A stretch of 64,000 bases of DNA from Bacteriovoracia bacterium. Its GTDB lineage: Bacteria > Bdellovibrionota > UBA1018 > CAIPTA01. Shown here one piece after another: positions 1-64,000 of the stretch (position 1 is the first letter of the stretch; each line of letters opens with the position of its first letter). The notes below the pieces were generated by a model. That model saw only the letters and a program-made list of their open reading frames with translations. It was not told where the DNA came from and did not search any database. Location: positions 155,743 to 219,742 of the forward strand of contig JBFWVL010000006.1 of assembly GCA_050246755.1 (NCBI GenBank), written 5' to 3'. Position numbers and translations under genes: made by a program.

Positions 1-104
1 AAGCGCGTATTCAAGAAATGGAACAAAAATATCCGGGCCTTCCCAAAATCGAGATTTTAAAAAAACTCGCCTTTGGGGATACGGAAGAAAGGAGGGCTGC
101 ATAG
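1..104 (+). CDS. 3' end of an upstream ICE gene (possibly VirB4-like ATPase), partial
   Basis: Open frame ARIQEMEQKYPGLPKIEILKKLAFGDTEERRAA ending TAG at 102-104; identity guessed from position only. Confidence 0.45.
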   Translation, partial: ARIQEMEQKYPGLPKIEILKKLAFGDTEERRAA

Positions 105-188
105 CCTTTCACTTAGGAAAAATAGGGCTTGTTCTTGCGCTATTCATCGGAGGCCAGCCCGCGAGGGCCGACCTCTTTGGTGGTGACG
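101..188 (+). CDS. Exon 1 of intron-split VirB5/TrbJ-like secreted transfer protein (signal peptide + DLFGGD)
   Basis: AGGAGG at 90-95, ATA at 101; reads (M)AFHLGKIGLVLALFIGGQPARA-DLFGGD; joins exon 2 in frame as D-V-A-V-L-T-Q-I-L. Confidence 0.75.
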
Positions 189-807
189 GCGTGCCAAGAA
201 ACGCACGCGTGTAGGTGGTTGAAATGTACCACCCTCAGAAATTGGCCATTTATCTGAGTAGCTACCATGACGGCGTAGGCCGCAAGGCGGGGAAAACCCC
301 TTCTACGTCGAAGCTCATGGGAAAATGGAGTGTTCAGGTGGCTTCGGTTTTGCTCGAAAGAGTGAGCCGTTGTCCGTCTCTGTCAGGAACACCCGCAAGT
401 ATCCAGGCCGCAACGAAAGTGAACCGCTGTCTAAGCGTCGTAACCAAAGCCAACGATCGTACAGAGTTTGTTGGTGATAGAGAGGTCGAGCCGGTCGTCT
501 CCTGGCGAAGACTAAAATCAGTGTGGAAGCAATGGTCGAATGCACACACTGGCTCTCTCGGCGTTAAGGCGGGCGGCATGGATACATACACGCATGCGCA
601 AACTTGGGATCTCCCTAGCGGTCCTAGTAGCACAATCCAGTGCGACTGGGAAGTCCGACGTATAAGCACACAGTGCGAAAGCGAAGGAAACGCCGTTTTA
701 GGGAAGTCGGATGAGGCAATAGTAGTGATGATGCCGAGGACATTACAACCTCGGCGGAGCGAAGTGCCTCTGCTTTTGAATACGTTTCCTCAAAGAAAGG
801 GGGATGC

Positions 808-2139
808 ATGATTGTCCAAAAGACTGAAAACGTGCGTGAGCGAAAGCTCACCAAGTCCCGCCTTCTGCAAAGGAAACTTTATTGTGCGGCCAAGGCCGAC
901 GGAAATCGTCGCTTTGGCATTCTGTTCGATAAGGTCTACCGCTGGGACATCCTGGAAGTGGCTTGGAAAATGATCCGAGCCAACCGGGGTGCATCCGGCA
1001 TAGACCGGCAGTCCTTCGATGACATCGAAACGTATGGTGTCGAGAAGTTCTTGCGGGAACTCCAAGAAGAGTTGCAATCGGGGAAATACCGTCCACAGCC
1101 AGTGCGACGAGTGATGATCCCGAAGGCCAATGGCAAATCGCGTCCGCTGGGAATCCCCACGATCAAAGATCGTGTGGCCCAAATGGCTGTGAAACTTGTC
1201 ATTGAGCCGCTCTTCGAAGCAGACTTTCAAGACTTCTCGTATGGGTTCCGTCCTCAACGGAGCGCCCACCAAGCAATCAAAGAGGTACGCAAGTACATCA
1301 ACTTTGGTTGCGAACATGTCATCGAAGTGGATCTTAAGTCCTTCTTCGACAGCATACCGCAGGACAAGCTGATGGATTTAGTTGCGCGTCGGATCTCTGA
1401 TCCGCGCGTGCTGAAGATCATCAAGAGCTGGTTAACTGCGGGTGTTGCGACAGAAGCCGGAATTACTCGCTCGGTGATTGGGACTCCGCAGGGAGGTGTG
1501 ATCTCGCCGTTACTGGCCAACATCTTCTTGAATGAGTTGGATCGTGAGTGGAGCAAACGGGATTATGCAACTCGCAAGTGCGATGCGCATTTAGTCCGCT
1601 ACGCCGACGACATGGTCGTCGCGTGTAAGTGGCGCCCGGAGTTCTACTACAAACAACTCATCGAGATCTTGAACACTCTTGGGGTGGAGGTCAACGCGGA
1701 GAAAACCCGCGTTGTACACGCGAGCGAGGGATTTGACTTTCTCGGCATTCATTTCAGGTTGGCCCCGTCTTATGCGGGCAAGATGAATTGCTATTACTGG
1801 CCATCACACAAGTCGGTTACGAACTTCAAGAAAACGATTCGCGAAATGGTGAACAACCGTTGCGCCGTCGATTTTGAGAAGATCATCGTGGCCGTCAATC
1901 CTGTGATCAGAGGCTGGGGCAATTACTTCGCCATCACGAATGCCGGAAAGTGCATGTGGGACTTAGATCGTTTTATCTGTGAGCGGTTTAACCGCGTTAT
2001 CGCACGGGCCCGTAAGGTCCGTGGAGCTCATCAATCCGTTATGAGTGCAAAAGTTTTGTACGAACAATTTGGATTGATTGATCTTTACGGCCTAGCGAAG
2101 AAGGAGGCTGAATGCCGCACAATGAATTTCAATCGGTAA
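808..2139 (+). CDS. ltrA: Group II intron reverse transcriptase/maturase
   Basis: NRGASGID, RPLGIPTIKDR, SYGFRP, GTPQGGVISPLLANI, YADD, FDFLG, NPVIRGWGNYF motifs; 443 aa with no HNH domain. Confidence 0.96.
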   Translation: MIVQKTENVRERKLTKSRLLQRKLYCAAKADGNRRFGILFDKVYRWDILEVAWKMIRANRGASGIDRQSFDDIETYGVEKFLRELQEELQSGKYRPQPVRRVMIPKANGKSRPLGIPTIKDRVAQMAVKLVIEPLFEADFQDFSYGFRPQRSAHQAIKEVRKYINFGCEHVIEVDLKSFFDSIPQDKLMDLVARRISDPRVLKIIKSWLTAGVATEAGITRSVIGTPQGGVISPLLANIFLNELDREWSKRDYATRKCDAHLVRYADDMVVACKWRPEFYYKQLIEILNTLGVEVNAEKTRVVHASEGFDFLGIHFRLAPSYAGKMNCYYWPSHKSVTNFKKTIREMVNNRCAVDFEKIIVAVNPVIRGWGNYFAITNAGKCMWDLDRFICERFNRVIARARKVRGAHQSVMSAKVLYEQFGLIDLYGLAKKEAECRTMNFNR

Positions 2140-2286
2140 GCCGTATGAAGGAAAACTTCACGTACGGTTTGACGGGAAGGGATTGGAAATCTGTCTACGA
2201 TTTGGTTAATAAGTCACTCCGCAACCGAAAGGGCGGAGCAACAGGATACCAAGTCTACGAGATAAGGCGCCAATTCTTTACCCTAC
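2138..2286 (+). ncRNA. Group II intron catalytic domain V and extended domain VI
   Basis: AGC triad and CGTACGG stem; GGGAAGGGATTGG pairs with CCAATTCTTT(A)CCC; terminal AC. Confidence 0.9.
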
Positions 2287-2885
2287 TGGCGGTGCTCACT
2301 CAGATTCTCGCCGAGAGCATCAAGCAGTATTACCAGCTTAAAGAAATCATCGGCCAGGGCCGCGATCAGGCGGATTTTTTGCGAAACCTCAATTCCGGTA
2401 TTGAAAATTCAATCGGCCTTTTGCAATCGCTCCCCGTAAGGGATGAAAAAATCCTCGCCGAGCTGCGGGAATTTCAAGGGGCACTGAAAACCATTTCGGA
2501 CGTTTATGGGATTATCCCTAAGAGCCGCGAGGCGACCATGCAGGCCCTTCACGATCAAACGATTGCGGAGAGCCTTCGCATGATTACTTCGTTTAAGGAG
2601 TATTCAGAAAAGCAGGAGGAAAACTCCATCATGATCGCGGTGCAGAGCCGGGAGGCGTCGCCCAAGGGAGCGGCCCGGATGCAGGCCGAGACAAGCGCGG
2701 AGATTCTGCGCAGCCTCTCGCAGCTCATTCGGCTAAATACGCAGATGCTCAAGATGCAAAGTGAGCAATTTGCCATGCACAACAAAATGGGTAAAGACAG
2801 CGTGGGGAATTTTCAGCGTGTGAATCAAGACCTGGGCCGCAGCTTCCAGGGCTTCAAGTCGGAAATGGGACTCGTTAAATTCTAG
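2287..2885 (+). CDS. Exon 2 of VirB5/TrbJ-like transfer protein (spliced product about 228 aa)
   Basis: Helical Gln-rich sequence (AVLTQILAESIKQYYQL...ASPKGAARMQA) directly upstream of a VirB6-like gene. Confidence 0.75.
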
Positions 2886-3875
2886 GTGTTCGACTACCTC
2901 CCCGAAGTGGGAAGGCAGCTCCGGGGCGAGCTGATCGGGGTATATTGGACCTTGCTCGTCCCGTTTGTTGTACTTCTGATTATCCTGGAATTTTTCAAAG
3001 AAGAACCGCCAAACGTAAGAGAGATTTTTCGCAGAGTCGTTATTTCGATTATCATGCTCTATTCGTTTGATTACGTTATCAGCGCGATTGCCTTGGTTGG
3101 TGACGGGATCACGGAACGGATCGACGGGATTCAAAAGCTCTGGGACGTGATGAAAAATCTAGGGCCGAATTACAACAATTCAACCGGCGACTGGTTTAGC
3201 CTAAGAGAAACTGCCATCTACTTTTTCGGTATCGCGGCCTATATCATTTCCTACCTTGGATTTTTTGTGGCCACGGCGTTGATTCATTTCGTGTGGACGG
3301 TTCTCTATATTTGCTCGCCCTTGATGATTCTTATGTACGTCTCGAAGGGCACGGCCTACGTCACAAAAAGCCTTTACACAGGGTTGATCCAAGTCGTGAC
3401 CTGGAAAGTGCTCTACTCGATTCTTGGGGTCTTGCTTTTGAAGCTCGCTATGAATCCGCAAGTGACCGGCATGGAGGATTACCTTATGTCGATCATCATA
3501 AACTTGTGCATTGGGGTTTCAATGCTCTTTATCCCGTTCGCTACAAAATCGTTCCTCAATGATGGATTGCAAGGCGCGGCCTCCGCACTTGCGGCAGTGC
3601 CGACAATGGCGGCGGGTGTAGCAATCAAGGGTGCGGCATTGGCTGCGAGTAAGAAGCTCGCCGCGAAAGGCATGGCAGCAGGCAATTTCTTAAGCCTTCC
3701 TGCGCAGAACTGGACCGGAGCCAAGATCGACAAGATGCGAGCGCGGTTTAGCCCTGCTATCGCAAAAGCACAGAACATGAAGCAGCAATGGAAAGATTTG
3801 GGACTAGCGACAAGAACAAATGCCTTTGGGCATAGTGAAAAAATAAGGAGAAATAGAGATAGAAGCAAAAAATGA
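2886..3875 (+). CDS. VirB6/TrbL-like polytopic inner-membrane T4SS protein
   Basis: 5-6 hydrophobic segments, SPLMIL motif, Ala/Gly-rich basic tail; GTG start abutting the upstream stop. Confidence 0.7.
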   Translation: MFDYLPEVGRQLRGELIGVYWTLLVPFVVLLIILEFFKEEPPNVREIFRRVVISIIMLYSFDYVISAIALVGDGITERIDGIQKLWDVMKNLGPNYNNSTGDWFSLRETAIYFFGIAAYIISYLGFFVATALIHFVWTVLYICSPLMILMYVSKGTAYVTKSLYTGLIQVVTWKVLYSILGVLLLKLAMNPQVTGMEDYLMSIIINLCIGVSMLFIPFATKSFLNDGLQGAASALAAVPTMAAGVAIKGAALAASKKLAAKGMAAGNFLSLPAQNWTGAKIDKMRARFSPAIAKAQNMKQQWKDLGLATRTNAFGHSEKIRRNRDRSKK

Positions 3876-4455
3876 GGAAAGAAAGCCCGTTGACCAGTGG
3901 CTTGCACTCAATCAAATGCTGCACCTTCACCGCGCCTTGAATTTCGTGGCGGGTGGCGTGGTCGCGGTGTTGATTGGAGTGATCGTAATGATGGCTTTCC
4001 AATCGCCGCTGGTGATTTTGACGAGCAGCCAGGAAAAGCATTACTACCAAACGGAAAGAAAGCCCGACACCATCACGGAAAAGGACGTGGAGAATTTTGT
4101 CCGTGATTTTTTGGAACAGCTTTTTACCTGGGACGATCTTGCGCCGGAGGTGATTCTAAAGCGGGTTACGCCGCTTGTGACCTCCGGCCTGCTTGATCGC
4201 ATACGGCAAGAGCTGATCCAGAAAACGCAGAAGGACTTTAAGGGAAAAACCCTTTCGCAAGAGATCGTGGGCGTGAAAATCCAAGTCACGCCCAAGGAGG
4301 TGATTGCTTCCTTTGACAAGGTTTTGAAGATTAACGGCGTGTCGCTCGTGATCCCCACGCAAATGGCGTTTAACATCATTGGCGGCGGCTCTACCCGGTG
4401 GAATCCGATGGGCCTTTACGTCAACGGCCTCACCGAGCACGAAGGTCGGAATTAG
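3859..4455 (+). CDS. VirB8/TraE-like bitopic T4SS protein (start ATA 3859 or ATG 3916)
   Basis: Single TM then VENFVRDFLEQLFTW and C-terminal RWNPMGLYV, typical of VirB8 folds; AAGGAG 8 nt before ATA 3859. Confidence 0.7.
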   Translation: MEAKNEERKPVDQWLALNQMLHLHRALNFVAGGVVAVLIGVIVMMAFQSPLVILTSSQEKHYYQTERKPDTITEKDVENFVRDFLEQLFTWDDLAPEVILKRVTPLVTSGLLDRIRQELIQKTQKDFKGKTLSQEIVGVKIQVTPKEVIASFDKVLKINGVSLVIPTQMAFNIIGGGSTRWNPMGLYVNGLTEHEGRN

Positions 4456-5167
4456 TGCCCTAATTCTGGCTTTGGCCTGTCTGCTTCCTTTCAAGGCGCA
4501 GGCAGGCACGGTGCGAACGATTGGCGTAAGCGATAGCGCCATGACGCCGATTTATCTAAAACGTGGGAAATCAACCGTGCTGCGGTTTACCGACAAACCT
4601 AGAAAGGTCGTCGTTGGGAATCAGAACTATTACAGCATCGAGTTTATTGAGAACGATCTGGCAATCCAGCCGCTAGGCAGTGTGGCAACGAATCTCTTTG
4701 TCTATACGGAGAGCCGCACCTATGGGTTTTTGCTGACACCGGGGGAACGCTACGACGATTTGGTTTTTGTGCGCTGGAAGTTTTCGGGCGAAAGGATCAA
4801 GGGAAGCGAGAAGGCCCTGCCCGAAAAGGAGAGCCACCCCCATCTTTCCTTTAAGATCGGAAAGGCCTTTAAGGTCACGGTTGAGAGAGTGAAAACCCAA
4901 AGCGCCCTTGGGCTTCACCTGATTGACTGCATAGTGGAAAACACCGGAAAAGCGGAAATTGCGCTTTCAAAGGCCGCGCTTCAGGCGATGCGCCGAGGGG
5001 CCAGGCTCGATAAGCAGGAAGTGGTTTTTGAGAAGGACAAGCTAAAGCCAAAAGAAAAATCAAAGGCTCGGCTTGTCCTGAAGCTCGATAAAAAGGCCGA
5101 CTTCACTCTCGAAGGAAAATTCGGGAGTGAAAGCGGCAAGGTCATCTTGGGCCGCAAATTCCTGTGA
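4439..5167 (+). CDS. VirB9/TrbG/TraK-like periplasmic T4SS protein (probable ACG or ATT start)
   Basis: Signal peptide (M)KVGISALILALACLLPFKAQA; STVLRF...VVVGN...LAIQP...TNLFVYT pattern. Confidence 0.7.
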   Translation, partial: TKVGISALILALACLLPFKAQAGTVRTIGVSDSAMTPIYLKRGKSTVLRFTDKPRKVVVGNQNYYSIEFIENDLAIQPLGSVATNLFVYTESRTYGFLLTPGERYDDLVFVRWKFSGERIKGSEKALPEKESHPHLSFKIGKAFKVTVERVKTQSALGLHLIDCIVENTGKAEIALSKAALQAMRRGARLDKQEVVFEKDKLKPKEKSKARLVLKLDKKADFTLEGKFGSESGKVILGRKFL

Positions 5168-6129
5168 ATAAGATAAAGCAGGCTTTGCGGTTCGGTTCGA
5201 TCAAGAAATCCTTTCGCAAATTCTTTCTCGTCAAGGATGGCGGGAAAGAGGTTTTGCGCATCAAGCGTACGATGCTCGTTGTGGCGCTAGTCGTGCTCAT
5301 TGGCGTGGGCGTAACGCATATCTTTAGCGACCAAGACGATACGAGTTTTTTTGGAAAGACGGATAAGCCAATCGTGGCAAATGAGGAAGCGCCGGCCACT
5401 GATCCCAAGGCGGCGGGCACGGTCGGAAGTCTACTTAAAAACTCGGAATCAAAGGGCACAAGGAGCCGAGCGCCCCGCCGTGAAGGCGGCGGCATGAAAA
5501 TCAACTATCGCGCCAAGCAAGTTCTCGTAAGCGAGGGTGCATTTGATTCGGCTAGAACGATCCCAATGGGAACGAACCTCATCGGAAAGACGCTTACCAC
5601 GATTGACACGAGAGACGCCAATCAACTGGTTAAGGTTCTTTTGCCTTATGGCGGCCGGTTTTCTGGCGGAGGTGAGATCCCAAAAAACTCGATTGTCTTT
5701 GGACAAGTGAGCTATGGAGGAAAAGGCAAAAAGGTCTTTATCAAGTTTAGCAAAGGCATTCTCCCAAGCGGAGAGGAATTTCCTATAGAGGCGCAAGCCT
5801 TAAGCTCCGGTGATTACTCGCCCGGCGTCTCTGGCCGTTTTCACGGCAATGCGGATTTGCGGATCGCCTCTACCTTGGGGCTTACGATGGTGGCCGGTAT
5901 GAGCGACGTTTTGACCGAAAAGGAATCTCTTGGCGGGAGCGCCCTGCAATCGGGATCGGTCACGCCGAAAGCGACCATGAAGAACGCCATCATGCACGGT
6001 GTTTCTCAAGTTGCGCAATCGGAAGCGCAAAGACAGGCCGAAGAGATCGGCAACGAGCAGGAATATGTCACGGTGGATGCTGGGACGGATTTGATCGTGA
6101 GCCTTTTGAGGGCTTTTGTTGAGCAGTGA
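5164..6129 (+). CDS. VirB10/TrbI-like T4SS core protein
   Basis: N-terminal TM, flexible linker, IPMGTNLIG..., EIPKNSIVFG and C-terminal VTVDAGTDLIV motifs. Confidence 0.75.
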   Translation: MNKIKQALRFGSIKKSFRKFFLVKDGGKEVLRIKRTMLVVALVVLIGVGVTHIFSDQDDTSFFGKTDKPIVANEEAPATDPKAAGTVGSLLKNSESKGTRSRAPRREGGGMKINYRAKQVLVSEGAFDSARTIPMGTNLIGKTLTTIDTRDANQLVKVLLPYGGRFSGGGEIPKNSIVFGQVSYGGKGKKVFIKFSKGILPSGEEFPIEAQALSSGDYSPGVSGRFHGNADLRIASTLGLTMVAGMSDVLTEKESLGGSALQSGSVTPKATMKNAIMHGVSQVAQSEAQRQAEEIGNEQEYVTVDAGTDLIVSLLRAFVEQ

Positions 6130-7627
6130 ACGCCCCAAGAATAGCGGAAACAAGAATTTAGAAAATCTGGTGATTGGCCTGGGCAAGATCGCCTGGGGCA
6201 TTTCGCGGATTTGCTGGCACGGGTTTAGCCGGACGATGTTTAAGAAAGTAGAGGGATGCCTTTCCTTCCTGCTCCTTGCCCTGGTGCCTCTTGTGCTCGT
6301 GTATTGGGATTGGGCGCATCTTCACCTTCTCCATTGGATATTCCCTTCGGTCTTTTCCCTTGGCGTGGTTCGGTTTTTTGTCGTTCATGTACCTCAGTTC
6401 GTTCAGTTCTTGCTCTTGGCCGGGGCCTTGATTGTGCCCCTCGGTGTGGCGCTTGGGTTTGTTCACTTCTTTCAGGTGTTGAGGTTTCAGCGGGATTTGC
6501 GGCTGATCGACCTTAAATCCGCGACAGGAACCGAGCCGAAGGTGGTTGATGTGGAAACGCCCGAGCCATTTAAGAAGAAAATCACCCTGGCAAGCCAGGG
6601 GATCGGTCTTGACCGCTACTTGAGCAAGAAATCGGATTTGGAATCAAGTTTCGGCGCTATCGTTGAAGAAATCCATGTCTCTCCCAAAAGCCGAAAGCTC
6701 ATCGAGATTAGGCTGGCCGAGAAGGAGTTGCCAAAACTCGTTAGCTACCAAGATTGTGTTTCTGCGCTCACGGAGCCCCATTCCTTCCTCATTGGGGAAT
6801 CCTTGGGTGGCGTGATCGCGCAGACTATTCGCTCGCTTCCCCATCTTTTGATCGCGGGAACGAGCGGAAACGGGAAAAGCGTGTTCTTCAATCAGACCTT
6901 GATTAGCTTGATAAGAACCTCGCCGCATATCCAGCTCTATCTCTTGGATCTGAAGTTGGGCGTTGAAGTGAAGGCTTATAGCGGTCTTCCTAACGTGCGG
7001 ATCGCAAAAGACGCTGACGAGGCGGTTACGCTTTTGCAAGCTGTGGTGAAAGAGATGATGGCGCGGTTTACCTATTTGGAAAAATCGGGGCGCAAGCTCA
7101 TTGACCCCGTTCGTGATGGCCGGGATTTGATCGTGGTCGGCGTGGATGAGGCATCCGTGCTCTACAAGAAAAAGAATGGTGATCGGGAGGCGAACGAAGC
7201 GACCAATCGCGCCCGAGAGCTGACCGATGAAATCACGAAGCTGGGCCGAGCTGCCGGGATTCACCTGATCGCGGCCACGCAAAAGGTGACGACGAAGACC
7301 ATCGAAACCGACGTGCAAGAAAACATTGGTGGTCGCATTTGCTTTCGCGTGGGGACACTCCAGGGATCAAACACGGTGCTGGGGAATAAAATGGCTTACG
7401 AGCTTCCCGATATTAAAGGGCGAGCCATTTGGAACTGCGGGAACGACTTTATCGAAGTGCAAACGCCCTTCCTCTCTGAATCCATGATCGAAAAGGAAAT
7501 TTCTTCGATTCAGGCGGATTTTTCTTCGGGCGCACGGAAATGCCTTCAGGCAATGGTGGCGGATAAGAAAAAGGAAAGCGCGAAGGCCGATGAAGTGCAG
7601 GATCAGGTTATTGATAGTGCCACGTAA
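6116..7627 (+). CDS. FtsK/SpoIIIE (TcpA-like) membrane ATPase, probable coupling protein
   Basis: N-terminal TMs; PHLLIAGTSGNGKS (Walker A), DLKLGVE, VGVDEA (Walker B), LGRAAGIHLIAATQ. Confidence 0.88.
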   Translation: MLSSERPKNSGNKNLENLVIGLGKIAWGISRICWHGFSRTMFKKVEGCLSFLLLALVPLVLVYWDWAHLHLLHWIFPSVFSLGVVRFFVVHVPQFVQFLLLAGALIVPLGVALGFVHFFQVLRFQRDLRLIDLKSATGTEPKVVDVETPEPFKKKITLASQGIGLDRYLSKKSDLESSFGAIVEEIHVSPKSRKLIEIRLAEKELPKLVSYQDCVSALTEPHSFLIGESLGGVIAQTIRSLPHLLIAGTSGNGKSVFFNQTLISLIRTSPHIQLYLLDLKLGVEVKAYSGLPNVRIAKDADEAVTLLQAVVKEMMARFTYLEKSGRKLIDPVRDGRDLIVVGVDEASVLYKKKNGDREANEATNRARELTDEITKLGRAAGIHLIAATQKVTTKTIETDVQENIGGRICFRVGTLQGSNTVLGNKMAYELPDIKGRAIWNCGNDFIEVQTPFLSESMIEKEISSIQADFSSGARKCLQAMVADKKKESAKADEVQDQVIDSAT

Positions 7628-7630
7628 TCC

Positions 7631-8386
7631 GTGAGGCGAAGCAAAAAGCGGATCGTGCTAGTCGAGCGGGATAGGCTGCTTTTTACCAGGATTTTCGAGA
7701 ATCGGGTCATGTCTGCCGCGCAGATCGAGACGGAGTTTTTTTCTAGTGTGGCACGGCAGACTTTCGCCGCTCGCCTATTAAAGCTCACCCGTTATGGATT
7801 TCTGGATAGGAAAGTTGTGTCGCCTTTAGATGCCAAGAGCTATGCGGTGTATTCCATAACGCCGAAGGCGCTTGCGGTCGTAAAGGCGCGGTATCCTTTT
7901 CGGATCGTAAAGGACTATTGCAAGAGTGATTCCGTGGAGCATGACGTGGAGTTGGTAAACGTGCGAAATCGCCTTCGGGCGCTCCGCTCGGTAGCCGCCC
8001 ACTATACAGAGAATATGCTTCAGGCTTGCGAGGATTTCACTAACACGGATTCCTTGGCGGCGTTTAAGAAACAAAACACGGATGCGGCTCTGGCGATTAG
8101 GAAGAACGGAAAAATTACGGTTGTGGGTCTTGAATTTGAGAGAAGCGAAAAGGCTTTCGGTCGTTATACCAAAAAGCTCTTTAGCTATTACGCCGATTCA
8201 AGCACGGCGGTCGTTTTCTACGTTTGCCGAAGTCTTGCCATTCAACGGGTGGTCGCCCGCGCTGAGGCTTCCATTATGGGATCAAACCGCCCGCGCTGCT
8301 TCTATGCTCTTTTGGAGAATGTGCTGAAGCAGAGCGAGAAATGTACATTCAAGAATCTTAAAGGAGACACCATTACACTCGATTAA
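7631..8386 (+). CDS. Replication-relaxation (Replic_Relax / MOB-L-like) protein, candidate relaxase
   Basis: N-terminal wHTH (ERDRLLF...AAQI...RLLKL...GFL), EHD motif, PD-(D/E)XK-like D...LEFERSEK...RY; homologous to 46393-47184. Confidence 0.7.
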   Translation: MRRSKKRIVLVERDRLLFTRIFENRVMSAAQIETEFFSSVARQTFAARLLKLTRYGFLDRKVVSPLDAKSYAVYSITPKALAVVKARYPFRIVKDYCKSDSVEHDVELVNVRNRLRALRSVAAHYTENMLQACEDFTNTDSLAAFKKQNTDAALAIRKNGKITVVGLEFERSEKAFGRYTKKLFSYYADSSTAVVFYVCRSLAIQRVVARAEASIMGSNRPRCFYALLENVLKQSEKCTFKNLKGDTITLD

Positions 8387-8390
8387 ATGC

Positions 8391-8459
8391 TGTAAGTGGC
8401 CGCTTGCAAGTCTCCTGCTGGGCTCCTGCAACGGCAGGAGCCCTAAACTTGTAAGTGGT
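8391..8459. repeat. Inverted plus direct repeat cluster, candidate oriT
   Basis: Perfect 10-bp hairpin GGGCTCCTGC-AACG-GCAGGAGCCC (8420-8443) without a T-tail, flanked by TGTAAGTGG at 8391 and 8450. Confidence 0.45.
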
Positions 8460-8559
8460 TGGAATCAGGGGGTCGAAAAATGAATTTTAAAATGGAGTAT
8501 AGGGTTATGAGGATTTTGGTTTTTGTGACGAATGACGATGGAAAAACGAGGGAGAACGT

Positions 8560-9018
8560 ATAGAAAAAATCGTAAGGATAGTGCTCGTCTGTGCGATGGG
8601 CATGGCGGCGGGATGCGCAACAATGAAGCAATCCCTGGTTACGGGTATTGGAGCGGGAGCCGTGACGGGATTGGTATTAGGTCCGGCTGTAAACCATTCG
8701 GGATCAAACGCAAGGCTTGGCGGCGCTTTGATCGGCGCTGCTTTTGGCGGGCTCGCTGCGTATTTCATCCATGACGGGATCGAGGCCCGCGACGCTCGCA
8801 TAAGGAAAGAAACGCTGTTCAATCTGGACAAGTTCAACGTGTCGCGCCCGAGTAGTGGCGGCATGGAATCCGAATACGGACTTGCGACCCCGAATATCGA
8901 AACACAGTGTTTTGATACTGAAGTGCGCGGAAACAGGTTGGTTCAGGCGCATTGTGAATCGCGGATCATCGGAAGCCCCGAGTGGGTGAAAGGGCGAAAG
9001 AAAAAGGCCAGTGAGTAA
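8560..9018 (+). CDS. Glycine-zipper lipoprotein, TraV/VirB7-like (probable ATA start)
   Basis: GAGGGAG then ATA 8560 gives (M)EKIVRIVLVCAMGMAAG-C lipobox; GIGAGAVTG/GGALIGAAFGG zipper; C-terminal G.RLVQAH...IIG..EW resembles TraV. Confidence 0.6.
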   Translation: MEKIVRIVLVCAMGMAAGCATMKQSLVTGIGAGAVTGLVLGPAVNHSGSNARLGGALIGAAFGGLAAYFIHDGIEARDARIRKETLFNLDKFNVSRPSSGGMESEYGLATPNIETQCFDTEVRGNRLVQAHCESRIIGSPEWVKGRKKKASE

Positions 9019-9358
9019 CGAGCTGCGGATTGTGCTTACCGGCCCGGCCAAGGAAGCCCACGACAAAATGTTGGAGGAAGCACGGAATGGAAAGACCAGC
9101 ATTAACTCGTCAAGGCTGATTAACTGGATCGTGGCCGACTACTTCGCCCGGTATTTCCTGAAGCGCAAGGAGGCCCTTTGCAAAGCCCATTTTAACGAGC
9201 GTAAACACCTCCTGGAAGCCATGAAGATTGAAGACCCGGAGCAACGGCGGCGTGCGATTCAGGAGGCAGCGCGAAATCTTGGTCGAAGTCGTCTGCGACG
9301 AAAAAATGCGCCGCTCACCGCACAGGAAAACGGTGCGACGAATGACGAAATTTCTTGA
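9011..9358 (+). CDS. Small basic ICE protein, possible DNA-binding accessory factor
   Basis: 115-aa ORF overlapping the upstream stop; helical and basic. Confidence 0.6.
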   Translation: MSNELRIVLTGPAKEAHDKMLEEARNGKTSINSSRLINWIVADYFARYFLKRKEALCKAHFNERKHLLEAMKIEDPEQRRRAIQEAARNLGRSRLRRKNAPLTAQENGATNDEIS

Positions 9359-9383
9359 TTAGTAACAAATTTGTTACTATATT
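9355..9383 (+). promoter_or_regulatory. Sigma70-type promoter with a 20-bp palindromic operator
   Basis: TTGATT-N17-TATATT; TAGTAACAAATTTGTTACTA (9360-9379) is a perfect palindrome; ATG lies 8 nt after the -10. Confidence 0.75.
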
Positions 9384-9391
9384 GAAATGCA

Positions 9392-9643
9392 ATGAAGGAA
9401 TCGGAACGAACAGTAAAAAAAATTAGGGATGGGCTCCTCGATGAGCTGAATCAGGAAGTCGAAAACCGTTTCGGTAGCAATAAAGCTAAAGCCGCCGAAG
9501 CGGTTGCCATGAACCGGATTCAGTTTACGAATCTTTGTAACGAGAAGGTGGGAGCCACGATAGATAAGTTAATTCAGATTGGCGCAACACTCGGTTGGAA
9601 GATTGAGCTAACCGTCAATCGAAAGCCAGGAGACAAAAAGTAG
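9392..9643 (+). CDS. XRE/Cro-type HTH transcriptional regulator
   Basis: KAKAAEAVAMNRIQFTNLCN...TIDKLIQIGATLGWKIELTV pattern. Confidence 0.75.
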   Translation: MKESERTVKKIRDGLLDELNQEVENRFGSNKAKAAEAVAMNRIQFTNLCNEKVGATIDKLIQIGATLGWKIELTVNRKPGDKK

Positions 9644-9685
9644 TTAGATTAAAAAAAACTGAACATTACTCCGTGGGAGTGATGA

Positions 9686-9905
9686 GTGCCAGGCTCTAAG
9701 AGAGCTTCGAGGAAACGGGCCAAGCGGAAGCCGCCACGCGAATCGAAAACATTGCGAAATGCAAAGGTTATCGAGGTTGTGTTTTTGAGAGATGAATCTG
9801 TTTCGAGTGAAATTAGGATCACAGAGGCAAAAAATCTTATTGCCCAAATGATCGAGTTATCCCATCGGCGCGGAAGACCCCGCAAGGTGGAAGAGGAGAG
9901 CGAAG

Positions 9906-9916
<11 letters not shown>
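9686..9916 (+). CDS. Small basic protein overlapping the recombinase start (possible directionality factor)
   Basis: 76-aa ORF in a position typical of small genes preceding large serine recombinases. Confidence 0.45.
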
Positions 9917-11762
<1,846 letters not shown>

Positions 11763-12554
11763 ACTTCAGGGCGCGGGCAACGATGTGGTCGTTTTTTTTC
11801 GTAAGCACCTACCGCGCCCTCGGCTAGCCAAAGCGGCCTTCTTGCGCCGGATGGCGCACCGGCAGCTTGGAATTGGTACCGACCAATTCGTGGAGGTGAT
11901 CTCATTGCGCCCGCTCGCGGTGCAAATTTGGAACGCGGACGGTTCCACGGCCGAGATGTGCGCCAATGGAACACGTTCTTTTCTGTTTCTGGCGGCGGCC
12001 GAAAAATGGGTTAACGCACGGAGCGCGGAACTATCTCTACTTGTGTCCGGCAAAGGCTACCATGCGAACCGTTTAGGAGCGGGGTACGAGTTATGCCTGG
12101 GTAAGCCGCAGATTGGGGAGCTCGAAAGCATCATTCTCGGGGAAGAAAGAATCCCCTTTCGGGCCGTTTCCACCGGAAACCCTCACGCCGTTATTTTTCA
12201 CGGCGCGAAGGAGGGGGAATGGAAAGAGCCTTTAGATTTTTCCTATGTAGCTTATGGTCCCCGCATCGAAACGCATGCCCGATTTCCTAAGAAAACGAAC
12301 GTGGAGTTTGTGCGTCGCCTGGAGAAAATAGGAACCCGAACGCAGATCCACGTGCAGGCCTGGGAGCGTGGAGCCGGCGCCACGCTTTCTTGCGGTAGCG
12401 GAGCGGTGGCGGTGGCTGCAGCCGTGCGTCGTTTGCAAGGCGGTGATTCGTTTGTGGTGAAAATGACGGACTTTGAGCTGCAGGTACGATTCGAGGGCGA
12501 TCAGGCGTTCCTAAGCGGACCCTGCGCCCTCGTTGCTAAGGGTGAGTATTATAC

Positions 12555-12776
12555 CTAGTTGGCCCGCGCTAAAAGCGGGTTCATGTAGAGCCGGAAGGTT
12601 TTATCCTTGTTGCGGCGGATAGCGATATTGTCGTTCTCTTTCTCATGAACGAGTTGCTGGTATAGATCAGGGTCCGTGTTTTTCACGTCCTGTACGGACT
12701 GGCCACTATATTGGCCGAAGTCTACGATGACTTCGCTTTCTTCAATGACGCCGGTTAACGGGCTCATGTTACTCAT
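12555..12776 (-). CDS. Small conserved hypothetical protein (FG-Y-G motif)
   Basis: DFGQYSGQSVQDV...DPDLY; AAGGAG upstream. Confidence 0.7.
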   Translation of the reverse strand: MSNMSPLTGVIEESEVIVDFGQYSGQSVQDVKNTDPDLYQQLVHEKENDNIAIRRNKDKTFRLYMNPLLARAN

Positions 12777-12956
12777 ACGGTTCGAAAATTCTCCTTGGTT
12801 CTGACATCTGTTTCTCTACCACAATCCGTTTGCGGTAGCCTGAGTCAGTTAAGGTAACGATACCGCAGCTGCGAATCACTGCACAAGGTCGCAGAAAACG
12901 TGATTAGAATCAGGCCCTTACAACGCATAACCCGAGTTAAATAATCGGGATATCTG

Positions 12957-13979
12957 TTAAAATAAGTATTGGATCCCGCCAAGGAATTGGTATTGGCCGG
13001 AACCGGTTAGAGCATCGTCAGCCTTGGTGAGCCGGCTTTCGTTGGCGTTCGGGTAGATTCCGTAGCCGCCGCTATTCGATTGCGCCTGCTCGATTTTAGA
13101 TTCTTGGCGCAGCAAGGGGAGGAAGTAGCGGAAGGTGGCGCCGAAGTTAATCGCGCGGCTGATACGGAATTTCACTCCCGCCGAACCGATACCGCCTAAA
13201 GTGCTTTGGCTAAGTGAACCACCACCGGTAGCGTAGGAGCCGTAGGTATTGGCCGCGCCATTTTCTTCTACGGTGCTCGCTTTCCAGCCAAGGCCCACGC
13301 CCAGATAGGGACGGAGGCGCTTGTAAGAATCCGTAAAATGGCCCTGAAACTCTCCGGAGATAAGGTGGCTACGAAGGGTGGCATCGTTCGCCGTGGCGTA
13401 GCCGTTATTCAGCGCGGGTGCCAGAGGGTCGGCCGAAGAGCGGGAGTCGAGATTGAGATTAAGGTCTTGGCTGCTATAGGAATAGCCAAGCTCGAATCCG
13501 AAATTGTCGTCGATATTCGTGCCCACGTTGAGGCCGAGTCCGAGGGCCGAGCCCGCGCTTACGGAGCTCATGGTGCTGGCGCCGAGAAAGGCCCCTACAT
13601 AAGTGGAATCGATCAATTCTTGGTGCTGGCGCGAACGCTCGCTTTCCCAATTGTCTTCGCGCTGGATGAGCCGGTTTTGCGGAGTGGCGATCTGTACCGT
13701 CATGGTCTCGGGAGGGGAGGGCATCTGCTGAACGGAAGGGTGGGGGGCGGAAGGCTCATAGCGCATTGGGACGGCGCCGTAGCTGGTGGGGATAGGGGCG
13801 GCGGCCACGCTGGCCACTTGCACTGGATCACTCGCCTTGGTTTTGCCGCAGGTGGTGAGGTATTGCCCGTTAATAATTTGGTAGGAGCAGCCATCCGCGG
13901 TTTTTCCGCTCGCCGCTAACGCGGGAGAAAGCGCTGCCGTTAAACCCAAGCCCATCGATAAGAAGAATATTTTTTTCAT
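12957..13979 (-). CDS. Outer-membrane beta-barrel protein with Pro-rich N-terminal linker
   Basis: Signal peptide, LRPYLGVGLGW strand, C-terminal GGIQYLF. Confidence 0.8.
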   Translation of the reverse strand: MKKIFFLSMGLGLTAALSPALAASGKTADGCSYQIINGQYLTTCGKTKASDPVQVASVAAAPIPTSYGAVPMRYEPSAPHPSVQQMPSPPETMTVQIATPQNRLIQREDNWESERSRQHQELIDSTYVGAFLGASTMSSVSAGSALGLGLNVGTNIDDNFGFELGYSYSSQDLNLNLDSRSSADPLAPALNNGYATANDATLRSHLISGEFQGHFTDSYKRLRPYLGVGLGWKASTVEENGAANTYGSYATGGGSLSQSTLGGIGSAGVKFRISRAINFGATFRYFLPLLRQESKIEQAQSNSGGYGIYPNANESRLTKADDALTGSGQYQFLGGIQYLF

Positions 13980-14101
13980 TACGCAGCGCAACATATCCGA
14001 TGTTGATTATATAAGTCAACTAAACCCTAGGCTTTTTTCGTTGGCCCGCGTTGCCGGGGAACACTTGACCTGCGCCCGGCCGGGCCGTATTTCTGGAACA
14101 G

Positions 14102-15046
14102 ATGAAAAAGACTGGGAAAAAAGCGGAAGACAACCTCCCGCAAATCGTGTCTCCTAAGCTCCCAGCGGTACGCCCCAAGGGCGAACTGGTGGCAAAGGAT
14201 CCGCTCCAGCGCTACCTCCACGATCTCCGTAAATACGAAGTGATGAGTCCGGAAGAGCAGCAGGAGCTCGCGGTGAAGTTCCGCGAGACGGGGGACCTGG
14301 AGCTTGCCAAACGCCTGGTCACCACGAATCTTCGGCTCGTGGTGAAAATCGCCCTCGAGTACCGCAGCGCCTACAACAACGTTTTGGATTTGATCCAAGA
14401 GGGAAATGTGGGGCTAATGAAGGCGGTATCGAACTACGATCCCTATAAGGGAACGCGGCTTTCCTACTATGCTTCCTGGTGGATTCGTTCCTATATCTTG
14501 AAATTTCTCCTCGATAATTTCCGCTTGGTGAAAGTGGGCACCACCCAGGCCCAGAAGAAACTTTTCTATAATTTGATGCGCGAAAAAGAGCGGCTGGAAT
14601 CCCAGGGCATCACCGCCGGATCCAAGCTTTTGGCGTCTAATCTCAACGTGAAAGAGAAGGACGTGAATGAGATGAGCCTCCGCCTTTCGAGCAAAGGTGG
14701 AGAATACTCTCTAGACCAGCCTTTTGGCGACGGTGATAAGCGGAGCCCGATGGATGCGCTCGAGGATACGGCCGAGGCGGTAGATGCCTCGCTGGCCCAG
14801 GAACAGCTGAAAAATATATTATCGGACCACATCGCGGAGTTCGTGCAAACGCTCAACGAAAAGGAGCGGATTGTGTTTAAGGAGCGTCTCATGAACGATG
14901 AGCCGCAAACCCTCCAGGAAGTAGCGGATCAGTTTGGAATCACTCGCGAACGCGCGCGACAGATCGAGTCAAAAGTAGTGGAAAAGCTTCGAAAACATAT
15001 GAGTTTGCACATGGATGGGATCGAAATCGCGCCGCCGCGAAAATAG
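14102..15046 (+). CDS. rpoH: Sigma-32 (RpoH-like) RNA polymerase sigma factor
   Basis: NLRLVVKIA, DLIQEGNVGLMKAV, YASWWIR, RpoH-box-like QKKLFYNL, TRERARQIE. Confidence 0.85.
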   Translation: MKKTGKKAEDNLPQIVSPKLPAVRPKGELVAKDPLQRYLHDLRKYEVMSPEEQQELAVKFRETGDLELAKRLVTTNLRLVVKIALEYRSAYNNVLDLIQEGNVGLMKAVSNYDPYKGTRLSYYASWWIRSYILKFLLDNFRLVKVGTTQAQKKLFYNLMREKERLESQGITAGSKLLASNLNVKEKDVNEMSLRLSSKGGEYSLDQPFGDGDKRSPMDALEDTAEAVDASLAQEQLKNILSDHIAEFVQTLNEKERIVFKERLMNDEPQTLQEVADQFGITRERARQIESKVVEKLRKHMSLHMDGIEIAPPRK

Positions 15047-15184
15047 GCGAGGCCGATGGTCTTGGGCGGTTCGCGCTTAGCGGTTATTGCCGCTGATTTT
15101 GTTGATAAAACCATCTTGCACCCTGTTTTGGGGCGTGTTACGAAATCCAACAAATAAATAGCTGAAAGAAATAGGAATTCGAAA

Positions 15185-15442
15185 ATGATCGCCAAACAAG
15201 AAACCATCCAAAAACACGCTCGCGGTGCCAAAGATACCGGTTCTCCAGAAGTTCAGGTTGCCCTGCTCACTGGCCGTATCAACCACCTCACCGACCACTT
15301 CAAAACCCATAAAAAAGATCACCACGGCCGCCGTGGCCTTCTCAATATGGTGAGCAAGCGCCGCCGCCTGCTCGACTACCTCAAGGGCAAAGACGAAAGT
15401 CGCTATACCGCTCTTCTCTCCAAGCTCGACCTACGTAAGTAA
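15185..15442 (+). CDS. rpsO: 30S ribosomal protein S15
   Basis: [13 protein letters not shown]...[12 protein letters not shown]. Confidence 0.98.
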
Positions 15443-15534
15443 GCGCGACGCTCTTAACCTAACCAAAAATAATTTGGGAAGCGGGGCCGCAGTGTGTTCA
15501 GAAACACCCGCGGCCAGCCTCCAGACAGGACTCC

Positions 15535-17643
15535 ATGCTCAATAAGAAAATTACCGTAAGCTGTGATTTCGGCGGACGCCCAATCACGATCGAAACCGGC
15601 CGTATGGCCAAGCAAGCCAACGGCTCCGTAGTGGTGACGTACGGCGAAACCGTAGTGCTCGTGACCGCCACGGGCTCCAAAAAACCCAAGCCGGGACAAA
15701 GTTTCTTTCCCCTCACCGTAGACTATATCGAGAAATACTACGCGGCCGGTAAATTCCCCGGCGGCTTTTTCAAGCGCGAAACCCGGCCCAGCAATGATGC
15801 CGTGCTCACTTCCCGTATCATTGACCGCCCGATCCGCCCTCTTTTCCCGGAAGGTTACTTGAACGATGTGCACGTGGTGGCCACCGTCCTCTCGGTGGAC
15901 ACTGAGAACGATCCCGATATCGCCGCTTCGCTTGGCGCTTCAGCCGCGCTTTCGCTCTCCGATATTCCTTTCGCCGGCCCTACGGCCGCCGTGCGCGTAG
16001 GCCGCGTAAAGGGCAGAATCGTGATCAACCCCACGATGGCGCAGCAGAAAGAGTCCGATATCGAAGTGGTGGTTACCGGCACTGAAAAAGCCATCATGAT
16101 GGTGGAGGGCGGCGCCCAGGAAGTTTCCGAAGCCGATTTGCTCGAGGCCATCCTCGAAGGCCATCGCGCCATCCAGCCCCTGATCGCCATGCAGCGGAAG
16201 CTGCAAGCCGAACACGGCAAAGCCAAAATTGAATTCGTTCCCGCCGCGATCGACGAAAGCCTCAAGAAGGCAATCGGCGCTTTTTCGGGCCAGGTTACCG
16301 AGGCGTTCGCGATTCGCGAAAAAGCGCTTCGCTACGGTGCGCTCAGCAAAGTGGGCGAAGAGGCCATGCTGAAGGCCCTCGCGGGCGTTCCTGAGGCGGA
16401 ATTGGCCGCGAAGAAAAAAGAAGCCGAAGGCCACTTTGAGAACCTGAAGTACAGCGTAATGCGCGAGATGGTGCTCACGGGCAAGCGTCTCGATGGCCGC
16501 CCCCTTACCCAAGTTCGTGAGATCGAATGTGAAGCCGGCGTTCTGCCTAAGGTTCACGGCTCGAGCTTGTTTACCCGCGGTGAAACCCAGGTTCTCTGCG
16601 TGGTTACCCTCGGTACCAAAGACGACGAACAGCTCTACGATCCTCTCCGCGCTCCCCAGAGCTCGAAGAAGTTCATGCTGCACTATAACTTCCCTCCCTT
16701 CTCGGTGGGTGAAGCTGGTTTCATGCGTGCCCCCGGCCGCCGCGAAGTAGGTCACGGGGCTCTCGCCGAACGCGCTATCGAAGCGATGATTCCGGACGCC
16801 ACGAAGTTCCCGTATACCACTCGCTTGGTATGCGAAACGCTCGAGTCGAACGGTTCCTCCTCCATGGGCTCGGTTTGCTCCGCTTCCATGGCGCTGATGG
16901 ATGCCGGCGTTCCTTTCCCGAAACCAGTAGCGGGTATCGCCATGGGTCTCGTGAAAGAGGGCAGCCGCGTGGCGGTTCTCTCCGATATCTTGGGCGACGA
17001 AGATCACTTGGGCGATATGGACTTCAAGGTAGCCGGAACCAAAGACGGCGTAACCGCGATCCAGATGGATATTAAGATTGAAGGCGTGGACGAGAACATC
17101 ATGCGTACCGCCCTCAAGCAGGCGTTCGATGGACGTATTCATATCCTCGGCGAAATGGCCAAGGCGATCAATACTCCTCGTTCCGACATCAACAAGAACG
17201 CTCCCCGCATTATCACCATGACCATCAAGCAGGATAAGATTCGCGAAGTAATCGGCTCGGGTGGTAAAGTAATCCGCGGAATCATCGAGAGCACCGGCGC
17301 GAAGATCGACATCAACGACGACGGCGTGATCAATATCGCTTCCTCCGATCTCGAGGCGGCTCGCAAGGCCGTGGCGATGATCGAATCCATCGTGGAAGAA
17401 GTGGAAATCGGCAAGGTTTATACCGGTAAAGTTCGCAAGATCATGGATTTCGGCGCTTTCGTGGAAGTAACTCCCGGAAACGACGGCCTCCTTCACATTT
17501 CCGAGATTTCGAACGAGCGCGTGATGAAAGTTACCGACGTTCTGAAAGAAGGCGACGTGATCGACGTGAAGGTTCTCGATATCGACCGTCAGGGCAAAAT
17601 GCGCTTATCCCGTAAAGTGCTCCTCGGCGCTCCCAAAACCTAG
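15535..17643 (+). CDS. pnp: Polyribonucleotide nucleotidyltransferase
   Basis: FFPLTVDY, FTRGETQ, ESNGSSSM, DHLGDMDFKVAG, KH and S1 domains; follows rpsO. Confidence 0.98.
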   Translation: MLNKKITVSCDFGGRPITIETGRMAKQANGSVVVTYGETVVLVTATGSKKPKPGQSFFPLTVDYIEKYYAAGKFPGGFFKRETRPSNDAVLTSRIIDRPIRPLFPEGYLNDVHVVATVLSVDTENDPDIAASLGASAALSLSDIPFAGPTAAVRVGRVKGRIVINPTMAQQKESDIEVVVTGTEKAIMMVEGGAQEVSEADLLEAILEGHRAIQPLIAMQRKLQAEHGKAKIEFVPAAIDESLKKAIGAFSGQVTEAFAIREKALRYGALSKVGEEAMLKALAGVPEAELAAKKKEAEGHFENLKYSVMREMVLTGKRLDGRPLTQVREIECEAGVLPKVHGSSLFTRGETQVLCVVTLGTKDDEQLYDPLRAPQSSKKFMLHYNFPPFSVGEAGFMRAPGRREVGHGALAERAIEAMIPDATKFPYTTRLVCETLESNGSSSMGSVCSASMALMDAGVPFPKPVAGIAMGLVKEGSRVAVLSDILGDEDHLGDMDFKVAGTKDGVTAIQMDIKIEGVDENIMRTALKQAFDGRIHILGEMAKAINTPRSDINKNAPRIITMTIKQDKIREVIGSGGKVIRGIIESTGAKIDINDDGVINIASSDLEAARKAVAMIESIVEEVEIGKVYTGKVRKIMDFGAFVEVTPGNDGLLHISEISNERVMKVTDVLKEGDVIDVKVLDIDRQGKMRLSRKVLLGAPKT

Positions 17644-17663
17644 TTCGGGTCCTTGACGAAAAT

Positions 17664-17703
17664 AAGGGCGTGGTCACCTCGGTGACTGCGCCTTTTTCTT
17701 TTT
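17664..17703 (+). terminator. Rho-independent terminator of rpsO-pnp
   Basis: AAGGGCGTGGTCACC-TC-GGTGACTGCGCCTTT followed by a T-run. Confidence 0.85.
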
Positions 17704-17787
17704 AAGTTCACTACTTAGCAGCTTTATAAATGATTTCAATTTCTATCCGCCGTGATGTATACCAGTCCGGCCCTGGGAGGGATCATC

Positions 17788-18426
17788 ATGAAATTCATCG
17801 TTTTATCGTTGTTCACAATCGCAATATTTTCCGTTCCGGCCTTCGCCGAAACTGGAAGCTTCATTAAACTACTCGACGGGAAATTCGCGGTTTGCGAAGG
17901 CGAAAAGAATCTGGGCCGCGGAGCTTACCTTCCTAACGGCTTATCCACCAAGGCAGACGGTGGCGCTCTTTCCATAGTATTCGTGCTTCAGCATTTAAGG
18001 TGCGAGCAGCTCGGTAACGCATTCGTTTGGATGCCCTCCGCGCACCCTCTTGATCCCGTGGCCGACAAAGATATTTACGATCGCCCGATTTTAGTGAAGC
18101 GTGCCAATTCCGAAGCGGTACTGTCGCGCGGAGCCGACGCCGCAATCTTGAGCACGGTTGCGCTCGAAGATTCCGCGGAGCAATCGATCGATTTTGGATT
18201 CAGTCTCGAGCAGCTGCTCAGCCCGGCGGAACTCGGTGCCCTGGATTCCGGCGACGCCGTCGACGCCAAGGCCACGTTTTTCGTGCGCGGAGATATCTCG
18301 GTGCAGACCCATACGGGCGAAACCGTGGTGCTCGGGCGCCGGGCCGGCGGGGCCTATACGATCCTCCTTACGATGAAAAAGGCCGATTCCGGCCAAGTTC
18401 AGGTGACGAACCTGCAACTGAAATAG
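17788..18426 (+). CDS. Secreted hypothetical protein
   Basis: GGAGG SD, signal peptide MKFIVLSLFTIAIFSVPAFA, two Cys. Confidence 0.75.
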   Translation: MKFIVLSLFTIAIFSVPAFAETGSFIKLLDGKFAVCEGEKNLGRGAYLPNGLSTKADGGALSIVFVLQHLRCEQLGNAFVWMPSAHPLDPVADKDIYDRPILVKRANSEAVLSRGADAAILSTVALEDSAEQSIDFGFSLEQLLSPAELGALDSGDAVDAKATFFVRGDISVQTHTGETVVLGRRAGGAYTILLTMKKADSGQVQVTNLQLK

Positions 18427-18499
18427 CCAAGCTTCTCCGGTTACCAGGTATTGGCGCTCGCGCATTGCTCAGTGCTTTGCGCATCCGCTACAATATTCC

Positions 18500-19783
18500 A
18501 TGGCGAAGAAGAATTTTTACCAGCGAAGCGTGCTTCAGAACGGTGTGGTGCTGCTTACCGAGCGGGCCGCTAATTTCAAAAGTCTATCGATCGGCGTGTG
18601 GGTAAAGGGAGGCTCGCGGCACGAGTCGCCTTCCCAGGCGGGCATGGCGCATTTTCTAGAGCACATGATGTTCAAGGGCACCGGCAAGCGCACCGCGCTC
18701 GATATTGCCCGCGACGTGGATCTGGTAGGCGGTGATTTCAACGCCATGACCACGCGGGAATATACTTGTTTCCATCTTACCTTGCCTCATAAAGAAGCCG
18801 ATTTCGCCCTCGATTTACTTACGGATATTTTGAAGGATTCGCGTTTTGATCCGGTGGAGCTCGAGCGCGAGCGCCTCGTGGTGCTCCAGGAATTCGCGAT
18901 GGTGGAAGAGAGCCCGGAGGAATGGGTGCACGAAGTGCTGTTCGATAAAGCTTTCGGCCGCCACCCGCTGGGTCGCCCGATCCTTGGCACCGAGGCCGTG
19001 CTGAAGTCCTTCACGCGCGAAGACGTAAAGAAGTATTTCGAGCAGCATTACTTCAGTAAAAATATCGTGATCACAATGGCGGGAGACCTGCGCCACGATG
19101 TGGTGGAGCGCAAGCTCAATAAGTTGCTGGGAAAATTTCGCGGCAAGAAACGCCCGATTCCCTCGGGCAGCATGCGGAAGCCTAAGTTCCATCCCGGCGT
19201 TCACCTTATCCGCCGCGATACCGATCAGGCCCACATCACGCTGGCCTGCGAAAGCTATCCTATCGACCATAAAAATCGTTTAGCCGCGTTTTTGCTCAAC
19301 GCCTACCTTGGCGGGAACATGAGCTCGGTGCTTTGGCAGGAGATCCGCGAGAAGCGCGGGTTCGCCTACACCGTCTATTCTTCGCTCGCCCATTTCAGTG
19401 ATACGGGCCTTCTCGGTATGTACGTGGCTACCAGCCCCAAGCAAGTGCCCGAGTGCTTGCAGCTGATTCGCGAGCAGCTGCAAAAGTTAGTGAGCGCGCC
19501 GATCGACGAGCGCGATCTCCAGATCGCCAAAAACAGCGTAAAGAGCGCCGTGTTGATGGGCAGTGATTCGATGGAAGCGCGGATGTATACGCTGGCCAAG
19601 AGCGAGCTGTTTTATCCAAATCAGGTGAGCGACGAGGAGATCTGCAGGATGATCGACCAAGTTACCGCACTCGACCTGTGGCGTGTTGCCCGTGAGCTGT
19701 TTGGTCGGGATCGTTGGTTGATCGTGGCTCTCGGAAAACTGAACAAGAGCGTACTTACTAAGAATTTTCTGAAGAGTAAGTGA
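18500..19783 (+). CDS. M16 (pitrilysin-family) zinc peptidase
   Basis: GMAHFLEHMMFKGT inverted Zn motif, IREKRGFAY; usual neighbour of pnp. Confidence 0.93.
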   Translation: MAKKNFYQRSVLQNGVVLLTERAANFKSLSIGVWVKGGSRHESPSQAGMAHFLEHMMFKGTGKRTALDIARDVDLVGGDFNAMTTREYTCFHLTLPHKEADFALDLLTDILKDSRFDPVELERERLVVLQEFAMVEESPEEWVHEVLFDKAFGRHPLGRPILGTEAVLKSFTREDVKKYFEQHYFSKNIVITMAGDLRHDVVERKLNKLLGKFRGKKRPIPSGSMRKPKFHPGVHLIRRDTDQAHITLACESYPIDHKNRLAAFLLNAYLGGNMSSVLWQEIREKRGFAYTVYSSLAHFSDTGLLGMYVATSPKQVPECLQLIREQLQKLVSAPIDERDLQIAKNSVKSAVLMGSDSMEARMYTLAKSELFYPNQVSDEEICRMIDQVTALDLWRVARELFGRDRWLIVALGKLNKSVLTKNFLKSK

Positions 19784-19877
19784 CGCAACCGGATTCGTTG
19801 ATCGTCTTACAGAACAAATGCAAAAGCTGACACCGTTTTTAGTTGCAGGGAAGTGGGAAGCCTTTAGCATTAGAACT

Positions 19878-20372
19878 ATGAAAAGGACTTTCTGTCTCTT
19901 GGCCACGATGGCCTTTTTCGCCATCCCCGAGCAAGGCCACGCGAAAGCCTCTCCCCTCAAGCAAGTACGCCTGGAATATATCCAAACTTATGTGGAAGAA
20001 GCCGCGGCCAAAGAAAGGCTGGAGCCCACTTTGCTGAGCGCGATTATCCGCGTGGAGTCGAATTTCAATCATAAGGCCGTCTCGCCGGTGGGAGCGAAGG
20101 GGCTGATGCAGCTCATGCCTTTTACCGCTAAGGGCTTAGGAAAAGATAAGGCCCTGGATTCGCGGAATCCGCGCGCGAATATTTTGGCCGGGGCCCACTA
20201 CTTGCGGGGCCTGATCAACCAGTTTCAGGGTGACCTGCGCTTGGCTGTGGCGGCCTATAACGCCGGCCCCAATGCCGTGCTCCGGCATGGCGGGATTCCT
20301 CCTTACCGTGAGACCCAAAACTACGTAACGAAGGTAATGGGGGAATGGGAGAAGTTAAGGCTGGCTCAGTAA
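19878..20372 (+). CDS. Lytic transglycosylase (SLT domain), secreted
   Basis: IRVESNF, GAKGLMQLMP, AAYNAGP, ETQNYV. Confidence 0.93.
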   Translation: MKRTFCLLATMAFFAIPEQGHAKASPLKQVRLEYIQTYVEEAAAKERLEPTLLSAIIRVESNFNHKAVSPVGAKGLMQLMPFTAKGLGKDKALDSRNPRANILAGAHYLRGLINQFQGDLRLAVAAYNAGPNAVLRHGGIPPYRETQNYVTKVMGEWEKLRLAQ

Positions 20373-20394
20373 GGAACTACTTTCGTTTCGCACC

Positions 20395-20434
20395 AATAAA
20401 AAAGCTCGCTGGGAAACCAGCGAGCTTTTTTATT
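20395..20434. terminator. Bidirectional terminator
   Basis: AATAAAAAAGCTCGCTGG-GAAA-CCAGCGAGCTTTTTTATT between convergent genes. Confidence 0.9.
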
Positions 20435-20447
20435 TTAGGCAGGAGGC

Positions 20448-21152
20448 TTACTTCTTCTGCTGCTTTTTCTTCCAGATAAAGAAACCACCGCCGCCCACGA
20501 CCGCGATGATCAGGAGGATCAGCATGCCGGCATCGCCGCCGCCGCCGGTGGCTTTCTTGGGTTTCCCTTCAGCCCCGCCAGCATTAAATACTACATCGCC
20601 GGCATTCGGGGTATCGCCCCCCGTGGTGGCGTTGGGCTCACCAGGCTTGCGGAATGCGCGCATGCTCTTGGTCATGTTCTCGATATCGGGCGCATACTCG
20701 TCGAACTTATCTTTGCGCACGCTGAACGTAACGAGAATACCGAGGTCGGATTCTACGGTGGCCAAGTAGCGGGTGTAGAAGTCGGGAATCTCGGAGGCGA
20801 GGTGCAAGGAGTCCACCCAGGGCTTGCCGGAGATATCGAGTTCTTTTACGTAACGGGGCTCGGAAACGATTTTTTCGCCATTCAGTGAATCGTACTGGGC
20901 CGGCTTCTCTAAATGAGCTTTATATACGGCTAGTTCGTCCATTCCGGCTTTTTTTATCTTGGCCGCGAGCACGATGATCGCATCACGCTTCTTTTGCTCA
21001 TCCGTGCTTTGGCAAACCCACTCCGTGCCATCGAGCTGGCATTCCCATTTTTCGGGAAGTTGAAACTCGATGAACTGGTTAGCGAAGGTTTTCGCCCAGG
21101 AATTAACGGGGAGGAGAACGGCCACCACTAAAAGCGCGTAAATCTTTTTCAT
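20448..21152 (-). CDS. Exported protein with C-terminal TM anchor and basic tail (PsbP/DcrB-like fold suspected)
   Basis: Signal peptide, FQLPEKWEC...WVC, Gly-rich linker, TM, WKKKQQKK. Confidence 0.8.
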   Translation of the reverse strand: MKKIYALLVVAVLLPVNSWAKTFANQFIEFQLPEKWECQLDGTEWVCQSTDEQKKRDAIIVLAAKIKKAGMDELAVYKAHLEKPAQYDSLNGEKIVSEPRYVKELDISGKPWVDSLHLASEIPDFYTRYLATVESDLGILVTFSVRKDKFDEYAPDIENMTKSMRAFRKPGEPNATTGGDTPNAGDVVFNAGGAEGKPKKATGGGGDAGMLILLIIAVVGGGGFFIWKKKQQKK

Positions 21153-21236
21153 ATTAGTAGGTTATGGTCCGATTAAATGCTTAGCAAGCCGAAAATTATT
21201 GGAAGGAAAAGAGTTACGGAAGCGTTTGAGCTTTTT

Positions 21237-22535
21237 CTATTCTTCGATGATAACGCGGCGCGCTTCCTGGCCGGGTTGAATGATAATTTCTTCGTTTAAT
21301 TTTTGTTCTACACGCAAAAAGGATTCGTTGGGCCGGGCCACCACGATACGCGAAATGGCGATTGGTTTACGCGGTTCTCCGTCGAGCTGATCCTGAGGAA
21401 AGATCTGAAAGTTATCTCCGGCTTTGAGGCCCTCCGCCGAACCGATGGCGATCTTGAAAAAATTTCCTTGGCCCGAAACCTTAATGATCGTGGCGGAGGC
21501 GCCGTAATGCAGAACGGGTTTCTTTTTATATCGTTCCGGTTCTTGCTGGAGCTTCGCGATTTGCTGCTTGCGGTATTCCTCGTAGCGAATTTCGGGAACT
21601 TGGTAGGGCCGCCATACTAGGCCGAGCCCACCGCCCACGCCCTTGGCCGCGGCCACCCCGGAGGTAGTGAAGATTCCGCCGGCCACCATTTCCCATTGCT
21701 TGGAAAGAAGGAAGCCCGTGCCGAGAGTGACGGTGCGCAGGGTGGGGGAGTCGCTCTTGAAGAGGAGGCTACCGTCGGCAAAGGCGTCGAGCTGCGTGGG
21801 ATTCGTGTTGTAGGGAGATTTGGTAAATCCTTCCCAGGATTGCATGTCGGCCCAAAAGCGCATTCCGCTTTGATTGGTGAGGGACACGTCGGCGCGGATA
21901 TTCCAAGGGAGAGCGGCCGAATAACCGGCCGTGCGATAGGTATAGCCAAGCGATCCGCTAAGGGCGAGCCAGTCGTTGGCGTACCAGGCGAGGCGGCCGA
22001 GACCGGTGAAGTCGTTGCTTTGTTCGCCGAGCGGCGGCTTTCCCTGCATGGCTTGGTCGTAGAGAGGGAAATTCCAAGTTCCTTCGGCCACCAGCATCCA
22101 GGAGTTAGGGGCCCACTCGGTAGGATACACCCGGTCGGAAACGCGGCTGCGATAGAGAAGCCAGCGCATGCCGAGCATCACGTCTCCCAGGCCGTAGTTA
22201 TCGGCGTCGGAAACGTTGCTAGCGTTCGAGTTCACCACGAACAGGCCCCGCGCGTCGAACTGTGCAAACAAGCTTACTTTAGGGGCGAATCCGTACCCCA
22301 CGTGGAAGCGCGCGTTGGTATAGCGGACGTGTTCGAGGTTGGGCGGGGAAACTACTTGCCCGGCTTTATCGTAGTTTTCCTTGGTGAGGAAATAGGTGCC
22401 GTCCAAACTTACGTGCGTGGCCCCTTCTCCGAGGAGCCAGAATCGCGGCACGTCGGTAATGGGCCATGGTTGACCCAAGGCGAAGCCCGATAGGGGAAAG
22501 AAAAAGAGGGCAATGATCAGCAGGTGCTTGCACAT
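21237..22535 (-). CDS. Outer-membrane beta-barrel protein with C-terminal beta domain (FlgT_C-like)
   Basis: Signal peptide; amphipathic strands incl. GLGDVMLGMRW; after a helical linker IAIGSAEGLKAGDNFQIF. Confidence 0.7.
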   Translation of the reverse strand: MCKHLLIIALFFFPLSGFALGQPWPITDVPRFWLLGEGATHVSLDGTYFLTKENYDKAGQVVSPPNLEHVRYTNARFHVGYGFAPKVSLFAQFDARGLFVVNSNASNVSDADNYGLGDVMLGMRWLLYRSRVSDRVYPTEWAPNSWMLVAEGTWNFPLYDQAMQGKPPLGEQSNDFTGLGRLAWYANDWLALSGSLGYTYRTAGYSAALPWNIRADVSLTNQSGMRFWADMQSWEGFTKSPYNTNPTQLDAFADGSLLFKSDSPTLRTVTLGTGFLLSKQWEMVAGGIFTTSGVAAAKGVGGGLGLVWRPYQVPEIRYEEYRKQQIAKLQQEPERYKKKPVLHYGASATIIKVSGQGNFFKIAIGSAEGLKAGDNFQIFPQDQLDGEPRKPIAISRIVVARPNESFLRVEQKLNEEIIIQPGQEARRVIIEE

Positions 22536-22581
22536 TTGCCCTAATCATAATGGAAAGACGGGTTTGCGTCGACAGCGGCGA

Positions 22582-24219
22582 TTAGATTCGGCCGCTTCCG
22601 TTCAGGGTCCGGTACCGCGAGTTCACCTGCTCGAAGATCGTGAGCTCGGTGGCCATTACACCGCCGGTCTCGCCTTGCTCATCCTCGTAGACCGCGGCGG
22701 ATTCCGAAGCCACTTCGCGGGCATCCACCACCGGTTTTCCGGCCTCGTTCGGCGGAAAAAGTTTATTCATCATTTCGGCCAGAGGATTTGCGCCTGCCGC
22801 CGGGGCGCCGTCTTTACCGCCGCCTTTGAACCCGCCGGGGCCCGCCCCGCTATTGGAGTATTCGCCGGCCGTAGTATTACCCTTGCGGCCTTTTCTGCTG
22901 GCGCCGCTGCTCCCGCCGCGGCCACCACCGCCACCACCACCACCACCGCCACCGCCACTCACGCCGGATTTTTCTGGTTTATACGAGTTGAACGTCACGG
23001 GGCGGCCGCCGATGAGCCCGCCCTTGATTTGGCCACCGTCTCCACCGCCGAGGCCGCCGAGGTCGCCACCTGAATCTCCGATCGGAAGTGCCGGAGCAGC
23101 CGCGCCGATTCCGGAACCATTGGAGGCACCGCTCATGGTCCCAAGCTGCATATTCGTGCCGGGAATCATCGGGGGAGGCGCAAAGTTGGCGGCATTCTGC
23201 GCCGTTTGCCGCGACATATACAAAGCTTGCATGCCCACCAGCGCATCTGCCGCGCCGGTTACCATCGCTGTTTTCGCGAGCGCGTTGGCTTTGTCGGCTT
23301 GCTCCTGGCTTTGGTCGGCCGCGCTTTTCATGCGCTCAAAGGTGGCGTAATTTTTTTGGTCGGGCTGCACGCCTTTAGAAGCGGCATTTTTATAGAAGCA
23401 TTGCTCGGGGGTCATCTGCGCGACCATTCCAGATTGGTAGCAGAAGTCTACGAGGTCTTTATGCGCGCCGCTGATATTATTGCTCGCTTCTTCGGCTCCG
23501 CTCGCCGCAGATTTCAGCGTGGCCGCGCCAGAGAGGGCGAGCATACCGGTGGCGATCTTCATGGCGGCGAGGCCTTGCAGCACTTGCTGCTGGCGCGTTT
23601 GGGCATCGGCCTGGGCGCCGGTGGCCTGCATCGCTTGCATGCTGGAATAAGCTTGGGTGGCCACGAGGGCCGTTCCGTTCACCGCTTCTTGGCGGGCGGA
23701 AATATCTTTCACGGCTTCGGCGGCCACTTTACAGTTTTGACCCTGGAGCCCGCCCTTCATCAACTCAGCGTTATTGCAATCGCCGCTGTTGGAATTAGGC
23801 TTCTCGTTTTTGGCCACTAAGTCTTCGCAAACTTTCTTCGAAGAATTCCATTTATAGAGATCGGGATTTTTTGCCGCTTTCTTATCGCAGCGAGCTTGCT
23901 CTTTCGCGAGGCGGTCTACTTTCCTTTTGCAGGCATCTTGAGCGCTGCGAAACCTGGTTTCCAATCCTTCTTTTTTCTGCGTAAGGCGTTCGGTATTGGC
24001 GGCGGTTAAGGAGCTGCTCAAAGATTTGTCGGTGGCGTCGATTTCTTTCTGAATGGATTCGGCAGCGGGGCATCCTTCATCTTCGTCGTCTTCGTCACGG
24101 GCCGACAAGGCTTCGGGAAGGCTGAAGGAGAAAAGCAGGGCGCAGATCACGGCGGCGCTGCAGCTTTTTTGGAGCCAGTTTTTACGCTTCAGGGGGTGAA
24201 ACAAACGAAGTGCCTTCAT
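22582..24219 (-). CDS. Secreted array protein 6 (Cys-containing helical N-domain, Ala/Gly hydrophobic helices, Gly-rich linker, conserved C-terminal motif)
   Basis: Signal peptide; ends TIFEQVNSRYRTLNGSGRI. Confidence 0.8.
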   Translation of the reverse strand: MKALRLFHPLKRKNWLQKSCSAAVICALLFSFSLPEALSARDEDDEDEGCPAAESIQKEIDATDKSLSSSLTAANTERLTQKKEGLETRFRSAQDACKRKVDRLAKEQARCDKKAAKNPDLYKWNSSKKVCEDLVAKNEKPNSNSGDCNNAELMKGGLQGQNCKVAAEAVKDISARQEAVNGTALVATQAYSSMQAMQATGAQADAQTRQQQVLQGLAAMKIATGMLALSGAATLKSAASGAEEASNNISGAHKDLVDFCYQSGMVAQMTPEQCFYKNAASKGVQPDQKNYATFERMKSAADQSQEQADKANALAKTAMVTGAADALVGMQALYMSRQTAQNAANFAPPPMIPGTNMQLGTMSGASNGSGIGAAAPALPIGDSGGDLGGLGGGDGGQIKGGLIGGRPVTFNSYKPEKSGVSGGGGGGGGGGGGRGGSSGASRKGRKGNTTAGEYSNSGAGPGGFKGGGKDGAPAAGANPLAEMMNKLFPPNEAGKPVVDAREVASESAAVYEDEQGETGGVMATELTIFEQVNSRYRTLNGSGRI

Positions 24220-24226
24220 GGCTATC

Positions 24227-24254
24227 TTATCGGCCGAATTTCGTTAGGGATTTA
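24227..24254 (-). promoter_or_regulatory. Sigma28 (FliA)-type promoter
   Basis: TAAA-N16-GCCGATAA, perfect FliA -10 box, just upstream of the CDS start at 24219. Confidence 0.75.
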
Positions 24255-24266
24255 GTTTTTCAGCGC

Positions 24267-25808
24267 TTAATTTCGTACCTCTACCGAGGCAGGGCCTTGT
24301 ACGTTACCGGACTGTAAGGCCTTGGTATGCTTGAACTTTATCGTCTCGAATAGCGACTTATCGCGGTTCCCGCTTACCCCCACCATGGAACCTTGCTCGT
24401 TCCCGTCGATTCCGGCCGTGGCCTCATCGTACATCTGGTTGGGGTTGATCCGGCTCGCCACGCTTGGTGCCGGATCTCCGCTAAGGCCCGCCACCAGCCC
24501 GTTGAGGGCCGCTGGCACGTCTTCTCCGGCCGCCGCGCTTCCGCTTCCGCCGGAAAAAGTTCCGCCGCCGCCGCCCCGGGAAAATTCTCCAAAACCAAAA
24601 GCAGATTTGGCCACTTCGGCCTGCGCCGCTTTTTCTTCTTCTTCCTTCGCCACCGCCGCAGCATCTGGGCCCGAATTTCCAAAAGATAATCCTCCCGCCG
24701 GAGCGCCCGCGCCGCTGCCCGTGTCTGCCGGGGTGCGATTAGAAATCCCAGAGCGGAGCTCGGAGTTGCCAAATAGCGACGAGGATCCGGTGCTGGAGCC
24801 ATTGCTTTCCGCGTTCGTGGCGGTTGCCGTGGCGGTAGAGGTTCCGGTATCGGTGGCGAGAGAGAAGCTCGGCTGGCCCGTCTGAAAAGTGCCCGCGGTT
24901 CCGCCCGACGATCCGGCCACCGGCCCGGTGGTAACTCCGGAAGAAACCTGCAAGCTTTGCGCAAGCTCGATCGAGGCCATCGATTCCGCCTGTTTCTTAC
25001 TGCGCTCGGCGAGCTTCATGCTAGCGTAGCCGGCGGCCACTTTTCCCGCGCCGTAAAGCATGTGCTTATAAGCTGCTTCTTTGGTTTTTTCGATGGCGGC
25101 AGCAAGACGTGAATCGAGCGTAGAGTTTCCCGATTTTCCCGAAATCCCGCTGTTCTTTCCGTTCAGTGTTTCTTGCATGGCCTCGAGCTTACGTTTCTGC
25201 TGCACGTAGGCCCAAGCACCCATGGAGACGTCGGCGGCACCGGTGGTATAGGCCACGATGCCCGCCTTTTCCTGGAGATTGGCGGCACTGGTGTAGGTGC
25301 TCGATTGATTATTTTTTTTCTGGCCAAGCTCGGCATATGCCACCGCGCCCACGGCACCCACCGCCGCGATATCGGATACGCGGCTTACCTCGGCGAAAAT
25401 TCTTTGCTGTTTCTTGATGCTCGCCACGTCGCCGCGGAAATTTCGCGCGGCCTTCTGGCGCTGATCGCACTGGGCCGCCAGCTCCGGGCTCGCTGCGTAT
25501 TTTTTTCCGTCTTTTTCAAAGACGCTGCGGTACTGGTCGCAGTTGTAATTGATATTTCCCTTGAGGGAATTTTCTAAATTTTGATTTGCGTCGCCGGCTT
25601 TATCGAAACTATTTTCGAAGGTCCATTCGCGCATAAATGATTTTGAGTTATCTTCAGATTCTTTCGCTCCACCGCCTTTTTCCTGAGAAGCGGGACCGAG
25701 GGTGGGGGTGATCTCTTCGGCCGCGCGGGCGAAGGGGGAAGAAAATACGAGTAGAGACGCCGCCGTTAGCGGAAGCAGGAGCTGTTTATTTCGTACCCAT
25801 CTCGTCAT
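24267..25808 (-). CDS. Secreted array protein 5
   Basis: Signal peptide; hydrophobic helices AAVGAVGAVAY, AYTTGAADVSMG; ends SLFETIKFKHTKALQSGNV... Confidence 0.8.
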   Translation of the reverse strand: MTRWVRNKQLLLPLTAASLLVFSSPFARAAEEITPTLGPASQEKGGGAKESEDNSKSFMREWTFENSFDKAGDANQNLENSLKGNINYNCDQYRSVFEKDGKKYAASPELAAQCDQRQKAARNFRGDVASIKKQQRIFAEVSRVSDIAAVGAVGAVAYAELGQKKNNQSSTYTSAANLQEKAGIVAYTTGAADVSMGAWAYVQQKRKLEAMQETLNGKNSGISGKSGNSTLDSRLAAAIEKTKEAAYKHMLYGAGKVAAGYASMKLAERSKKQAESMASIELAQSLQVSSGVTTGPVAGSSGGTAGTFQTGQPSFSLATDTGTSTATATATNAESNGSSTGSSSLFGNSELRSGISNRTPADTGSGAGAPAGGLSFGNSGPDAAAVAKEEEEKAAQAEVAKSAFGFGEFSRGGGGGTFSGGSGSAAAGEDVPAALNGLVAGLSGDPAPSVASRINPNQMYDEATAGIDGNEQGSMVGVSGNRDKSLFETIKFKHTKALQSGNVQGPASVEVRN

Positions 25809-25853
25809 AAAAGGCCCTTCCAGGCCATAAAGCATACTATTATAGTATACTAC

Positions 25854-25881
25854 TGTTCGGCTTTTCGAACAAAAGCCTTGA
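25854..25881 (-). promoter_or_regulatory. Sigma28-type promoter
   Basis: TCAA-N16-GCCGAACA. Confidence 0.6.
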
Positions 25882-25927
25882 GAGGCGAATTGGGTGTAAT
25901 GTATTGAATTTTCAGTATTTTTTTATA

Positions 25928-27388
25928 TTAACGGATTTTTGCCGTGAGGCCGCTGATCACGAGGCCCTTCTTCACGGAGCGATGAATGCAGGACTTCACG
26001 CGCACGAACAGCACCTCACTGTTTTCGCCTTCTAATACTTCCTCCGTACCACTCTGTACGTTGCCGGCGCTGGCTTCCATTGCATTGTCGTCCACGGCGG
26101 CCGCCATATCGTGCAGCGTTTCTTTCAGGGGATCTTCCGTATGCGTATCCGAGGAGCTTGAAGAGGAACCGCCGAAGTTGAGGCCTCCACCTCCACCACC
26201 ACCTCCGCTATACACGCCGGCGCCATCGTCGAGAAGTTTTGGCACATTCGCCAAAGCCGCGCTTCCGGGTTCCCGGTGGCTATCGCCGGATCCACCTGGC
26301 GCGCCTAAGCCACCGCCAGCTTCGCCGGAATTTGGCCGGTTGCTATTGGTGGAGGACGCCGCCGTTTTCGCGCTCACGTCGCTCTCGGGGCCGGTATAGC
26401 CGGTGCCGGCGAACGAAGGACTAGAGGGAGCGGGAATTTCCGCGGGCTTTTCGGTGGAGAGATTCACTTTTTGGCTGCTGCTCGACGAATCTTTTCCGCC
26501 ACCCAGATTGGCCGCAGCCAAGGGGGCGATCGGTTCGGGGGTGAGCGGACTGCCGGGCGTGGAAACATCGCTATTTTTTTTCATCGCGCTCATGAGACCC
26601 ATGCCGGCCGAGGCCAGGCCCATCAAGGCGCTCGGGTTGGCTAGACTGTCGAGAAAACTTCCCGATTTTTTATCGCCGGTTTCGGTGCGGAGCTCACCTT
26701 CGCGTTCGGTGGCTCCATCGATCCCGGCCTGGGCATTGAGAGAAAATGCTTCCCGATTTTTTTTATCGCTCGCGAGCGCTTTAATTAAATCGGTACCGAT
26801 AGCGGGGGCTTGCAGCTGACCGCTTATATCGGTAGGAAGCGACGATTTTAAGTCTTTCAATTTACTTCTGCCGAACTCGGTGTCCTCGAGAGAGCTTTTA
26901 TTTTTAGCTTCGCGCAATTGGCTCAGCATTCCCGAAATGCCCGACATTTGCGGGTCGGCCGATTTAGCTTTGGCGGTGGTATTGGCCTTTTCGATATCGG
27001 GGCCAATCAGCGTATGCGCTTGTTTCGAGATTTGGCTGTTCAGCTTCACGAGCTCATCGTTTTTGCTTTTTACAGCCGAATAGATTTCTTTGAGATTCGT
27101 GTTCCCGCCCTTGGTGATTTCCGCGGCGCTGGGAAGAGCTTGGTTGATGCTGCCACAAATAGCTTTCGCTTCTTTGTCGTAACGAATGGCGAGGTCGGCC
27201 AGCTTGCCTGCCACGGCGGCGCAGCTTTGGTCGCCGCTGCAATCGCGCTGCAATTTGGATTTCTCGGTGAATTCACCGAGGCCCTGTGGATCGGCGCAAG
27301 AGGTGGCCGCCGCGAACGCATGGGCGGAGAACAAGCAAAGTGAGAGCAGTGCCCCGGGGATCTTCAAATTTTGCGTTCGCTTCTTCAT
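25928..27388 (-). CDS. Secreted array protein 4
   Basis: Signal peptide ending AHAFA; 4 N-terminal Cys; ends VLFVRVKSCIHRSVKKGLVISGLTAKIR. Confidence 0.8.
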   Translation of the reverse strand: MKKRTQNLKIPGALLSLCLFSAHAFAAATSCADPQGLGEFTEKSKLQRDCSGDQSCAAVAGKLADLAIRYDKEAKAICGSINQALPSAAEITKGGNTNLKEIYSAVKSKNDELVKLNSQISKQAHTLIGPDIEKANTTAKAKSADPQMSGISGMLSQLREAKNKSSLEDTEFGRSKLKDLKSSLPTDISGQLQAPAIGTDLIKALASDKKNREAFSLNAQAGIDGATEREGELRTETGDKKSGSFLDSLANPSALMGLASAGMGLMSAMKKNSDVSTPGSPLTPEPIAPLAAANLGGGKDSSSSSQKVNLSTEKPAEIPAPSSPSFAGTGYTGPESDVSAKTAASSTNSNRPNSGEAGGGLGAPGGSGDSHREPGSAALANVPKLLDDGAGVYSGGGGGGGGLNFGGSSSSSSDTHTEDPLKETLHDMAAAVDDNAMEASAGNVQSGTEEVLEGENSEVLFVRVKSCIHRSVKKGLVISGLTAKIR

Positions 27389-27396
27389 CAATGTCC

Positions 27397-28962
27397 TTAA
27401 ATCTTACCGTTAACTCCGTTCACAACTCTACCTTTCTTGAGGTAGCGCACGATCGTTCCACGAACCCGCGTAAAAATTGGAGTATTCTCGGTGCCTTCCA
27501 GGCTGGAGAGGCCTCCATGCTCTATATCGGCCAGGTCGCGGCCGTTCTCCAGTCCGGCATTTCCGGGCTGAGTGAATTCGTTGAGTAAATGGCTCACGGC
27601 TTCTTCGGTCTCGGAGCGAGCCATGCTGAAATCCCCGGCGTCGCCAGAGCCTCCGCCGCCGGCATCCCCGTTACCGAAGTGGGGCATGGCGAGGGGAGCA
27701 AGGTCGGGGGTTTTCCCTTTAGCCGCCGAACCGCCGCCGCCGAAGGGCATGCCACCGAGGGCCTCACCGCTGCCGGCTTCGGCTTGTTGGCCGAGTAGCT
27801 TTTTCTTCAGCGAATCGCGGAGGCTGGTGTCCGAAATCGACGAAGCACCGCTCGAGGTATTGGGTTTGATCACGCCAACCTCTTCCGTGCTGCCCGTGTT
27901 GCCGGGAGTGGCATTGAGAGTAGGATCGCTTTTCGATTTTCCGGTGGCGAGCTCATTAGTGCCAATTAGGCCGGGGGTCGCGGTATCGCCCAGGTCATTT
28001 TTCGTTCCAGAAGTATCTCCGGTCATTTCGTTGCCGCCTTTATCGCCGCCGCCGGGAGGAGACGGCATCGAAGGCATACCTCCGCCTGCCCCCGCCGATT
28101 TTTCTTCGGGCTTCGCGGCCGCCTGGGAGCCGGTTTCACTTTCTTTTCCGGTAGGCGTGGATTTCATGTTGTCGCCGTCTTTGCCCGTGGTCTTCGACAT
28201 TTTATCGAGCTGGCTCTGGGCAATAGTATTTTCTTTCGCTTTAGCTTGGAGAACCGTCTTTACTTCGCTAGCGTGAGACATCGCTTTTTCCTGCTCTTTG
28301 ATAAGATCTCCCGTTACTCGGCTAACGGTATCTTTCATCGATTCGGCAGTTACTGCTTTTTGGTCTTGGCGAATGGCTTTCGTATTCGGGTCCACTTTGG
28401 TGGGCACGTCTGCGCTTTTAGAGCCAAGCTTGCTGTCGTACTGGGCTTGTTCCTTGATCTTACCGCCAAGCTTCGCGGTTTCTTCCTTAGCTTTTTTGGC
28501 TTGCTTCTCTTTTTCGTCGATCCATTTTATTAACCCGTCCGCAGCCGCTTTCTGTTGTTTTTGGGCAGCAGCGGCTTCTTTCTGGAGTTTAGAAATCTCG
28601 TTTTGGCAGGCGCTCTGATTGGTCTTTCCACTTTGAAGGCAAGACATTGCGTTTTTCAGCTTATTCGCTACTTCGCAGCTTGCGACTTGCTTTTTTATAT
28701 AGTCATCGAGAGCTTCCGCCGTCGATTTATATACTGCTTCGCAGGCGCCATTTTTTCCGTCACCATGCTTTATATTTACTTCTACGCCCACATTGTTAGC
28801 GCAGTCCATTTCGGTTTCTTTGAGTTTCACCAGAGCGGGGTCAGGCGAGCATGTCGCATCTCCGGTGGCCAATGCGAGTCTGGAGAAAGATAATAGGATG
28901 AACGTAAAGGCGCCGCCCTTAGCAAAGAATTTCTGGAAATGAATTTTCCCTAAATTTCCCAT
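27397..28962 (-). CDS. Secreted array protein 3
   Basis: GGAGGA SD; 6 Cys in the N-domain; ends PIFTRVRGTIVRYLKKGRVVNGVNGKI. Confidence 0.8.
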   Translation of the reverse strand: MGNLGKIHFQKFFAKGGAFTFILLSFSRLALATGDATCSPDPALVKLKETEMDCANNVGVEVNIKHGDGKNGACEAVYKSTAEALDDYIKKQVASCEVANKLKNAMSCLQSGKTNQSACQNEISKLQKEAAAAQKQQKAAADGLIKWIDEKEKQAKKAKEETAKLGGKIKEQAQYDSKLGSKSADVPTKVDPNTKAIRQDQKAVTAESMKDTVSRVTGDLIKEQEKAMSHASEVKTVLQAKAKENTIAQSQLDKMSKTTGKDGDNMKSTPTGKESETGSQAAAKPEEKSAGAGGGMPSMPSPPGGGDKGGNEMTGDTSGTKNDLGDTATPGLIGTNELATGKSKSDPTLNATPGNTGSTEEVGVIKPNTSSGASSISDTSLRDSLKKKLLGQQAEAGSGEALGGMPFGGGGSAAKGKTPDLAPLAMPHFGNGDAGGGGSGDAGDFSMARSETEEAVSHLLNEFTQPGNAGLENGRDLADIEHGGLSSLEGTENTPIFTRVRGTIVRYLKKGRVVNGVNGKI

Positions 28963-29008
28963 ACCCGTATCCTCCCAAGTCCCAGAAACAGTTCCCCGAA
29001 CAAATCCC

Positions 29009-30565
29009 CTAGATCTTACTATTGCTGAGCCCGTGCACTACGCAGCCTTTTTTCAGACAGCGTGAAACGGTGGAGCGCACGCGCGTGAAAAGATTGCTGC
29101 TGTTTTTGCCTTCGATGCCGGCGGCGGAATCCTGCACGCTGGCGAGCTTACGCGAACCCGCGCCGCTGTCTTCGTTATAGTTTCCGTTCGGCGTGTATTC
29201 ATTTTTATCGGCGTCTTTGAAGCCGGCGAGTAAATCGTTCACGGCTTCGTCGGTTTCCGAGCGGCTCATATTGAACTCGTTCGAGCTTCCGCTACCTGAA
29301 GCAAACGTTAGGGGCTCGAGGGTAGCACCTTCGCGTAAGAGCGCGTTCCCTTTGCCTTCTTCTTTAGTATTCGCGTGGCTTACGGCAGAGGCCGCGGGCA
29401 TATCATCGTCCTCGCCGCCCGCGCCGGCGCTCAAGAGCTTTTTCTTGAGCGAGTCGCGCAGGGAGGTATCGGCTGCGCGGGATGCGGAGCTCGAAACTTC
29501 CACGTCGGATTCTTTTCCGCCCGGAAGGATATTTCCGGTGGAAGCGAATTTGGAGCGCTCGCTATTGCTGGTATCGGAGCCGTTTGCCTTCATGGGCTCT
29601 AAATTGTTGGCGGCGCCGGGCGCATTGAGGTCCGTGCCATTAGTGGCCACTTCGGAGATCGAGCCGCTGGTATCTACGGGCGTAGGAGTAGAAGTGCCTT
29701 GGGTGAGGCCGCTAACGGCGGTGGCTGCTTGGGCGGCCTGGGTGAGGGTGCCTAAGGTATTGCCGCCCTTGCTATCGCTCTTCGTTTCTCCGAAATTGAA
29801 GGTGTTTTTGTCGTTGGTCGCCGCTTTGGCCGTCAGCGAAGTGGATGCCGCGGACATCTGATTCTTTTGGTACGCCGAACCCAGGCGCACTTCTTCGGCG
29901 TTTAGGTAGGTGGCCGTGGCGTCGTAGGCATCGGCGTACTGGTCATTGCCCATATCGGCATTGCTCTGAAGGCTTTTCCAGGCCTCATCGATTTTTTTCA
30001 TCGCCTGCAGATATTGCTGGGCGGAACTTACGCCCGAATAGCTGGAGTTGGCGAAGTCGGAGAGAATTTTTTTCAAAATCGGACGTTTCTCTGGTTTCAC
30101 TTTTTTGTCGTCGTCGAGCACGAGCTTGATGGCCTCTTCGCTGCGGTTCTTTCCCTTGGTAGCCAGTTTATTGGTGGCCTCTAGCTCGGAGGCAGCGGTG
30201 AGGGTGGCGGTGTTCCCAGTGGTATTCGCATTTTTCGCGCTCTTGAAGTCTGCGGTTTGTTCTGCAAGGTGATCGCTGTTCTTTACGCTGATGGCGCAAG
30301 TGGCGCGCACCGATTTTCGGTGCTGTTCCACGGCTTTTCTTACGTCGGCGACCGCGGCTTTGCACTCATCGTAGTTTTCCCAAGTGTTTTCGCAACGATC
30401 GCTTAATTCCTGGCGCTTGGATCTTTCGGAGCCGCGAGTAATGGTTTTATCTACACATTCTTCTATGGTTTCGGCCTGAGCGAAGCTGGGCAGAAACGCG
30501 GCGAGCGCTAAGCTTGCTAGGAATAGGGTTACGAAGCCATTCGTTTCACGGATTTGAGTTTTCAT
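29009..30565 (-). CDS. Secreted array protein 2
   Basis: Signal peptide ending SFAQA; ends NLFTRVRSTVSRCLKKGCVVHGLSNSKI; start overlaps the upstream stop. Confidence 0.8.
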   Translation of the reverse strand: MKTQIRETNGFVTLFLASLALAAFLPSFAQAETIEECVDKTITRGSERSKRQELSDRCENTWENYDECKAAVADVRKAVEQHRKSVRATCAISVKNSDHLAEQTADFKSAKNANTTGNTATLTAASELEATNKLATKGKNRSEEAIKLVLDDDKKVKPEKRPILKKILSDFANSSYSGVSSAQQYLQAMKKIDEAWKSLQSNADMGNDQYADAYDATATYLNAEEVRLGSAYQKNQMSAASTSLTAKAATNDKNTFNFGETKSDSKGGNTLGTLTQAAQAATAVSGLTQGTSTPTPVDTSGSISEVATNGTDLNAPGAANNLEPMKANGSDTSNSERSKFASTGNILPGGKESDVEVSSSASRAADTSLRDSLKKKLLSAGAGGEDDDMPAASAVSHANTKEEGKGNALLREGATLEPLTFASGSGSSNEFNMSRSETDEAVNDLLAGFKDADKNEYTPNGNYNEDSGAGSRKLASVQDSAAGIEGKNSSNLFTRVRSTVSRCLKKGCVVHGLSNSKI

Positions 30566-32364
30566 TACCGGATCCCTCCCAAGTTCACTACCAAGAGTCC
30601 CAGCTCTTGGCAGCGTTTGTGCCGCTTGTGCACGCGTACAAATAGAGATTCCGGCAATATCGCAAGGTCGGCGCTTTGAAGGAGGGCCGCATCGCCTTCG
30701 GGATCATTGGAAGTGTATTGGTAGTCGGAAGGAGCCACGGTGGCCGCTTCGGCGTATTCACCGAGAGCTTCGGAAGCGGGAGCCACCGCGCCGCCTATAT
30801 TGGGAGCACCGCCGCCAAAAGCCGCTTCGGGGCCGCCGGTGCCCGCGCCTTCGCCGCCGAAATCGAAAAGGGATTTCATCTGGCCTAGCAGATTTGTTAC
30901 CTCGCCGGCCGCGGAAGTGGTGGAGCGGGAAGAGGGCGCACGGCTCGGCATGGAGCCAAAATCGCCGCCGGTATTCGCGTAGCTTTCGCCAGGGGAGGAT
31001 GTGGTAGGCGCCGCGGTGCCAGCATTCGCGGCACCGCGTTTCAGGGTGCCGGTGCGCGAGGAGCCGTCGGCGCCGAAAGAGCTGGTGAGGCCGGCAGTCA
31101 GGGGAGCAGGATCGGATTTCTTTTCTTCCTTAGTGGCCTCCGCGGCCTTCACGGTGTTTTTGTCTGCGGACGTTTCACTACCGCCAAAGGCGGTGGCGGC
31201 GAGCGGGGGAGGGGCTGCTTTGAGAGAAGGCAGGGTGGGCGGCGGCATCGAGCCGGAACTAGAAGCGCCGCTATTCTTGGCGGCGGCCCCGGCGAGACCG
31301 AGCGCAGCCACCACTGGCAGGGCCGATGATCCGGAGCTGGAAACACCGGGAGAAACCGTGGGAGTTTTATTGGTTATCGCGGCCGTGGCGGCGGTGGCGA
31401 AGGGAGCGGCGGCCAAGGCCTTACCGGTGAGGTCGGGGCTCGCTTCGGTTTTGAGTCTCTCTTCTCTTCTTTTGAGTTCCGCGGATAGGGCGTCTAACTT
31501 ACGTGAAGTATCAATCGATTGGCCCTTGAGGGAGCTCAGCTGGGCCAAGTATTTTTCCACGTTATCGGCGGCGAGATTTTGCTCGTCGATCAGCTTTCCT
31601 TCGGAGGGAGAGTTATTGCGTTTCAGGATCGTGGGGGGCGTATCGCGCGAAACGAACTGCTTATATTCGCTGATCTCGAATCCTCCGGCGTTTTCGAGCT
31701 GATCGGCAGTGAGGAGAGGATTGGCGGCAAGTTTATAGCGATCGCTCTTGAAGGCGTCGCTCGCCCTCACGTTCTGTGCGCGGCGGGCCTTTATTTGATC
31801 GAGCAATTTTTTATCGTCGATTAGGTCTTTGGCGATCGCGCTGAACTTATCTTCTGCTTCTTTTTGTTTGCTATGGAAGGTATCGATGCATTGCTTAACG
31901 GAATCGCCGGTGCTTTTCCTGCAGTCTTCCACCGATTTGGTGACGGCGTCTATTTTTTCGCAATAGCCCGTGTATTCTTTTTTGAGGCGGTTGAAGTGTT
32001 CCTTGATCACGCCGTAGGAATATTCGCAAGCTCCGATCGAGGAGCTGGCGGTGGACAAATCATCGTCGTCGTTTTCAGCGGTGGCTTTCAGGTCGGCTAA
32101 ATGCTGATTCAGCAGTGAGCGCTGGCTTACCGTGCAGCTCTGCTTCAGCTGGTTGGTATAGTCACTGTCGGAAATAGCGGGCGAGAATTTACTCGCGCTA
32201 TCGTTCCTTTCCAAGACGTTGAAGTGGGCCGTGAGCTTGCCTTCACATTCGTTTTTCGAAGGCAGCGATTGGGCATAGGAATAGGAACTAGCGGCTAGGC
32301 ATAGCAGTCCGGCGCGTAAAGAGTTCCGCGCGAGCGAGTTCACGATTTTAACCCCAATAGTCAT
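30565..32364 (-). CDS. Secreted array protein 1
   Basis: Signal peptide ending YSYA; Cys-containing helical domain; ends SLFVRVHKRHKRCQELGLLVVNLGGIR. Confidence 0.8.
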   Translation of the reverse strand: MTIGVKIVNSLARNSLRAGLLCLAASSYSYAQSLPSKNECEGKLTAHFNVLERNDSASKFSPAISDSDYTNQLKQSCTVSQRSLLNQHLADLKATAENDDDDLSTASSSIGACEYSYGVIKEHFNRLKKEYTGYCEKIDAVTKSVEDCRKSTGDSVKQCIDTFHSKQKEAEDKFSAIAKDLIDDKKLLDQIKARRAQNVRASDAFKSDRYKLAANPLLTADQLENAGGFEISEYKQFVSRDTPPTILKRNNSPSEGKLIDEQNLAADNVEKYLAQLSSLKGQSIDTSRKLDALSAELKRREERLKTEASPDLTGKALAAAPFATAATAAITNKTPTVSPGVSSSGSSALPVVAALGLAGAAAKNSGASSSGSMPPPTLPSLKAAPPPLAATAFGGSETSADKNTVKAAEATKEEKKSDPAPLTAGLTSSFGADGSSRTGTLKRGAANAGTAAPTTSSPGESYANTGGDFGSMPSRAPSSRSTTSAAGEVTNLLGQMKSLFDFGGEGAGTGGPEAAFGGGAPNIGGAVAPASEALGEYAEAATVAPSDYQYTSNDPEGDAALLQSADLAILPESLFVRVHKRHKRCQELGLLVVNLGGIR

Positions 32365-32374
32365 CCTAGGGTTC

Positions 32375-32402
32375 TTATCGGACAAAACTGCTCGGATATT
32401 TA
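32375..32402 (-). promoter_or_regulatory. Sigma28-type promoter heading the array
   Basis: TAAA-N16-TCCGATAA. Confidence 0.7.
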
Positions 32403-32479
32403 CTGTTAATTTTGGCCAGAGTTACAAGCGTTTAGGCGCCTAAGCTGGCAATTTTAGGGGGGTTTGCTATTCTCCGGCC

Positions 32480-33811
32480 ATGTTTGATTCCCTTCGCGAG
32501 CGTATCCTTACTCCCATCCGAAATCTCGGTAAGGGGGGGCGTATCACCGAGGAGAGCCTGCAGGAGGCGATGAAAGAAATCCGCCGGGCCCTGCTGGAGG
32601 CCGATGTCCACTTCAAGGTGGTGAAGGAATTCCTCGATCAAGTGCAAAAAGAGGCCGTGGGCCAGGAGCTGATCAAGAGCGTTTCGCCCGGCCAGCAGTT
32701 CGTAAAAATTGTTTATGATGCCCTGGTAAAGTTTCTCGGGGGCACGGAGCAGCTCGGCGGGCTCGAGCTCCGCGCGGCTCCGCCAGTTCCTATTTTGTTG
32801 GTGGGCTTGCAGGGATCGGGAAAGACCACCACGGCCGCCAAGCTCGGCCTACACTATAAGAAAAAAGAAAAAAAGAAGGCTCTGCTCGTGCCCTGCGATC
32901 CGCGGCGTCCGGCGGCCAAAGAGCAGCTCCGTATCCTCGCCAAACAGGCCGATCTGGAATTTTTCGATAGCGATCTTACCCAGCCTCTCAAAAAAATCGT
33001 GGAATCCGCGATGGAAGAAGCCAAGAAGCGCGTGGTGGACATCGTGATCGTAGACACGGCCGGCCGCCTCGCCATCGACGAGGAACTAATGGCCGAGGTG
33101 GCGGAAGTGAAATCCGCGCTCAAGCCCTTCGCCACGATTTTCGTGGCCGATTCCATGACCGGCCAGGATGCCGTGAACGTTGCTCAAGCCTTTAACCAGC
33201 GCACCCCTCTTTCCGGCGTGGTGCTCACCAAGCTCGACGGCGATGCCCGCGGAGGCGCGGCCCTTTCGATTAAGTTTCTCACCGGCCTACCCATTCTTTT
33301 CATGGGAATGGGAGAGGGAATCTCGGCGCTCGAGCCCTTCCATCCTGATAGGCTCGCCAGCCGCATTCTCGACATGGGCGACGTGCTCACCCTCGTGGAA
33401 AAGGCCCAGGAAGTGATCTCGGAGGAGGATGCCCGCGACAGCATGGCCAAGGTTTCCAAGGGCCAGTTCAGCCTCGAAGATTTTCTCGGGCAAATGAAGA
33501 TGATGAAGAAGCTCGGTTCCATGGAAGGCATCATGAAGATGATGCCCGGCGGGAATAAAATGATGGAGCAGCTCAAGGGGGTAGACACGGAGGGGGAGAT
33601 GAAGAAAACCGAAGCCATCATCCTTTCGATGACCAAGGTGGAACGCAAAAACCATAAAGTTCTCAATGGAAATCGACGCTTACGCATCGCCAAGGGCAGC
33701 GGTACCAGCGTAGCCGAAGTGAACCGATTGGTCTCTAAATTCGAGGATGCTCAGCGAATGATGCAGCAGATGGCGAAGATGGGCATCTTCAAGAAAATGA
33801 TGAAGTTCTAG
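32480..33811 (+). CDS. ffh: Signal recognition particle protein
   Basis: GLQGSGKTT, DTAGR, TKLDGDARGGAALS, Met-rich M domain, RIAKGSG. Confidence 0.98.
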   Translation: MFDSLRERILTPIRNLGKGGRITEESLQEAMKEIRRALLEADVHFKVVKEFLDQVQKEAVGQELIKSVSPGQQFVKIVYDALVKFLGGTEQLGGLELRAAPPVPILLVGLQGSGKTTTAAKLGLHYKKKEKKKALLVPCDPRRPAAKEQLRILAKQADLEFFDSDLTQPLKKIVESAMEEAKKRVVDIVIVDTAGRLAIDEELMAEVAEVKSALKPFATIFVADSMTGQDAVNVAQAFNQRTPLSGVVLTKLDGDARGGAALSIKFLTGLPILFMGMGEGISALEPFHPDRLASRILDMGDVLTLVEKAQEVISEEDARDSMAKVSKGQFSLEDFLGQMKMMKKLGSMEGIMKMMPGGNKMMEQLKGVDTEGEMKKTEAIILSMTKVERKNHKVLNGNRRLRIAKGSGTSVAEVNRLVSKFEDAQRMMQQMAKMGIFKKMMKF

Positions 33812-33835
33812 CCGTTTCTCGGCGATACTAGAGCG

Positions 33836-35002
33836 GTGAGGCCGCTTTTTTTCAGCCTGATCTTTCTTTCTCTGGGTGGTACCTACGCGCGGGCGCTTCC
33901 GCCCGTGACGACGGACATCGATGGGCGCGAGCTGGAAAATTCTCTCCAGGCGATCACGAAGGCCATCGTCGCGATTCCCATGGCTGGCAACCCACCTCCG
34001 CTCTATAAAGCTCGTGTATTCCGTAAAGGCCGATTTGCCCCGAGATTGCAGGCCGCGAGCTGCGCCACCGTCGATTTCCACGAAAAGCTCGGGGAGCCGA
34101 GAAACCAGGACGGGCTCAACTGGTGCTTCGGTTCCGTTGCGGCCGATGCCCTTTCGGCGGAAATCGGCCTGCGGGTTTCGGATTTTGATTTGTCTCTCCG
34201 AACCTTCGCGAGCTTTGGTAAGCCATTGGGAAAAAATGAATCGATCACCAAGCTCGCCACCGCTTCCATTAATAAGGCGGTTACCGTGGCGAGGCGCGAT
34301 GGGATCTGCACCGAAGAGAGCCTTCCTTCCAACGACCGGGTGCTAGGCTACTTAGCGGCGGAGATGGAAAGAAATCACAATCCGCTTTCCAGCGTGGAAA
34401 TGGAAGAGTGGGCCGCCACTACTCTCGGCAAAGCCATTCGGTCCCTGGAAGACGTGCGTGGATGGAGCCTGAATCGCTTGGGCGCGGCCGAAGCCACCAC
34501 CTGCGATGTGTATAAATATGCCAGCAGCATGTTCCCAAATTTGGACGAGGCGCAGGTATTCCAGGGAATAACCTCCGCCCAGAGCAACGAGGCGCTGTTT
34601 CAGTGGCTGGTCTCCCTTTCCTGCCGCCGCCAGCCGGTGGTCTTGCCGAAAGGAACCCGCCTGAAGCAATTGCTTCCGCCCGACAACGCTCTCCAGGGGG
34701 CCAAAGGCTTTCATTTACTGGCGTCGATGGACAAGCGGCTCGACAAGAGAAAGCCGGTGATCGTGGGCCTCAACGCGAATCGTTTCGTGCGCGACGAAGG
34801 CAGCGCGCAGCACGCGGCCATCATCGTTGGTCGTGAATTCCGCGACGGCAAATGCAAATATCTCGTACGCAACTCGGCCGGTCCCGGCTGCGGGCAATAC
34901 AAAGATCCTTACGGCGATAAGTATAATTGCTCGCGGGGGCATTTTTGGATCACCGAGGAAGATTTTCACCAGACCGCGGATTTCCTCGAGTTCTTCGAAT
35001 GA
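33836..35002 (+). CDS. Secreted papain-like (C1) cysteine protease
   Basis: Signal peptide; RNQDGLNWCF (Gln/Cys), HAAIIVG (His), VRNSAG (Asn). Confidence 0.75.
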   Translation: MRPLFFSLIFLSLGGTYARALPPVTTDIDGRELENSLQAITKAIVAIPMAGNPPPLYKARVFRKGRFAPRLQAASCATVDFHEKLGEPRNQDGLNWCFGSVAADALSAEIGLRVSDFDLSLRTFASFGKPLGKNESITKLATASINKAVTVARRDGICTEESLPSNDRVLGYLAAEMERNHNPLSSVEMEEWAATTLGKAIRSLEDVRGWSLNRLGAAEATTCDVYKYASSMFPNLDEAQVFQGITSAQSNEALFQWLVSLSCRRQPVVLPKGTRLKQLLPPDNALQGAKGFHLLASMDKRLDKRKPVIVGLNANRFVRDEGSAQHAAIIVGREFRDGKCKYLVRNSAGPGCGQYKDPYGDKYNCSRGHFWITEEDFHQTADFLEFFE

Positions 35003-35433
35003 TCTTTCTGCTCCTGGTGTTTTTTCATGCCGGAGTTTCCCTCGCCGCCGAAAGCGCGCCGCTCTTTCCCGAAAGCCTTACTTGCCTCTCCGAGGGAAAA
35101 ATCCGTTATCTGGAGATGGGAAAATCTAAAGCCGAAATTGGAAAATTCTGTTTCAGCGAAGACCGGTCCTATTTTTTGTCGGAATCTTGCCGCGAAAAAA
35201 AGTGCGCGGCGTTGAAGGCCAGTCTTTCGGAGGTCAAGCACCTCGCCTTAGCGGGCCAAGTGGGCAGCCCGGGTTTCAAGCTTTGCCGGCGCGCCGGGGG
35301 TGTTCCCGAGCTGCTTGATTTCTTCGACGGCAAAAAATGGTGGAGCATGGACCGCTGCCGTTTCGAAGTCGACGGTTCCTTCGTGGATACCGGGATATTG
35401 CTGCGTCTTTGGGGGCAGGCCAAGAAGCCCTAG
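34999..35433 (+). CDS. Small Cys-rich secreted protein
   Basis: ATGA overlap with the protease; signal peptide; 6 Cys; GSPGFKLC...DRCRF..DGSFVD. Confidence 0.7.
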   Translation: MIFLLLVFFHAGVSLAAESAPLFPESLTCLSEGKIRYLEMGKSKAEIGKFCFSEDRSYFLSESCREKKCAALKASLSEVKHLALAGQVGSPGFKLCRRAGGVPELLDFFDGKKWWSMDRCRFEVDGSFVDTGILLRLWGQAKKP

Positions 35434-35613
35434 GCCGCAAAGGCTCCAAAATGGCCTAAACCGACAAAAAACCTCTAAGAACGGCCTGCTTTTCCCCTTG
35501 CTCTTAGCCAGCTGGAGTTTTATACCCAATGTTCTAGTTTTCTGAACCAAACCCGGGCTTTAGGTAGGCAGTGCCATCCATACCGGGAGGCATCTTTTAG
35601 GAGTATCTGTTCG

Positions 35614-35856
35614 ATGGTAACGATTCGTTTGTCCCGCAAAGGTAAGAGAAATTCTCCTTTTTTCCACATCGTAGCTGTGGACCAGAACAAAAAGCGTGAC
35701 GGTGCCGTGTTAGATAAAATCGGTACCTATGATCCCGCTATTGAAAAGGACTCCGAGAAGGTAAAATACAACTCCGAGCTCTACAAAGCCTGGATCGCCA
35801 AGGGCGCCCAACCCTCAGAAACCGTTGTACAAATCCTGAAATCCACTGCAAACTAA
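35614..35856 (+). CDS. rpsP: 30S ribosomal protein S16
   Basis: MVTIRLSRKG...RDG...IGTYDP...GAQPSETV. Confidence 0.97.
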   Translation: MVTIRLSRKGKRNSPFFHIVAVDQNKKRDGAVLDKIGTYDPAIEKDSEKVKYNSELYKAWIAKGAQPSETVVQILKSTAN

Positions 35857-35937
35857 AAGCAATTAGTAGCTTTTAACGCGTTGTTTATCGTTGGCGAGGA
35901 TTGCCGGCGCAGTTGTGTGGATGTTCAGGGAGGACTA

Positions 35938-36189
35938 ATGAAGTCTGCTTCGGAAGAATTAAGAGAACTCATAGAATTCATGGGCCGCGCGCTCGTGGAT
36001 CTTCCCGATCAAGTTCAGGTTAAAAATATCGAAGGCGAACAAACCACCGTTATCGAGCTGAAGGTAGCCAAAGAAGACCTCGGTAAGGTGATCGGCAAAC
36101 AAGGCCGCACTGCCCGCGCTATCCGCACCATCCTCAATGGCGCCTCCACGAAACTCAAAAAGCGCACCGTTCTCGAAATCATCGAGTAG
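35938..36189 (+). CDS. khpA: KH-domain RNA-binding protein KhpA
   Basis: [17 protein letters not shown]; GGAGG SD; position after rpsP. Confidence 0.93.
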
Positions 36190-36239
36190 AAATCCCAATT
36201 TCCTTGCTTCCGCCGCGCCGCTCCCTTACCTAAGCTGGT

Positions 36240-36953
36240 ATGCGGATCGACGTGCTAACCCTATTTCCCCAGATGTTTGCCGGCGTGCTCGGAGAGAGCA
36301 TCCTCGGCCGCGCCATCGCTTCGGGCGTACTGGAAGTGAATCTGGTGCAGATCCGCGATTTCGCCAAGGATAAGCACCGCACCGTGGATGACGTGCCCTA
36401 CGGGGGCGGCCCGGGAATGGTGATGAAATACGAGCCTCTCTACGAGGCCTGGCTTTCGGCGATGGAAAAAGACCCCAATAAATCTTCCCAAACCATCCTC
36501 CTTTCTCCCCAGGGGACGCCCCTCAGCCAGCCCCTCCTCGAAGGCTGGGCTAAGGACCTTCCGGGCAGGGAGCGCTTAATCCTCGTCTGTGGGCGCTACG
36601 AGGGGATCGACGAACGTTTTATCGAGGAATGCGTGGACCATGAGGTTTCCCTCGGGGATTTCGTGCTTAGTGGGGGGGAGATCGCGGCCATGGCCCTAAT
36701 CGATGGCCTGATGCGTCTTTTGCCTGGTGCGCTGGGAAATAGCGAAAGCGCTAGCGGGGAAAGCTTTTCTTCGGGTAATGAGGGCCTCCTAGAGTTCCCT
36801 CAATATACTCGTCCGTCTGAAGTGAACGGCAAAAAGGTGCCCGATATCCTGCTTTCGGGCGATCACGCCAAAATCGCCAAATGGCGCCGGGAGCAGAGCC
36901 TAGAGCGCACCCGAAAAAGGCGGCCGGATCTGTTGCCGGGCGGAAAGAAATGA
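36240..36953 (+). CDS. trmD: tRNA (guanine37-N1)-methyltransferase
   Basis: [40 protein letters not shown]. Confidence 0.98.
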
Positions 36954-36987
36954 TAAGTCTGCCCCCTCTCGAAAAAGCTGAATCATT

Positions 36988-37581
36988 ATGCTAGATATGA
37001 ACCCTTCCGGTTGCAGTGTGTACGTGGCTTTGTTACACCATTCCATGCGCGATAAGAATGGGTTGGTGGTAACCACGGCGGTTACTAACCTCGATATCCA
37101 CGATATCGCACGCTCCTCCCGTACCTACGGGGTGAAGAATTATTTCCTGGTGAATCCGCTCGCGGAGCAACAGGAAGTAGTGAAGCGCATCATGGGCCAT
37201 TGGCAGGGCTCGGGGGGAAGGGATTATAATCCCGATCGCGCCGATGCTTTCGAGCGAGTGAAAGTTGTTTCCTGGTATCAGGATGCGATTCGCGAAATCG
37301 AAGCGATGGAAGGCGAGAAGCCGGAAGTGCTGATGACGAGCGCCCGACGTTCCGAAGGAATGAAATGGCTAAGCTGGTCAGACGCGAGACCTGGGTTCCA
37401 TAGGCCGGGGAGAGCGAAGCTCCTGGTATTCGGAACGGGCTACGGAATGACGGACGAGCTTCTCCGCGATGCGGATTTTGTTCTCGACCCGATCGTGCCG
37501 GAACAAGAGAGTGGGTATAACCACCTCTCGGTGAGATCCGCGGTGGCGATCTCGCTGGATAGATTGCTCGGGCAACGATAA
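36988..37581 (+). CDS. SPOUT-family RNA methyltransferase (TrmD-associated)
   Basis: TAVTNLDIHDIARSSRTYG, FGTGYG, YNHLSVRSAVAI. Confidence 0.9.
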   Translation: MLDMNPSGCSVYVALLHHSMRDKNGLVVTTAVTNLDIHDIARSSRTYGVKNYFLVNPLAEQQEVVKRIMGHWQGSGGRDYNPDRADAFERVKVVSWYQDAIREIEAMEGEKPEVLMTSARRSEGMKWLSWSDARPGFHRPGRAKLLVFGTGYGMTDELLRDADFVLDPIVPEQESGYNHLSVRSAVAISLDRLLGQR

Positions 37582-37653
37582 CCGCTGAGCAGCTATTCGG
37601 TCAGTAATGGCCGAAAGATTTTTTGAACTGATTTTGTTTATTAGGAGTAAGAA

Positions 37654-38094
37654 ATGCACGCATCTAAAGAAGTTTTGGCCGTAGAAAAGCAATATACCCG
37701 CACCAACCTCCCCGAGTTCCGCGCCGGTGATACCATCCGCGTTCACGCTCGTATCAAAGAGGGTGCCGGTAAAGAGCGTATTCAATACGTAGAAGGCGTT
37801 GTGATCCGCAAAGCCGGCAAAGGCGCTACGAAAACCTTTACCCTCCGCAAAATCTCGGGCGGTATCGGCGTAGAAATCATCTACCCCATTAATTCCAAGA
37901 ACGTGGCCAATATCGAGCTGTTGAGCAGCGGTGACGTACGCCGTGCCCGCTTGTTTTACCTCCGCGGCCTCACCGGCAAAGCGGCCAAGCTGAAGAGCAA
38001 AGACACGCTCATTGGCACCCCGGAATCTATGGCCGCCGCCGCCGCATTGTCGAAGGCTCACGCCACCGACAAAGACAAAACGCAGCTCAATTAG
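37654..38094 (+). CDS. rplS: 50S ribosomal protein L19
   Basis: PEFRAGDTIRVH, ERIQ, TFTLRKIS, VRRARLFYLR. Confidence 0.97.
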   Translation: MHASKEVLAVEKQYTRTNLPEFRAGDTIRVHARIKEGAGKERIQYVEGVVIRKAGKGATKTFTLRKISGGIGVEIIYPINSKNVANIELLSSGDVRRARLFYLRGLTGKAAKLKSKDTLIGTPESMAAAAALSKAHATDKDKTQLN

Positions 38095-38106
38095 GCTGGA
38101 CTTAGA

Positions 38107-38868
38107 TTGGGCAAGGAAGCCAAATTTCCTGACCTGAAAGAAGAAGCACTACTCTGGAACGAGGGTAGTGCTTTTGTTTTTGGGGTAGACGAAGCCGGCC
38201 GAGGCTGTCTTGCCGGGCCCGTTTGCGCCGCCGTTTCTTGCTGGGCTCCTTTTTCCGCGGCCTTGGGCCTGCCGGTTCCCGTGCGCGACTCTAAAGTGAT
38301 GACCCACGAGCAGCGCGAAGCGGCCTTCGAGCCCGTACGCCGTTTTTCGCTCGCCTACGGAGTGGGATTCGCTTCGGCCCAGGAAATCGACCGCTGGAAT
38401 ATCCTGCGCGCGAACCACCTGGCCGTAGCGCGGGCCCTCGAGGGCGCGCTGCAGATGTTGGCGGATCGTAGCGGCTTTGACTTCAGCCAGCTGAAGGAAT
38501 CCCATTTTGCTTTTCTCAGCGATGGCTCGCACCCTTTGGTGGGCCTCTGTGATTTTTTTGTAGCCTCCCCGCAATACGCCCCAGAATTTCCACTGCTGGC
38601 CCAGCTTTGTGAAAAGAAAATTCGCGAGATCTGCATCGTGAAAGGGGATTCCAAGGTGTTCTCGATTGCTAGCGCCTCGGTGCTTGCGAAAGTGAGCCGG
38701 GATCGTTATATGCTGAAGTTGCACGAGCAATACCCGGCCTATGAGTTTGCCAGCCATAAGGGCTACTCCACGGCGATGCATGTCGAGCGCCTGAAGAAAG
38801 TGGGGCCTTGCCCGGAGCATCGTCACTCTTTTGCGCCGGTGCGGGAAACCGCGGAGCTTTTTCCGTAA
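38107..38868 (+). CDS. rnhB: Ribonuclease HII
   Basis: GVDEAGRGCLAGPV, DSK, KGD, ASVLAKVSRD, HKGY, HRHSF. Confidence 0.95.
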   Translation: MGKEAKFPDLKEEALLWNEGSAFVFGVDEAGRGCLAGPVCAAVSCWAPFSAALGLPVPVRDSKVMTHEQREAAFEPVRRFSLAYGVGFASAQEIDRWNILRANHLAVARALEGALQMLADRSGFDFSQLKESHFAFLSDGSHPLVGLCDFFVASPQYAPEFPLLAQLCEKKIREICIVKGDSKVFSIASASVLAKVSRDRYMLKLHEQYPAYEFASHKGYSTAMHVERLKKVGPCPEHRHSFAPVRETAELFP

Positions 38869-38982
38869 GCGCTGAATACCGAACGAGCCGTTGTCCGGAT
38901 TTCTCTCTCCGGGATGAAAAAACTAATTCTTTACCAGGCCTTTTCGAAATTTTTTTTCCCCGCCATTTGCTTCCTTTGTTCC

Positions 38983-39339
38983 ATGAGCACAAAAGAGCTG
39001 GGGCGGAAATCGGAGCTGGTGGCGGAAAAATATCTGATTGCCGAAGGCTATTCGATTTTGGAGAGGAACTATCGCACGCGCCGGGCCGAAATTGATCTGA
39101 TCTGCCGCAAAGGGCGCCACCTTTTGTTCGTGGAAGTAAAAGGACGCACCACCTTCAATCCGGACGAAGCCTGGCTGCCGTTCTGGCGCAAAAAGAAGTG
39201 GAAAATATATGCGGCCGCCAGGGTCTACCTCCGGATGCATCCCGAAATAGGGGAGGAGAGCGATGGTTTTGGCCTGGAAATCCTCTATGTAACACAAGGC
39301 CGTGTAATCGAGCGGTACGATGAGGGGGGATTTTTCTGA
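38983..39339 (+). CDS. yraN: YraN family endonuclease-like protein
   Basis: GYSILERNYR...EIDLI...FVEVKGR; follows rnhB. Confidence 0.9.
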   Translation: MSTKELGRKSELVAEKYLIAEGYSILERNYRTRRAEIDLICRKGRHLLFVEVKGRTTFNPDEAWLPFWRKKKWKIYAAARVYLRMHPEIGEESDGFGLEILYVTQGRVIERYDEGGFF

Positions 39340-39386
39340 GATTGCTGCGCCAACTCGGCTCCGCTACAATAAGACGAGGTGGTAAC

Positions 39387-39830
39387 GTGCAAAAGGTATT
39401 GAGTTTAATCTTAGTCGCCGCAATCTTTCTGTCGAGCCAGGTAAACGCCTTTGCGGCACCCGCGGCGGGAACGGCCGCGCCGGCTGAGCCGCAATCGATC
39501 GGCACCAAGCGAGCGAAAGTGGTCGCGAAGGCGGCAATTTTCGGATTCGGCGGGGGCTTGGTGGTAGGGCTTGCGAGCCAAGTATTTAAGAAAAAATCCA
39601 AGAACGTTTTCCTGTTCGGCTCGCTCGGCATGTACGCCGGTATTTTACTCGGTCTCTACGTGATCAGCACTTCGAAGGCGCCGAGTCCCTACGAGGGGCC
39701 CGACACGTACGAGGATTTTAGCCGCTTAAACCTGCAGCCCGTTACCGGAGCGACCGTAATGGCCAAGCGCGATCGTTTCGCGCCCACGGCGGACCGCCTG
39801 GAAATAAACTTCTTAAAAATTACTTTTTAG
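39387..39830 (+). CDS. Exported/membrane hypothetical protein with glycine-zipper helices
   Basis: GAGGT SD + GTG; signal peptide; GFGGGLVVGLAS and GSLGMYAGILLGLY. Confidence 0.7.
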   Translation: MQKVLSLILVAAIFLSSQVNAFAAPAAGTAAPAEPQSIGTKRAKVVAKAAIFGFGGGLVVGLASQVFKKKSKNVFLFGSLGMYAGILLGLYVISTSKAPSPYEGPDTYEDFSRLNLQPVTGATVMAKRDRFAPTADRLEINFLKITF

Positions 39831-40026
39831 TTCTCGTCTTGCCGGCGATCCAGAGGGAGATCAGGAGCGCGGCTTTCTTCGATGCTTTGGGATTTTCGAG
39901 GATATGTGACTGAATCTTGTCGCGCAGTTGCTCGGCCGCCGCTTTGTCTACGCGCAGCCGAGACTGGGGATCCGTTGCCCCGGGAAATACTTTGTAGTCG
40001 TTAGATTTCTTCTTCGCAACGGACAT
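39820..40026 (-). CDS. Small hypothetical protein
   Basis: 68-aa ORF co-oriented with the upstream gene. Confidence 0.55.
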   Translation of the reverse strand: MSVAKKKSNDYKVFPGATDPQSRLRVDKAAAEQLRDKIQSHILENPKASKKAALLISLWIAGKTRTKK

Positions 40027-40035
40027 AAAAATTAT

Positions 40036-40242
40036 TTAGGCCGCGCGGCGCTTGCCGGAGCGAGGCGCCTGATCGTCGGACTGCATTTCTTCGATTTTTG
40101 CTTTGGCCTGCGAAGGGTCCACTTTGGAGGCGAAGCATTCGCCGCTTACTTCGGTGAAGGCGTACCAATCGTTTCCTAGTTTTTGGTAGAGAACGTGGTT
40201 AAGGCTGTAGTCACCGGTTTTGAATTTTGATTTTCTTTTCAT
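40036..40242 (-). CDS. Small conserved hypothetical protein
   Basis: AGGAGGAG SD; VLYQKLGNDWYAFTEV. Confidence 0.7.
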   Translation of the reverse strand: MKRKSKFKTGDYSLNHVLYQKLGNDWYAFTEVSGECFASKVDPSQAKAKIEEMQSDDQAPRSGKRRAA

Positions 40243-40287
40243 AAGTACTCCTCCTGAGTGCCGTTGGTTGTTCTCGAGATGTCTAAC

Positions 40288-40314
40288 TCTTCGACACTTG
40301 GCAGAGGAAATTGA
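40288..40314 (-). promoter_or_regulatory. Possible sigma28-type promoter
   Basis: TCAA-N15-GTCGAAGA upstream of 40242. Confidence 0.4.
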
Positions 40315-40335
40315 GGAAAAAAATGGCAGGTAAGA

Positions 40336-40378
40336 AAAAAAATTGGGCGGGAGAGGAGGCTCTCCCACCCAATTTTTT
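40336..40378 (-). terminator. Terminator downstream of ssb
   Basis: AAAAAATTGGGCGGGAGAG...CTCTCCCACCCAATTTTTT hairpin with A/T flanks. Confidence 0.75.
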
Positions 40379-40790
40379 ACTGGGCTAATGCCGGGGTTTC
40401 GGAGACGTTCGATACCGAATCGTTAACCTCGGTTTTTTCCCGGCGTCCCATGGTTAGGAATCGGATATCGTCCACTAGGATCTCGGCCGATTTCCTGGGC
40501 TTTCCCTCCTTGTCTACCCAATCCTTGAGCTCCAGCTGGCCTTCTACATAAACGCTCGCACCTTTGCCCAAGTATTTAGCGCAGCTTTCGGCCCTCTTCC
40601 CCCATACCGTGGCCCGGTGCCAATAGGTTTTCTCCTCTTTCTCCCCGGCCGCGTTTTTCATTCCGCGGCTGGTGGCGAGAGAGAAAGTGGTGACGGCGTT
40701 CCCTTTTGCCGTGTAGCGCAGCTCGGGGTCATGCCCCAAATTTCCTACTACGATCACTTTGCTTACGTTTCCTTTACTCATACTTTTCAT
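40377..40790 (-). CDS. ssb: Single-stranded DNA-binding protein (lacks the acidic DDDIPF tail)
   Basis: KVIVVGNLGHDPELRYT, WHRATVWGK, KGASVYVEG. Confidence 0.92.
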   Translation of the reverse strand: MKSMSKGNVSKVIVVGNLGHDPELRYTAKGNAVTTFSLATSRGMKNAAGEKEEKTYWHRATVWGKRAESCAKYLGKGASVYVEGQLELKDWVDKEGKPRKSAEILVDDIRFLTMGRREKTEVNDSVSNVSETPALAQ

Positions 40791-40909
40791 TCTCCAGGTT
40801 CGCGGTTTAGCCCGCGCTGTCCTCTAGCAGGAAAACGGCCCACCTCCACCCGGGATAAATGGGGGAACTAACTACGCTAAATCTCAGGGAGTCCGGAAAG
40901 CGAATCCTT

Positions 40910-40937
40910 TCAAGGCGGATTCCGGACTTGTCGATAG
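40910..40937 (+). promoter_or_regulatory. Sigma28-type promoter
   Basis: TCAA-N16-GTCGATAG. Confidence 0.55.
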
Positions 40938-40943
40938 ATGGGC

Positions 40944-41792
40944 ATGATGATGCAAGTTTTAGCCCTCCTTTTCGCTCTCGCGCCCACGCTCGCTTTAGCC
41001 GAAGCCGGCCGGCGCTGTGAAAAACCCGCCAAAGAAGAGCCGGTAGTTTATTCCAATGAGTTTCACTGGGGGCAAAACCGCAGCGATATGCAGAAAAATT
41101 TTGAGATGATTTACGAAAGCGGTAAGCGCCTGCTCGGCCGTGCTTACTACAACGAAGCGAGCCATGGTTACGAAATGAGCGCGCCTTACGGGGTGGTGAA
41201 GGTGGATCCAAAATTCATCGCCAGCGTTACCCGCCACCTCGAAATTTCCCTCCAGCGTGGCTACGCCGAGCAGATTTTTTTCCCCGACATGGGCCATTCG
41301 CATTTTTATATTCCGGAAAAAGAGTGGCCCGCCCTCGCCGCCGAACAGAGCCGCAGCAAGCTCTATGAAAAGCTCTTCGCCCTGCGTTCCCTGAAAATCC
41401 TCTACCATACCGCCGAGCAGCTCCAGGTGAAGCCGGGAGAGCGCAGCGAAGGGCCTTTCCCCCAGGATCCTGTTTTGCTATGGCGCTACTTCAGCCGTAA
41501 CGTTTTCGCCGACAATAACGGCGGAGAAAACGTGGGCATTCTATTTCGCGGCCCCCAAGGCTATAACTCGGTGGGTGAAGTGGAAGGCTATAACCTGTAC
41601 AGCGCGGGATTCTACGTGAGCGCCAGCAAAGATGGTTGCTTCCCTTATTCCTTCAAGGGCAAAACCTACTATTTCGACCTCGCGATCGAGGAAATGCCCT
41701 ACGATAATTCCAAAGGCGAAGAGGGATCGAGGAAGAGCATCTTTGCCGAAAAGAAAAGCGCGCGCGTTCCCGCTTCCACGAAAAAGAAATAA
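40944..41792 (+). CDS. Secreted hypothetical protein
   Basis: Signal peptide ending ALA; FPDMGHSH and LYHTAEQL motifs. Confidence 0.75.
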   Translation: MMMQVLALLFALAPTLALAEAGRRCEKPAKEEPVVYSNEFHWGQNRSDMQKNFEMIYESGKRLLGRAYYNEASHGYEMSAPYGVVKVDPKFIASVTRHLEISLQRGYAEQIFFPDMGHSHFYIPEKEWPALAAEQSRSKLYEKLFALRSLKILYHTAEQLQVKPGERSEGPFPQDPVLLWRYFSRNVFADNNGGENVGILFRGPQGYNSVGEVEGYNLYSAGFYVSASKDGCFPYSFKGKTYYFDLAIEEMPYDNSKGEEGSRKSIFAEKKSARVPASTKKK

Positions 41793-44693
41793 CTAGCGAA
41801 CGCTGCCTTGGCTAGGCTGCGCGATCATCGGCCCGATCGAGCCCACGTTTAATCCAAAGGTAAACATTGCCTCGCCCCCGTAGCGCTTTGTGAATCCGTA
41901 GTGCAGCCCGGTCGCGAGCGACACCGGAATATGGTAGAGCATCGATCCCTGCACGAGGAAATCCGTGCCTACGCCCGCGATTCCCGTTCGCAGGTATTTT
42001 TTGGCCTCGTAGTATCGGAAAATCCCGTCGCGGTAGCGCGCGGTATAGTTGGCGGTGCCGGCGTCGGCAAGAAAGCGGAAGCCGAGCGTCTCGAAAAATA
42101 CCGGTCCGGTGCCGAGCCCGCGGTAGAGATGCGCTACGGGAAACGAGTAGGCGAGATTTACCGTGGCGATTCTTTGGCCGAACAAAACATCGGTGGGATA
42201 GCCGCGCACCACGAAACCGGAGCTCGAGAGCGCGGAAGGCCCGCCGCCCTGGTAGTAGTTGGAGGCCAGGATCGAATTCGTGGTGATTCCCGCCATGGCC
42301 ACGAAACCCACGCTATGCGAAGGATGAAAGCCCTTCATGTAGAGTGCCAGGGAAGGGCGCAGATCAGCGAAGAAATTCTCGTTGCGTGCGCTGGGGTAGA
42401 GCCCCGTATATAAATTAATCGCGTGGCCAAAATTAGGCGCGATGGCCGACGCTGTTTTTCCCAGCTCCGTGTGATTGAAGTTCTGGTACACGAGCGTATT
42501 TTGCCCGCGCAAACCGAAGAGCGTTCTCTCCTGAAAAGCCGCGCCGAAGGAAAACGCGGACTCGCCGATCGGTACCGTGGCCTGAGCCGAATAGCTGGCG
42601 GAGCGATTGGAGGTGCGTGTTCCCGAGAAGTAATCGTTGATCTGGTTTGCCTGCACGAACAGATTCACCACGTTGGAGCGGTTCTGATAATAGGCCAGGT
42701 AGGTGGGAAAACGCGCGCGTGTATCGTACTGCGCAGTGAGCCCGTAACGATGGTATTCGAGGGGGTCATTTCCCGAGGTGGAAGCGCCGATCAAGGTACC
42801 ATCGCGCGCGGCGATGATGTTCGGCAGCCAGTACTGGGGCCAGAGGGAAGTTGCCGGAGTAGACATGGCGTTGTAGGGGACCACGGGCGAATTGTCCAGT
42901 GGGGCTTCCACCGGCTGGGGCTTGGTGCCGCTTAGAAACTCATGTAGATCTTCTTTTTCCCGGCGCAGGGTGGCCGGAAAATCTTTCGCCTCGGCGCGCG
43001 CTAGGTCCAGTCCATTGAGTCCGTAGCTTGCGTAGACCAGGGTTTTTCCGTCGGCGAGCAGAACCGGGCGATCCAAGAATCCCGAATCGCCTTCCGCTAC
43101 TTTGCGGGTCCGTTTGGCTTTCGGATCGTACCGGTATAAATCCTGGGTACTGCGGTCATAGGCGGCGGCAAAGTAGATGCTGCCGTCTTCGGCGAGAAAA
43201 GGATTTCTTTCGAACACGTGCTTGGAATCCATTCCGGGAAAAGCACGTTCCGTTTTCCCATTCGCCAGCGAGAGCGACTGAATTCTTTCTTGGCCGTTAT
43301 TCGTGTGCAGGGAAAACAGGGCTCGGTCTCCCCGCGCGTAAAGGCCCGCGATGCGCTCGAGTGGCTTCCCGGCAAACAGTTCCTCTTCCTTATCGGTATC
43401 CAAATAGCGGCGTACCACCGCCATGCTGGTATCGGGGCGCGTCTTAACGTAAAGCAATTCCTGATCGTTCACGAAGGCGGGATCACGAAGCCGGGCTCCA
43501 TCCGTGAGCTGGCGCGTGGATTTTTTCTCGCTGTCCCACAAATAAATATCGCTGAAAAAATAGTCGAGGCCATAACGATCAAAGGCGGCGAACGCCACCA
43601 GCTTTCCGCTTGGGGAAACTGCCACTTGCGTGGGGCCGGTTTCATTCTTTTGCCACAAGCGCTCCACTTTGCCTTCGCCGCAGGGTGCGTCGGCGCGCAC
43701 GCGCGCGAGGTGCTGGCCGTAATTCCAGTCGAGCTCGGAGAAATAAATCCAGCCGTCGGCAGAAATCGCGTGGCCGCCGGTGAAGGCGCCCGATTTGGTG
43801 AGCAAGCATTGCGATGCCAGCGGCGCGGGCTTGCCATATCTTTCCTGCAAGCGATAGGGGGCGTTCGCCCAGATTGAAAACCAGCTCCGCCCGATTAATT
43901 CTTCCACCGATTGGTTGGGCGAGAAGGGAAAATTTTCCGCGTTCGCGCGGGCCACGCTGCCGGGAAGCCCCGGCGTCTCTTTGCTCGGTAAAGCCTGAAT
44001 CGTATACCCCATCAGGTACGCCATATTTCCCGTGGGCCACCAGGGATTCCCGTCGTTGAAGCGATCAATCGACGTATAGCTCTTGCTCGTGAGCATCTCC
44101 TCCCGCACTGCCGTGCGCAGCATTGCCTCGAGCATCGGAGAGCGCCCGCGCCCGCCGTCGGTATGCTCCGTTTCTTCGAATACCGCCAAGCCTTCGGCCA
44201 GCCACGAAGGCTCGAGCCCATTCGGTTTTACCCACGAGCCGAAGATCGACCGGAAGAACGAATAAATTCCCGGCGACTCATCGTTCGAAACGATATGCGT
44301 GAGTTCATGCGTTGCCAGTTCGTTCACCCAATTTACGTAATGGGAAAGCAGGGAATCGGATTCGAAGGCCATCGAGTACACTTCGATATGCGTGTTTGGG
44401 AAGTTTACCGCCATGCCGTTCGCCGAATCCGAAGGATCCATGATCACGATATCGATCGGCTTATGCTTCACTTCCCAGTGCATGTCCTTTTCCAGCAACG
44501 GCAATCCGCGCTCCAGCGCCCTCGTGAAAGCGCGCGCGTAAATTTCCAGCGGCGCCGTATGATGCACCCGGAAATTGGGACTCATCAGCGTGAACCAAGT
44601 TTCCCCGGAAGGAGCGCCAGCCTGCGCGAAAATAGGCCATAGAATAGATAGCAAAAAGATTGGCAAAAATCGGATGAGGAGCATAGCATTCAA
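41793..44693 (-). CDS. Large exported protein: gluzincin-like peptidase domain + beta-propeller + probable outer-membrane barrel
   Basis: HELTH...WLAEGLA; TolB-like repeats (SPSGKLVAF, RDPAF, RNPF); C-terminal VRGYP typical of Omp85 barrels. Confidence 0.8.
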   Translation of the reverse strand: MNAMLLIRFLPIFLLSILWPIFAQAGAPSGETWFTLMSPNFRVHHTAPLEIYARAFTRALERGLPLLEKDMHWEVKHKPIDIVIMDPSDSANGMAVNFPNTHIEVYSMAFESDSLLSHYVNWVNELATHELTHIVSNDESPGIYSFFRSIFGSWVKPNGLEPSWLAEGLAVFEETEHTDGGRGRSPMLEAMLRTAVREEMLTSKSYTSIDRFNDGNPWWPTGNMAYLMGYTIQALPSKETPGLPGSVARANAENFPFSPNQSVEELIGRSWFSIWANAPYRLQERYGKPAPLASQCLLTKSGAFTGGHAISADGWIYFSELDWNYGQHLARVRADAPCGEGKVERLWQKNETGPTQVAVSPSGKLVAFAAFDRYGLDYFFSDIYLWDSEKKSTRQLTDGARLRDPAFVNDQELLYVKTRPDTSMAVVRRYLDTDKEEELFAGKPLERIAGLYARGDRALFSLHTNNGQERIQSLSLANGKTERAFPGMDSKHVFERNPFLAEDGSIYFAAAYDRSTQDLYRYDPKAKRTRKVAEGDSGFLDRPVLLADGKTLVYASYGLNGLDLARAEAKDFPATLRREKEDLHEFLSGTKPQPVEAPLDNSPVVPYNAMSTPATSLWPQYWLPNIIAARDGTLIGASTSGNDPLEYHRYGLTAQYDTRARFPTYLAYYQNRSNVVNLFVQANQINDYFSGTRTSNRSASYSAQATVPIGESAFSFGAAFQERTLFGLRGQNTLVYQNFNHTELGKTASAIAPNFGHAINLYTGLYPSARNENFFADLRPSLALYMKGFHPSHSVGFVAMAGITTNSILASNYYQGGGPSALSSSGFVVRGYPTDVLFGQRIATVNLAYSFPVAHLYRGLGTGPVFFETLGFRFLADAGTANYTARYRDGIFRYYEAKKYLRTGIAGVGTDFLVQGSMLYHIPVSLATGLHYGFTKRYGGEAMFTFGLNVGSIGPMIAQPSQGSVR

Positions 44694-44703
44694 CTCTAAC
44701 GTT

Positions 44704-45528
44704 ATGATTCCTTATCCGCAAATCGATCCCGTGATCTTCCACCTCGGACCAATCGCTCCCCGCTGGTACGGGATGATGTATTTGCTGGGCTTCCTCTATA
44801 TCTTTCACCTCCTGAAAAAGAATGCACGCTGGCTGGGCTTCGAGCCAGAGAAGGCCGATTCCATTCTCGCTACCATGGTGCTCGGCCTCATCGTTTGCGC
44901 CCGTCTTGTGTACGTAATTTTTTATAATCTGGAAGGCACCCTCGAGGGCCCTTGGTGGGAAGTATTCGCGGTGTGGCACGGCGGGTTAGCCTTTCATGGC
45001 GGCTTCGCTGGAACCATGCTGGCCGGGATCTACGTTTCGAAGAAATATAATATCCGCTGGTTGAAGCTCTGCGACGTAGTTTCTATGGGCGCCCCGGTGG
45101 GTCTCGGCCTTGGCCGCATCGCCAATTTCATTAATTCCGAGCTCTGGGGGCGCACCACCGATGTGCCTTGGGCTATGATTTTCCCCAATGGCGGCCCTCA
45201 TCCTCGTCATCCTTCGCAGCTCTACGAATCTTTTCTGGAGGGCCTCGTGCTCTTTGTGATTCTTCAGCTCATCTGGCGCACCAAACCCAGGGTAGGGGTG
45301 ATCTCCGGCGCCTTTATGTTCCTCTATGCCTGCTTCCGCATCGCGATGGAATTTTTCCGCGAGCCCGACGCCCAAGTGGGCTACCTCTGGTTCGGAATCA
45401 CCATGGGACAAATACTCAGCAGCGTGATGTTCATCGGGGGCGCCATTCTTCTCTGGCATTCTCTGACGCGCGGCGCACCTCACGATGCTTCGCCGCAGCA
45501 GAATCTTTCCAAAAAGAAACGCGCCTAA
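44704..45528 (+). CDS. lgt: Prolipoprotein diacylglyceryl transferase
   Basis: RWYGMMY, GGLAFHGG, GRIANFINSELWGR, RHPSQLYE, EFFREPD. Confidence 0.98.
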   Translation: MIPYPQIDPVIFHLGPIAPRWYGMMYLLGFLYIFHLLKKNARWLGFEPEKADSILATMVLGLIVCARLVYVIFYNLEGTLEGPWWEVFAVWHGGLAFHGGFAGTMLAGIYVSKKYNIRWLKLCDVVSMGAPVGLGLGRIANFINSELWGRTTDVPWAMIFPNGGPHPRHPSQLYESFLEGLVLFVILQLIWRTKPRVGVISGAFMFLYACFRIAMEFFREPDAQVGYLWFGITMGQILSSVMFIGGAILLWHSLTRGAPHDASPQQNLSKKKRA

Positions 45529-45614
45529 TACCGACCAAAAGGATTTCAATTTCTCCGTTGCTCTGGTAATTCTAGTGGCTCTTCAGGGAGCACCGTTCCC
45601 TGAATATCTTGTGT

Positions 45615-45690
45615 GCCCAGATAGCTCAGTCGGTAGAGCAACGCCCTGAAAAGGCGTGTGTCGGCAGTTCGATTCTGTCTCTGGGCACCA
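45615..45690 (+). tRNA. tRNA-Phe(GAA)
   Basis: 76-nt cloverleaf; anticodon arm ACGCC-CTGAAAA-GGCGT; CCA end. Confidence 0.97.
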
Positions 45691-45732
45691 TTATCAAACT
45701 TTAATCCCAAAAATTTAAATAGTTAGCTTGGC

Positions 45733-45764
45733 GACCGCCGACATTTTATGTCGGTGGTGTCGGC
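45733..45764. repeat. 32-bp motif 43 nt after the tRNA-Phe CCA (copy 1)
   Basis: GACCGCCGACATTTTATGTCGGTGGTGTCGGC; internal inverted repeat; 25/32 identical to 54767-54798. Confidence 0.7.
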
Positions 45765-45915
45765 AGGCTAGCCTTTGCTGTTTTTCAAGTGAAGAAAAAC
45801 ACCTGACGATTTCCACTATAGGTAAGGGCCCCTCGTTTTCTAATCCGTAGAAAATGTACTCTTTCCTTTCCTTTCTACGTCGATTTATCAGCCTCAATAA
45901 ATTCTTCTTCCTTAG

Positions 45916-46389
45916 GTGCCAGATATGCCCGAACGTTCTAAAGAGTCCGAATTGGGGGTAATCGCAGTTGTTTGCATCTTAATTGCAGCAAACTTCGAGA
46001 AGATTTTACCGCTACTAGAGAAACTCCTTCTCTATATAATTTATCTAAGCGCTACTTTAGTTAGCGTTTGGCTACTTTTCCTGACTGTAAGGAGATTTGT
46101 CGGATTTCTCTCTCGCAAATGGAAGGAGCTTTGGGCATGGGTGGAAAAAGTTAACTCTTCCTTAGCCGCCCTAGAGGATTCCGCTAAGAAGACTAGTACC
46201 GATTTCACGGCAATGCGGAATTGGAGGCAGCACGCAAATGCAAATTTCCAAGAACTGAATGCCAATTTAAAGAAACTCCAAGATTACGTGGCAACGTTAA
46301 AGGCAGAGAATCGACTCTCGTACTCTAGCGACAAAAAGAATCAGGCAGAAGATCCTACTGCCGCCGCCGTTGAATCCATTTCAGAGTGA
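45916..46389 (+). CDS. Membrane-anchored coiled-coil hypothetical protein
   Basis: Two N-terminal hydrophobic segments followed by a heptad-like helix. Confidence 0.65.
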   Translation: MPDMPERSKESELGVIAVVCILIAANFEKILPLLEKLLLYIIYLSATLVSVWLLFLTVRRFVGFLSRKWKELWAWVEKVNSSLAALEDSAKKTSTDFTAMRNWRQHANANFQELNANLKKLQDYVATLKAENRLSYSSDKKNQAEDPTAAAVESISE

Positions 46390-46392
46390 CCA

Positions 46393-47184
46393 ATGAAGCT
46401 AGAACTTACGAAAAGAGATTTTTTTCTTTTTGAGCAACTATGTTCCTACGGACTGCTCAGTACTAATCAAATAAAGAGGCTGACCTTTTCAGGCATAGAT
46501 GAGTCAATTGCGCTCAGGCGCCTTAGGCGGCTGCGCACTGCCGGCTATCTTTGTGCTCATTCAGGATTGGGCAGGGGACTCTTGGTCTGGACGGTAGCGA
46601 AGAAGGCTTTAGACCGGATTTGCAGCGATTCGGGTGCGATCACCATCAATCGGCATACCCTAGAGCACGACCTACTACTTTCCGAAATACGAATGCGAAT
46701 GGAAAAAAATGGAATGGGAGCGCATTGGAAGAATAGTTTTTTCTTGAAACAAAAGGCTGCCAAAAGCAAATCGACCCATGCCAAGCAGATTCCCGATTTG
46801 TTGTTTGCCATTCAAGCTGTTCAGAAGCCTAAAGTAGTCGCAGTTGAGCTGGAAAACGTACAGAAGTCGAAGCGCAGATATAAGGCAATTCTGGAAAACT
46901 ATGCGTCCCGGCCTGAACTCCACATTCTTTGGTACATCGTTCCGTCGAGACGCTTAGGGGAATTTCTTATAAATGAATATACCGGCGATCTGGTCCATTC
47001 GCCAAAGCTCTACTATAGCTTGCTAAGCGATGTGATTGACGAAGCTAAGGCCATCATACTGAGGGGAGCTGGGGGCAACCTAGAACTTAGTAGGCCGAAG
47101 AGGACGGGTGCCCTGGGTGCTGACCAGGAAGAGGGCAGGGCTGCACCTTCCGAACCAGAAATACTTACCTTAGATTCGCAATAA
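46393..47184 (+). CDS. Replication-relaxation (Replic_Relax / MOB-L-like) protein
   Basis: LTKRDFFLF...STNQI...RRLRRL...GYL; LEHD; PDLLF...AVELENVQKSKRRY. Confidence 0.75.
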   Translation: MKLELTKRDFFLFEQLCSYGLLSTNQIKRLTFSGIDESIALRRLRRLRTAGYLCAHSGLGRGLLVWTVAKKALDRICSDSGAITINRHTLEHDLLLSEIRMRMEKNGMGAHWKNSFFLKQKAAKSKSTHAKQIPDLLFAIQAVQKPKVVAVELENVQKSKRRYKAILENYASRPELHILWYIVPSRRLGEFLINEYTGDLVHSPKLYYSLLSDVIDEAKAIILRGAGGNLELSRPKRTGALGADQEEGRAAPSEPEILTLDSQ

Positions 47185-47373
47185 GAAAGCGCTTTTCGCT
47201 CTGTTTAGCTAGCGATCAGAATAAAAGCGATTGACTACTATCATGCGTATTTTTAATACGCGCCAGATATCTAAGCTTGGCCACTCACGTCTATTTCTTT
47301 GATTGCGCAAATGCACATAAGTTTTCCTCAATAGGCTCTGGACTTCTTTTCAAAAGGAAGGGTTCCTTTCTGT

Positions 47374-48549
47374 ATGGGATATCGAATTCTGCAAATGAAA
47401 AGCGTTAGAGGAATGCAATGGCGGGTGATTCACGAATCTTGGGAGAACGGGAAGCGGCACGATCGGCACATTGCTAAAAACCAGCTACTCGCCCATGGTT
47501 TCGTTCCCGATATGTCCGTCGAAATCGCAAAGGAGCGAGCTAAACAGCTGAATGCGGTTGATAGCATTAAGAAAGAAGAGGAGCGAAGGAAAGTCGCGGC
47601 TATTAAAGCGATCAAAGGTAGGCAACGCGTACATTCGGCCTATCTCCCGGCGCTACTGTGCGAAGAATTCGAAAATAAAGTGCTAAAGCGAAAGTTTTCT
47701 ATTGGGCGCGATGCGGAAAAAAAGATGAAGAAGGTGCTGAGCCGATGGGGCCTTGCCCAAAAAGTAATACTGGAGGTGAAGCGAGATCCTTCCGAGTGGT
47801 CGGAAGAGCCAGAGGACTTCTACAGGTACTTTATCGAACGCGAGTTCTCCTTGGATTATACCTGCAAGGTATTAGGCATCATCAATTTCTGGAGACATTA
47901 TGCTTCTCGGATTCAGGGAAAGGCATTCCTGCCAGTACCTTCCCCACGCGGCCATATTCGAGAACAAATTGCCGACGTCTACTCCGAGTCGAGTAAGAAG
48001 AAGAAAGATTCGGCCCCACTAACTCCTTTGCTTCTGGCCAGGGGAACAGGACGAATTTCCGAGGCGGGGATCAATTGGTTGAAGGTCTCCCTTTGGTTTG
48101 GCTTGAGGCCTATAGAAATCGATAATCTTAAAAATAGCTCAGGCGCTTGGCGAATTGAAGAGCGGGTAAATAGTTTCGACGGCTCTAAGATTCAGATATT
48201 GGCAATTTATCAAAGTAAACTAACCTCTATTGCCAAAGAACGGCGATGGAAGTTCATTCCAATTATCTTGGTTGAACAGGCTGAGTGCGTTCGGTTGATT
48301 CAATCAGGGAGCTTCAAGCGCCCATTGGTGCAAACCGTGAAGAAGCATATTGATCCGATGCTCACCCTCTATGGAGGGCGGAAAGGGTTTACGGACTTCA
48401 TGCTAGACCGAGGCCAAAGGCTCGAGGACATCTCTGAATGGCTTGGCCATAAATCGATCGATATGACGTTTCGAGTTTATAAAAATAAGAATAGTGTGCG
48501 GTATACGCCGATGGCCACCATGAGTTCCGCGGTTTGCTTGGCTCGGTAA
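47374..48549 (+). CDS. Divergent tyrosine recombinase/integrase
   Basis: FGLRPIEI (Arg), LYGGRKGF (HxxR variant), WLGHKSIDMTFRVY (His, Tyr). Confidence 0.85.
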   Translation: MGYRILQMKSVRGMQWRVIHESWENGKRHDRHIAKNQLLAHGFVPDMSVEIAKERAKQLNAVDSIKKEEERRKVAAIKAIKGRQRVHSAYLPALLCEEFENKVLKRKFSIGRDAEKKMKKVLSRWGLAQKVILEVKRDPSEWSEEPEDFYRYFIEREFSLDYTCKVLGIINFWRHYASRIQGKAFLPVPSPRGHIREQIADVYSESSKKKKDSAPLTPLLLARGTGRISEAGINWLKVSLWFGLRPIEIDNLKNSSGAWRIEERVNSFDGSKIQILAIYQSKLTSIAKERRWKFIPIILVEQAECVRLIQSGSFKRPLVQTVKKHIDPMLTLYGGRKGFTDFMLDRGQRLEDISEWLGHKSIDMTFRVYKNKNSVRYTPMATMSSAVCLAR

Positions 48550-48721
48550 ATGTGATCACCCACCGATAGCAGACGTTCAAAACGCTGCCAGCACATTTCT
48601 GCTTATGCACCGAGCAGTTATAATTCCGCCCAGCAATATTTTGCCATCAAGAGCGTGCCCTAAGCTTTTTTTCGCATGCGAATGTCCCTTTCTACCTGCG
48701 AACCTCAACCAAAGGAGCCCT

Positions 48722-49435
48722 ATGACAAGACGTGTAGCCTGCTACGCCCGCGTGAGTACTTCCGACCAATCTACCGGCCTAGAATCTCAAATTCGGGTTC
48801 TGAGGCTCTACTGTGAGCAGAACCAGATTCATAATGTCGATTTCTATACCGGCGAGGGCATCAGTGGCACAAAGTCGAGCAGACCGGCACTAGATCGAAT
48901 GATGGATGCAGTCGAAAAGGATGAGGTTTCTTCAGTTGTCGTCTACTCCTTCTCCCGCTTCGCCAGAAGCACCACGCATCTTTTAAACGCTCTCCAAACC
49001 TTCAAAAGGAAGGGTGTGCATTTCGTTAGCCTTACGGAAAAGATCGACACAAACTCCCCTGTGGGCATTGCTATCTTCTCGATCCTTGCCTCTATTTCGC
49101 AGCTAGAGCGTGACCTTATCGCGGATCGGGTGAAAATCGGACTCGCCAATGCACGAGCTAAGGGAAAACTCATTGGTCGGAAGAAGCTGCGTGATTCAGA
49201 TCTAATCCGCAAACTCCTAAAGGCTGGAATGTCCTATAGGAATATCTCGACCGTTGCCAAGTGCAGTCACGGCTCCGTCAGCGCCGAAAGGGCAACCATG
49301 AAAAGAGAGGAGGCAGAAGCGAAAAGAAAAGCAGCGGAGCTTATAGTAGCGGAAAGCGCCTTCAGTGAGCCAACCATAAGCTTTCCAATAATTGAACGGG
49401 GGAGTAGCGTAGGCGTTACAAAAAGCAGCACCTAA
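48722..49435 (+). CDS. Small serine recombinase (resolvase/invertase)
   Basis: AAGGAG SD; YARVSTSDQ, GISGTKSSRPAL, SRFARS, ERDLIADRVKIGL, C-terminal HTH. Confidence 0.92.
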   Translation: MTRRVACYARVSTSDQSTGLESQIRVLRLYCEQNQIHNVDFYTGEGISGTKSSRPALDRMMDAVEKDEVSSVVVYSFSRFARSTTHLLNALQTFKRKGVHFVSLTEKIDTNSPVGIAIFSILASISQLERDLIADRVKIGLANARAKGKLIGRKKLRDSDLIRKLLKAGMSYRNISTVAKCSHGSVSAERATMKREEAEAKRKAAELIVAESAFSEPTISFPIIERGSSVGVTKSST

Positions 49436-49480
49436 AATCAGCCAGCTCGAAATATTACCTAGTTTTAAAGCAGAGATGCA

Positions 49481-49536
49481 TAGCCCTAAAAGCAGAAGCC
49501 CGGCATTTTCGTGCTGGGCTTCTGCTTTTAGGGCTA
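49481..49536. terminator. 25-bp inverted repeat between convergent genes
   Basis: TAGCCCTAAAAGCAGAAGCCCGGCA-TTTTCG-TGCTGGGCTTCTGCTTTTAGGGCTA, one G-T pair. Confidence 0.7.
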
Positions 49537-49540
49537 GGAA

Positions 49541-49945
49541 TTATTGAGACCATGCAACAAGGAAAAGTTTTCCTACAATAGCCGTGAGAAGAGTTCCAAG
49601 AATAAAAAAGCTGAAGAATTCGCTCCTCCCGTACTTTATCAAAGATCCTCTCTTGAGTCTGATGCCGACGAGAAAAGCATTTGCGATCACGACTATCATG
49701 GCCGGCATCCAAGCAATGTAGATCAGCGCAATTCCACTAACCACTGTCCTTAATTGATCCGCGCAAAATGCGAAAAGAACTGGTACCGCAAAAACAACCG
49801 CGGCAAAGGCGGCGACATCTAAAACGAACTGAAGCCAGCGGGCTCTCAAGCGAAGCGTGTTTGCAAGGGCGTTTGTAGAAAGCATCGCCAGAGATGAGCC
49901 CAATGTGATTGATAGAATTGCGAAGCCAACTAGGAGGTAAAGCAC
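49541..49945 (-). CDS. Four-TM membrane hypothetical protein
   Basis: 134-aa hydrophobic ORF. Confidence 0.55.
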   Translation of the reverse strand: MLYLLVGFAILSITLGSSLAMLSTNALANTLRLRARWLQFVLDVAAFAAVVFAVPVLFAFCADQLRTVVSGIALIYIAWMPAMIVVIANAFLVGIRLKRGSLIKYGRSEFFSFFILGTLLTAIVGKLFLVAWSQ

Positions 49946-50267
49946 CTTTGCATTCTAAAGGCGTCTACTCTTAGCGTCCACAAAAGTAATCCTTCTCACT
50001 TGTGGGACCTCTTCTTTTGCGTAGCCCTTTAGATTAAACGGACTTCTAAAGACCCGATACTCCCAAGCTACCCTTTTGGAGGCCCTGCTACCGGCTCGGT
50101 TAAGGACTTTTCCTGCCAATAACCACGCCACCTGGGCTCTGTAGCCTAAATCCGCTATAGGTCAGTTTTAGGAGCCTTCTGAAGCCCCGGTAATACAGGC
50201 TTCACAGGTCCGCCTTAACTCAACTCCAGACTAGGCTAGAAGGATTGGATTTCTGATCGACCAGATA

Positions 50268-51119
50268 TCAATTTCCAGTGGGGGCAAAGAAAGCACACGC
50301 CAACGATGCAACTGAAGTCCCTTCAGGGACCTCTCTTTCTTCTACGAATCTGCCTAATAGCTCACGTAACTCGGCTTTGAATTGAGGCATGCTTTCTTTT
50401 GAAATCGAAAAAGTACTTTCCAAGAACAAATTCTGATTGGATTCAAACTGGGTTTCGGCCTTCCGAATCGCCGCCTTAAGCCGCTCTACGTATATCTTTT
50501 GAAAATCACCATTTTGTTTCATGCTTTCAAACGCGACATGATTCGAGAGGGCAAAGAATCTATTACGATCTTCGCGGGCCAGCCCAATTTCAACCAGCTT
50601 TGTGATTACAAGCCGCACTTTATCGAGCTTAAGATGGCACTTTTGAGCGACCTCTTCTAACGTCGCACCTTTTTCGGGCGCGCCAAGAGACGCGTATACA
50701 ATCGAGGAGTCTGCGATCGAGTAAACCTCGTTTCCATTGATGGAACTGGCCACTAGCTTCCGGCGGATTCGACGAGCGATAGTCTGAAGCTGTTTTTCGG
50801 CTTTCTCTTGGCCGACCCCGGCTTTGGTTCGCAAAAGATTATCTTTCTCGACCAGTAAGATGAAATACTGCGCTAAATCCGCATTCAATTTCAATGCTCT
50901 GGCGAAAGAGGAGGCTGATTCGGCCGTAAGGTGCTTCTTACCAAGGAGCACATCTCGAGGATAGCTTCGCGAAGCGAAGCCTGCCATTCTCGCCAAATTA
51001 GCAAAGCTCAACTTGCGCCCGTCGCGCTCTTTTTCGTCCATAATAAATTTCAAGAAAGCCCGCGGATCTCGCGCTTCAAGAAATTTTTCGATTTGCTCGG
51101 TTGTCCAACTCTTCTGCAT
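50268..51119 (-). CDS. TIGR02147-family HTH protein
   Basis: DPRAFLKF...LSFANLARMAGFASRSYPRDVLLGKKHLT...ALKL...YFILLV; TFSIS...FKAELR; ATG overlaps the upstream TGA. Confidence 0.8.
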   Translation of the reverse strand: MQKSWTTEQIEKFLEARDPRAFLKFIMDEKERDGRKLSFANLARMAGFASRSYPRDVLLGKKHLTAESASSFARALKLNADLAQYFILLVEKDNLLRTKAGVGQEKAEKQLQTIARRIRRKLVASSINGNEVYSIADSSIVYASLGAPEKGATLEEVAQKCHLKLDKVRLVITKLVEIGLAREDRNRFFALSNHVAFESMKQNGDFQKIYVERLKAAIRKAETQFESNQNLFLESTFSISKESMPQFKAELRELLGRFVEEREVPEGTSVASLACAFFAPTGN

Positions 51120-51505
51120 CAGTTGCTGCCCGTGATCACTGGCTTGGGAACAAGAAATACAACTTTGGCTCCAGGCACGGTTCGGATCTTCTCGTAGAGA
51201 ACCAACGAAGCCGTTAAGCAAGATGACTCCATGGACACACTGTAATCAGTGATGCGGTTGGGATTTTCCGGATTATTGCGTTTCGTAAAAAACACTCTGG
51301 CCGTGGCGTAGCAATCATTGGTTAGTGCGACCGACTTGTTAAGCAATGCTGATAGATCTTCGTCTCCCTCAGAGCCTTCAACCTTGACTTCGAAAATGGC
51401 CTTCAGATCATCTTCATTTACAATGATTCGTTTCCCTGCATAAGCATTAACCGTCGAGGCGAGAGCGATACCGATCGAGAGGGAAAGCACAAAATATTTT
51501 TTCAT
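51119..51505 (-). CDS. Small secreted hypothetical protein
   Basis: GAGG SD; signal MKKYFVLSLSIGIALASTVNAYA. Confidence 0.75.
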   Translation of the reverse strand: MKKYFVLSLSIGIALASTVNAYAGKRIIVNEDDLKAIFEVKVEGSEGDEDLSALLNKSVALTNDCYATARVFFTKRNNPENPNRITDYSVSMESSCLTASLVLYEKIRTVPGAKVVFLVPKPVITGSN

Positions 51506-51515
51506 CTGGCCAACC

Positions 51516-51869
51516 TCAATAGGGTCCGGTCATGTTGCTTTGGAAGATCGAGTTCGGGTCGATATTGTTATCGAGAATGATTTCATCCGCTTTTTTTCGT
51601 AGTTCCTTTGCGGAAGCGATAGCCTTGAATGTGAACTCAAACTCACGATCCAGCATCGTACTTTTTCCCTGAGCGTCCTGGACGATCAAGGAAAGCCAGA
51701 GGTGGTACTTTCCTTCAACAGGAAGTGGGGCCTGGCAAGAAACGGGAAAACCTTTTACAAAGGTCTGATCGCCAGCAGATAAGACAATCCCCATCTCGGT
51801 GCGCTCTGCGGAGTACGCGGGCGAAGCAAAACTAAGGGCCAGCGAAAAAATTAAAATCTTTGAATTCAT
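51516..51869 (-). CDS. Small secreted hypothetical protein
   Basis: AAGGA SD; signal MNSKILIFSLALSFASPAYS. Confidence 0.75.
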   Translation of the reverse strand: MNSKILIFSLALSFASPAYSAERTEMGIVLSAGDQTFVKGFPVSCQAPLPVEGKYHLWLSLIVQDAQGKSTMLDREFEFTFKAIASAKELRKKADEIILDNNIDPNSIFQSNMTGPY

Positions 51870-52061
51870 ATACTTACATCCTTTAGTGAGTGAATGTGAC
51901 GGGCTTATTTATAATGCTGCAATGCATAAAAGTCAATGTGCTAAACGCGATTTTGTACTCTATAGAGTGCGTTTTATGTGTGCTCAAGACGCTTTACCTA
52001 GCCCCACTTACTCAAACCCCACTATAGAAGCTTCTAAATATTATCTGTCGAAGGAGCTTCC

Positions 52062-52413
52062 ATGAATTTCCGCAAAACATTAGTTCTATCCTTAGCATTA
52101 CTTGTGAAGGCCACTGAGCGCCTCAGCGCTCTCCTTGGAGGTGCCATCTGAGGCCTCGATTCTCTCATTTCGAGTGATGGCGCTCGCCAGGTGCAATTAT
52201 ACAGGAGTTGAGGCTAACGAGCGGGAGACGAAAAATGCCATTGAAGTGACAATTCGCGTGCTTGAGTTTGGCCGCGTGGGATGCGCGGAAAAGCTCGCGG
52301 TGGCCGGGCAAGCGCCCCTGCGACTACCTTACGGACAAATTCACTCTGGGAAAGCGATAGTCGTCAAAACTCAAGACGTGTCCACCAAAGTGACCGGTGT
52401 CGATTTTTACTGA
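52062..52413 (+). pseudogene. Probable frameshifted small secreted protein
   Basis: AAGGAG + ATG 52062 gives signal-like MNFRKTLVLSLALLV but stops near 52150; coding-like sequence continues in the +1 frame to 52413. Confidence 0.45.
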
Positions 52414-52451
52414 TTTTCAAACAAAACAAAATTCCGAATCGAGGAAAAGCC

Positions 52452-52763
52452 ATGAATAGCAAAATAAGAATACTCTTGGTCGTAGGATCAATTTCCATTG
52501 GGATGAATGCTTATGCCCACTCGAATCAACGGCCGACTTGCAATGAGAGCGTGAAGTGCTTGAAACGGGTTTCATCTTGTCTCGGCGGAGCCTTTAGTTA
52601 CCGTTGGGTAAGGTCTATCATCTGCATCACATGCAATGGTCAAAAGGTTGAATATGAAACGGAAGATTCAGATTCTTGGACTCATCCTTTAGGCGACAAT
52701 AGCGCATGCCGAGATGCGCGGAGCATTCTTCTGCAGACCTATGATGTATGTGAGCCTAAGTAA
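52452..52763 (+). CDS. Small Cys-rich secreted protein
   Basis: GAGGA SD; signal MNSKIRILLVVGSISIGMNAYA; 7 Cys. Confidence 0.7.
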   Translation: MNSKIRILLVVGSISIGMNAYAHSNQRPTCNESVKCLKRVSSCLGGAFSYRWVRSIICITCNGQKVEYETEDSDSWTHPLGDNSACRDARSILLQTYDVCEPK

Positions 52764-53056
52764 CTCGCTTCACAATCCCTTGATTGCTATGAAATTTGCA
52801 GATTGAAGTTCATGCAACTGCTGACCCCCTAGCGGACGAGATTTTCGGATTAAAAATGGTGGCTATGGAGGCACTCATTAGTGGCCATCGCCACTACCAT
52901 CACATACAAAAATTCCAGAGGGTCTCCAGACATCAAAAAAGCGCGATCCCAACTGTAGATAAAATAGACATTTGCCCAGCTTTAAGCTGGCACGCGGCAA
53001 ATATATTTAAGAAATTCAATGCCTTTGGCAGGTATGGAAGTTGCTAATTCGATTGG

Positions 53057-54214
53057 ATGAGCTTTTGTGCTTCATATTTGATCGCCGTAATTTTTCTGTT
53101 AGGACCATCTTACTCCATCGCTGCCAGCGGCGATTGCGTAGTCTGTAGTTCATCTCCTCACGTCCAAGCTTTAGGGCAGGATTGGCCCGACCAGGTCTAT
53201 CAATTCCTTGCTCAACAAATTCGGAGTGAGCCCGGCTTTGCACCAATTGAGATGCGTAAAGCACCCGCCGGAGTCCTCGAATCGGCAAAATCCGTTTTCC
53301 AAATCATTGTAATTTCCGCCCCAAGCGATGGGCAAGAGACCGTACTAGATCTTACAGCTGATCCTGATCGGGCTCAGTGGCTCGAAATGAAAAGGGCCGC
53401 GGAGCAAGGCTCAAAAAATCCTCTAGTTAAAGTATTGCTGTCGCAAATCGAGAACTGCGAAAAGGTTCAAAACCTTCGAGCCTGCGTGATCCACGACAGC
53501 GTTACCAAAGGAACGGCTTTCGTGGCACAAAGCGGTGATTCCTTATGGACAAACTATCATGTCATAAGCCCGAATTTGGATTTACTCAGAAAGAATGAAA
53601 ATCTCACACCCGAACAAATTAAGACGAAGGGTAGAGCCCTGGGCTTCTATCTCTTAGACTCGCAAGGTAATATTATTTTTGATGGTCTTCGTGAAAAGGC
53701 AACCCTTGTGCTATTGCCCCCAGCGGGCCTAGCCGCGAGCGAAAGCGACTATGTGAAAATAAAAATATCGAGAGAAATCGCTGCGCCCCTTAAAATCTCT
53801 AATGACCTTCAGCCGGATCGTGCCACCTTCACTGTAGGTTTCCCGGCCTGTACCGGCTGTAAAGATGAGGAAAATAATCCAGAAGATCCCACAATGTTTT
53901 TAGACCGTGGATCGAACAAGAATTCTTCAGGGGTCGGTATGTACGTTTCGACAGGTCGCATTTTACCTCTAAATCAGGCGACTGGTTTTCTAGGCCCTGC
54001 CGCCTTTGAAGTCAGTCAGCAACCCGGCTTTGCTCAGGGAACGCGGAATTTCTATTCATCTGGCGATGCGGTGCAGGGAAACAGCGGCGGTCCTATATTC
54101 GACGAGAGTGGAAAAGTCTTGATGATCGCAGATGGTGGTGCGGGGAGAATGATCTCTGGAAAATTACACCGCATCACTCAAGGCGTGCGCCCCAAAGAAC
54201 TCTTCGGCCCCTAA
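53057..54214 (+). CDS. Secreted trypsin-like (S1) serine protease
   Basis: Signal peptide; GTAF, TNYHV (His), SDY (Asp), GNSGGP (Ser). Confidence 0.85.
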   Translation: MSFCASYLIAVIFLLGPSYSIAASGDCVVCSSSPHVQALGQDWPDQVYQFLAQQIRSEPGFAPIEMRKAPAGVLESAKSVFQIIVISAPSDGQETVLDLTADPDRAQWLEMKRAAEQGSKNPLVKVLLSQIENCEKVQNLRACVIHDSVTKGTAFVAQSGDSLWTNYHVISPNLDLLRKNENLTPEQIKTKGRALGFYLLDSQGNIIFDGLREKATLVLLPPAGLAASESDYVKIKISREIAAPLKISNDLQPDRATFTVGFPACTGCKDEENNPEDPTMFLDRGSNKNSSGVGMYVSTGRILPLNQATGFLGPAAFEVSQQPGFAQGTRNFYSSGDAVQGNSGGPIFDESGKVLMIADGGAGRMISGKLHRITQGVRPKELFGP

Positions 54215-54692
54215 ATTTCTGGAATCCTAGGTTTCTGGAGCCCAGAAGCCACCGCTCAACTGGACAAAATATTTACTCTCTCGCTGGACATCTTGCCACC
54301 GCGATTATGAAAAAATTGGCTTCAGATGTCAGAGGAGTCGAGCGGATTTTATCGCGGCCCAAGAAAATTTGGCGAAAATAATTCGCTCAGATCTCATTAA
54401 ACACAAAGGGAAATCCTAAAAAATTATCTCAACAACTGTATTGATGACACTTCGTTCCTGCTCGCCAAGTCTTTTAAATCCTAAAGACTTGGCGATTTTC
54501 TTCTATTACCTAGGCTAATAATTTTACCTTCCTGCTTTTCGCGCTCGGCTCGAATTGCGCTCGCAAAGCTGTTTTGATTTTCTAAAGGGCCGGCCTTACT
54601 TGTCTGCATGTCTACGCTATTTCATTCGATAGTATTCGGCGCAAAGCTTCCTTCTAAAATTTGCCATTTAGTTCAGATACTTAAGAGCTTTC

Positions 54693-54726
54693 TGTCGGCT
54701 GCATTATCCCGTCTCTGGGCACCATT
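54693..54726 (+). repeat. attR: degenerate copy of the tRNA-Phe 3' end
   Basis: TGTCGGC-N11-GTCTCTGGGCACCATT, same spacing as 45659-45692. Confidence 0.88.
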
Positions 54727-54766
54727 TATTTTTCTCTCTCAAATGAATACAGATACTTAGCAAGAT

Positions 54767-54798
54767 GAACACCGACACTTTACGTCAGTGTTGTCGGT
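54767..54798. repeat. 32-bp motif 43 nt after the attR CCA (copy 2)
   Basis: GAACACCGACACTTTACGTCAGTGTTGTCGGT. Confidence 0.7.
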
Positions 54799-54966
54799 TC
54801 GATGTTTCGTGGATCAATAATTATAAATGCGATCTATAGGAGTGGCCAAGTAACCCTGGTTTCTCGAATCACTCCAACTAACGGATTTAGCGTTAACTAC
54901 GAAAGAAGTGTTGTCAGCCTTCACGCTGGCTGTTTTCTTCTGGTGGTCGATCGCAAGTAGCTCGCC

Positions 54967-55299
54967 ATGGAGATTGGACTTTCACAACCTGCCTTAGCAC
55001 TAGATAAAAGCGCAACTCGTGCGCCGTCATCGTTGTCGCTGGCAACGGCGTTAAATCAAGTGGAGGCTGGAAAGTATATCCATATTTCCTTGAGTCAGCC
55101 TGGCGCTTCGGAATTTGCAGGCCGCGATAACATCGCATATCCGACGTATGTCCAGTTAAGCACTTCGCGGTTTCCCAAGGGGACCCTTATTAAGGATGCA
55201 AAAGACAATATTCTTTTAGTTGTAGAAAGTCTTTGCGAACCTAATTCCGTGCAATTGTCTGAGGGCTCTTTTTATTGCTTCACCAAGCAATCTAAATAG
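54967..55299 (+). CDS. Hypothetical protein (start uncertain)
   Basis: 110-aa ORF in otherwise unassigned sequence. Confidence 0.4.
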   Translation: MEIGLSQPALALDKSATRAPSSLSLATALNQVEAGKYIHISLSQPGASEFAGRDNIAYPTYVQLSTSRFPKGTLIKDAKDNILLVVESLCEPNSVQLSEGSFYCFTKQSK

Positions 55300-55493
55300 C
55301 ATTAAGTATCGCTTGCATACCAAAGTCCCTTCACTCTCGATCGGCGCCCTAAATAGAGCCTTAGTTGTCGAATTGTCGGCTGTATCATCCCGCCTCTGAG
55401 CATCATTTATCCCGCCTTAATAACTCTCTGAAAACGAAAAGGAAATCTGGTGACGTTTATCCACTATCGAGCCGGTTCATTAATTGGGTAGAT

Positions 55494-56951
55494 TTAAATG
55501 GGAGGATGAATTTCGGCGGAGAGATGCTCGAGAGATTTGCCCTCGGCCGCCACCCCGAGGAATAGCGCTACCACGGAAGCGATGATCATGAGCAGGGCGC
55601 CGAGCAGGTACCCATAGAAAACATTCTCCCGGCTGCCAGTTTGAATAAGCATTCCGAAAATCCAGGGCGCGGCTATCCCTCCTACTCCGGTACCGATAGA
55701 GTAGAAAATTGCAATGGCGAGCCCCCGCATGTCCACCGGAAATAATTCGCTTACTGTAAGGTAGGCAGAACTCGCCGCCGCTGAAGCCACGAAGAATACC
55801 ACGCACCAGAGCGCCGTTTGCGTTTCCGCGGAAAGCCACCCTTGGGCGAAACTATAGCCGGTTAAGAAGAGCAAGATTCCAGAGAAAAAGTAGGTTCCGG
55901 CAATCATCGCGCGGCGCCCCAAGGAATCAAAAAGATGCCCTAACGCCATGGGCCCAAGAAAGTTTCCCACCGCGAAGGGGATAATATAGAAACCAATTCG
56001 CTCGGCAGGAACTCCATAAAACTTGCTGAGAATTAGCGCGTAGGTAAAAAAAATAGCGTTATAGGCAAAAGCTTGAGCGGTCATGAGGGAAATGCCAAGC
56101 ACGGTTCGGGAGAGATACTTCCCGAAGAGGAGCTTGGCCACTTCCATGAGTGGGGCGGATTTCTTTACTTCGAGGCGCACGCTGGTAGTAACCGGAGCGA
56201 GGGGGGTGGACGTGCCCTTTTGAACTTGGGCCTCAATTTCTCGCACTACGGCGGAGGCTTCGTCTAAATATCCATGAAGTATAAGCCAGCGCGGACTCTC
56301 GGGAATATATCGACGAATCAGGACAATGGAAACGCTTAGCAGCGCACCGAGGAGAAAGCAGATCCGCCAGCCAATGCTATGGGGAATAATTTGGGGGTCG
56401 AGAAGAAAGATGGTGGAAGCGGCTCCTAGGGCGGTGCCGATCCAAAACGTGCTATTGATGGCTAAATCCACACGGCCGCGAACCCTGGCCGGTATCAGTT
56501 CGTCAATGGCCGAATTAATCGCGGAATATTCTCCCCCAATAGCCGCGCCAGTGAGCGCGCGGAAAATAGCAAAGCTCAAGAAGTTCCAGGAAAATGCGGT
56601 GAGCACGGTGGCCGCGAGATATACAGCCAGGCTCACCAGAAAAAGGCGCTTACGGCCGAGGGCATCGGTTAGGCGGCCAAAGAGCAGGGAGCCGATTACC
56701 GCTCCTGCGAGGTACGCGCTAGCTGAGCTGCCAATTTGGACCTCACTTAGGTTCAACGTTTCTTTCTCGGCTAGCACGCTGGCCAGGGAGCCCACAATCG
56801 TTACCTCTAGGCCATCAAGAACCCAGGTAATTCCAAGTGCAATAACTACTCGCCAATGCCAGTTCGACCAAGGTAAACGATCCAGCCTCTCCGTTAGATC
56901 AGTTTCGATGAAGGTTCCGGGTTTAAGTTGTGTTCCTAATTTATTTTTCAT
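55494..56951 (-). CDS. MFS transporter
   Basis: 12 TM; GRLTDALGRKR, GGEY, ELIPARVRG, ESPRWL. Confidence 0.93.
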   Translation of the reverse strand: MKNKLGTQLKPGTFIETDLTERLDRLPWSNWHWRVVIALGITWVLDGLEVTIVGSLASVLAEKETLNLSEVQIGSSASAYLAGAVIGSLLFGRLTDALGRKRLFLVSLAVYLAATVLTAFSWNFLSFAIFRALTGAAIGGEYSAINSAIDELIPARVRGRVDLAINSTFWIGTALGAASTIFLLDPQIIPHSIGWRICFLLGALLSVSIVLIRRYIPESPRWLILHGYLDEASAVVREIEAQVQKGTSTPLAPVTTSVRLEVKKSAPLMEVAKLLFGKYLSRTVLGISLMTAQAFAYNAIFFTYALILSKFYGVPAERIGFYIIPFAVGNFLGPMALGHLFDSLGRRAMIAGTYFFSGILLFLTGYSFAQGWLSAETQTALWCVVFFVASAAASSAYLTVSELFPVDMRGLAIAIFYSIGTGVGGIAAPWIFGMLIQTGSRENVFYGYLLGALLMIIASVVALFLGVAAEGKSLEHLSAEIHPPI

Positions 56952-58005
56952 TTTTCACAAAAATAGTTTGAGTGGGAAAGGCAAATTCAATTTCTTCGGC
57001 GGCAAACTTTTCGCCAATCTCGAAGAGCACGGTTTGCTGGAGGTCCATGAAAATATTATAGTCCGCATCCGAAACCCAGAATACGAACTCATACAGCAAG
57101 GAAGAGTCAGCGTATTTAGCGAAATGGCTGCGATCAAAGCGAAGCTTTGGCTGTTTCTCGATCACCTCTTTGATCCAACCCGGAATCAGCTTCATTTTCA
57201 GCAATGGAGTTGAGTAAGTGACGCCGATGGACTGAACTACACGACGCTCCCACATGCGTTTAAAGTTTTGTACCCGGCTTTCCAGCAAGTCTTTGTTGGA
57301 AAAAACTAACTCTTCTCCGGAAAGGCTGCGCAGGCGAGTGGTTTTTATTCCCACGTATTCGACGGTGCCTTTTTGCTCACCTACCACAATGAAGTCACCA
57401 ATTACGAACGGTCTATCGAGCACGATGGAAAGTGAAGCCAGCAAATCACCAAGGACGTTCTGTGCGGCCAACGCCACCGCTATTCCTCCCACGCCCAGGC
57501 CAGCCAGCAGGGCAGCGATATCAACTCCCATATTGCTGAGCCCAAGCAATATTATGGTGAGAAAAAAAGTGCCTTGAATGGCCCCATATAAGAGCCCGAT
57601 CGCCGCGGCAGAAGAGTTATCTTTTGAGAATTTTTCCTTAAGAAAAGACTCCTTCCAATTTTTAATCCCGTAGTAGCCCCAGATACAGGCCTGCACCAGC
57701 GTGGCGATTAATACAACTAAGTGTCCGGCATAAACTGCTCGTTCATTGGTTTCAAATATTTTTATGGCCAAATAAAATAGCCAAACGAAAATTACGAATC
57801 CCTGGGTACGAGCAAGAAGATCTACGGCTAGATCATCCCAGGGGCTAACGGTTCTTGCTGTTACTTTACGAAGGCGAAGCACGAGGGCTTTCAGGGTGAT
57901 TTTCACGAGGATCGTGATAAAAAAAGCGAGGCCTGCGGCTAAAAGCCACCCCATGGGACCACCTTGTAGCGCTATCTCTTTTAATTTTTGAAATTTCTCA
58001 GTCAA
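56941..58005 (-). CDS. MscS-family mechanosensitive channel
   Basis: LLAGLGVGGIAVALAAQ, DRPFVIGD, GTVEYVGIKTT, EFAFPT. Confidence 0.93.
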   Translation of the reverse strand: MTEKFQKLKEIALQGGPMGWLLAAGLAFFITILVKITLKALVLRLRKVTARTVSPWDDLAVDLLARTQGFVIFVWLFYLAIKIFETNERAVYAGHLVVLIATLVQACIWGYYGIKNWKESFLKEKFSKDNSSAAAIGLLYGAIQGTFFLTIILLGLSNMGVDIAALLAGLGVGGIAVALAAQNVLGDLLASLSIVLDRPFVIGDFIVVGEQKGTVEYVGIKTTRLRSLSGEELVFSNKDLLESRVQNFKRMWERRVVQSIGVTYSTPLLKMKLIPGWIKEVIEKQPKLRFDRSHFAKYADSSLLYEFVFWVSDADYNIFMDLQQTVLFEIGEKFAAEEIEFAFPTQTIFVKNEK

Positions 58006-58155
58006 TTTTCCTCCGAATTTTTATTATGCCGGAGAACTGGCGGAGATCCAATACGTGCCGCAGGCGGATCATCGTCGAAGAGTTAACTAAGTTAATAATA
58101 AAGAGTTAAAATGTTTCGTCGGGGGAAAAATTTTTGCAATGTACACGGAGTCGGT

Positions 58156-58767
58156 TCATTGTCCGCGTTTAGCGCTTAACCAAAAATTATAGGTTAGCCG
58201 TCCATTTCTCGGATTGGTTCCCCAGGCCGAGGCGTTTTGATGCAGAAGTTCCCCGGGGAAAAGGATTAGGCGATTGAACGCGGCATCGAGCGTAGCCACT
58301 CGTATCCATTTTTTTGTATTGAATCTATCCCGGTCTAGTAGGTCTTCTGCGCTTCTGTGCGCCGCCTTATTCGGGAAGGTTTGCCGGATCCACTCTTTAT
58401 CTTCCCACTTAAAGTGGTCCAGCCCGGTTTCCTTGTGGCGAAAAAAACTAGTTCCCGGGTACGTGCCAGTTTTTTCCCCTAAAAAAACGATTCCAGCATA
58501 ACCGGCCATGGGATCCGAATGGATATAGCTCTTACGCTGGCCCTTACCCAAAAACTGAAAACATGGCGACTGAATTTTGAGCGCGCCACTCTTGGCTAAG
58601 AGCGGACTGGCCTTACGGCAAAACTCGCGAAGTTCGGGGAAGTGAAACTCGTTCACGCTTCGTGCGCCAGGAAAGTGCCCCGTTTTATTCGTAAAGGGCT
58701 TAGCGAGCGCCTTTTCCCGCGTGGCGAAAGGATCTTTAAAAAAATTATCCAATACCAAGAAATTCAT
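58156..58767 (-). CDS. 2OG-Fe(II) oxygenase superfamily protein (DUF6445-like)
   Basis: LDNFFKDP, FPGARS, IHSD, GTSFFRH, FNRLILF...LLH, GRLT. Confidence 0.75.
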   Translation of the reverse strand: MNFLVLDNFFKDPFATREKALAKPFTNKTGHFPGARSVNEFHFPELREFCRKASPLLAKSGALKIQSPCFQFLGKGQRKSYIHSDPMAGYAGIVFLGEKTGTYPGTSFFRHKETGLDHFKWEDKEWIRQTFPNKAAHRSAEDLLDRDRFNTKKWIRVATLDAAFNRLILFPGELLHQNASAWGTNPRNGRLTYNFWLSAKRGQ

Positions 58768-58776
58768 AGGGTAAGG

Positions 58777-60090
58777 CTAATTAAATCTGGAGCCTGAATT
58801 GTGACTTGGCCTTCGGGCGTGAGCGGGTTTTGGCCGAGAGAAATTGCCGCCAGAACTGCCACCTCTAAATCCACCAGAGCCGCGCGTTTTACGCTGGCCC
58901 TCTATCAAAGCCTTGGCTTTCCCGACGCTCATCACGGTTGCCCTGGCGGCGCTATCCGAATGAAAGGGCTGGTTAACGTTTACGGCGATCGTCTGATTGG
59001 TGGTTCGTTCAATGTTGGCAAGATAAGATTTTTCATCGCCCGTTACCAAAGAGATCGCCACGCCGGTTGCGCCAGCCCGCGCCGTGCGGCCGATGCGGTG
59101 AACGTAGCTCTCGGCAATATTGGAAAGCTCGAAGTTGATCACGTGGGTGATGCCATCGATATCAATGCCGCGAGACGCGATATCGGTGGCCACCAGCACT
59201 TTCATCTGGCCGTTGGCGAATTGCTGGATCGCGGCTTGGCGATGGTTCTGAGATTTATTGCCGTGAATGGCCACCGCCTTAATTCCGGACGCCAGCAGCG
59301 TTTCCGTAACTCGGTTCGCGATATGTTTCATTTCCACAAAAACAAGCGTTTTACTGAATTGTTCTTGCTTGAGCAGGTGCACCAGCAAATCCAGCTTTTG
59401 GGCTTTAGTCACGTACATCGCGGATTGCTCGATTAACTTTACGGTAGTAGCGGGGGGAGTGACCTCCACCTTTTGGGGATTGCGCAAAATGGTATTGGCT
59501 AGGGCCTGAATTTCTTTGGGCATGGTGGCCGAGAAGAATAAGTTGTGGCGCTTTGGGGGCAGCAAGGGAACGATTTTTTTAATGTCGCGCAGAAAGCCCA
59601 TATCAAGCATGCGATCGGCTTCATCCAAAACAAAAATTCCCACGTTGCTTAAGCGTACATGCCTTTGTTGAATCAAATCCAAAAGCCTTCCTGGGGTAGC
59701 GACTAGAACATCCACGCCGGCTTGGAGCGCGTTCACCTGCCTGTTTTGGCTCACGCCGCCAAAAATTACGGCGTGCTTGAGCTTAAGATGGCGCCCGTAG
59801 GCTTGTAAGTTTTGGTGAATTTGTATGGCCAATTCCCGCGTGGGCGTGAGGATCAAAACTCGTGGGCTGCGCGGATCGGGGCGCGCGGGGTTGGCCAAAA
59901 GCAGATTTAAAATCGGTAGGCAAAAGGCGGCGGTTTTCCCGGTGCCCGTTTGCGCGATACCTAAGAGATCGTGGCCTTGCAGTACGAGCGGAATGGCCTG
60001 TTGCTGAATGGGCGTGGGGGTTTCGTACCCCGCTTCTTTAAGAGCCTGTTGGATGCCAGGGTGGAGACCAAAATCAGCGAATTGTTTCAT
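58777..60090 (-). CDS. rhlE: DEAD-box RNA helicase RhlE-like
   Basis: AQTGTGKT, PTRELA, DEAD, SAT, HGNKSQ, HRIGRTARAG. Confidence 0.9.
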   Translation of the reverse strand: MKQFADFGLHPGIQQALKEAGYETPTPIQQQAIPLVLQGHDLLGIAQTGTGKTAAFCLPILNLLLANPARPDPRSPRVLILTPTRELAIQIHQNLQAYGRHLKLKHAVIFGGVSQNRQVNALQAGVDVLVATPGRLLDLIQQRHVRLSNVGIFVLDEADRMLDMGFLRDIKKIVPLLPPKRHNLFFSATMPKEIQALANTILRNPQKVEVTPPATTVKLIEQSAMYVTKAQKLDLLVHLLKQEQFSKTLVFVEMKHIANRVTETLLASGIKAVAIHGNKSQNHRQAAIQQFANGQMKVLVATDIASRGIDIDGITHVINFELSNIAESYVHRIGRTARAGATGVAISLVTGDEKSYLANIERTTNQTIAVNVNQPFHSDSAARATVMSVGKAKALIEGQRKTRGSGGFRGGSSGGNFSRPKPAHARRPSHNSGSRFN

Positions 60091-60438
60091 ACGGTCCTGT
60101 ATCCCGAGGCTGGCTCCAGAGTCCAGTAATAACGACGATATGCGTCATTGTTTTTCGGTATAGGTCATGGCGACCGTGAGCGAAAGTGACCCGGCATGTA
60201 TTTTTTAAAAAATGCCACTAACTTCAATGCCTTGCCTACAATTGGTTCTAGCGAATTCTTTCAAATTAACCCCGGATGAAAAAGATTTCCCGGCTATTGT
60301 GCGATAGCGATTTATGCGGACGAAAACTCTGATCGTCGTGTTTCTGTTCTCTAAGAGCGTGTTCGCAGAGGAAAGCGGAGAGCAGCCTCGAAACTACTGC
60401 GCAATGGTTGAAGGAAGCTTTGGTTTTTCCCGCGCATT

Positions 60439-60687
60439 TCACCCGGCCTTGCGGAATCTCTCGGACTCTTCCCATTTATCGGTATCGTAGAAATCGATTG
60501 TCTCGCTACCGTCGGATTCCGAGGATTTTTCCGCCGGTCGTAAACCTGAGCGCCTGGTGAGGCCGAAGAACGAAAAAGGAACGAGCGCCACTAGGCCAAA
60601 TCCGAAAACAAATGCGGGCACGATGAGCAGCGTAGTGATGGCGCCTAGGGTTCCGCTTAACCAAGAAGAGAATGCTAACTGAGTCAT
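60439..60687 (-). CDS. Small membrane hypothetical protein
   Basis: GGAGGA SD; long hydrophobic segment. Confidence 0.6.
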   Translation of the reverse strand: MTQLAFSSWLSGTLGAITTLLIVPAFVFGFGLVALVPFSFFGLTRRSGLRPAEKSSESDGSETIDFYDTDKWEESERFRKAG

Positions 60688-60831
60688 ATGAATCATCCTC
60701 CGTGAGACGCGATGTCTTCCTCCATTATAAGGCTGGATGGCTTGAATAGAATCGTCGGGGCTAAATTGCCGCTAAACAATACAAAACAACTTCTGTATAT
60801 GAAGAGATCGGGTGAAGAGAATTCATCTATA

Positions 60832-61308
60832 CTAATGGTAGGAGAGGAGCAGCTTGTTTCCATCGCTAAGCATTTTGCTCTCGTATCCTAGCCAGTCCGG
60901 GTAAGTAACCGGAGCGAGAGTGAATAGAAATTGAAAAAAGCACCATCCGACGCAGGCTGCGTAAAACATGCGGATCTGCTGCCCTTTGCTGGATCGGCTA
61001 AGCAACAGAAACCCCAGGGCCAGCAGCAGTGAGACCAACGGGCCTAAAAGCAGAGTGAGTGTTTCATTTTCAGATTTTTCCCAATTGGTGTGGCCGTACC
61101 AGGGTTTTAGGCTGCCCAGCTGCAGCGACAGTTTTTCTGATTGGATAGACAGAGACGGCTCGGATCCCACCTTCACCTGGACGGAATGCCCGAAAGTCAG
61201 GGGTATGAGAGCGTGCCCAAGTTCATGGCAAAGCGTGAAAAATGGCGCGGCCACAAAGAGAAAAGCAAAGGCAAAAAATATGCTTCTTAACTTGTCACTA
61301 CGTTTCAA
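60832..61308 (-). CDS. M50-like membrane zinc metalloprotease
   Basis: HELGH, LLGPLVS, SDG motifs; TTG overlaps the upstream TGA. Confidence 0.75.
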   Translation of the reverse strand: MKRSDKLRSIFFAFAFLFVAAPFFTLCHELGHALIPLTFGHSVQVKVGSEPSLSIQSEKLSLQLGSLKPWYGHTNWEKSENETLTLLLGPLVSLLLALGFLLLSRSSKGQQIRMFYAACVGWCFFQFLFTLAPVTYPDWLGYESKMLSDGNKLLLSYH

Positions 61309-62411
61309 TTTTTCGTACCAATCTTCCGCGCCGCAAATAAATGCACGGAGTAGAGCTCGATTTGCCGGAAGTGTTTTAGGAAGAGCCAAGGGATATGCTC
61401 CACCTTCTTAAAAACCTGGAAGCCGGATTTTTCGTAGAGAAATTCCACGGCGGCCGAGGACGATTTAATTTTTTTCGGCAGAGAATTCCTCAGGTACCTC
61501 GCCACGCCTTCGTGCCAGATATAAGGACTGCTTTGGATCGCGACGCCATTCTTCTTCAGGAGATCGAACTGGATTCTCGGTAGATCGCTTGGGTCTTCGA
61601 TCATGTCGATCACGTTCAAGGCCACGGCGAGATCGAACGCACCGAAAGCCACCGGCAGGTTTTCCACTTCACCCACCACGAAATCCACGTGTCCGCCCTT
61701 TAGGGGGTTTGGGGGAGCCACCTTGCCGGTAAGCGGGCCATTATAAAGATCTTGGGGGATTTGAATCGAGTTAGCGTAGGGGGCGCCGAGGTTGATGTGG
61801 CGGGCGAGGGCGATGCCGGTGAAAGCGCTGTCGATGCCGAGATAGGAATCCACGGATTTCGCGATGGCTTGGGCCAGGCCACCGGATCCACAGCCGAGCT
61901 CGATGGCGTTTTGGTTTTTGAAGGATTTGGTCCACGCGGCGATCTGGGAGAAAGGGCCGTTGTCCCAGAAATTTTTCACCAGGCGATCGATCTCGGGGCT
62001 GAAGTCCTTTGCCGGGCGCCACCAGGGATTCTTTTTCGCTTTGGCGGCGCTCACGTAGTGATTCATGTAGTAAAGCGCATTCACGCGCTGGCTTTCTAGA
62101 TCTTCCTCGGTGAAGCCGGTTTCGATCTCGGATTTCGCTTGCAAGTAAGTTTCACGGTAGCTTTCGGGAATTTCCGAATCGTCTACGAGGGCAGAAATAC
62201 CTTTCACGTGAAACTGAAGGTAGCGTTCCACGTCGTTCACCAGGATGGCGATCCCGCCGAGGATGGGATAGGTGGAACCACAATCGTTGCAGGACAAGGT
62301 GCCGAAGAGTACATCGTTGGCCTTCTTCTTTTTGATTTCTAGAGAGAGCGCGCCGGATTTTCCGTCCAGGCAATTGAGGCAGCGAAGGCGGGGTAGGGTG
62401 GAGATAAGCAT
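61305..62411 (-). CDS. Class I SAM methyltransferase with N-terminal Trm112-like zinc ribbon
   Basis: CLNC...CNDC...YPILGGI; ELGCGSG; FDLAVALNVID. Confidence 0.82.
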   Translation of the reverse strand: MLISTLPRLRCLNCLDGKSGALSLEIKKKKANDVLFGTLSCNDCGSTYPILGGIAILVNDVERYLQFHVKGISALVDDSEIPESYRETYLQAKSEIETGFTEEDLESQRVNALYYMNHYVSAAKAKKNPWWRPAKDFSPEIDRLVKNFWDNGPFSQIAAWTKSFKNQNAIELGCGSGGLAQAIAKSVDSYLGIDSAFTGIALARHINLGAPYANSIQIPQDLYNGPLTGKVAPPNPLKGGHVDFVVGEVENLPVAFGAFDLAVALNVIDMIEDPSDLPRIQFDLLKKNGVAIQSSPYIWHEGVARYLRNSLPKKIKSSSAAVEFLYEKSGFQVFKKVEHIPWLFLKHFRQIELYSVHLFAARKIGTKN

Positions 62412-62626
62412 TCGCTAGTATTAAAGTTATAGAAATCAAAAAGCCAGCTGCGAAAGCGGCATTTGCCTATTTTTAGAAAATCGAGCTTTTTTCCAAATAC
62501 CTGTTCGTCATAGGTTTTCCGTGAATTCCGCAATGTAGTCGCGGCGCGTCTTTGCCTATTGCCGTTACCTCTAAAAATTAGTAAAACACTCCTCACCGAT
62601 TCTCGAACTGAGGTTAGATTTTTTCC

Positions 62627-63727
62627 ATGAAAAAGCAGCTGTTTTTCTTGTCCTTCGCGCTCTCCACGTTCCTTCCTCTTCCATCCTCGGCCAACAGCGC
62701 CGATCTCGATTGGACGAAGGTGCCTGTCGCGCGCCGGGTGCATGCGTACTACGAAATTGAAACCCGCGTGATGGAAGCTAAGAACCGTCACTTCTGGTAT
62801 ACGCTGCCCGCCGAGCTTCCTTACCAAACCGAGATCTCCTCCCCGAACTTTTCGATTCAGCCTTCGGGAATTTTCACGGACGTCACTTTTGGCAACCGCG
62901 TTTTGTACTGGAATCACGAGGAGAGCGAGAGGTTTTCTTTCCGCATGGACTGGGAAGCCACGATCCACAACGTGCTCACGAATTTAGATCCAGCCAAAAT
63001 CGGCGCCTACGATCCGAACGACAAGATGGTTCAGCTCTATACCCGCAGCGAGCGCCTCATGCATATCGATGCCAAGGTGCTGGCGATTAAGGCCGAGCTG
63101 GAAGCGGAGCTAAGGGGAGATGCCCGCCCTTTATCGGTGAGCAAGGCGGCTTTCCGGTGGGTGCTCGACCATATGGCCTACGCTTCACTGGATGATCTCG
63201 ACCGCGACCGCGGCACTGATGAATTGCTGAAGCGGGCTTTCGTGCACAAGGGACTCACGTACTATAAGGGCGATTGCGGGGAGTATACCTTGCTCTATAA
63301 CGCCATCCTTCGCTCTTTCGGCATTCCCGCCCGTACGGTTACGGGCGGATGGTCCATGGGAAAAGACCAGTGGCACGTATGGTCCGAAGTATTTTTCCCT
63401 GGCTACGGCTGGGTTCCGGTAGATACCTCCGCCGCCGACGTTTTTGTTTACGACGAGGGCGCGGAGCTGAACGCGCTCGGAGAAAAGCAGTTCGGTACGT
63501 TCCCGCAGGTGACGAGCCCGGATTTTTATTTCGGAAACTTGGATCCGTATCGGTTCGTGATGTCGGTGGGGAACGATATTCCGCTACGACCGGTGATGGA
63601 TTGGGATTTTACCCGCGAAAAAGCCGGCTGGTTCTACGACCGCGGCAACGCGGGGTATATGCAGGTGGGAGTTTTCCACCCGCTCTCGCTCAAAGACGTG
63701 AAGATTCGTTTTGAGAATTTACCTTAG
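62627..63727 (+). CDS. Secreted transglutaminase-like protein
   Basis: Signal peptide; GDCGEY, GIPARTVTG, HVWSEV...GWVPVD triad. Confidence 0.88.
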   Translation: MKKQLFFLSFALSTFLPLPSSANSADLDWTKVPVARRVHAYYEIETRVMEAKNRHFWYTLPAELPYQTEISSPNFSIQPSGIFTDVTFGNRVLYWNHEESERFSFRMDWEATIHNVLTNLDPAKIGAYDPNDKMVQLYTRSERLMHIDAKVLAIKAELEAELRGDARPLSVSKAAFRWVLDHMAYASLDDLDRDRGTDELLKRAFVHKGLTYYKGDCGEYTLLYNAILRSFGIPARTVTGGWSMGKDQWHVWSEVFFPGYGWVPVDTSAADVFVYDEGAELNALGEKQFGTFPQVTSPDFYFGNLDPYRFVMSVGNDIPLRPVMDWDFTREKAGWFYDRGNAGYMQVGVFHPLSLKDVKIRFENLP

Positions 63728-64000
63728 AGCTCGATACTAAGATCTGACTTAAAATCTTAATTTTTTGTTAGGGTGGCGCGGGCGAACGCGAAGGCCTTGG
63801 CTTCGTTGATTTCGTCGCCACCGCCGGCGAACTGACGGCTGGATCCCTTTTCGAGGGAGCTGCGGATGATCACAAGCCGGTCTACATGATTGTTGATTTT
63901 TCGTTGGCCAGGAACTTGCTTTTGCCGGGCGCATGCATCGCCCAGAGTGCCCTAAATGTGAGATAGAGCGGCTTCCCCGTAGTGGAATCGTACGCTACGG

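What the first reader, a model, noticed from the sequence alone, without database searches (positions are those of the whole stretch)
90..9018. ICE transfer operon appears to avoid ATG systematically (ATA, ACG/ATT, GTG, TTG starts)
Seen: virB5-like exon 1 has AGGAGG + ATA (101, overlapping the upstream TAG) and no in-frame ATG/GTG/TTG in 1-188. virB6-like starts GTG 2886. virB8-like has AAGGAG-8nt-ATA 3859, while ATG 3916 has no SD. virB9-like only gains a complete signal peptide (MKVGISALILALA...) from ACG 4439 or ATT 4451. virB10-like starts GTG 5164, the FtsK ATPase TTG 6116, the relaxase GTG 7631. The TraV-like lipoprotein gains its charged n-region only from GAGGGAG-5nt-ATA 8560, and the next gene starts GTG 9011. 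The HTH regulator, recombinase, intron ORF and most host genes use ATG. Established: near-cognate starts are weak and are policed by IF3 (infC uses AUU). Inference: transfer is held down at translation initiation across a whole operon. It may be released by IF3 status, by translational coupling or by an element-encoded factor. Standard gene callers would mis-start these genes.
Basis: partly seen in the sequence, partly recalled or inferred. Interest (0 to 1): 0.8.

Follow-up and report, generated by a model that had tools for sequence, protein, structure and literature searches.

The report
Conjugation genes that start on AUA/AUU
Four genes of a DNA-transfer machine carried by a mobile element in a predatory-type bacterium begin on the weak start codons ATA or ATT instead of ATG, and related elements across the phylum do the same, so the weak starts look selected rather than accidental.

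Summary
In this Bdellovibrionota ICE, the VirB5-position gene (ATA 101), the VirB8/TraE-like gene (ATA 3859), the VirB9-like gene (ATT 4451, better than ACG 4439) and a lipoprotein gene (ATA 8560) have no usable ATG/GTG/TTG. Each sits behind a Shine-Dalgarno (SD) sequence. The other transfer genes use GTG or TTG; only 1 of 12 uses ATG.

This is not an assembly error or decay. Two diverged paralogous ICEs in the same genome and relatives from other genomes and metagenomes carry ATA/ATT/ATC at the same aligned positions: VirB5-position gene 26 of 35 elements, lipoprotein 17 of 33, VirB8-like 10-11 of 51, VirB9-like 8 of 8 in the closest clade. The 19 codons between ATA 3859 and ATG 3916 evolve as coding sequence and hold a nearly invariant Trp.

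The host shows no such use: ATA is not enriched behind strong SDs outside the ICEs, and its initiator tRNA is standard.

Best reading: selected near-cognate starts with strong SDs, some overlapping the upstream stop (ATAG, ATTAG), keep particular T4SS parts at low output. Control through IF3 or an element-encoded factor is untested. This is a new variant of a known kind of control. A public protein record of the VirB8-like gene starts at ATG 3916.

The parts
1..104 (+). 3' end of the VirB4/TraC-like ATPase gene (starts at window -2340); stop TAG 102-104
   Evidence: Pfam P-loop_TraG, TraC_F_IV and CagE_TrbE_VirB on the whole ORF; 3-frame view
90..95 (+). SD AGGAGG, 5 nt before ATA 101, inside the VirB4 coding end
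   Evidence: the same arrangement (GGAGG or AAGGAG, 4-6 nt, then ATA/ATT) is seen in relatives
101..188 (+). Exon 1 of the VirB5-position gene: start ATA 101-103 and the signal peptide
   Evidence: No canonical codon in frame in 1-188. ATA/ATT/ATC at the aligned start in 26 of 35 elements. Exon end fixed by an intron-less contig.
189..2286 (+). Group II intron with RT/maturase ORF 808-2139 (ATG start)
   Evidence: A contig of run X4 joins 188 to 2287. Rfam Intron_gpII at 2136-2286, 46.3 bits. Pfam RVT_1 and GIIM.
2287..2885 (+). Exon 2 of the VirB5-position gene (in frame from 2289); stop TAG 2883-2885
   Evidence: Alignment A3, 16 sequences, 69% mean column identity. No Pfam, NCBIfam or PDB sequence hit.
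2886..3875 (+). VirB6-position membrane protein gene, GTG start directly after the upstream stop
   Evidence: The start aligns with GTG/ATG/TTG in all 19 relatives viewed, and again in L031, L033 and L034
3845..3850 (+). SD AAGGAG, 8 nt before ATA 3859
   Evidence: duplex -8.2 kcal/mol
3859..4455 (+). VirB8/TraE-like gene, start ATA 3859 (in-frame TAA at 3844-3846)
   Evidence: Nearly invariant Trp (residue 14) lies upstream of ATG 3916. Codon differences over 21 pairs: 107 synonymous and 62 non-synonymous in frame, against 17/149 and 3/165 out of frame. ATA or ATC in 7 of 7 closest relatives. Atlas neighbours are TraE/VirB8 clusters.
4451..5167 (+). VirB9/CagX-like gene, start ATT 4451 overlapping the upstream stop (ATTAG)
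   Evidence: AATTAG is kept in 8 of 8 closest relatives, while ACG 4439 is GAG in L032. ICE2 has an in-frame stop 10 codons upstream. CagX 24.8 bits and TIGR02781 27.9 bits, both below cut-off.
5164..6129 (+). VirB10/TrbI-like gene, GTG start (GTGA overlap)
   Evidence: Pfam TrbI 39.6 bits against a cut-off of 35. Aligned start is GTG/ATG/TTG in 7 relatives and ACG in ICE2.
6116..7627 (+). FtsK/SpoIIIE-type ATPase gene, TTG start (6113 or 6116)
   Evidence: Pfam FtsK_SpoIIIE, 80 bits; aligned starts
7631..8386 (+). Replic_Relax/MobC-like gene, GTG start
   Evidence: Pfam 27.3 bits against a cut-off of 25.3; NCBIfam MobC_subf far below cut-off; aligned starts
8397..8460 (+). Long hairpin in the spacer before the lipoprotein gene (candidate oriT or terminator, function not tested)
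   Evidence: Fold; inverted repeats at the same place in relatives
8548..8554 (+). SD GAGGGAG, 5 nt before ATA 8560
   Evidence: duplex -9.3 kcal/mol
8560..9018 (+). Glycine-zipper lipoprotein gene, start ATA 8560 (in-frame TGA at 8533-8535)
   Evidence: ATA/ATT/ATC behind an SD at 4-6 nt in 17 of 33 elements. No canonical codon in the allowed window in 9 of them.
9011..9358 (+). Small conserved gene, GTG start overlapping the lipoprotein gene end
   Evidence: Aligned GTG/ATG starts
9392..9643 (+). HTH-like gene, ATG start
   Evidence: weak HTH_37 hit
9906..11762 (+). Large serine recombinase gene, ATG start, running into the tRNA gene
   Evidence: Pfam Resolvase, Recombinase and Zn_ribbon_recom
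11603..11679 (-). tRNA-Arg(TCT), the likely integration site
   Evidence: ARAGORN; Rfam tRNA

Best explanation
Four genes of this ICE's type IV secretion operon are initiated at near-cognate codons that mispair with the initiator tRNA at the third base. They are ATA 101 (VirB5-position gene), ATA 3859 (VirB8/TraE-like), ATT 4451 (VirB9-like) and ATA 8560 (lipoprotein).

The three ATA codons lie 5-8 nt behind strong SDs, which place them in the P site; the SD before ATT 4451 is weak (-4.3 kcal/mol). At two junctions the start also overlaps the stop of the gene before it: ATAG, a 4-nt overlap, and ATTAG, a 5-nt overlap that canonical starts cannot form. A terminating ribosome could therefore reinitiate there.

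Shown here: these are the only usable starts, they are conserved at homologous positions in a phylum-wide ICE family, and the host genome does not use them.

Inferred from published measurements in other bacteria: such sites yield a few percent to about a tenth of AUG output. Selection would then keep particular T4SS parts at a low level that is probably sensitive to IF3.

Speculative: that this gates transfer as a whole.
For: 1. No alternative start. In-frame stops lie 2-9 codons upstream of the ATA in the VirB8-like and lipoprotein genes. In L032 ATA is the first codon after TAA. The rule-based caller found no ATG/GTG/TTG in the allowed window in 8 VirB8-like, 9 lipoprotein and 11 VirB5-position genes.

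2. The stretch upstream of ATG 3916 is translated. Codon differences are 107 synonymous and 62 non-synonymous in frame, against 17/149 and 3/165 in the other frames. In L016 the ATG-3916 equivalent is GTA. A Trp kept in at least 90% of 27 sequences lies in this stretch.

3. Conservation.
- VirB5-position gene: ATA/ATT/ATC in 26 of 35 elements.
- Lipoprotein: 17 of 33.
- VirB8-like: 10-11 of 51, and 7 of 7 in the closest clade.
- VirB9-like: ATT in 8 of 8 in that clade.
- Further near-cognates occur in relatives: ACG (VirB10) and CTG (pilin) in ICE2; ATA (FtsK-type gene) in ICE3, L020 and L035; ATT or ATC (Replic_Relax gene) in L025, L026 and L029.

4. SD strength. The duplex is -8 kcal/mol or better at 21 of 24 VirB5-position, 12 of 15 lipoprotein and 9 of 10 VirB8-like AUH starts, against 4.4% of background positions.

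5. Element-specific. Behind strong SD hexamers in the host, ATG is enriched 4.2-fold, while ATA (0.75), ATT (0.76) and ATC (0.91) are not. ATA makes up 39 of 7688 such codons in the host but 6 of 144 in the three ICE regions. The initiator tRNA has the C1:A72 mismatch and three G-C pairs.

6. Not an assembly error. Contigs of a second sample are identical over 3491-4715.

7. Precedent. AUA/AUU starts with extended SDs in S. aureus infC, ccpN, cvfC1 and citZ gave about 10% of AUG (PMC13009471, passages read). ATT is named as the only route to 5-nt overlaps (PMC10666635, passages read).
Against: - There is no direct mapping of initiation: no RNA, ribosome or protein data.
- In ICE1 the VirB5 frame is open upstream to TTG at -28/-22, and the VirB9 frame to TTG 4379. 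For ICE1 alone, long N-terminal extensions cannot be excluded.
- In several distant relatives a canonical codon lies within a few codons of the AUH (G035, L020, L024, L091, L093-L096), so the call there rests on SD spacing.
- At the same aligned positions other elements use ATG, GTG or TTG, so a weak start is not obligatory for the family.
- The VirB9 ATT has a weak SD (-4.1 to -9.2 kcal/mol; 1 of 6 at -8 or better).
- VirB7-, VirB9- and VirB10-type parts assemble in equal numbers in known systems (recalled). A simple stoichiometry argument therefore does not explain which genes carry weak starts.
- Counts come from related elements and are not independent.
Confidence: 0.72

Rival explanations
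1. Neutral drift. With a strong SD or stop-start overlap doing the work, the identity of the start codon hardly matters in this host. ATG, GTG, TTG and AUH then interchange freely, and the weak codons carry no regulatory meaning.
For: Homologous start positions show ATG, GTG, TTG, ATA, ATT, ATC, ACG and CTG across the family. For example L033 has ATG where ICE1 has ATA 101, and L016 has ATC where ICE1 has ATA.
Against: In the closest clade no element has ATG at the VirB8-like (0 of 7), VirB9-like (0 of 8) or lipoprotein (0 of 6) start, although ATA to ATG is a single transition and ATA-ATC changes did occur. ATAA or ATAG could become the common ATGA overlap by one change, yet it persists in 7 or more elements. 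The host shows no AUH use behind SDs, so its ribosomes do not treat AUH like ATG genome-wide.
Confidence: 0.17
2. The genes start at ordinary codons (ATG 3916, GTG 8581, TTG 4379, or TTG upstream of the window). The upstream conservation would then reflect something else, such as the overlapping end of the previous gene or an RNA element.
For: A public protein record begins at ATG 3916. For the VirB5 and VirB9 junctions, part of the upstream conservation is shared with the overlapping gene end.
Against: The substitution pattern is frame-specific, and a nearly invariant Trp lies upstream of ATG 3916. The ATG-3916 equivalent is GTA in L016. In-frame stops lie directly upstream in ICE2, L031-L034, L037, L090, L093 and L094. 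GTG 8581 would leave 11 residues before the lipobox Cys.
Confidence: 0.05
3. The codon is changed at the RNA level (for example A-to-I editing of AUA to AUI, read as AUG), or the frame is entered by frameshifting from a nearby ATG (3872 or 8538).
For: ATG 3872 and ATG 8538 lie in other frames just beside the ATA codons in ICE1.
Against: ATT and ATC at the same positions cannot be edited to AUG by A-to-I. ICE2 has no ATG in any frame near its VirB8-like ATA. The sites lack the TACG context of known bacterial mRNA editing (recalled).
Confidence: 0.03
4. Decay or error: start codons lost in a dying element, or miscalled bases.
For: ICE1 carries a group II intron inside one gene.
Against: The same codons recur in paralogues that share only 31-82% amino-acid identity with ICE1, with intact ORFs. 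Contigs from a second sample are identical.
Confidence: 0.02

Closest known systems
AUA/AUU starts with extended SD in Staphylococcus aureus (infC, ccpN, cvfC1, citZ; PMC13009471, passages read)
   Same: A third-position near-cognate start behind a strong, correctly spaced SD. It is conserved among relatives and lowers output to about a tenth of AUG.
   Different: Those are single chromosomal genes, mostly regulators. Here four to six structural genes of one mobile-element operon carry such starts, across a phylum-wide element family. No measurement exists here.
infC and pcnB AUU starts of E. coli, policed by IF3 (named in bioRxiv 10.1101/063800, passages read; the IF3 autoregulation is recalled)
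   Same: AUH initiation that depends on how strictly IF3 rejects the mispair.
   Different: No feedback loop is evident here. The host's own infC seems to start at CTG behind AGGAG, which has not been tested.
Translational coupling by stop-start overlap, ATGA and TGATG (PMC6728339, listing only; PMC10666635, passages read)
   Same: [quoted passage not shown]
   Different: The overlaps here are ATAG or ATAA (4 nt, with ATA) and ATTAG or ATTAA (5 nt). PMC10666635 calls the 5-nt class impossible for canonical starts and attributes the rare annotated cases to errors or ATT starts. Here the ATTAG form is kept in 8 of 8 close relatives.
VirB/Trb-type conjugative T4SS of ICEs
   Same: Order pilin, VirB3, VirB4, VirB5, VirB6, VirB8, VirB9, VirB10, next to a recombinase and a tRNA gene.
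   Different: It has an FtsK-type ATPase and a Replic_Relax protein in place of VirD4 and a classical relaxase. The VirB5-, VirB6- and VirB8-position proteins hit no family model.

Membership tests
Near-cognate (AUH) bacterial initiation site | No canonical start between the upstream in-frame stop and the conserved N-terminal part | tested here: met
   VirB8-like and lipoprotein genes of ICE1. For the VirB5 and VirB9 genes this is met in ICE2 and other relatives; in ICE1 only distant TTG codons exist.
Near-cognate (AUH) bacterial initiation site | SD complementary to the host 16S 3' end at 4-9 nt | tested here: met
   16S tail read from the genome. Duplexes are -8.2 to -9.3 kcal/mol at the ATA sites and weaker (-4.3) at ATT 4451.
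Near-cognate (AUH) bacterial initiation site | Conservation of the odd codon among homologues | tested here: met
   26 of 35, 17 of 33, 10-11 of 51 and 8 of 8
Near-cognate (AUH) bacterial initiation site | Initiating ribosome or N-terminal Met mapped to the codon | not testable with these tools
   Needs ribosome profiling or proteomics
IF3-controlled expression (infC type) | Output changes with IF3 level | not testable with these tools
   Only the presence of a standard initiator tRNA and of infC was checked
Termination-reinitiation coupling | Stop and start overlap or lie within a few nt, with the SD in the upstream gene | tested here: met
   ATAG at 101-104 and ATTAG at 4451-4455. Not met for ATA 8560 with respect to the upstream gene: it lies 174 nt after the upstream gene, and only a small upstream ORF ends on it in ICE1 and ICE2.
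Conjugative T4SS on an ICE | VirB4 ATPase, pilin and VirB10 | tested here: met
   Pfam hits above cut-off
Conjugative T4SS on an ICE | VirB8, VirB9, VirB5 and VirB6 homologues | tested here: inconclusive
   VirB9/CagX hits are below cut-off. VirB8/TraE rests on Atlas feature neighbours only (score 0.95). VirB5 and VirB6 have no hit.
Conjugative T4SS on an ICE | Relaxase, coupling ATPase, and an integrase at an attachment site | tested here: met
   Replic_Relax just above cut-off, FtsK_SpoIIIE, and a serine recombinase next to tRNA-Arg. No attachment repeat was found.
Group II intron | RT/maturase ORF, domain V-VI, and an intron-less allele | tested here: met

The most novel reading that the evidence does not exclude
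This ICE family keeps key parts of its mating machine on IF3-policed near-cognate codons as a fidelity switch. The T4SS would be assembled only when initiation proofreading relaxes, for instance at a given stage of the predatory life cycle or under stress. Conjugation would then be gated at start-codon selection rather than at transcription.
Probability: 0.15. Interest if true: 0.85.

Novelty: new variant of a known kind. Interest (0 to 1): 0.7.

Why it matters
Confirmed near-cognate starts in bacteria are counted gene by gene. E. coli had two confirmed cases when bioRxiv 10.1101/063800 was written.

Here one operon holds four such starts, and a paralogue holds six. They are conserved over a phylum-wide family of conjugative elements and absent from the host's own SD-led genes.

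- This gives a natural system for asking why selection prefers weak starts and whether mobile elements use initiation fidelity to limit the cost of transfer.
- It provides natural, conserved examples of ATA-based 4-nt and ATT-based 5-nt stop-start overlaps.
- It also has a practical side. A public protein record of the VirB8-like gene lacks its first 19 residues, which include a conserved motif. Signal peptides of the other three genes would be cut or missed in the same way.

Tried and rejected
- Sequencing runs: no RNA holder listed, so neither expression nor editing could be examined.
- Read laying: the table of differences was cut (40 of 418 shown). The state of the ATA codons in the divergent X4 variant could not be read.
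No fold search was done.
- PDB sequence searches with profiles A1 and A3 gave nothing below E 0.4.
- NCBIfam gave nothing for the VirB5-, VirB6- and VirB8-position proteins.
- Host-wide screens. (SD 5-mers before long ORFs) showed no ATA excess: 15 of 839, against 2.5% overall. Only the 3 ICE hits looked like genes. One search, with a looser coding filter, was too noisy to count and was dropped in favour of the ORF-free test.
- A search for a repeat of the tRNA end upstream (attL) found none with 14-nt words.
- Frameshift readings from ATG 3872 or ATG 8538 were rejected because ICE2 lacks such ATGs.
- An odd initiator or a tRNA with anticodon TAT was rejected: there are 38 tRNAs, three with CAT and none with TAT.
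- Literature searches found no report of AUA/AUU starts in conjugation genes or in Bdellovibrio. These covered only the held open-access library.
- Supplementary figures of PMC13009471 and tables of 10.1101/063800 were not seen.

Full report
**What and where.** The window is contig C6:155743-219742 of a 3.5-Mb, 10-contig genome. The closest relatives of the element are MAGs labelled Pseudobdellovibrionaceae, Bdellovibrionales, Bacteriovoracia and Oligoflexia. DNA runs that hold the stretch are landfill and sludge metagenomes.

Positions 1-11762 are the right half of an integrative conjugative element, ICE1. Its transfer operon begins about 4 kb upstream of the window. The genes, in order:
- TrbC/VirB2 pilin
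- VirB3-position gene
- VirB4/TraC ATPase, ending at 104
- a secreted VirB5-position protein
- a VirB6-position membrane protein
- a VirB8/TraE-like protein
- VirB9/CagX-like (weak hits)
- VirB10/TrbI
- an FtsK-type ATPase
- a Replic_Relax protein
- a glycine-zipper lipoprotein
- a small gene, then an HTH gene
- a large serine recombinase beside tRNA-Arg(TCT)

**The observation.**
- ATA 101 follows AGGAGG by 5 nt and overlaps the VirB4 stop.
- ATA 3859 follows AAGGAG by 8 nt. An in-frame TAA lies five codons upstream.
- ATT 4451 overlaps the stop of the VirB8-like gene.
- ATA 8560 follows GAGGGAG by 5 nt. An in-frame TGA lies nine codons upstream.
- The remaining genes start at GTG or TTG.

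**Homologues.** The genome holds two more copies of the operon, ICE2 on C5 and ICE3 elsewhere on C6. They are 28-82% identical to ICE1 in protein. Further operons came from:
- two related genomes
- 14 genome contigs (two repeat those genomes)
- 16 metagenome contigs (three repeat earlier ones, several are fragments)
- a sample of 401 Bdellovibrionota species genomes, of which 82 hit the VirB8-like profile at E <= 1e-10

From the phylum sample, 27 loci were viewed for the VirB8-like start. Sixteen were fetched with wide flanks; four further fetched stretches repeated earlier elements and were left out.

I read the starts by eye from stop-to-anchor views. I then checked them with a rule-based caller. 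It takes the codon with the best SD duplex among ATG, GTG, TTG, ATA, ATT, ATC, CTG and ACG in the window between the upstream stop and a fixed distance before the conserved part. The caller agreed with the manual AUH calls. The exceptions were ICE1's VirB5 gene, where the intron misled it; the VirB9 genes of ICE2 and L035, where the BLAST matches crossed frames; L024's VirB5 gene, which has a run of N; and the lipoprotein genes of L091 and L096, where it chose another ATA. When a canonical start was present it sometimes picked an adjacent ATA with the same SD, so its AUH calls count only where no canonical codon shares that SD.

**VirB8/TraE-like gene.**
- All seven members of the closest clade have ATA (ICE1, ICE2, L032, L033, L034) or ATC (L016, L031) behind AAGGAG-type SDs. 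None has ATG.
- In six of the seven no canonical codon exists between the stop and the conserved part. In L032 ATA is the first codon after TAA.
- The 19 codons before the ATG-3916 equivalent differ among the seven by 107 synonymous and 62 non-synonymous codon changes in frame, against 17/149 and 3/165 in the other frames. In L016 that ATG is GTA.
- A Trp kept in at least 90% of 27 sequences lies in this stretch.
- Outside the clade the start is mostly ATG, GTG or TTG. ATT occurs in G026, L023 and L059/L086, and possibly L062/L088. In all, 10-11 of 51 elements carry AUH.
- A public record of this protein begins at residue 20, which is ATG 3916.

**Lipoprotein gene.** ATA or ATC sits 4-6 nt behind a strong SD in ICE1, ICE2, ICE3, L016, L020, L021, L031, L033 and L035 (9 of 19). 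ATA or ATT does so in 8 of 14 of the phylum sample. The total is 17 of 33. In nine of these no canonical codon lies in the allowed window.

**VirB5-position gene.**
- AUH is the best-placed start in 15 of 19 and 11 of 16 elements, 26 of 35 in all.
- ATA often overlaps the VirB4 stop as ATAG or ATAA. ATT does so as ATTAA.
- The SD is coded by the conserved Gly-Asp/Glu end of VirB4.
- Eleven have no canonical alternative. Canonical codons elsewhere in the window have poor SDs (-0.4 to -5.6 kcal/mol).
- L033, a close relative, has ATG where ICE1 has ATA.

**VirB9-like gene.**
- The eight members of the closest clade all keep AATTAG, which is Asn plus stop of the VirB8-like gene and ATT of VirB9.
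- ACG 4439 is GAG in L032, so ATT 4451 is the better call.
- ICE2 and L031-L035 have stops just upstream.
- Other clades use ATG at or near the position aligned with ACG 4439.

**Other near-cognates in relatives**:
- ICE2: VirB10 at ACG and pilin at CTG
- ICE3 and L020: FtsK-type gene at ATA, and perhaps VirB4 at CTG
- L035: FtsK-type gene at ATA
- L025 and L026: Replic_Relax gene at ATT
- L029: Replic_Relax gene at ATC

**Is it the host or the element?**
- The 16S tail carries the usual anti-SD.
- The initiator tRNA has the C1:A72 mismatch and three G-C pairs. No tRNA has anticodon TAT.
- Behind strong SD hexamers with an open frame of at least 100 codons, host ATG is enriched 4.2-fold over control offsets. 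ATA (0.75), ATT (0.76) and ATC (0.91) are not.
- ATA makes up 39 of 7688 such codons in the host, against 6 of 144 in the three ICE regions.
- An earlier ORF-based screen agrees.

The trait belongs to the element.

**Error and decay.** Contigs from a second sample of the same study match without a difference over 3491-4715 and other stretches. A contig from another study joins 188 to 2287. Together with the Rfam hit ending at 2286, this fixes a group II intron at 189-2286, between the signal peptide and the mature part of the VirB5-position protein.

**Mechanism.**
- *Shown:* the position of each start, its SD, the overlaps and the conservation.
- *From the literature:* AUA, AUC and AUU gave 1-2% of AUG in E. 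coli reporters (10.1101/063800, passages). They gave about 10%, up to 30% in one case, behind extended SDs in S. aureus, where infC itself uses AUA (PMC13009471, passages). ATT is the only route to a 5-nt overlap (PMC10666635, passages).
- *Inference:* these sites give low output that depends on how strictly IF3 rejects the mispair, helped at two junctions by reinitiation.
- *Sign of selection:* ATG is missing at three positions in the closest clade (0 of 7, 0 of 8, 0 of 6), although it is one transition away. ATAA and ATAG persist where ATGA would serve. Relatedness weakens these counts, and a tree-based test was not done.
- *Open:* why these particular parts carry weak starts, and whether anything lifts the block.

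**Comparison with what is known, and verdict.** The mechanism is the known near-cognate-plus-strong-SD kind. New here are the clustering of four to six such starts in one mobile-element operon, the conservation across a phylum-wide ICE family, and the conserved ATA and ATT overlap forms. I found no report of this in the held library.

Noticed in passing
window 189-2286: A group II intron (RT/maturase ORF 808-2139) splits the VirB5-position gene right after its signal peptide. An intron-less allele exists in a sludge metagenome contig.
   Followed up: yes
G000 C5 about 228000-240000 and C6 about 40000-52000 (L013, L014): The 3.5-Mb genome carries three diverged copies of the same ICE transfer operon. 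None was found in the same-genus genomes searched: 0 of 5 by DNA and 0 of 4 by profile.
   Followed up: partly
window 8397-8460: A long, strong hairpin lies in the spacer between the Replic_Relax and lipoprotein genes. Inverted repeats sit at the same place in ICE3, G035 and G026. It could be an oriT or a terminator.
   Followed up: partly
window 8480-8563: A small upstream ORF (ATG 8480) ends at TAG 8561-8563, overlapping ATA 8560. ICE2 has a different small ORF ending the same way. ICE3 has no canonical start in the frame that ends on its ATA; L016, whose start is ATC, has no overlapping stop.
   Followed up: partly
G000 C4:123926-124747 (L030): The host infC frame has AGGAG, 7 nt, then CTG near its 5' end. 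The first GTG has no SD. The protein would carry Pro/Gly-rich extensions at both ends.
   Followed up: no
window 6116-8386: The VirB-type mating apparatus is paired with an FtsK/TraB-like ATPase and a Replic_Relax/MobC-like protein. No VirD4 and no classical relaxase were seen in the stretch scanned.
   Followed up: partly
L035 (metagenome contig): The gene order is rearranged: the lipoprotein gene and the small gene follow VirB10 directly, ahead of the FtsK-type gene. The lipoprotein still starts at ATC behind an SD.
   Followed up: no
L021 3614-5278: About 1.7 kb is inserted between VirB4 and the VirB5-position gene in this relative. L031 and L034 have about 0.3 kb there.
   Followed up: no
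G238:C2:2381954-2382523 and G279:C2:1825276-1825845: VirB8-like homologues with one in-frame TAG inside the match.
   Followed up: no
window -6761 to -4348 (L015 981-3391): YcaO-like and histidine-kinase-type ATPase ORFs lie just upstream of the transfer operon. A small sigma-70 region-4 protein lies at -3712 to -3335.
   Followed up: no

Follow-up and report, generated by a model that had tools for sequence, protein, structure and literature searches.

A putative integrative conjugative element of Bdellovibrionota with an FtsK/TcpA-like ATPase in the place of VirD4

A gene cluster in the window, the 64,000-nucleotide stretch of a Bacteriovoracia bacterium contig analysed here, is interpreted with moderate confidence as a compact integrative conjugative element whose VirD4 has been replaced by an FtsK/TcpA-like pump. 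The right-hand half to two thirds of the element lies inside the window (Table 1) and its left part beyond the window edge. After VirB10, at the place taken by VirD4 in VirB/D4 operons, comes an FtsK/TcpA-like ATPase with a membrane anchor. A Gram-negative-style secretion machine is in this way joined to an FtsK-like pump and to what may be an unusual nicking enzyme; reviews report such a pairing from Gram-positive bacteria only. In the available portions of these reviews, coupling proteins of the TcpA type are restricted to some of the MPF_FA systems, in agreement with an earlier reading of the sequence alone (the sequence-only reading) that placed them mainly in Firmicutes, and all the Gram-negative T4SSs use VirD4 (PMC12857230, PMC4027160, PMC3548315).

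Table 1. Features of the element in the window
Feature	Position	Strand	Evidence or remark
VirB4/TraC-like ATPase gene, 3' end (34 codons)	3..104	+	remainder off window
VirB5/TrbJ-like gene (tentative), exon 1	101..209	+	signal peptide; start codon uncertain
Group II intron	207..2286	+	3' end at 2286; 5' end uncertain by a few bases
Intron-encoded reverse transcriptase/maturase	808..2139	+	TIGR04416 E 4e-128, 427.5 bits (cut-off 300); RVT_1, GIIM
VirB5/TrbJ-like gene (tentative), exon 2	2287..2885	+	between VirB4 and VirB6; conserved family
VirB6/TrbL-like polytopic membrane protein	2886..3875	+	320 homologs
VirB8/TraE-like protein	3916..4455	+	N-terminal helix and NTF2-like domain
VirB9-like outer-membrane core protein	4379..5167	+	true start probably downstream of 4379
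VirB10/TrbI-like core protein	5164..6129	+	PF03743 39.6 bits (cut-off 35)
FtsK/SpoIIIE-family ATPase with membrane anchor, candidate coupling protein	6116..7627	+	PF01580
Replic_Relax (MOB_C-like) protein, candidate relaxase	7631..8386	+	PF13814
10-bp perfect inverted repeat (8420-8429/8434-8443)	8391..8458	.	flanking 9-nt direct repeats
Glycine-zipper lipoprotein, conserved	8581..9018	+	glycine-zipper families E ~7e-4
Conserved small protein	9011..9358	+	homologs in many loci
Small helix-turn-helix protein	9392..9643	+	HTH_37 weak; L021 homolog E 1.8e-13
Large serine recombinase (integrase)	9906..11762	+	Resolvase E 4e-34, Recombinase, Zn_ribbon_recom
tRNA-Arg(tct), right-hand attachment site	11603..11679	-	ARAGORN; Rfam tRNA 75.8 bits

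A total of 53 related loci were compared with the window, 49 of them labelled Bdellovibrionota, and these labels and the names of the relatives agree with the Bdellovibrionota-like host proposed earlier. A synteny survey, as suggested in the sequence-only reading, revealed a single gene order, VirB4-B5-B6-B8-B9-B10-FtsK-Relax, in all the 37 loci holding all these genes. Among the 43 loci with at least 1.6 kb of downstream sequence, 42 have the FtsK-like gene no more than 700 nt past VirB10, and likewise in 42 of the 43 the Replic_Relax gene is directly 3' of the FtsK-like gene. Upstream, the relatives carry genes for a VirB4-like protein, a VirB3-like protein and a TrbC/VirB2 pilin, with small regulators further out, and the VirB4 end in the window translates to the C-terminus of VirB4 homologs of 800-914 aa (57-71% identity, seven loci). 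The element measures about 13-15 kb in the loci L014 and L021, with ordinary cellular genes on either side, and a single chromosome (OZ244057.1) accounts for five loci. Left flanks often contain sigma-54 activator and histidine-kinase genes, perhaps part of the element, and owing to this ambiguity the point at which the elements begin on the left is not fixed.

Among the mating-pore genes named in the sequence-only reading, VirB10 stands, its TrbI/VirB10 domain exceeding the cut-off in the window and in all 12 relatives scanned, while VirB6, VirB8 and VirB9 are upheld more weakly by the Pfam and structure searches. The VirB8-like protein of the window has no Pfam match; its AlphaFold model (pLDDT 89.2) retrieved TrwG, VirB8, CagV, PrgL, TraE and DotI as the top Foldseek matches, with E-values of about 1e-4 and target TM-scores of 0.6-0.79 for the VirB8 family, and TraE/VirB8 is carried by its Atlas neighbours. 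For VirB9, CagX was matched with an E-value of 2.3e-5 but below its cut-off, along with TIGR02781 (E 1.9e-6), and the best solved structure for the family profile was TrwF/VirB9 (E 0.02); CagX was found at E<=0.01 in 10 of the 12 relatives and above the cut-off in none. The VirB6-like protein of the window likewise lacks a Pfam match, TrbL (PF04610) being found under the cut-off in three of the 12 relatives.

The ATPase matches PF01580 with an E-value of 2.3e-22, scoring 80 bits where the cut-off is 24, and its translation contains the motifs DLKLGVE and GRAAGIH from which an FtsK-family protein had been recognised. Its hydrophobic segments lie within residues 42-125, and the Walker A (G248..G251.GKS255) and Walker B (D344-E345) residues are invariant among 36 ATPase sequences. 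The best solved structure is that of TcpA, 6o1z, a 'DNA translocase coupling protein' (E 4e-26), FtsK being matched at E 2e-19. The top blastp scores came from two FtsK-like proteins of Bacillus, in the Firmicutes (124-125 bits), as compared with 117 for an E. bolteae Tcp protein, 102 for pCW3 TcpA, 77 for the E. coli FtsK motor and 25 for TrwB, the last in the Walker A region only; the ATPase is nearer to pCW3 TcpA and the Firmicutes Replic_Relax-adjacent FtsK-like proteins than to FtsK. In a rapidly built tree, in which references were few and branches long, the Bdellovibrionota ATPases formed a clade (SH-aLRT 96) not placed inside TcpA, with no firm order relative to Tcp, Firmicutes FtsK-plus-Replic_Relax and FtsK/TraB sequences. 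Gene position and homology to TcpA suggest a coupling role for this protein. Of the six best plasmid hits inspected, three have a gene for a 'replication-relaxation family protein' immediately after the FtsK-like gene, and these proteins match PF13814 above the cut-off. The two genes behave as a cassette, present in Firmicutes phage-like plasmids as well.

The Replic_Relax match predicted in the sequence-only reading was recovered just over the cut-off (27.3 against 25.3 bits), and 31 of the 38 family members match PF13814 at E<=0.01 (best 1.1e-12); for the single window protein the relaxase assignment is weak, and NCBIfam MobC_subf gave 23.1 against a cut-off of 200. The model (pLDDT 95) has an N-terminal winged helix, and residues S99, H104, D105, E127, N128, D151 and E168 are invariant, making the protein a candidate for a MOB_C-like combination of a winged helix and a nuclease-like domain; Foldseek retrieved only winged-helix regulators and weak matches to YaeQ, FokI and MspJI, so that the nuclease fold is not established. 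A tblastn search of 72,556 plasmids with this protein gave no match. The inverted repeat just downstream is a candidate oriT element or terminator; a stem of at least 8 bp occurs 27-46 nt past the relaxase stop in eight of the 39 intergenic regions, with differing sequences.

A lipoprotein gene follows the relaxase gene in most loci and possibly encodes a VirB7-type anchor, while the next small protein has no Pfam match in the window or the relatives scanned. The end of the element is marked by the recombinase, the gene of which runs across tRNA-Arg at its 3' end, and a tRNA or tmRNA gene is found at this position in 18 of the 24 serine-recombinase loci. The 'hybrid' module of the sequence-only reading largely holds: a VirB8/9/10 core is directly followed by an FtsK/TcpA-like ATPase and then by a Replic_Relax protein, which is not of the HUH type. 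Two of its labels are withdrawn: 'TraV-like', the sole lipoprotein matching glycine-zipper families only, and MOB_L, PF13814 proteins being classed by CONJscan as MOB_C (PMC5357655). RelLS20 (MOB_L) is recognised through an HUH/3-histidine motif (PMC5313138), and MOB_C is known in Gram-negative bacteria too, according to the part available of one review (PMC12857230).

Like TcpA of pCW3 and its homologs in Tn916 and ICEBs1, the window ATPase belongs to the FtsK/SpoIIIE family, has about 500 aa and carries a membrane anchor at its N-terminus; its gene, too, lies next to that of the relaxase (TcpM adjoins TcpA) and takes VirD4's place. It differs from pCW3 TcpA in sequence (about 29% identity) and in its partners: it goes with a PF13814 protein and an outer-membrane core of VirB9 and VirB10, whereas in TcpA systems, in the sections available, the T4SS is of the monoderm type and the relaxases are MOB_T or MOB_M (PMC3548315, PMC12857230). 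In pairs from Firmicutes phage-like plasmids and Bacillus phages, a PF13814 protein likewise comes immediately after the FtsK-like ATPase, but it is shorter (181-186 aa) and has no detectable similarity to the Bdellovibrionota proteins past the common Pfam match (hhalign probability 0.24% for a Bacillus partner). Such pairs constitute the 'DNA translocation operon' of 0305phi8-36, SPO1 and the Gamma group; its relaxase has been linked to CloDF13 MobC, its translocase compared to VirD4/TraG and not FtsK, and a comparable phage operon found dispensable in the laboratory (PMC3357382). With the MOB_C proteins pAD1 TraX and CloDF13 MobC, the window protein shares a non-HUH nature, an N-terminal winged helix and conserved C-terminal acidic residues, although it barely passes the Pfam cut-off and the likeness is drawn at the level of the Pfam family; in streptococcal mobilizable elements, PF13814 relaxases pair with VirD4, never TcpA (PMC5357655). 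The order B2-B3-B4-B5-B6-B8-B9-B10 is that of R388, and the TrbC pilin, VirB8 fold and TrbI domain are common to VirB/D4 (MPF_T) and F-type (MPF_F) systems, but no VirB1, VirB7, VirB11 or VirD4 was found in the element. The VirB4 homologs are nearest to the TraC-F-type model (TIGR02746, 265-316 bits), yet below its cut-off of 567 and every other curated subfamily cut-off, and also match PF19044/PF11130; F-specific genes were not detected in the relatives scanned.

Transfer would begin with excision of the element from the tRNA-Arg 3' end by the serine recombinase, after which the Replic_Relax protein would bind and nick oriT, possibly in the hairpin region that lies immediately 3' of its own gene. 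An FtsK-like hexamer docked on the inner-membrane platform would then pump DNA into the VirB channel instead of VirD4, and in the recipient the recombinase would insert the element at a tRNA or tmRNA gene. The closest plasmid VirB4 proteins (Myxococcus, Thermus), only about 25% identical, adjoin annotated VirD4-type genes; together with the occurrence of the cassette, this makes replacement of VirD4 and its relaxase by the cassette the simplest history.

The window is cut inside VirB4, and the unseen left part could conceivably hold VirD4 and an HUH relaxase, which would make this an ordinary VirB/D4-type element, but that is distinctly unlikely. The FtsK-like and Replic_Relax proteins would in that case act in replicating, partitioning or maintaining the excised circle, as the name 'replication-relaxation' of PF13814 and the Firmicutes pairs might suggest, three of the four closest plasmid ATPase homologs (phage-like/plasmid records) having no annotated T4SS gene in the 7-13 kb viewed. 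However, the VirD4 slot itself is filled by the FtsK-like gene in the 42 loci above, and the canonical VirD4 and relaxase that might have lain upstream are absent from the relatives' flanks, the window's own upstream part being off its edge: VirD4/TraG/TrwB, HUH-relaxase and VirB11 families were found in none of 73 ORFs of four loci, 123 further non-core ORFs of at least 250 aa (E<=1e-8) and two additional giant flank ORFs, with flanks examined to 10 kb, so that a VirD4 farther out is possible. L014 and L021 carry no further ATPase or relaxase, and their conventional cellular genes begin 2-3 kb upstream of the pilin gene.

Unlikely too is a pump that moves double-stranded DNA like Streptomyces TraB, the VirB apparatus providing only pilus, cell contact and outer-membrane conduit and Replic_Relax acting as a loader or recognition factor, not a strand-specific nickase. 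Known VirB-type channels are described as conveying single-stranded DNA with a relaxase, the FtsK gamma domain and a TraB-like recognition domain were looked for in the ATPase and not detected, and the invariant acidic and histidine residues of Replic_Relax are those expected of a nuclease. The ATPase nevertheless falls on the FtsK/TcpA/TraB side of the superfamily, away from VirD4, and the available part of a review relays a suggestion of double-stranded DNA transport by Tcp and notes that the MOB_C protein TraX gave no visible covalent adduct with DNA (PMC12857230). Predatory hosts, the high divergence of VirB5 and VirB6 and cargo genes between VirB4 and VirB5 in some loci would suit a T4SS secreting proteins or DNA, for instance in predation, beside a neighbouring recombinase/relaxase module; this is very doubtful, as the block including the recombinase moves as a unit at varied tRNA/tmRNA genes across genomes, has several copies in one chromosome and almost always keeps the relaxase-like gene. 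A decaying remnant that has lost transfer is highly improbable: the VirB5-like gene is intron-interrupted and the relatives L032, L044 and L045 are clearly degraded, but the remaining element ORFs in the window are all intact, dN/dS against the closest relative, L001, is 0.03-0.15 in nine genes (rough values, dS being saturated), and with the intron's reverse transcriptase/maturase and domains 5-6 intact, splicing could restore the gene.

The VirB5-like assignment is a lead only, drawn from gene position, a signal peptide in the intact homologs and language-model (Atlas) neighbours named TrbJ, with PF07996 in 19% of one cluster; no Pfam match was found in the window or any of 12 relatives, and the family profile gave nothing significant against solved structures (best E 0.34). 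The exon 1 frame reads ..KIGLVLALFIGGQPARADLFGGD.., and at the junction the uninterrupted homologs have ..A(D)LFGG-DVAVL... The intron matches RF02003 (D1-D4) at 212-418 with 44.5 bits, under the cut-off of 49, and RF00029 (D5-D6) at 2136-2286 with 46.3 bits against 40, and L001 shares its 3' end and junction. Position 2287, at which the sequence-only reading began the module, is the first base 3' of this intron.

The window carries, on the + strand from position 1 to 11.8 kb, a single chain of closely packed genes, which is read here as the right part of a compact ICE of Bdellovibrionota in which an FtsK-like ATPase and a Replic_Relax protein would stand in place of VirD4 beside a VirB-type apparatus. 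The window begins inside the VirB4 gene, so that the left part of the element lies outside it, and the element is taken to end at the tRNA-Arg gene because dapF, a sigma factor gene and the PNPase gene come next. In the window, as in all 12 relatives scanned, VirB10 scored above its Pfam cut-off. The VirB9-like protein gave three weak and concordant matches, to CagX (E 2.3e-5), TIGR02781 (E 1.9e-6) and TrwF of R388 (E 0.02), the last being the best solved structure for the family profile; CagX was found in 10 of the 12 relatives, above the cut-off in none. The VirB8-like protein had no sequence-family match in the window, and the family profiles of VirB5 and VirB8 gave no significant match to the sequences of solved structures. 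A TraV-like gene, proposed in the sequence-only reading, was rejected, no domain match being found in its support. Comparison of nine element genes with those of the nearest relative gave dN/dS values of 0.03-0.15 (dS saturated), and all nine are, judged by these ratios, under purifying selection.

Features of the element in the window, and recombinase and tRNA or tmRNA genes in four related loci
Feature	Position (nt)	Strand	Support or remark
VirB4/TraC-like ATPase gene, last 34 codons	window start	+	57-71% identity to C-terminus of 800-914 aa homologs in 7 related loci
VirB5-like gene, first part	before the intron	+	short exon with signal peptide
Intron reverse transcriptase/maturase	808-2139	+	TIGR04416 E 4e-128, 427.5 bits (cut-off 300); ORF intact
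VirB5-like gene, remainder	2287-2885	+	position, signal peptide, language-model neighbours named TrbJ
VirB6-like polytopic protein	2886-3875	+	TrbL below cut-off in 3 of 12 relatives, sole support
VirB8-like protein	3916-4455	+	AlphaFold model (pLDDT 89), best structure matches in VirB8 family
VirB9-like protein	4379-5167	+	CagX, TIGR02781 and TrwF profile match
VirB10/TrbI	5164-6129	+	above Pfam cut-off
FtsK/SpoIIIE ATPase	6116-7627	+	PF01580
Replic_Relax protein	7631-8386	+	PF13814
Glycine-zipper lipoprotein	8581-9018	+	
Two small ORFs	after lipoprotein, before recombinase	+	one a helix-turn-helix protein
Large serine recombinase	9906-11762	+	last 160 bases cross tRNA-Arg(tct)
tRNA-Arg(tct)	11603-11679	opposite to recombinase	
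Recombinase / tRNA or tmRNA, L014	16924-18771 / 18689-18765		
Recombinase / tRNA or tmRNA, L021	17545-19278 / 19232-19602		
Recombinase / tRNA or tmRNA, L038	16522-18330 / 18236-18311		
Recombinase / tRNA or tmRNA, L027	18606-20369 / 20324-20689		

Related loci (numbered L001 onwards, L001 being the closest relative) came from a search of species-representative genomes in which an aligned set of VirB6-like proteins served as query, and were analysed together with at most 10 kb of flanking sequence. The 53 loci, all from metagenome-assembled genomes, are labelled as Bdellovibrionota (49), Pseudomonadota (3) or 'bacterium' only (1). In these relatives the order begins with a small sigma-70-region-4-like regulator, a 112-aa protein, a TrbC/VirB2 pilin, a VirB3/TraL-like protein and VirB4, and continues with B5, B6, B8, B9, B10, the FtsK-like ATPase, Replic_Relax, the lipoprotein, small ORFs and the recombinase, which in some relatives is replaced by a tyrosine integrase. 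All 37 loci that hold VirB4 through Replic_Relax share one gene order. Among the 43 loci with enough downstream sequence, the FtsK-like gene lies at most 700 nt from VirB10 in 42, the sole exception being L050 with five small ORFs between the two, and Replic_Relax follows the FtsK-like gene in 42 of 43 loci, the exception being the decayed copy L032. Conventional cellular genes flank both sides of the element in L014 and L021, giving elements of about 13-15 kb.

The sequence-only reading would have been undone by a canonical VirD4 and a MOB-F/P/H relaxase upstream. The scan of flank ORFs covered all ORFs of four loci (73 proteins), followed by 123 more non-core ORFs of at least 250 aa (E<=1e-8) and two giant ORFs; the 147 non-core ORFs of at least 250 aa in all loci came to 138 without near-identical copies, of which 13 had been scanned before. 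No member of the VirD4/TraG/TrwB, HUH-relaxase or VirB11 families was detected among these scanned ORFs (73 + 123 + 2), several of which had no family match of any kind. The earlier claim thus stands for the scanned ORFs of the relatives, and the corresponding left part of the window's own element is beyond the window edge.

The ATPase matched PF01580 (E 2.3e-22), with the Walker A and the D-E (Walker B) residues invariant in 36 sequences, and no Pfam match was found in it to the T4SS-DNA_transf, TrwB or TraG-D_C domains. This bears out the earlier proposal of an FtsK-family ATPase rather than VirD4, and the two strings quoted there are present in its protein. Among CONJscan profiles, t4cp2 represents the VirD4 type and tcpA is a separate profile. 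Hydrophobic segments within residues 42-125 (Kyte-Doolittle >1.6, a crude method) point to an N-terminal transmembrane anchor as in TcpA-type proteins. The solved structures that match it best are the 6o1w-6o1z chains named 'DNA translocase coupling protein' (E 4e-26), followed by FtsK (2e-19), and TrwB was absent from such matches at E<=1e-3. The structure of pCW3 TcpA is given as '6OZ1' in an excerpt of PMC12857230, presumably the same entry as the best match. In blastp, the highest scores were obtained with two Bacillus plasmid proteins (124-125 bits), an Enterocloster Tcp protein (117) and TcpA of pCW3 (102), followed by a Thermoanaerobacterium protein (98), the E. coli FtsK motor (77) and a Streptomyces TraB-like protein (60); TrwB gave 25 bits, confined to Walker A. 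A quick maximum-likelihood tree with long branches united the Bdellovibrionota ATPases in one clade (SH-aLRT 96) and does not settle the order of this clade with respect to the Tcp proteins, the Firmicutes proteins and FtsK/TraB. On the basis of the structure matches, the blastp scores and the tree, the ATPase is clearly not of the VirD4 type as judged from its sequence, and belongs on the FtsK/TcpA/TraB side of the superfamily. By its gene position it would be TcpA-like in role and is a candidate coupling protein; membership of the TcpA clade would go beyond what the tree supports.

The order VirB2-B3-B4-B5-B6-B8-B9-B10 with a VirB9/VirB10 core is like that of MPF_T, with R388 as the comparison; VirB4 of the relatives scored 178-198 bits against VirB4_CagE (TIGR00929), the MPF_T subfamily, under its cut-off of 643, and the MPF_T partners VirB11 and VirD4 were absent from the scanned flanks of the relatives. 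Against the F-type TraC profile (TIGR02746) VirB4 scored higher, 265-316 bits, under the cut-off of 567 for MPF_F, and none of the F-specific Pfam families (TraF, H, N, U, W) was found in the elements. The ATPase is unlike the TcpA-type T4CPs, which serve the monoderm MPF_FA apparatus with a MOB_T or MOB_M relaxase, in that its gene neighbours encode a PF13814 protein and proteins resembling VirB8, VirB9 and VirB10.

For the relaxase candidate, identification as a Replic_Relax protein holds, its PF13814 score of 27.3 bits being just above the cut-off of 25.3. The family, with 403 cluster representatives at E<=1e-30, is matched by PF13814 in 31 of 38 aligned members at E<=0.01 (best 1.1e-12), and the precomputed domain is present on 9 of 45 close homologs. 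The label of a MOB_L-like relaxase, given in the sequence-only reading, had to be dropped: MOB_L (RelLS20 of pLS20) is defined by a 3H motif as an HUH/three-histidine family in an extract of PMC5313138, whereas in the family alignment H104 is the one histidine that never varies and HxH does not occur, so that the three-histidine motif III is lacking. PF13814 proteins are instead recognised as MOB_C by CONJscan, as stated in a section of PMC5357655, and MOB_C enzymes are characterised as PD-(D/E)XK-like, with a winged helix, in both Gram-negative and Gram-positive bacteria in the part of PMC12857230 consulted. The structure model (pLDDT 95) comprises an N-terminal winged helix, which both the family profile and Foldseek match to PadR/MarR-type regulators over residues ~5-100, and an alpha/beta domain whose core bears the invariant residues H104, D105, E127, D151 and E168 and the near-invariant K174. 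Convincing matches among solved structures were obtained only for the winged-helix part; since winged-helix regulators dominate the Foldseek results, with only weak matches to YaeQ, FokI and MspJI, the alpha/beta domain is no more than a candidate for a PD-(D/E)XK restriction-endonuclease-like fold. The score of 23.1 bits against NCBIfam NF041423 MobC_subf, far under the cut-off of 200, the lack of any tblastn match to plasmids at E<=1 and the non-significant hhalign comparison of the family with the Bacillus Replic_Relax partner argue against a firm MOB_C assignment. Just past the relaxase gene lies a perfect 10-bp inverted repeat (8420-8443) with flanking 9-nt direct repeats, and 8 of 39 intergenic regions have stems of at least 8 bp, differing in sequence, 27-46 nt past the stop codon of the relaxase gene; the repeat in the window is a candidate oriT site or, just as well, a terminator.

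A second Replic_Relax protein (46393-47184; PF13814 29.8 bits) is encoded in a smaller island beside tRNA-Phe, at 45615-49435 in a low-GC stretch of ~46-57 kb, and hhalign relates it to the ICE relaxase family with a probability of 99.3% (E 3e-20). Besides a 157-aa ORF and a gene for a 391-aa protein of unknown function, this island contains a small serine recombinase of the resolvase type (48605-49435), and no FtsK-like or T4SS gene was found in it; it may be a mobilizable element using the machinery of the ICE.

The pairing of the two genes was examined in the neighbourhoods of six of the best plasmid matches to the ATPase. In three, from Bacillus luti, Bacillus sp. and Thermoanaerobacterium and in phage-like or plasmid records, the gene immediately after the FtsK-like one encodes a 'replication-relaxation family protein' that scores above the PF13814 cut-off, and no T4SS genes are annotated in the stretches viewed around these pairs; two others are Tcp conjugation loci and one is a Streptomyces TraB-like gene. 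Bacillus phages with a relaxase akin to CloDF13 MobC adjoining a translocase are mentioned in a portion of PMC3357382 (2012). The closest plasmid-borne relatives of VirB4, on Myxococcus pYRE and Thermus plasmids, are only ~25% identical, and both lie near annotated VirD4-type genes. As the Firmicutes share the pair, while the nearest plasmid VirB4 genes sit beside VirD4-type genes, the data fit a history in which an FtsK-plus-Replic_Relax cassette took the place of VirD4 and its relaxase, though they do not prove this direction of change.

As in an ICE, the integrase lies at one end of the element beside the attachment site, the recombinase gene overlapping tRNA-Arg. In the window and in 18 of the 24 serine-recombinase loci scanned, the recombinase ORF crosses the 3' end of a gene on the opposite strand, either the tmRNA gene or one for a tRNA (Arg, Pro, Met, Ala, Asp), exact ORF ends having been checked in four loci and taken as ORF start plus length in the others. 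Because of this crossing, the recombinase gene itself appears to contain the attachment site. Islands with serine recombinases at the tmRNA gene are recorded for Dehalococcoides in the available text of PMC3146451. A search of the left flanks for repeats of the tRNA 3' end, as a mark of the left boundary, covered 18 loci, of which 10 had no match of at least 10 nt and 7 had matches of 10-12 nt, as expected by chance; the sole longer match was a 16-nt exact direct repeat in L053 (853-868 and 19456-19471), connecting the 3' region of tRNA-Pro, where the recombinase lies, with a site 18.6 kb upstream within a radical-SAM ORF. The region upstream of the transfer genes contains, in at least 12 loci, including L010, L014, L015, L020, L021, L023, L027, L035, L039, L040, L043 and L053, a sigma-54 activator/response regulator, which occurs in both orientations and often together with a family-5 solute-binding protein and a histidine kinase. 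It may be cargo of the element, a regulator that the element brings along or part of a favoured neighbourhood; if the L053 repeat is the left end, the activator would be inside that element. One Oligoflexales chromosome (contig OZ244057.1) carries five copies of the element (L032, L038, L042, L044, L045), with defence genes (AbiE, DNA methylases) in their left flanks; L032 (ATPase split, relaxase absent) and L044 (fragments only) are decayed, and in L045 both the ATPase and the recombinase are split.

The VirB5-like gene is split just past its signal peptide by a group II intron (~189-2286), which carries the reverse transcriptase/maturase and the catalytic domains 5-6 characteristic of such introns. 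D5-D6 at 2136-2286 matched RF00029 (46.3 bits, cut-off 40) and D1-D4 at 212-418 matched RF02003 (44.5 bits, under the cut-off of 49). Possible in-frame 5' exon ends are 188, 206 or 209, joined to 2287. The intron 3' end and the junction in L001 (1-54) are identical to those of the window, the L001 contig ending within the intron. The VirB4-VirB5 junction that it occupies is also an insertion hot spot in relatives (L025, L026, L039, L047, L049, L052), with methyltransferases, an aminotransferase, an LD-carboxypeptidase, a leucine-rich-repeat protein and a DNA methylase as cargo; further insertions occur after VirB6 in L046 and inside VirB10 in L043.

Judged throughout from the anatomy of the element, the recombinase would excise it, the Replic_Relax protein would nick the DNA, a hexamer of the FtsK-like protein would pump the DNA into the VirB channel, and integration would take place in a tRNA or tmRNA gene. 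TcpA homologs are described as confined to Firmicutes in an excerpt of PMC3548315, and a passage of PMC4027160 states that VirD4 'is only replaced' by TcpA in a sub-class of MPF_FA; in the sections consulted of PMC4027160 and PMC12857230 (December 2025), VirD4 is near-universal in conjugation classifications and TcpA is restricted to that Gram-positive sub-class, the latter source placing the T4CPs of all Gram-negative T4SSs in the VirD4 family. No published description of the element family was found in the literature searched, most subscription journals being outside its coverage, and the coupling-protein (t4cp2) literature found concerned other bacteria only and none of the Bdellovibrionota. 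The parts are known, but neither their combination with an outer-membrane core nor its wide distribution within a single phylum seems to have been described. It is therefore proposed tentatively, with slightly less than even confidence, that these Bdellovibrionota-wide compact ICEs are the first Gram-negative (diderm) type IV conjugation machines without VirD4, in which a cassette of an FtsK/TcpA-like pump and a MOB_C-like nuclease, common to Firmicutes phages and plasmids, has been grafted onto a VirB2-B10 apparatus.

If this is true, the coupling and DNA-processing module would be open to exchange between monoderms and diderms, and a T4SS that spans the outer membrane could be fed by a motor of the FtsK type, possibly one that handles double-stranded DNA. 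A functional family would be a counter-example, with an outer-membrane core, to the VirD4 rule, and would bear on the docking of coupling proteins to VirB10/VirB4 platforms, on the ICE-detection rules that link T4CP type to MPF type and on estimates of gene flow in predatory bacteria, an under-sampled phylum. An element of 13-15 kb would rank among the smaller self-transmissible diderm elements and be an attractive minimal model.

Elsewhere in the window, the minus strand of 21237-32385 holds seven consecutive ORFs of 432-606 aa with signal-peptide-like N-termini and no Pfam match at E<=1e-6, in a region of strongly negative AT skew. Two of them, 27397-28962 and 29009-30565, are paralogous (39% identity over 203 aa), and a second pair among the seven shares a match of 31 residues only.
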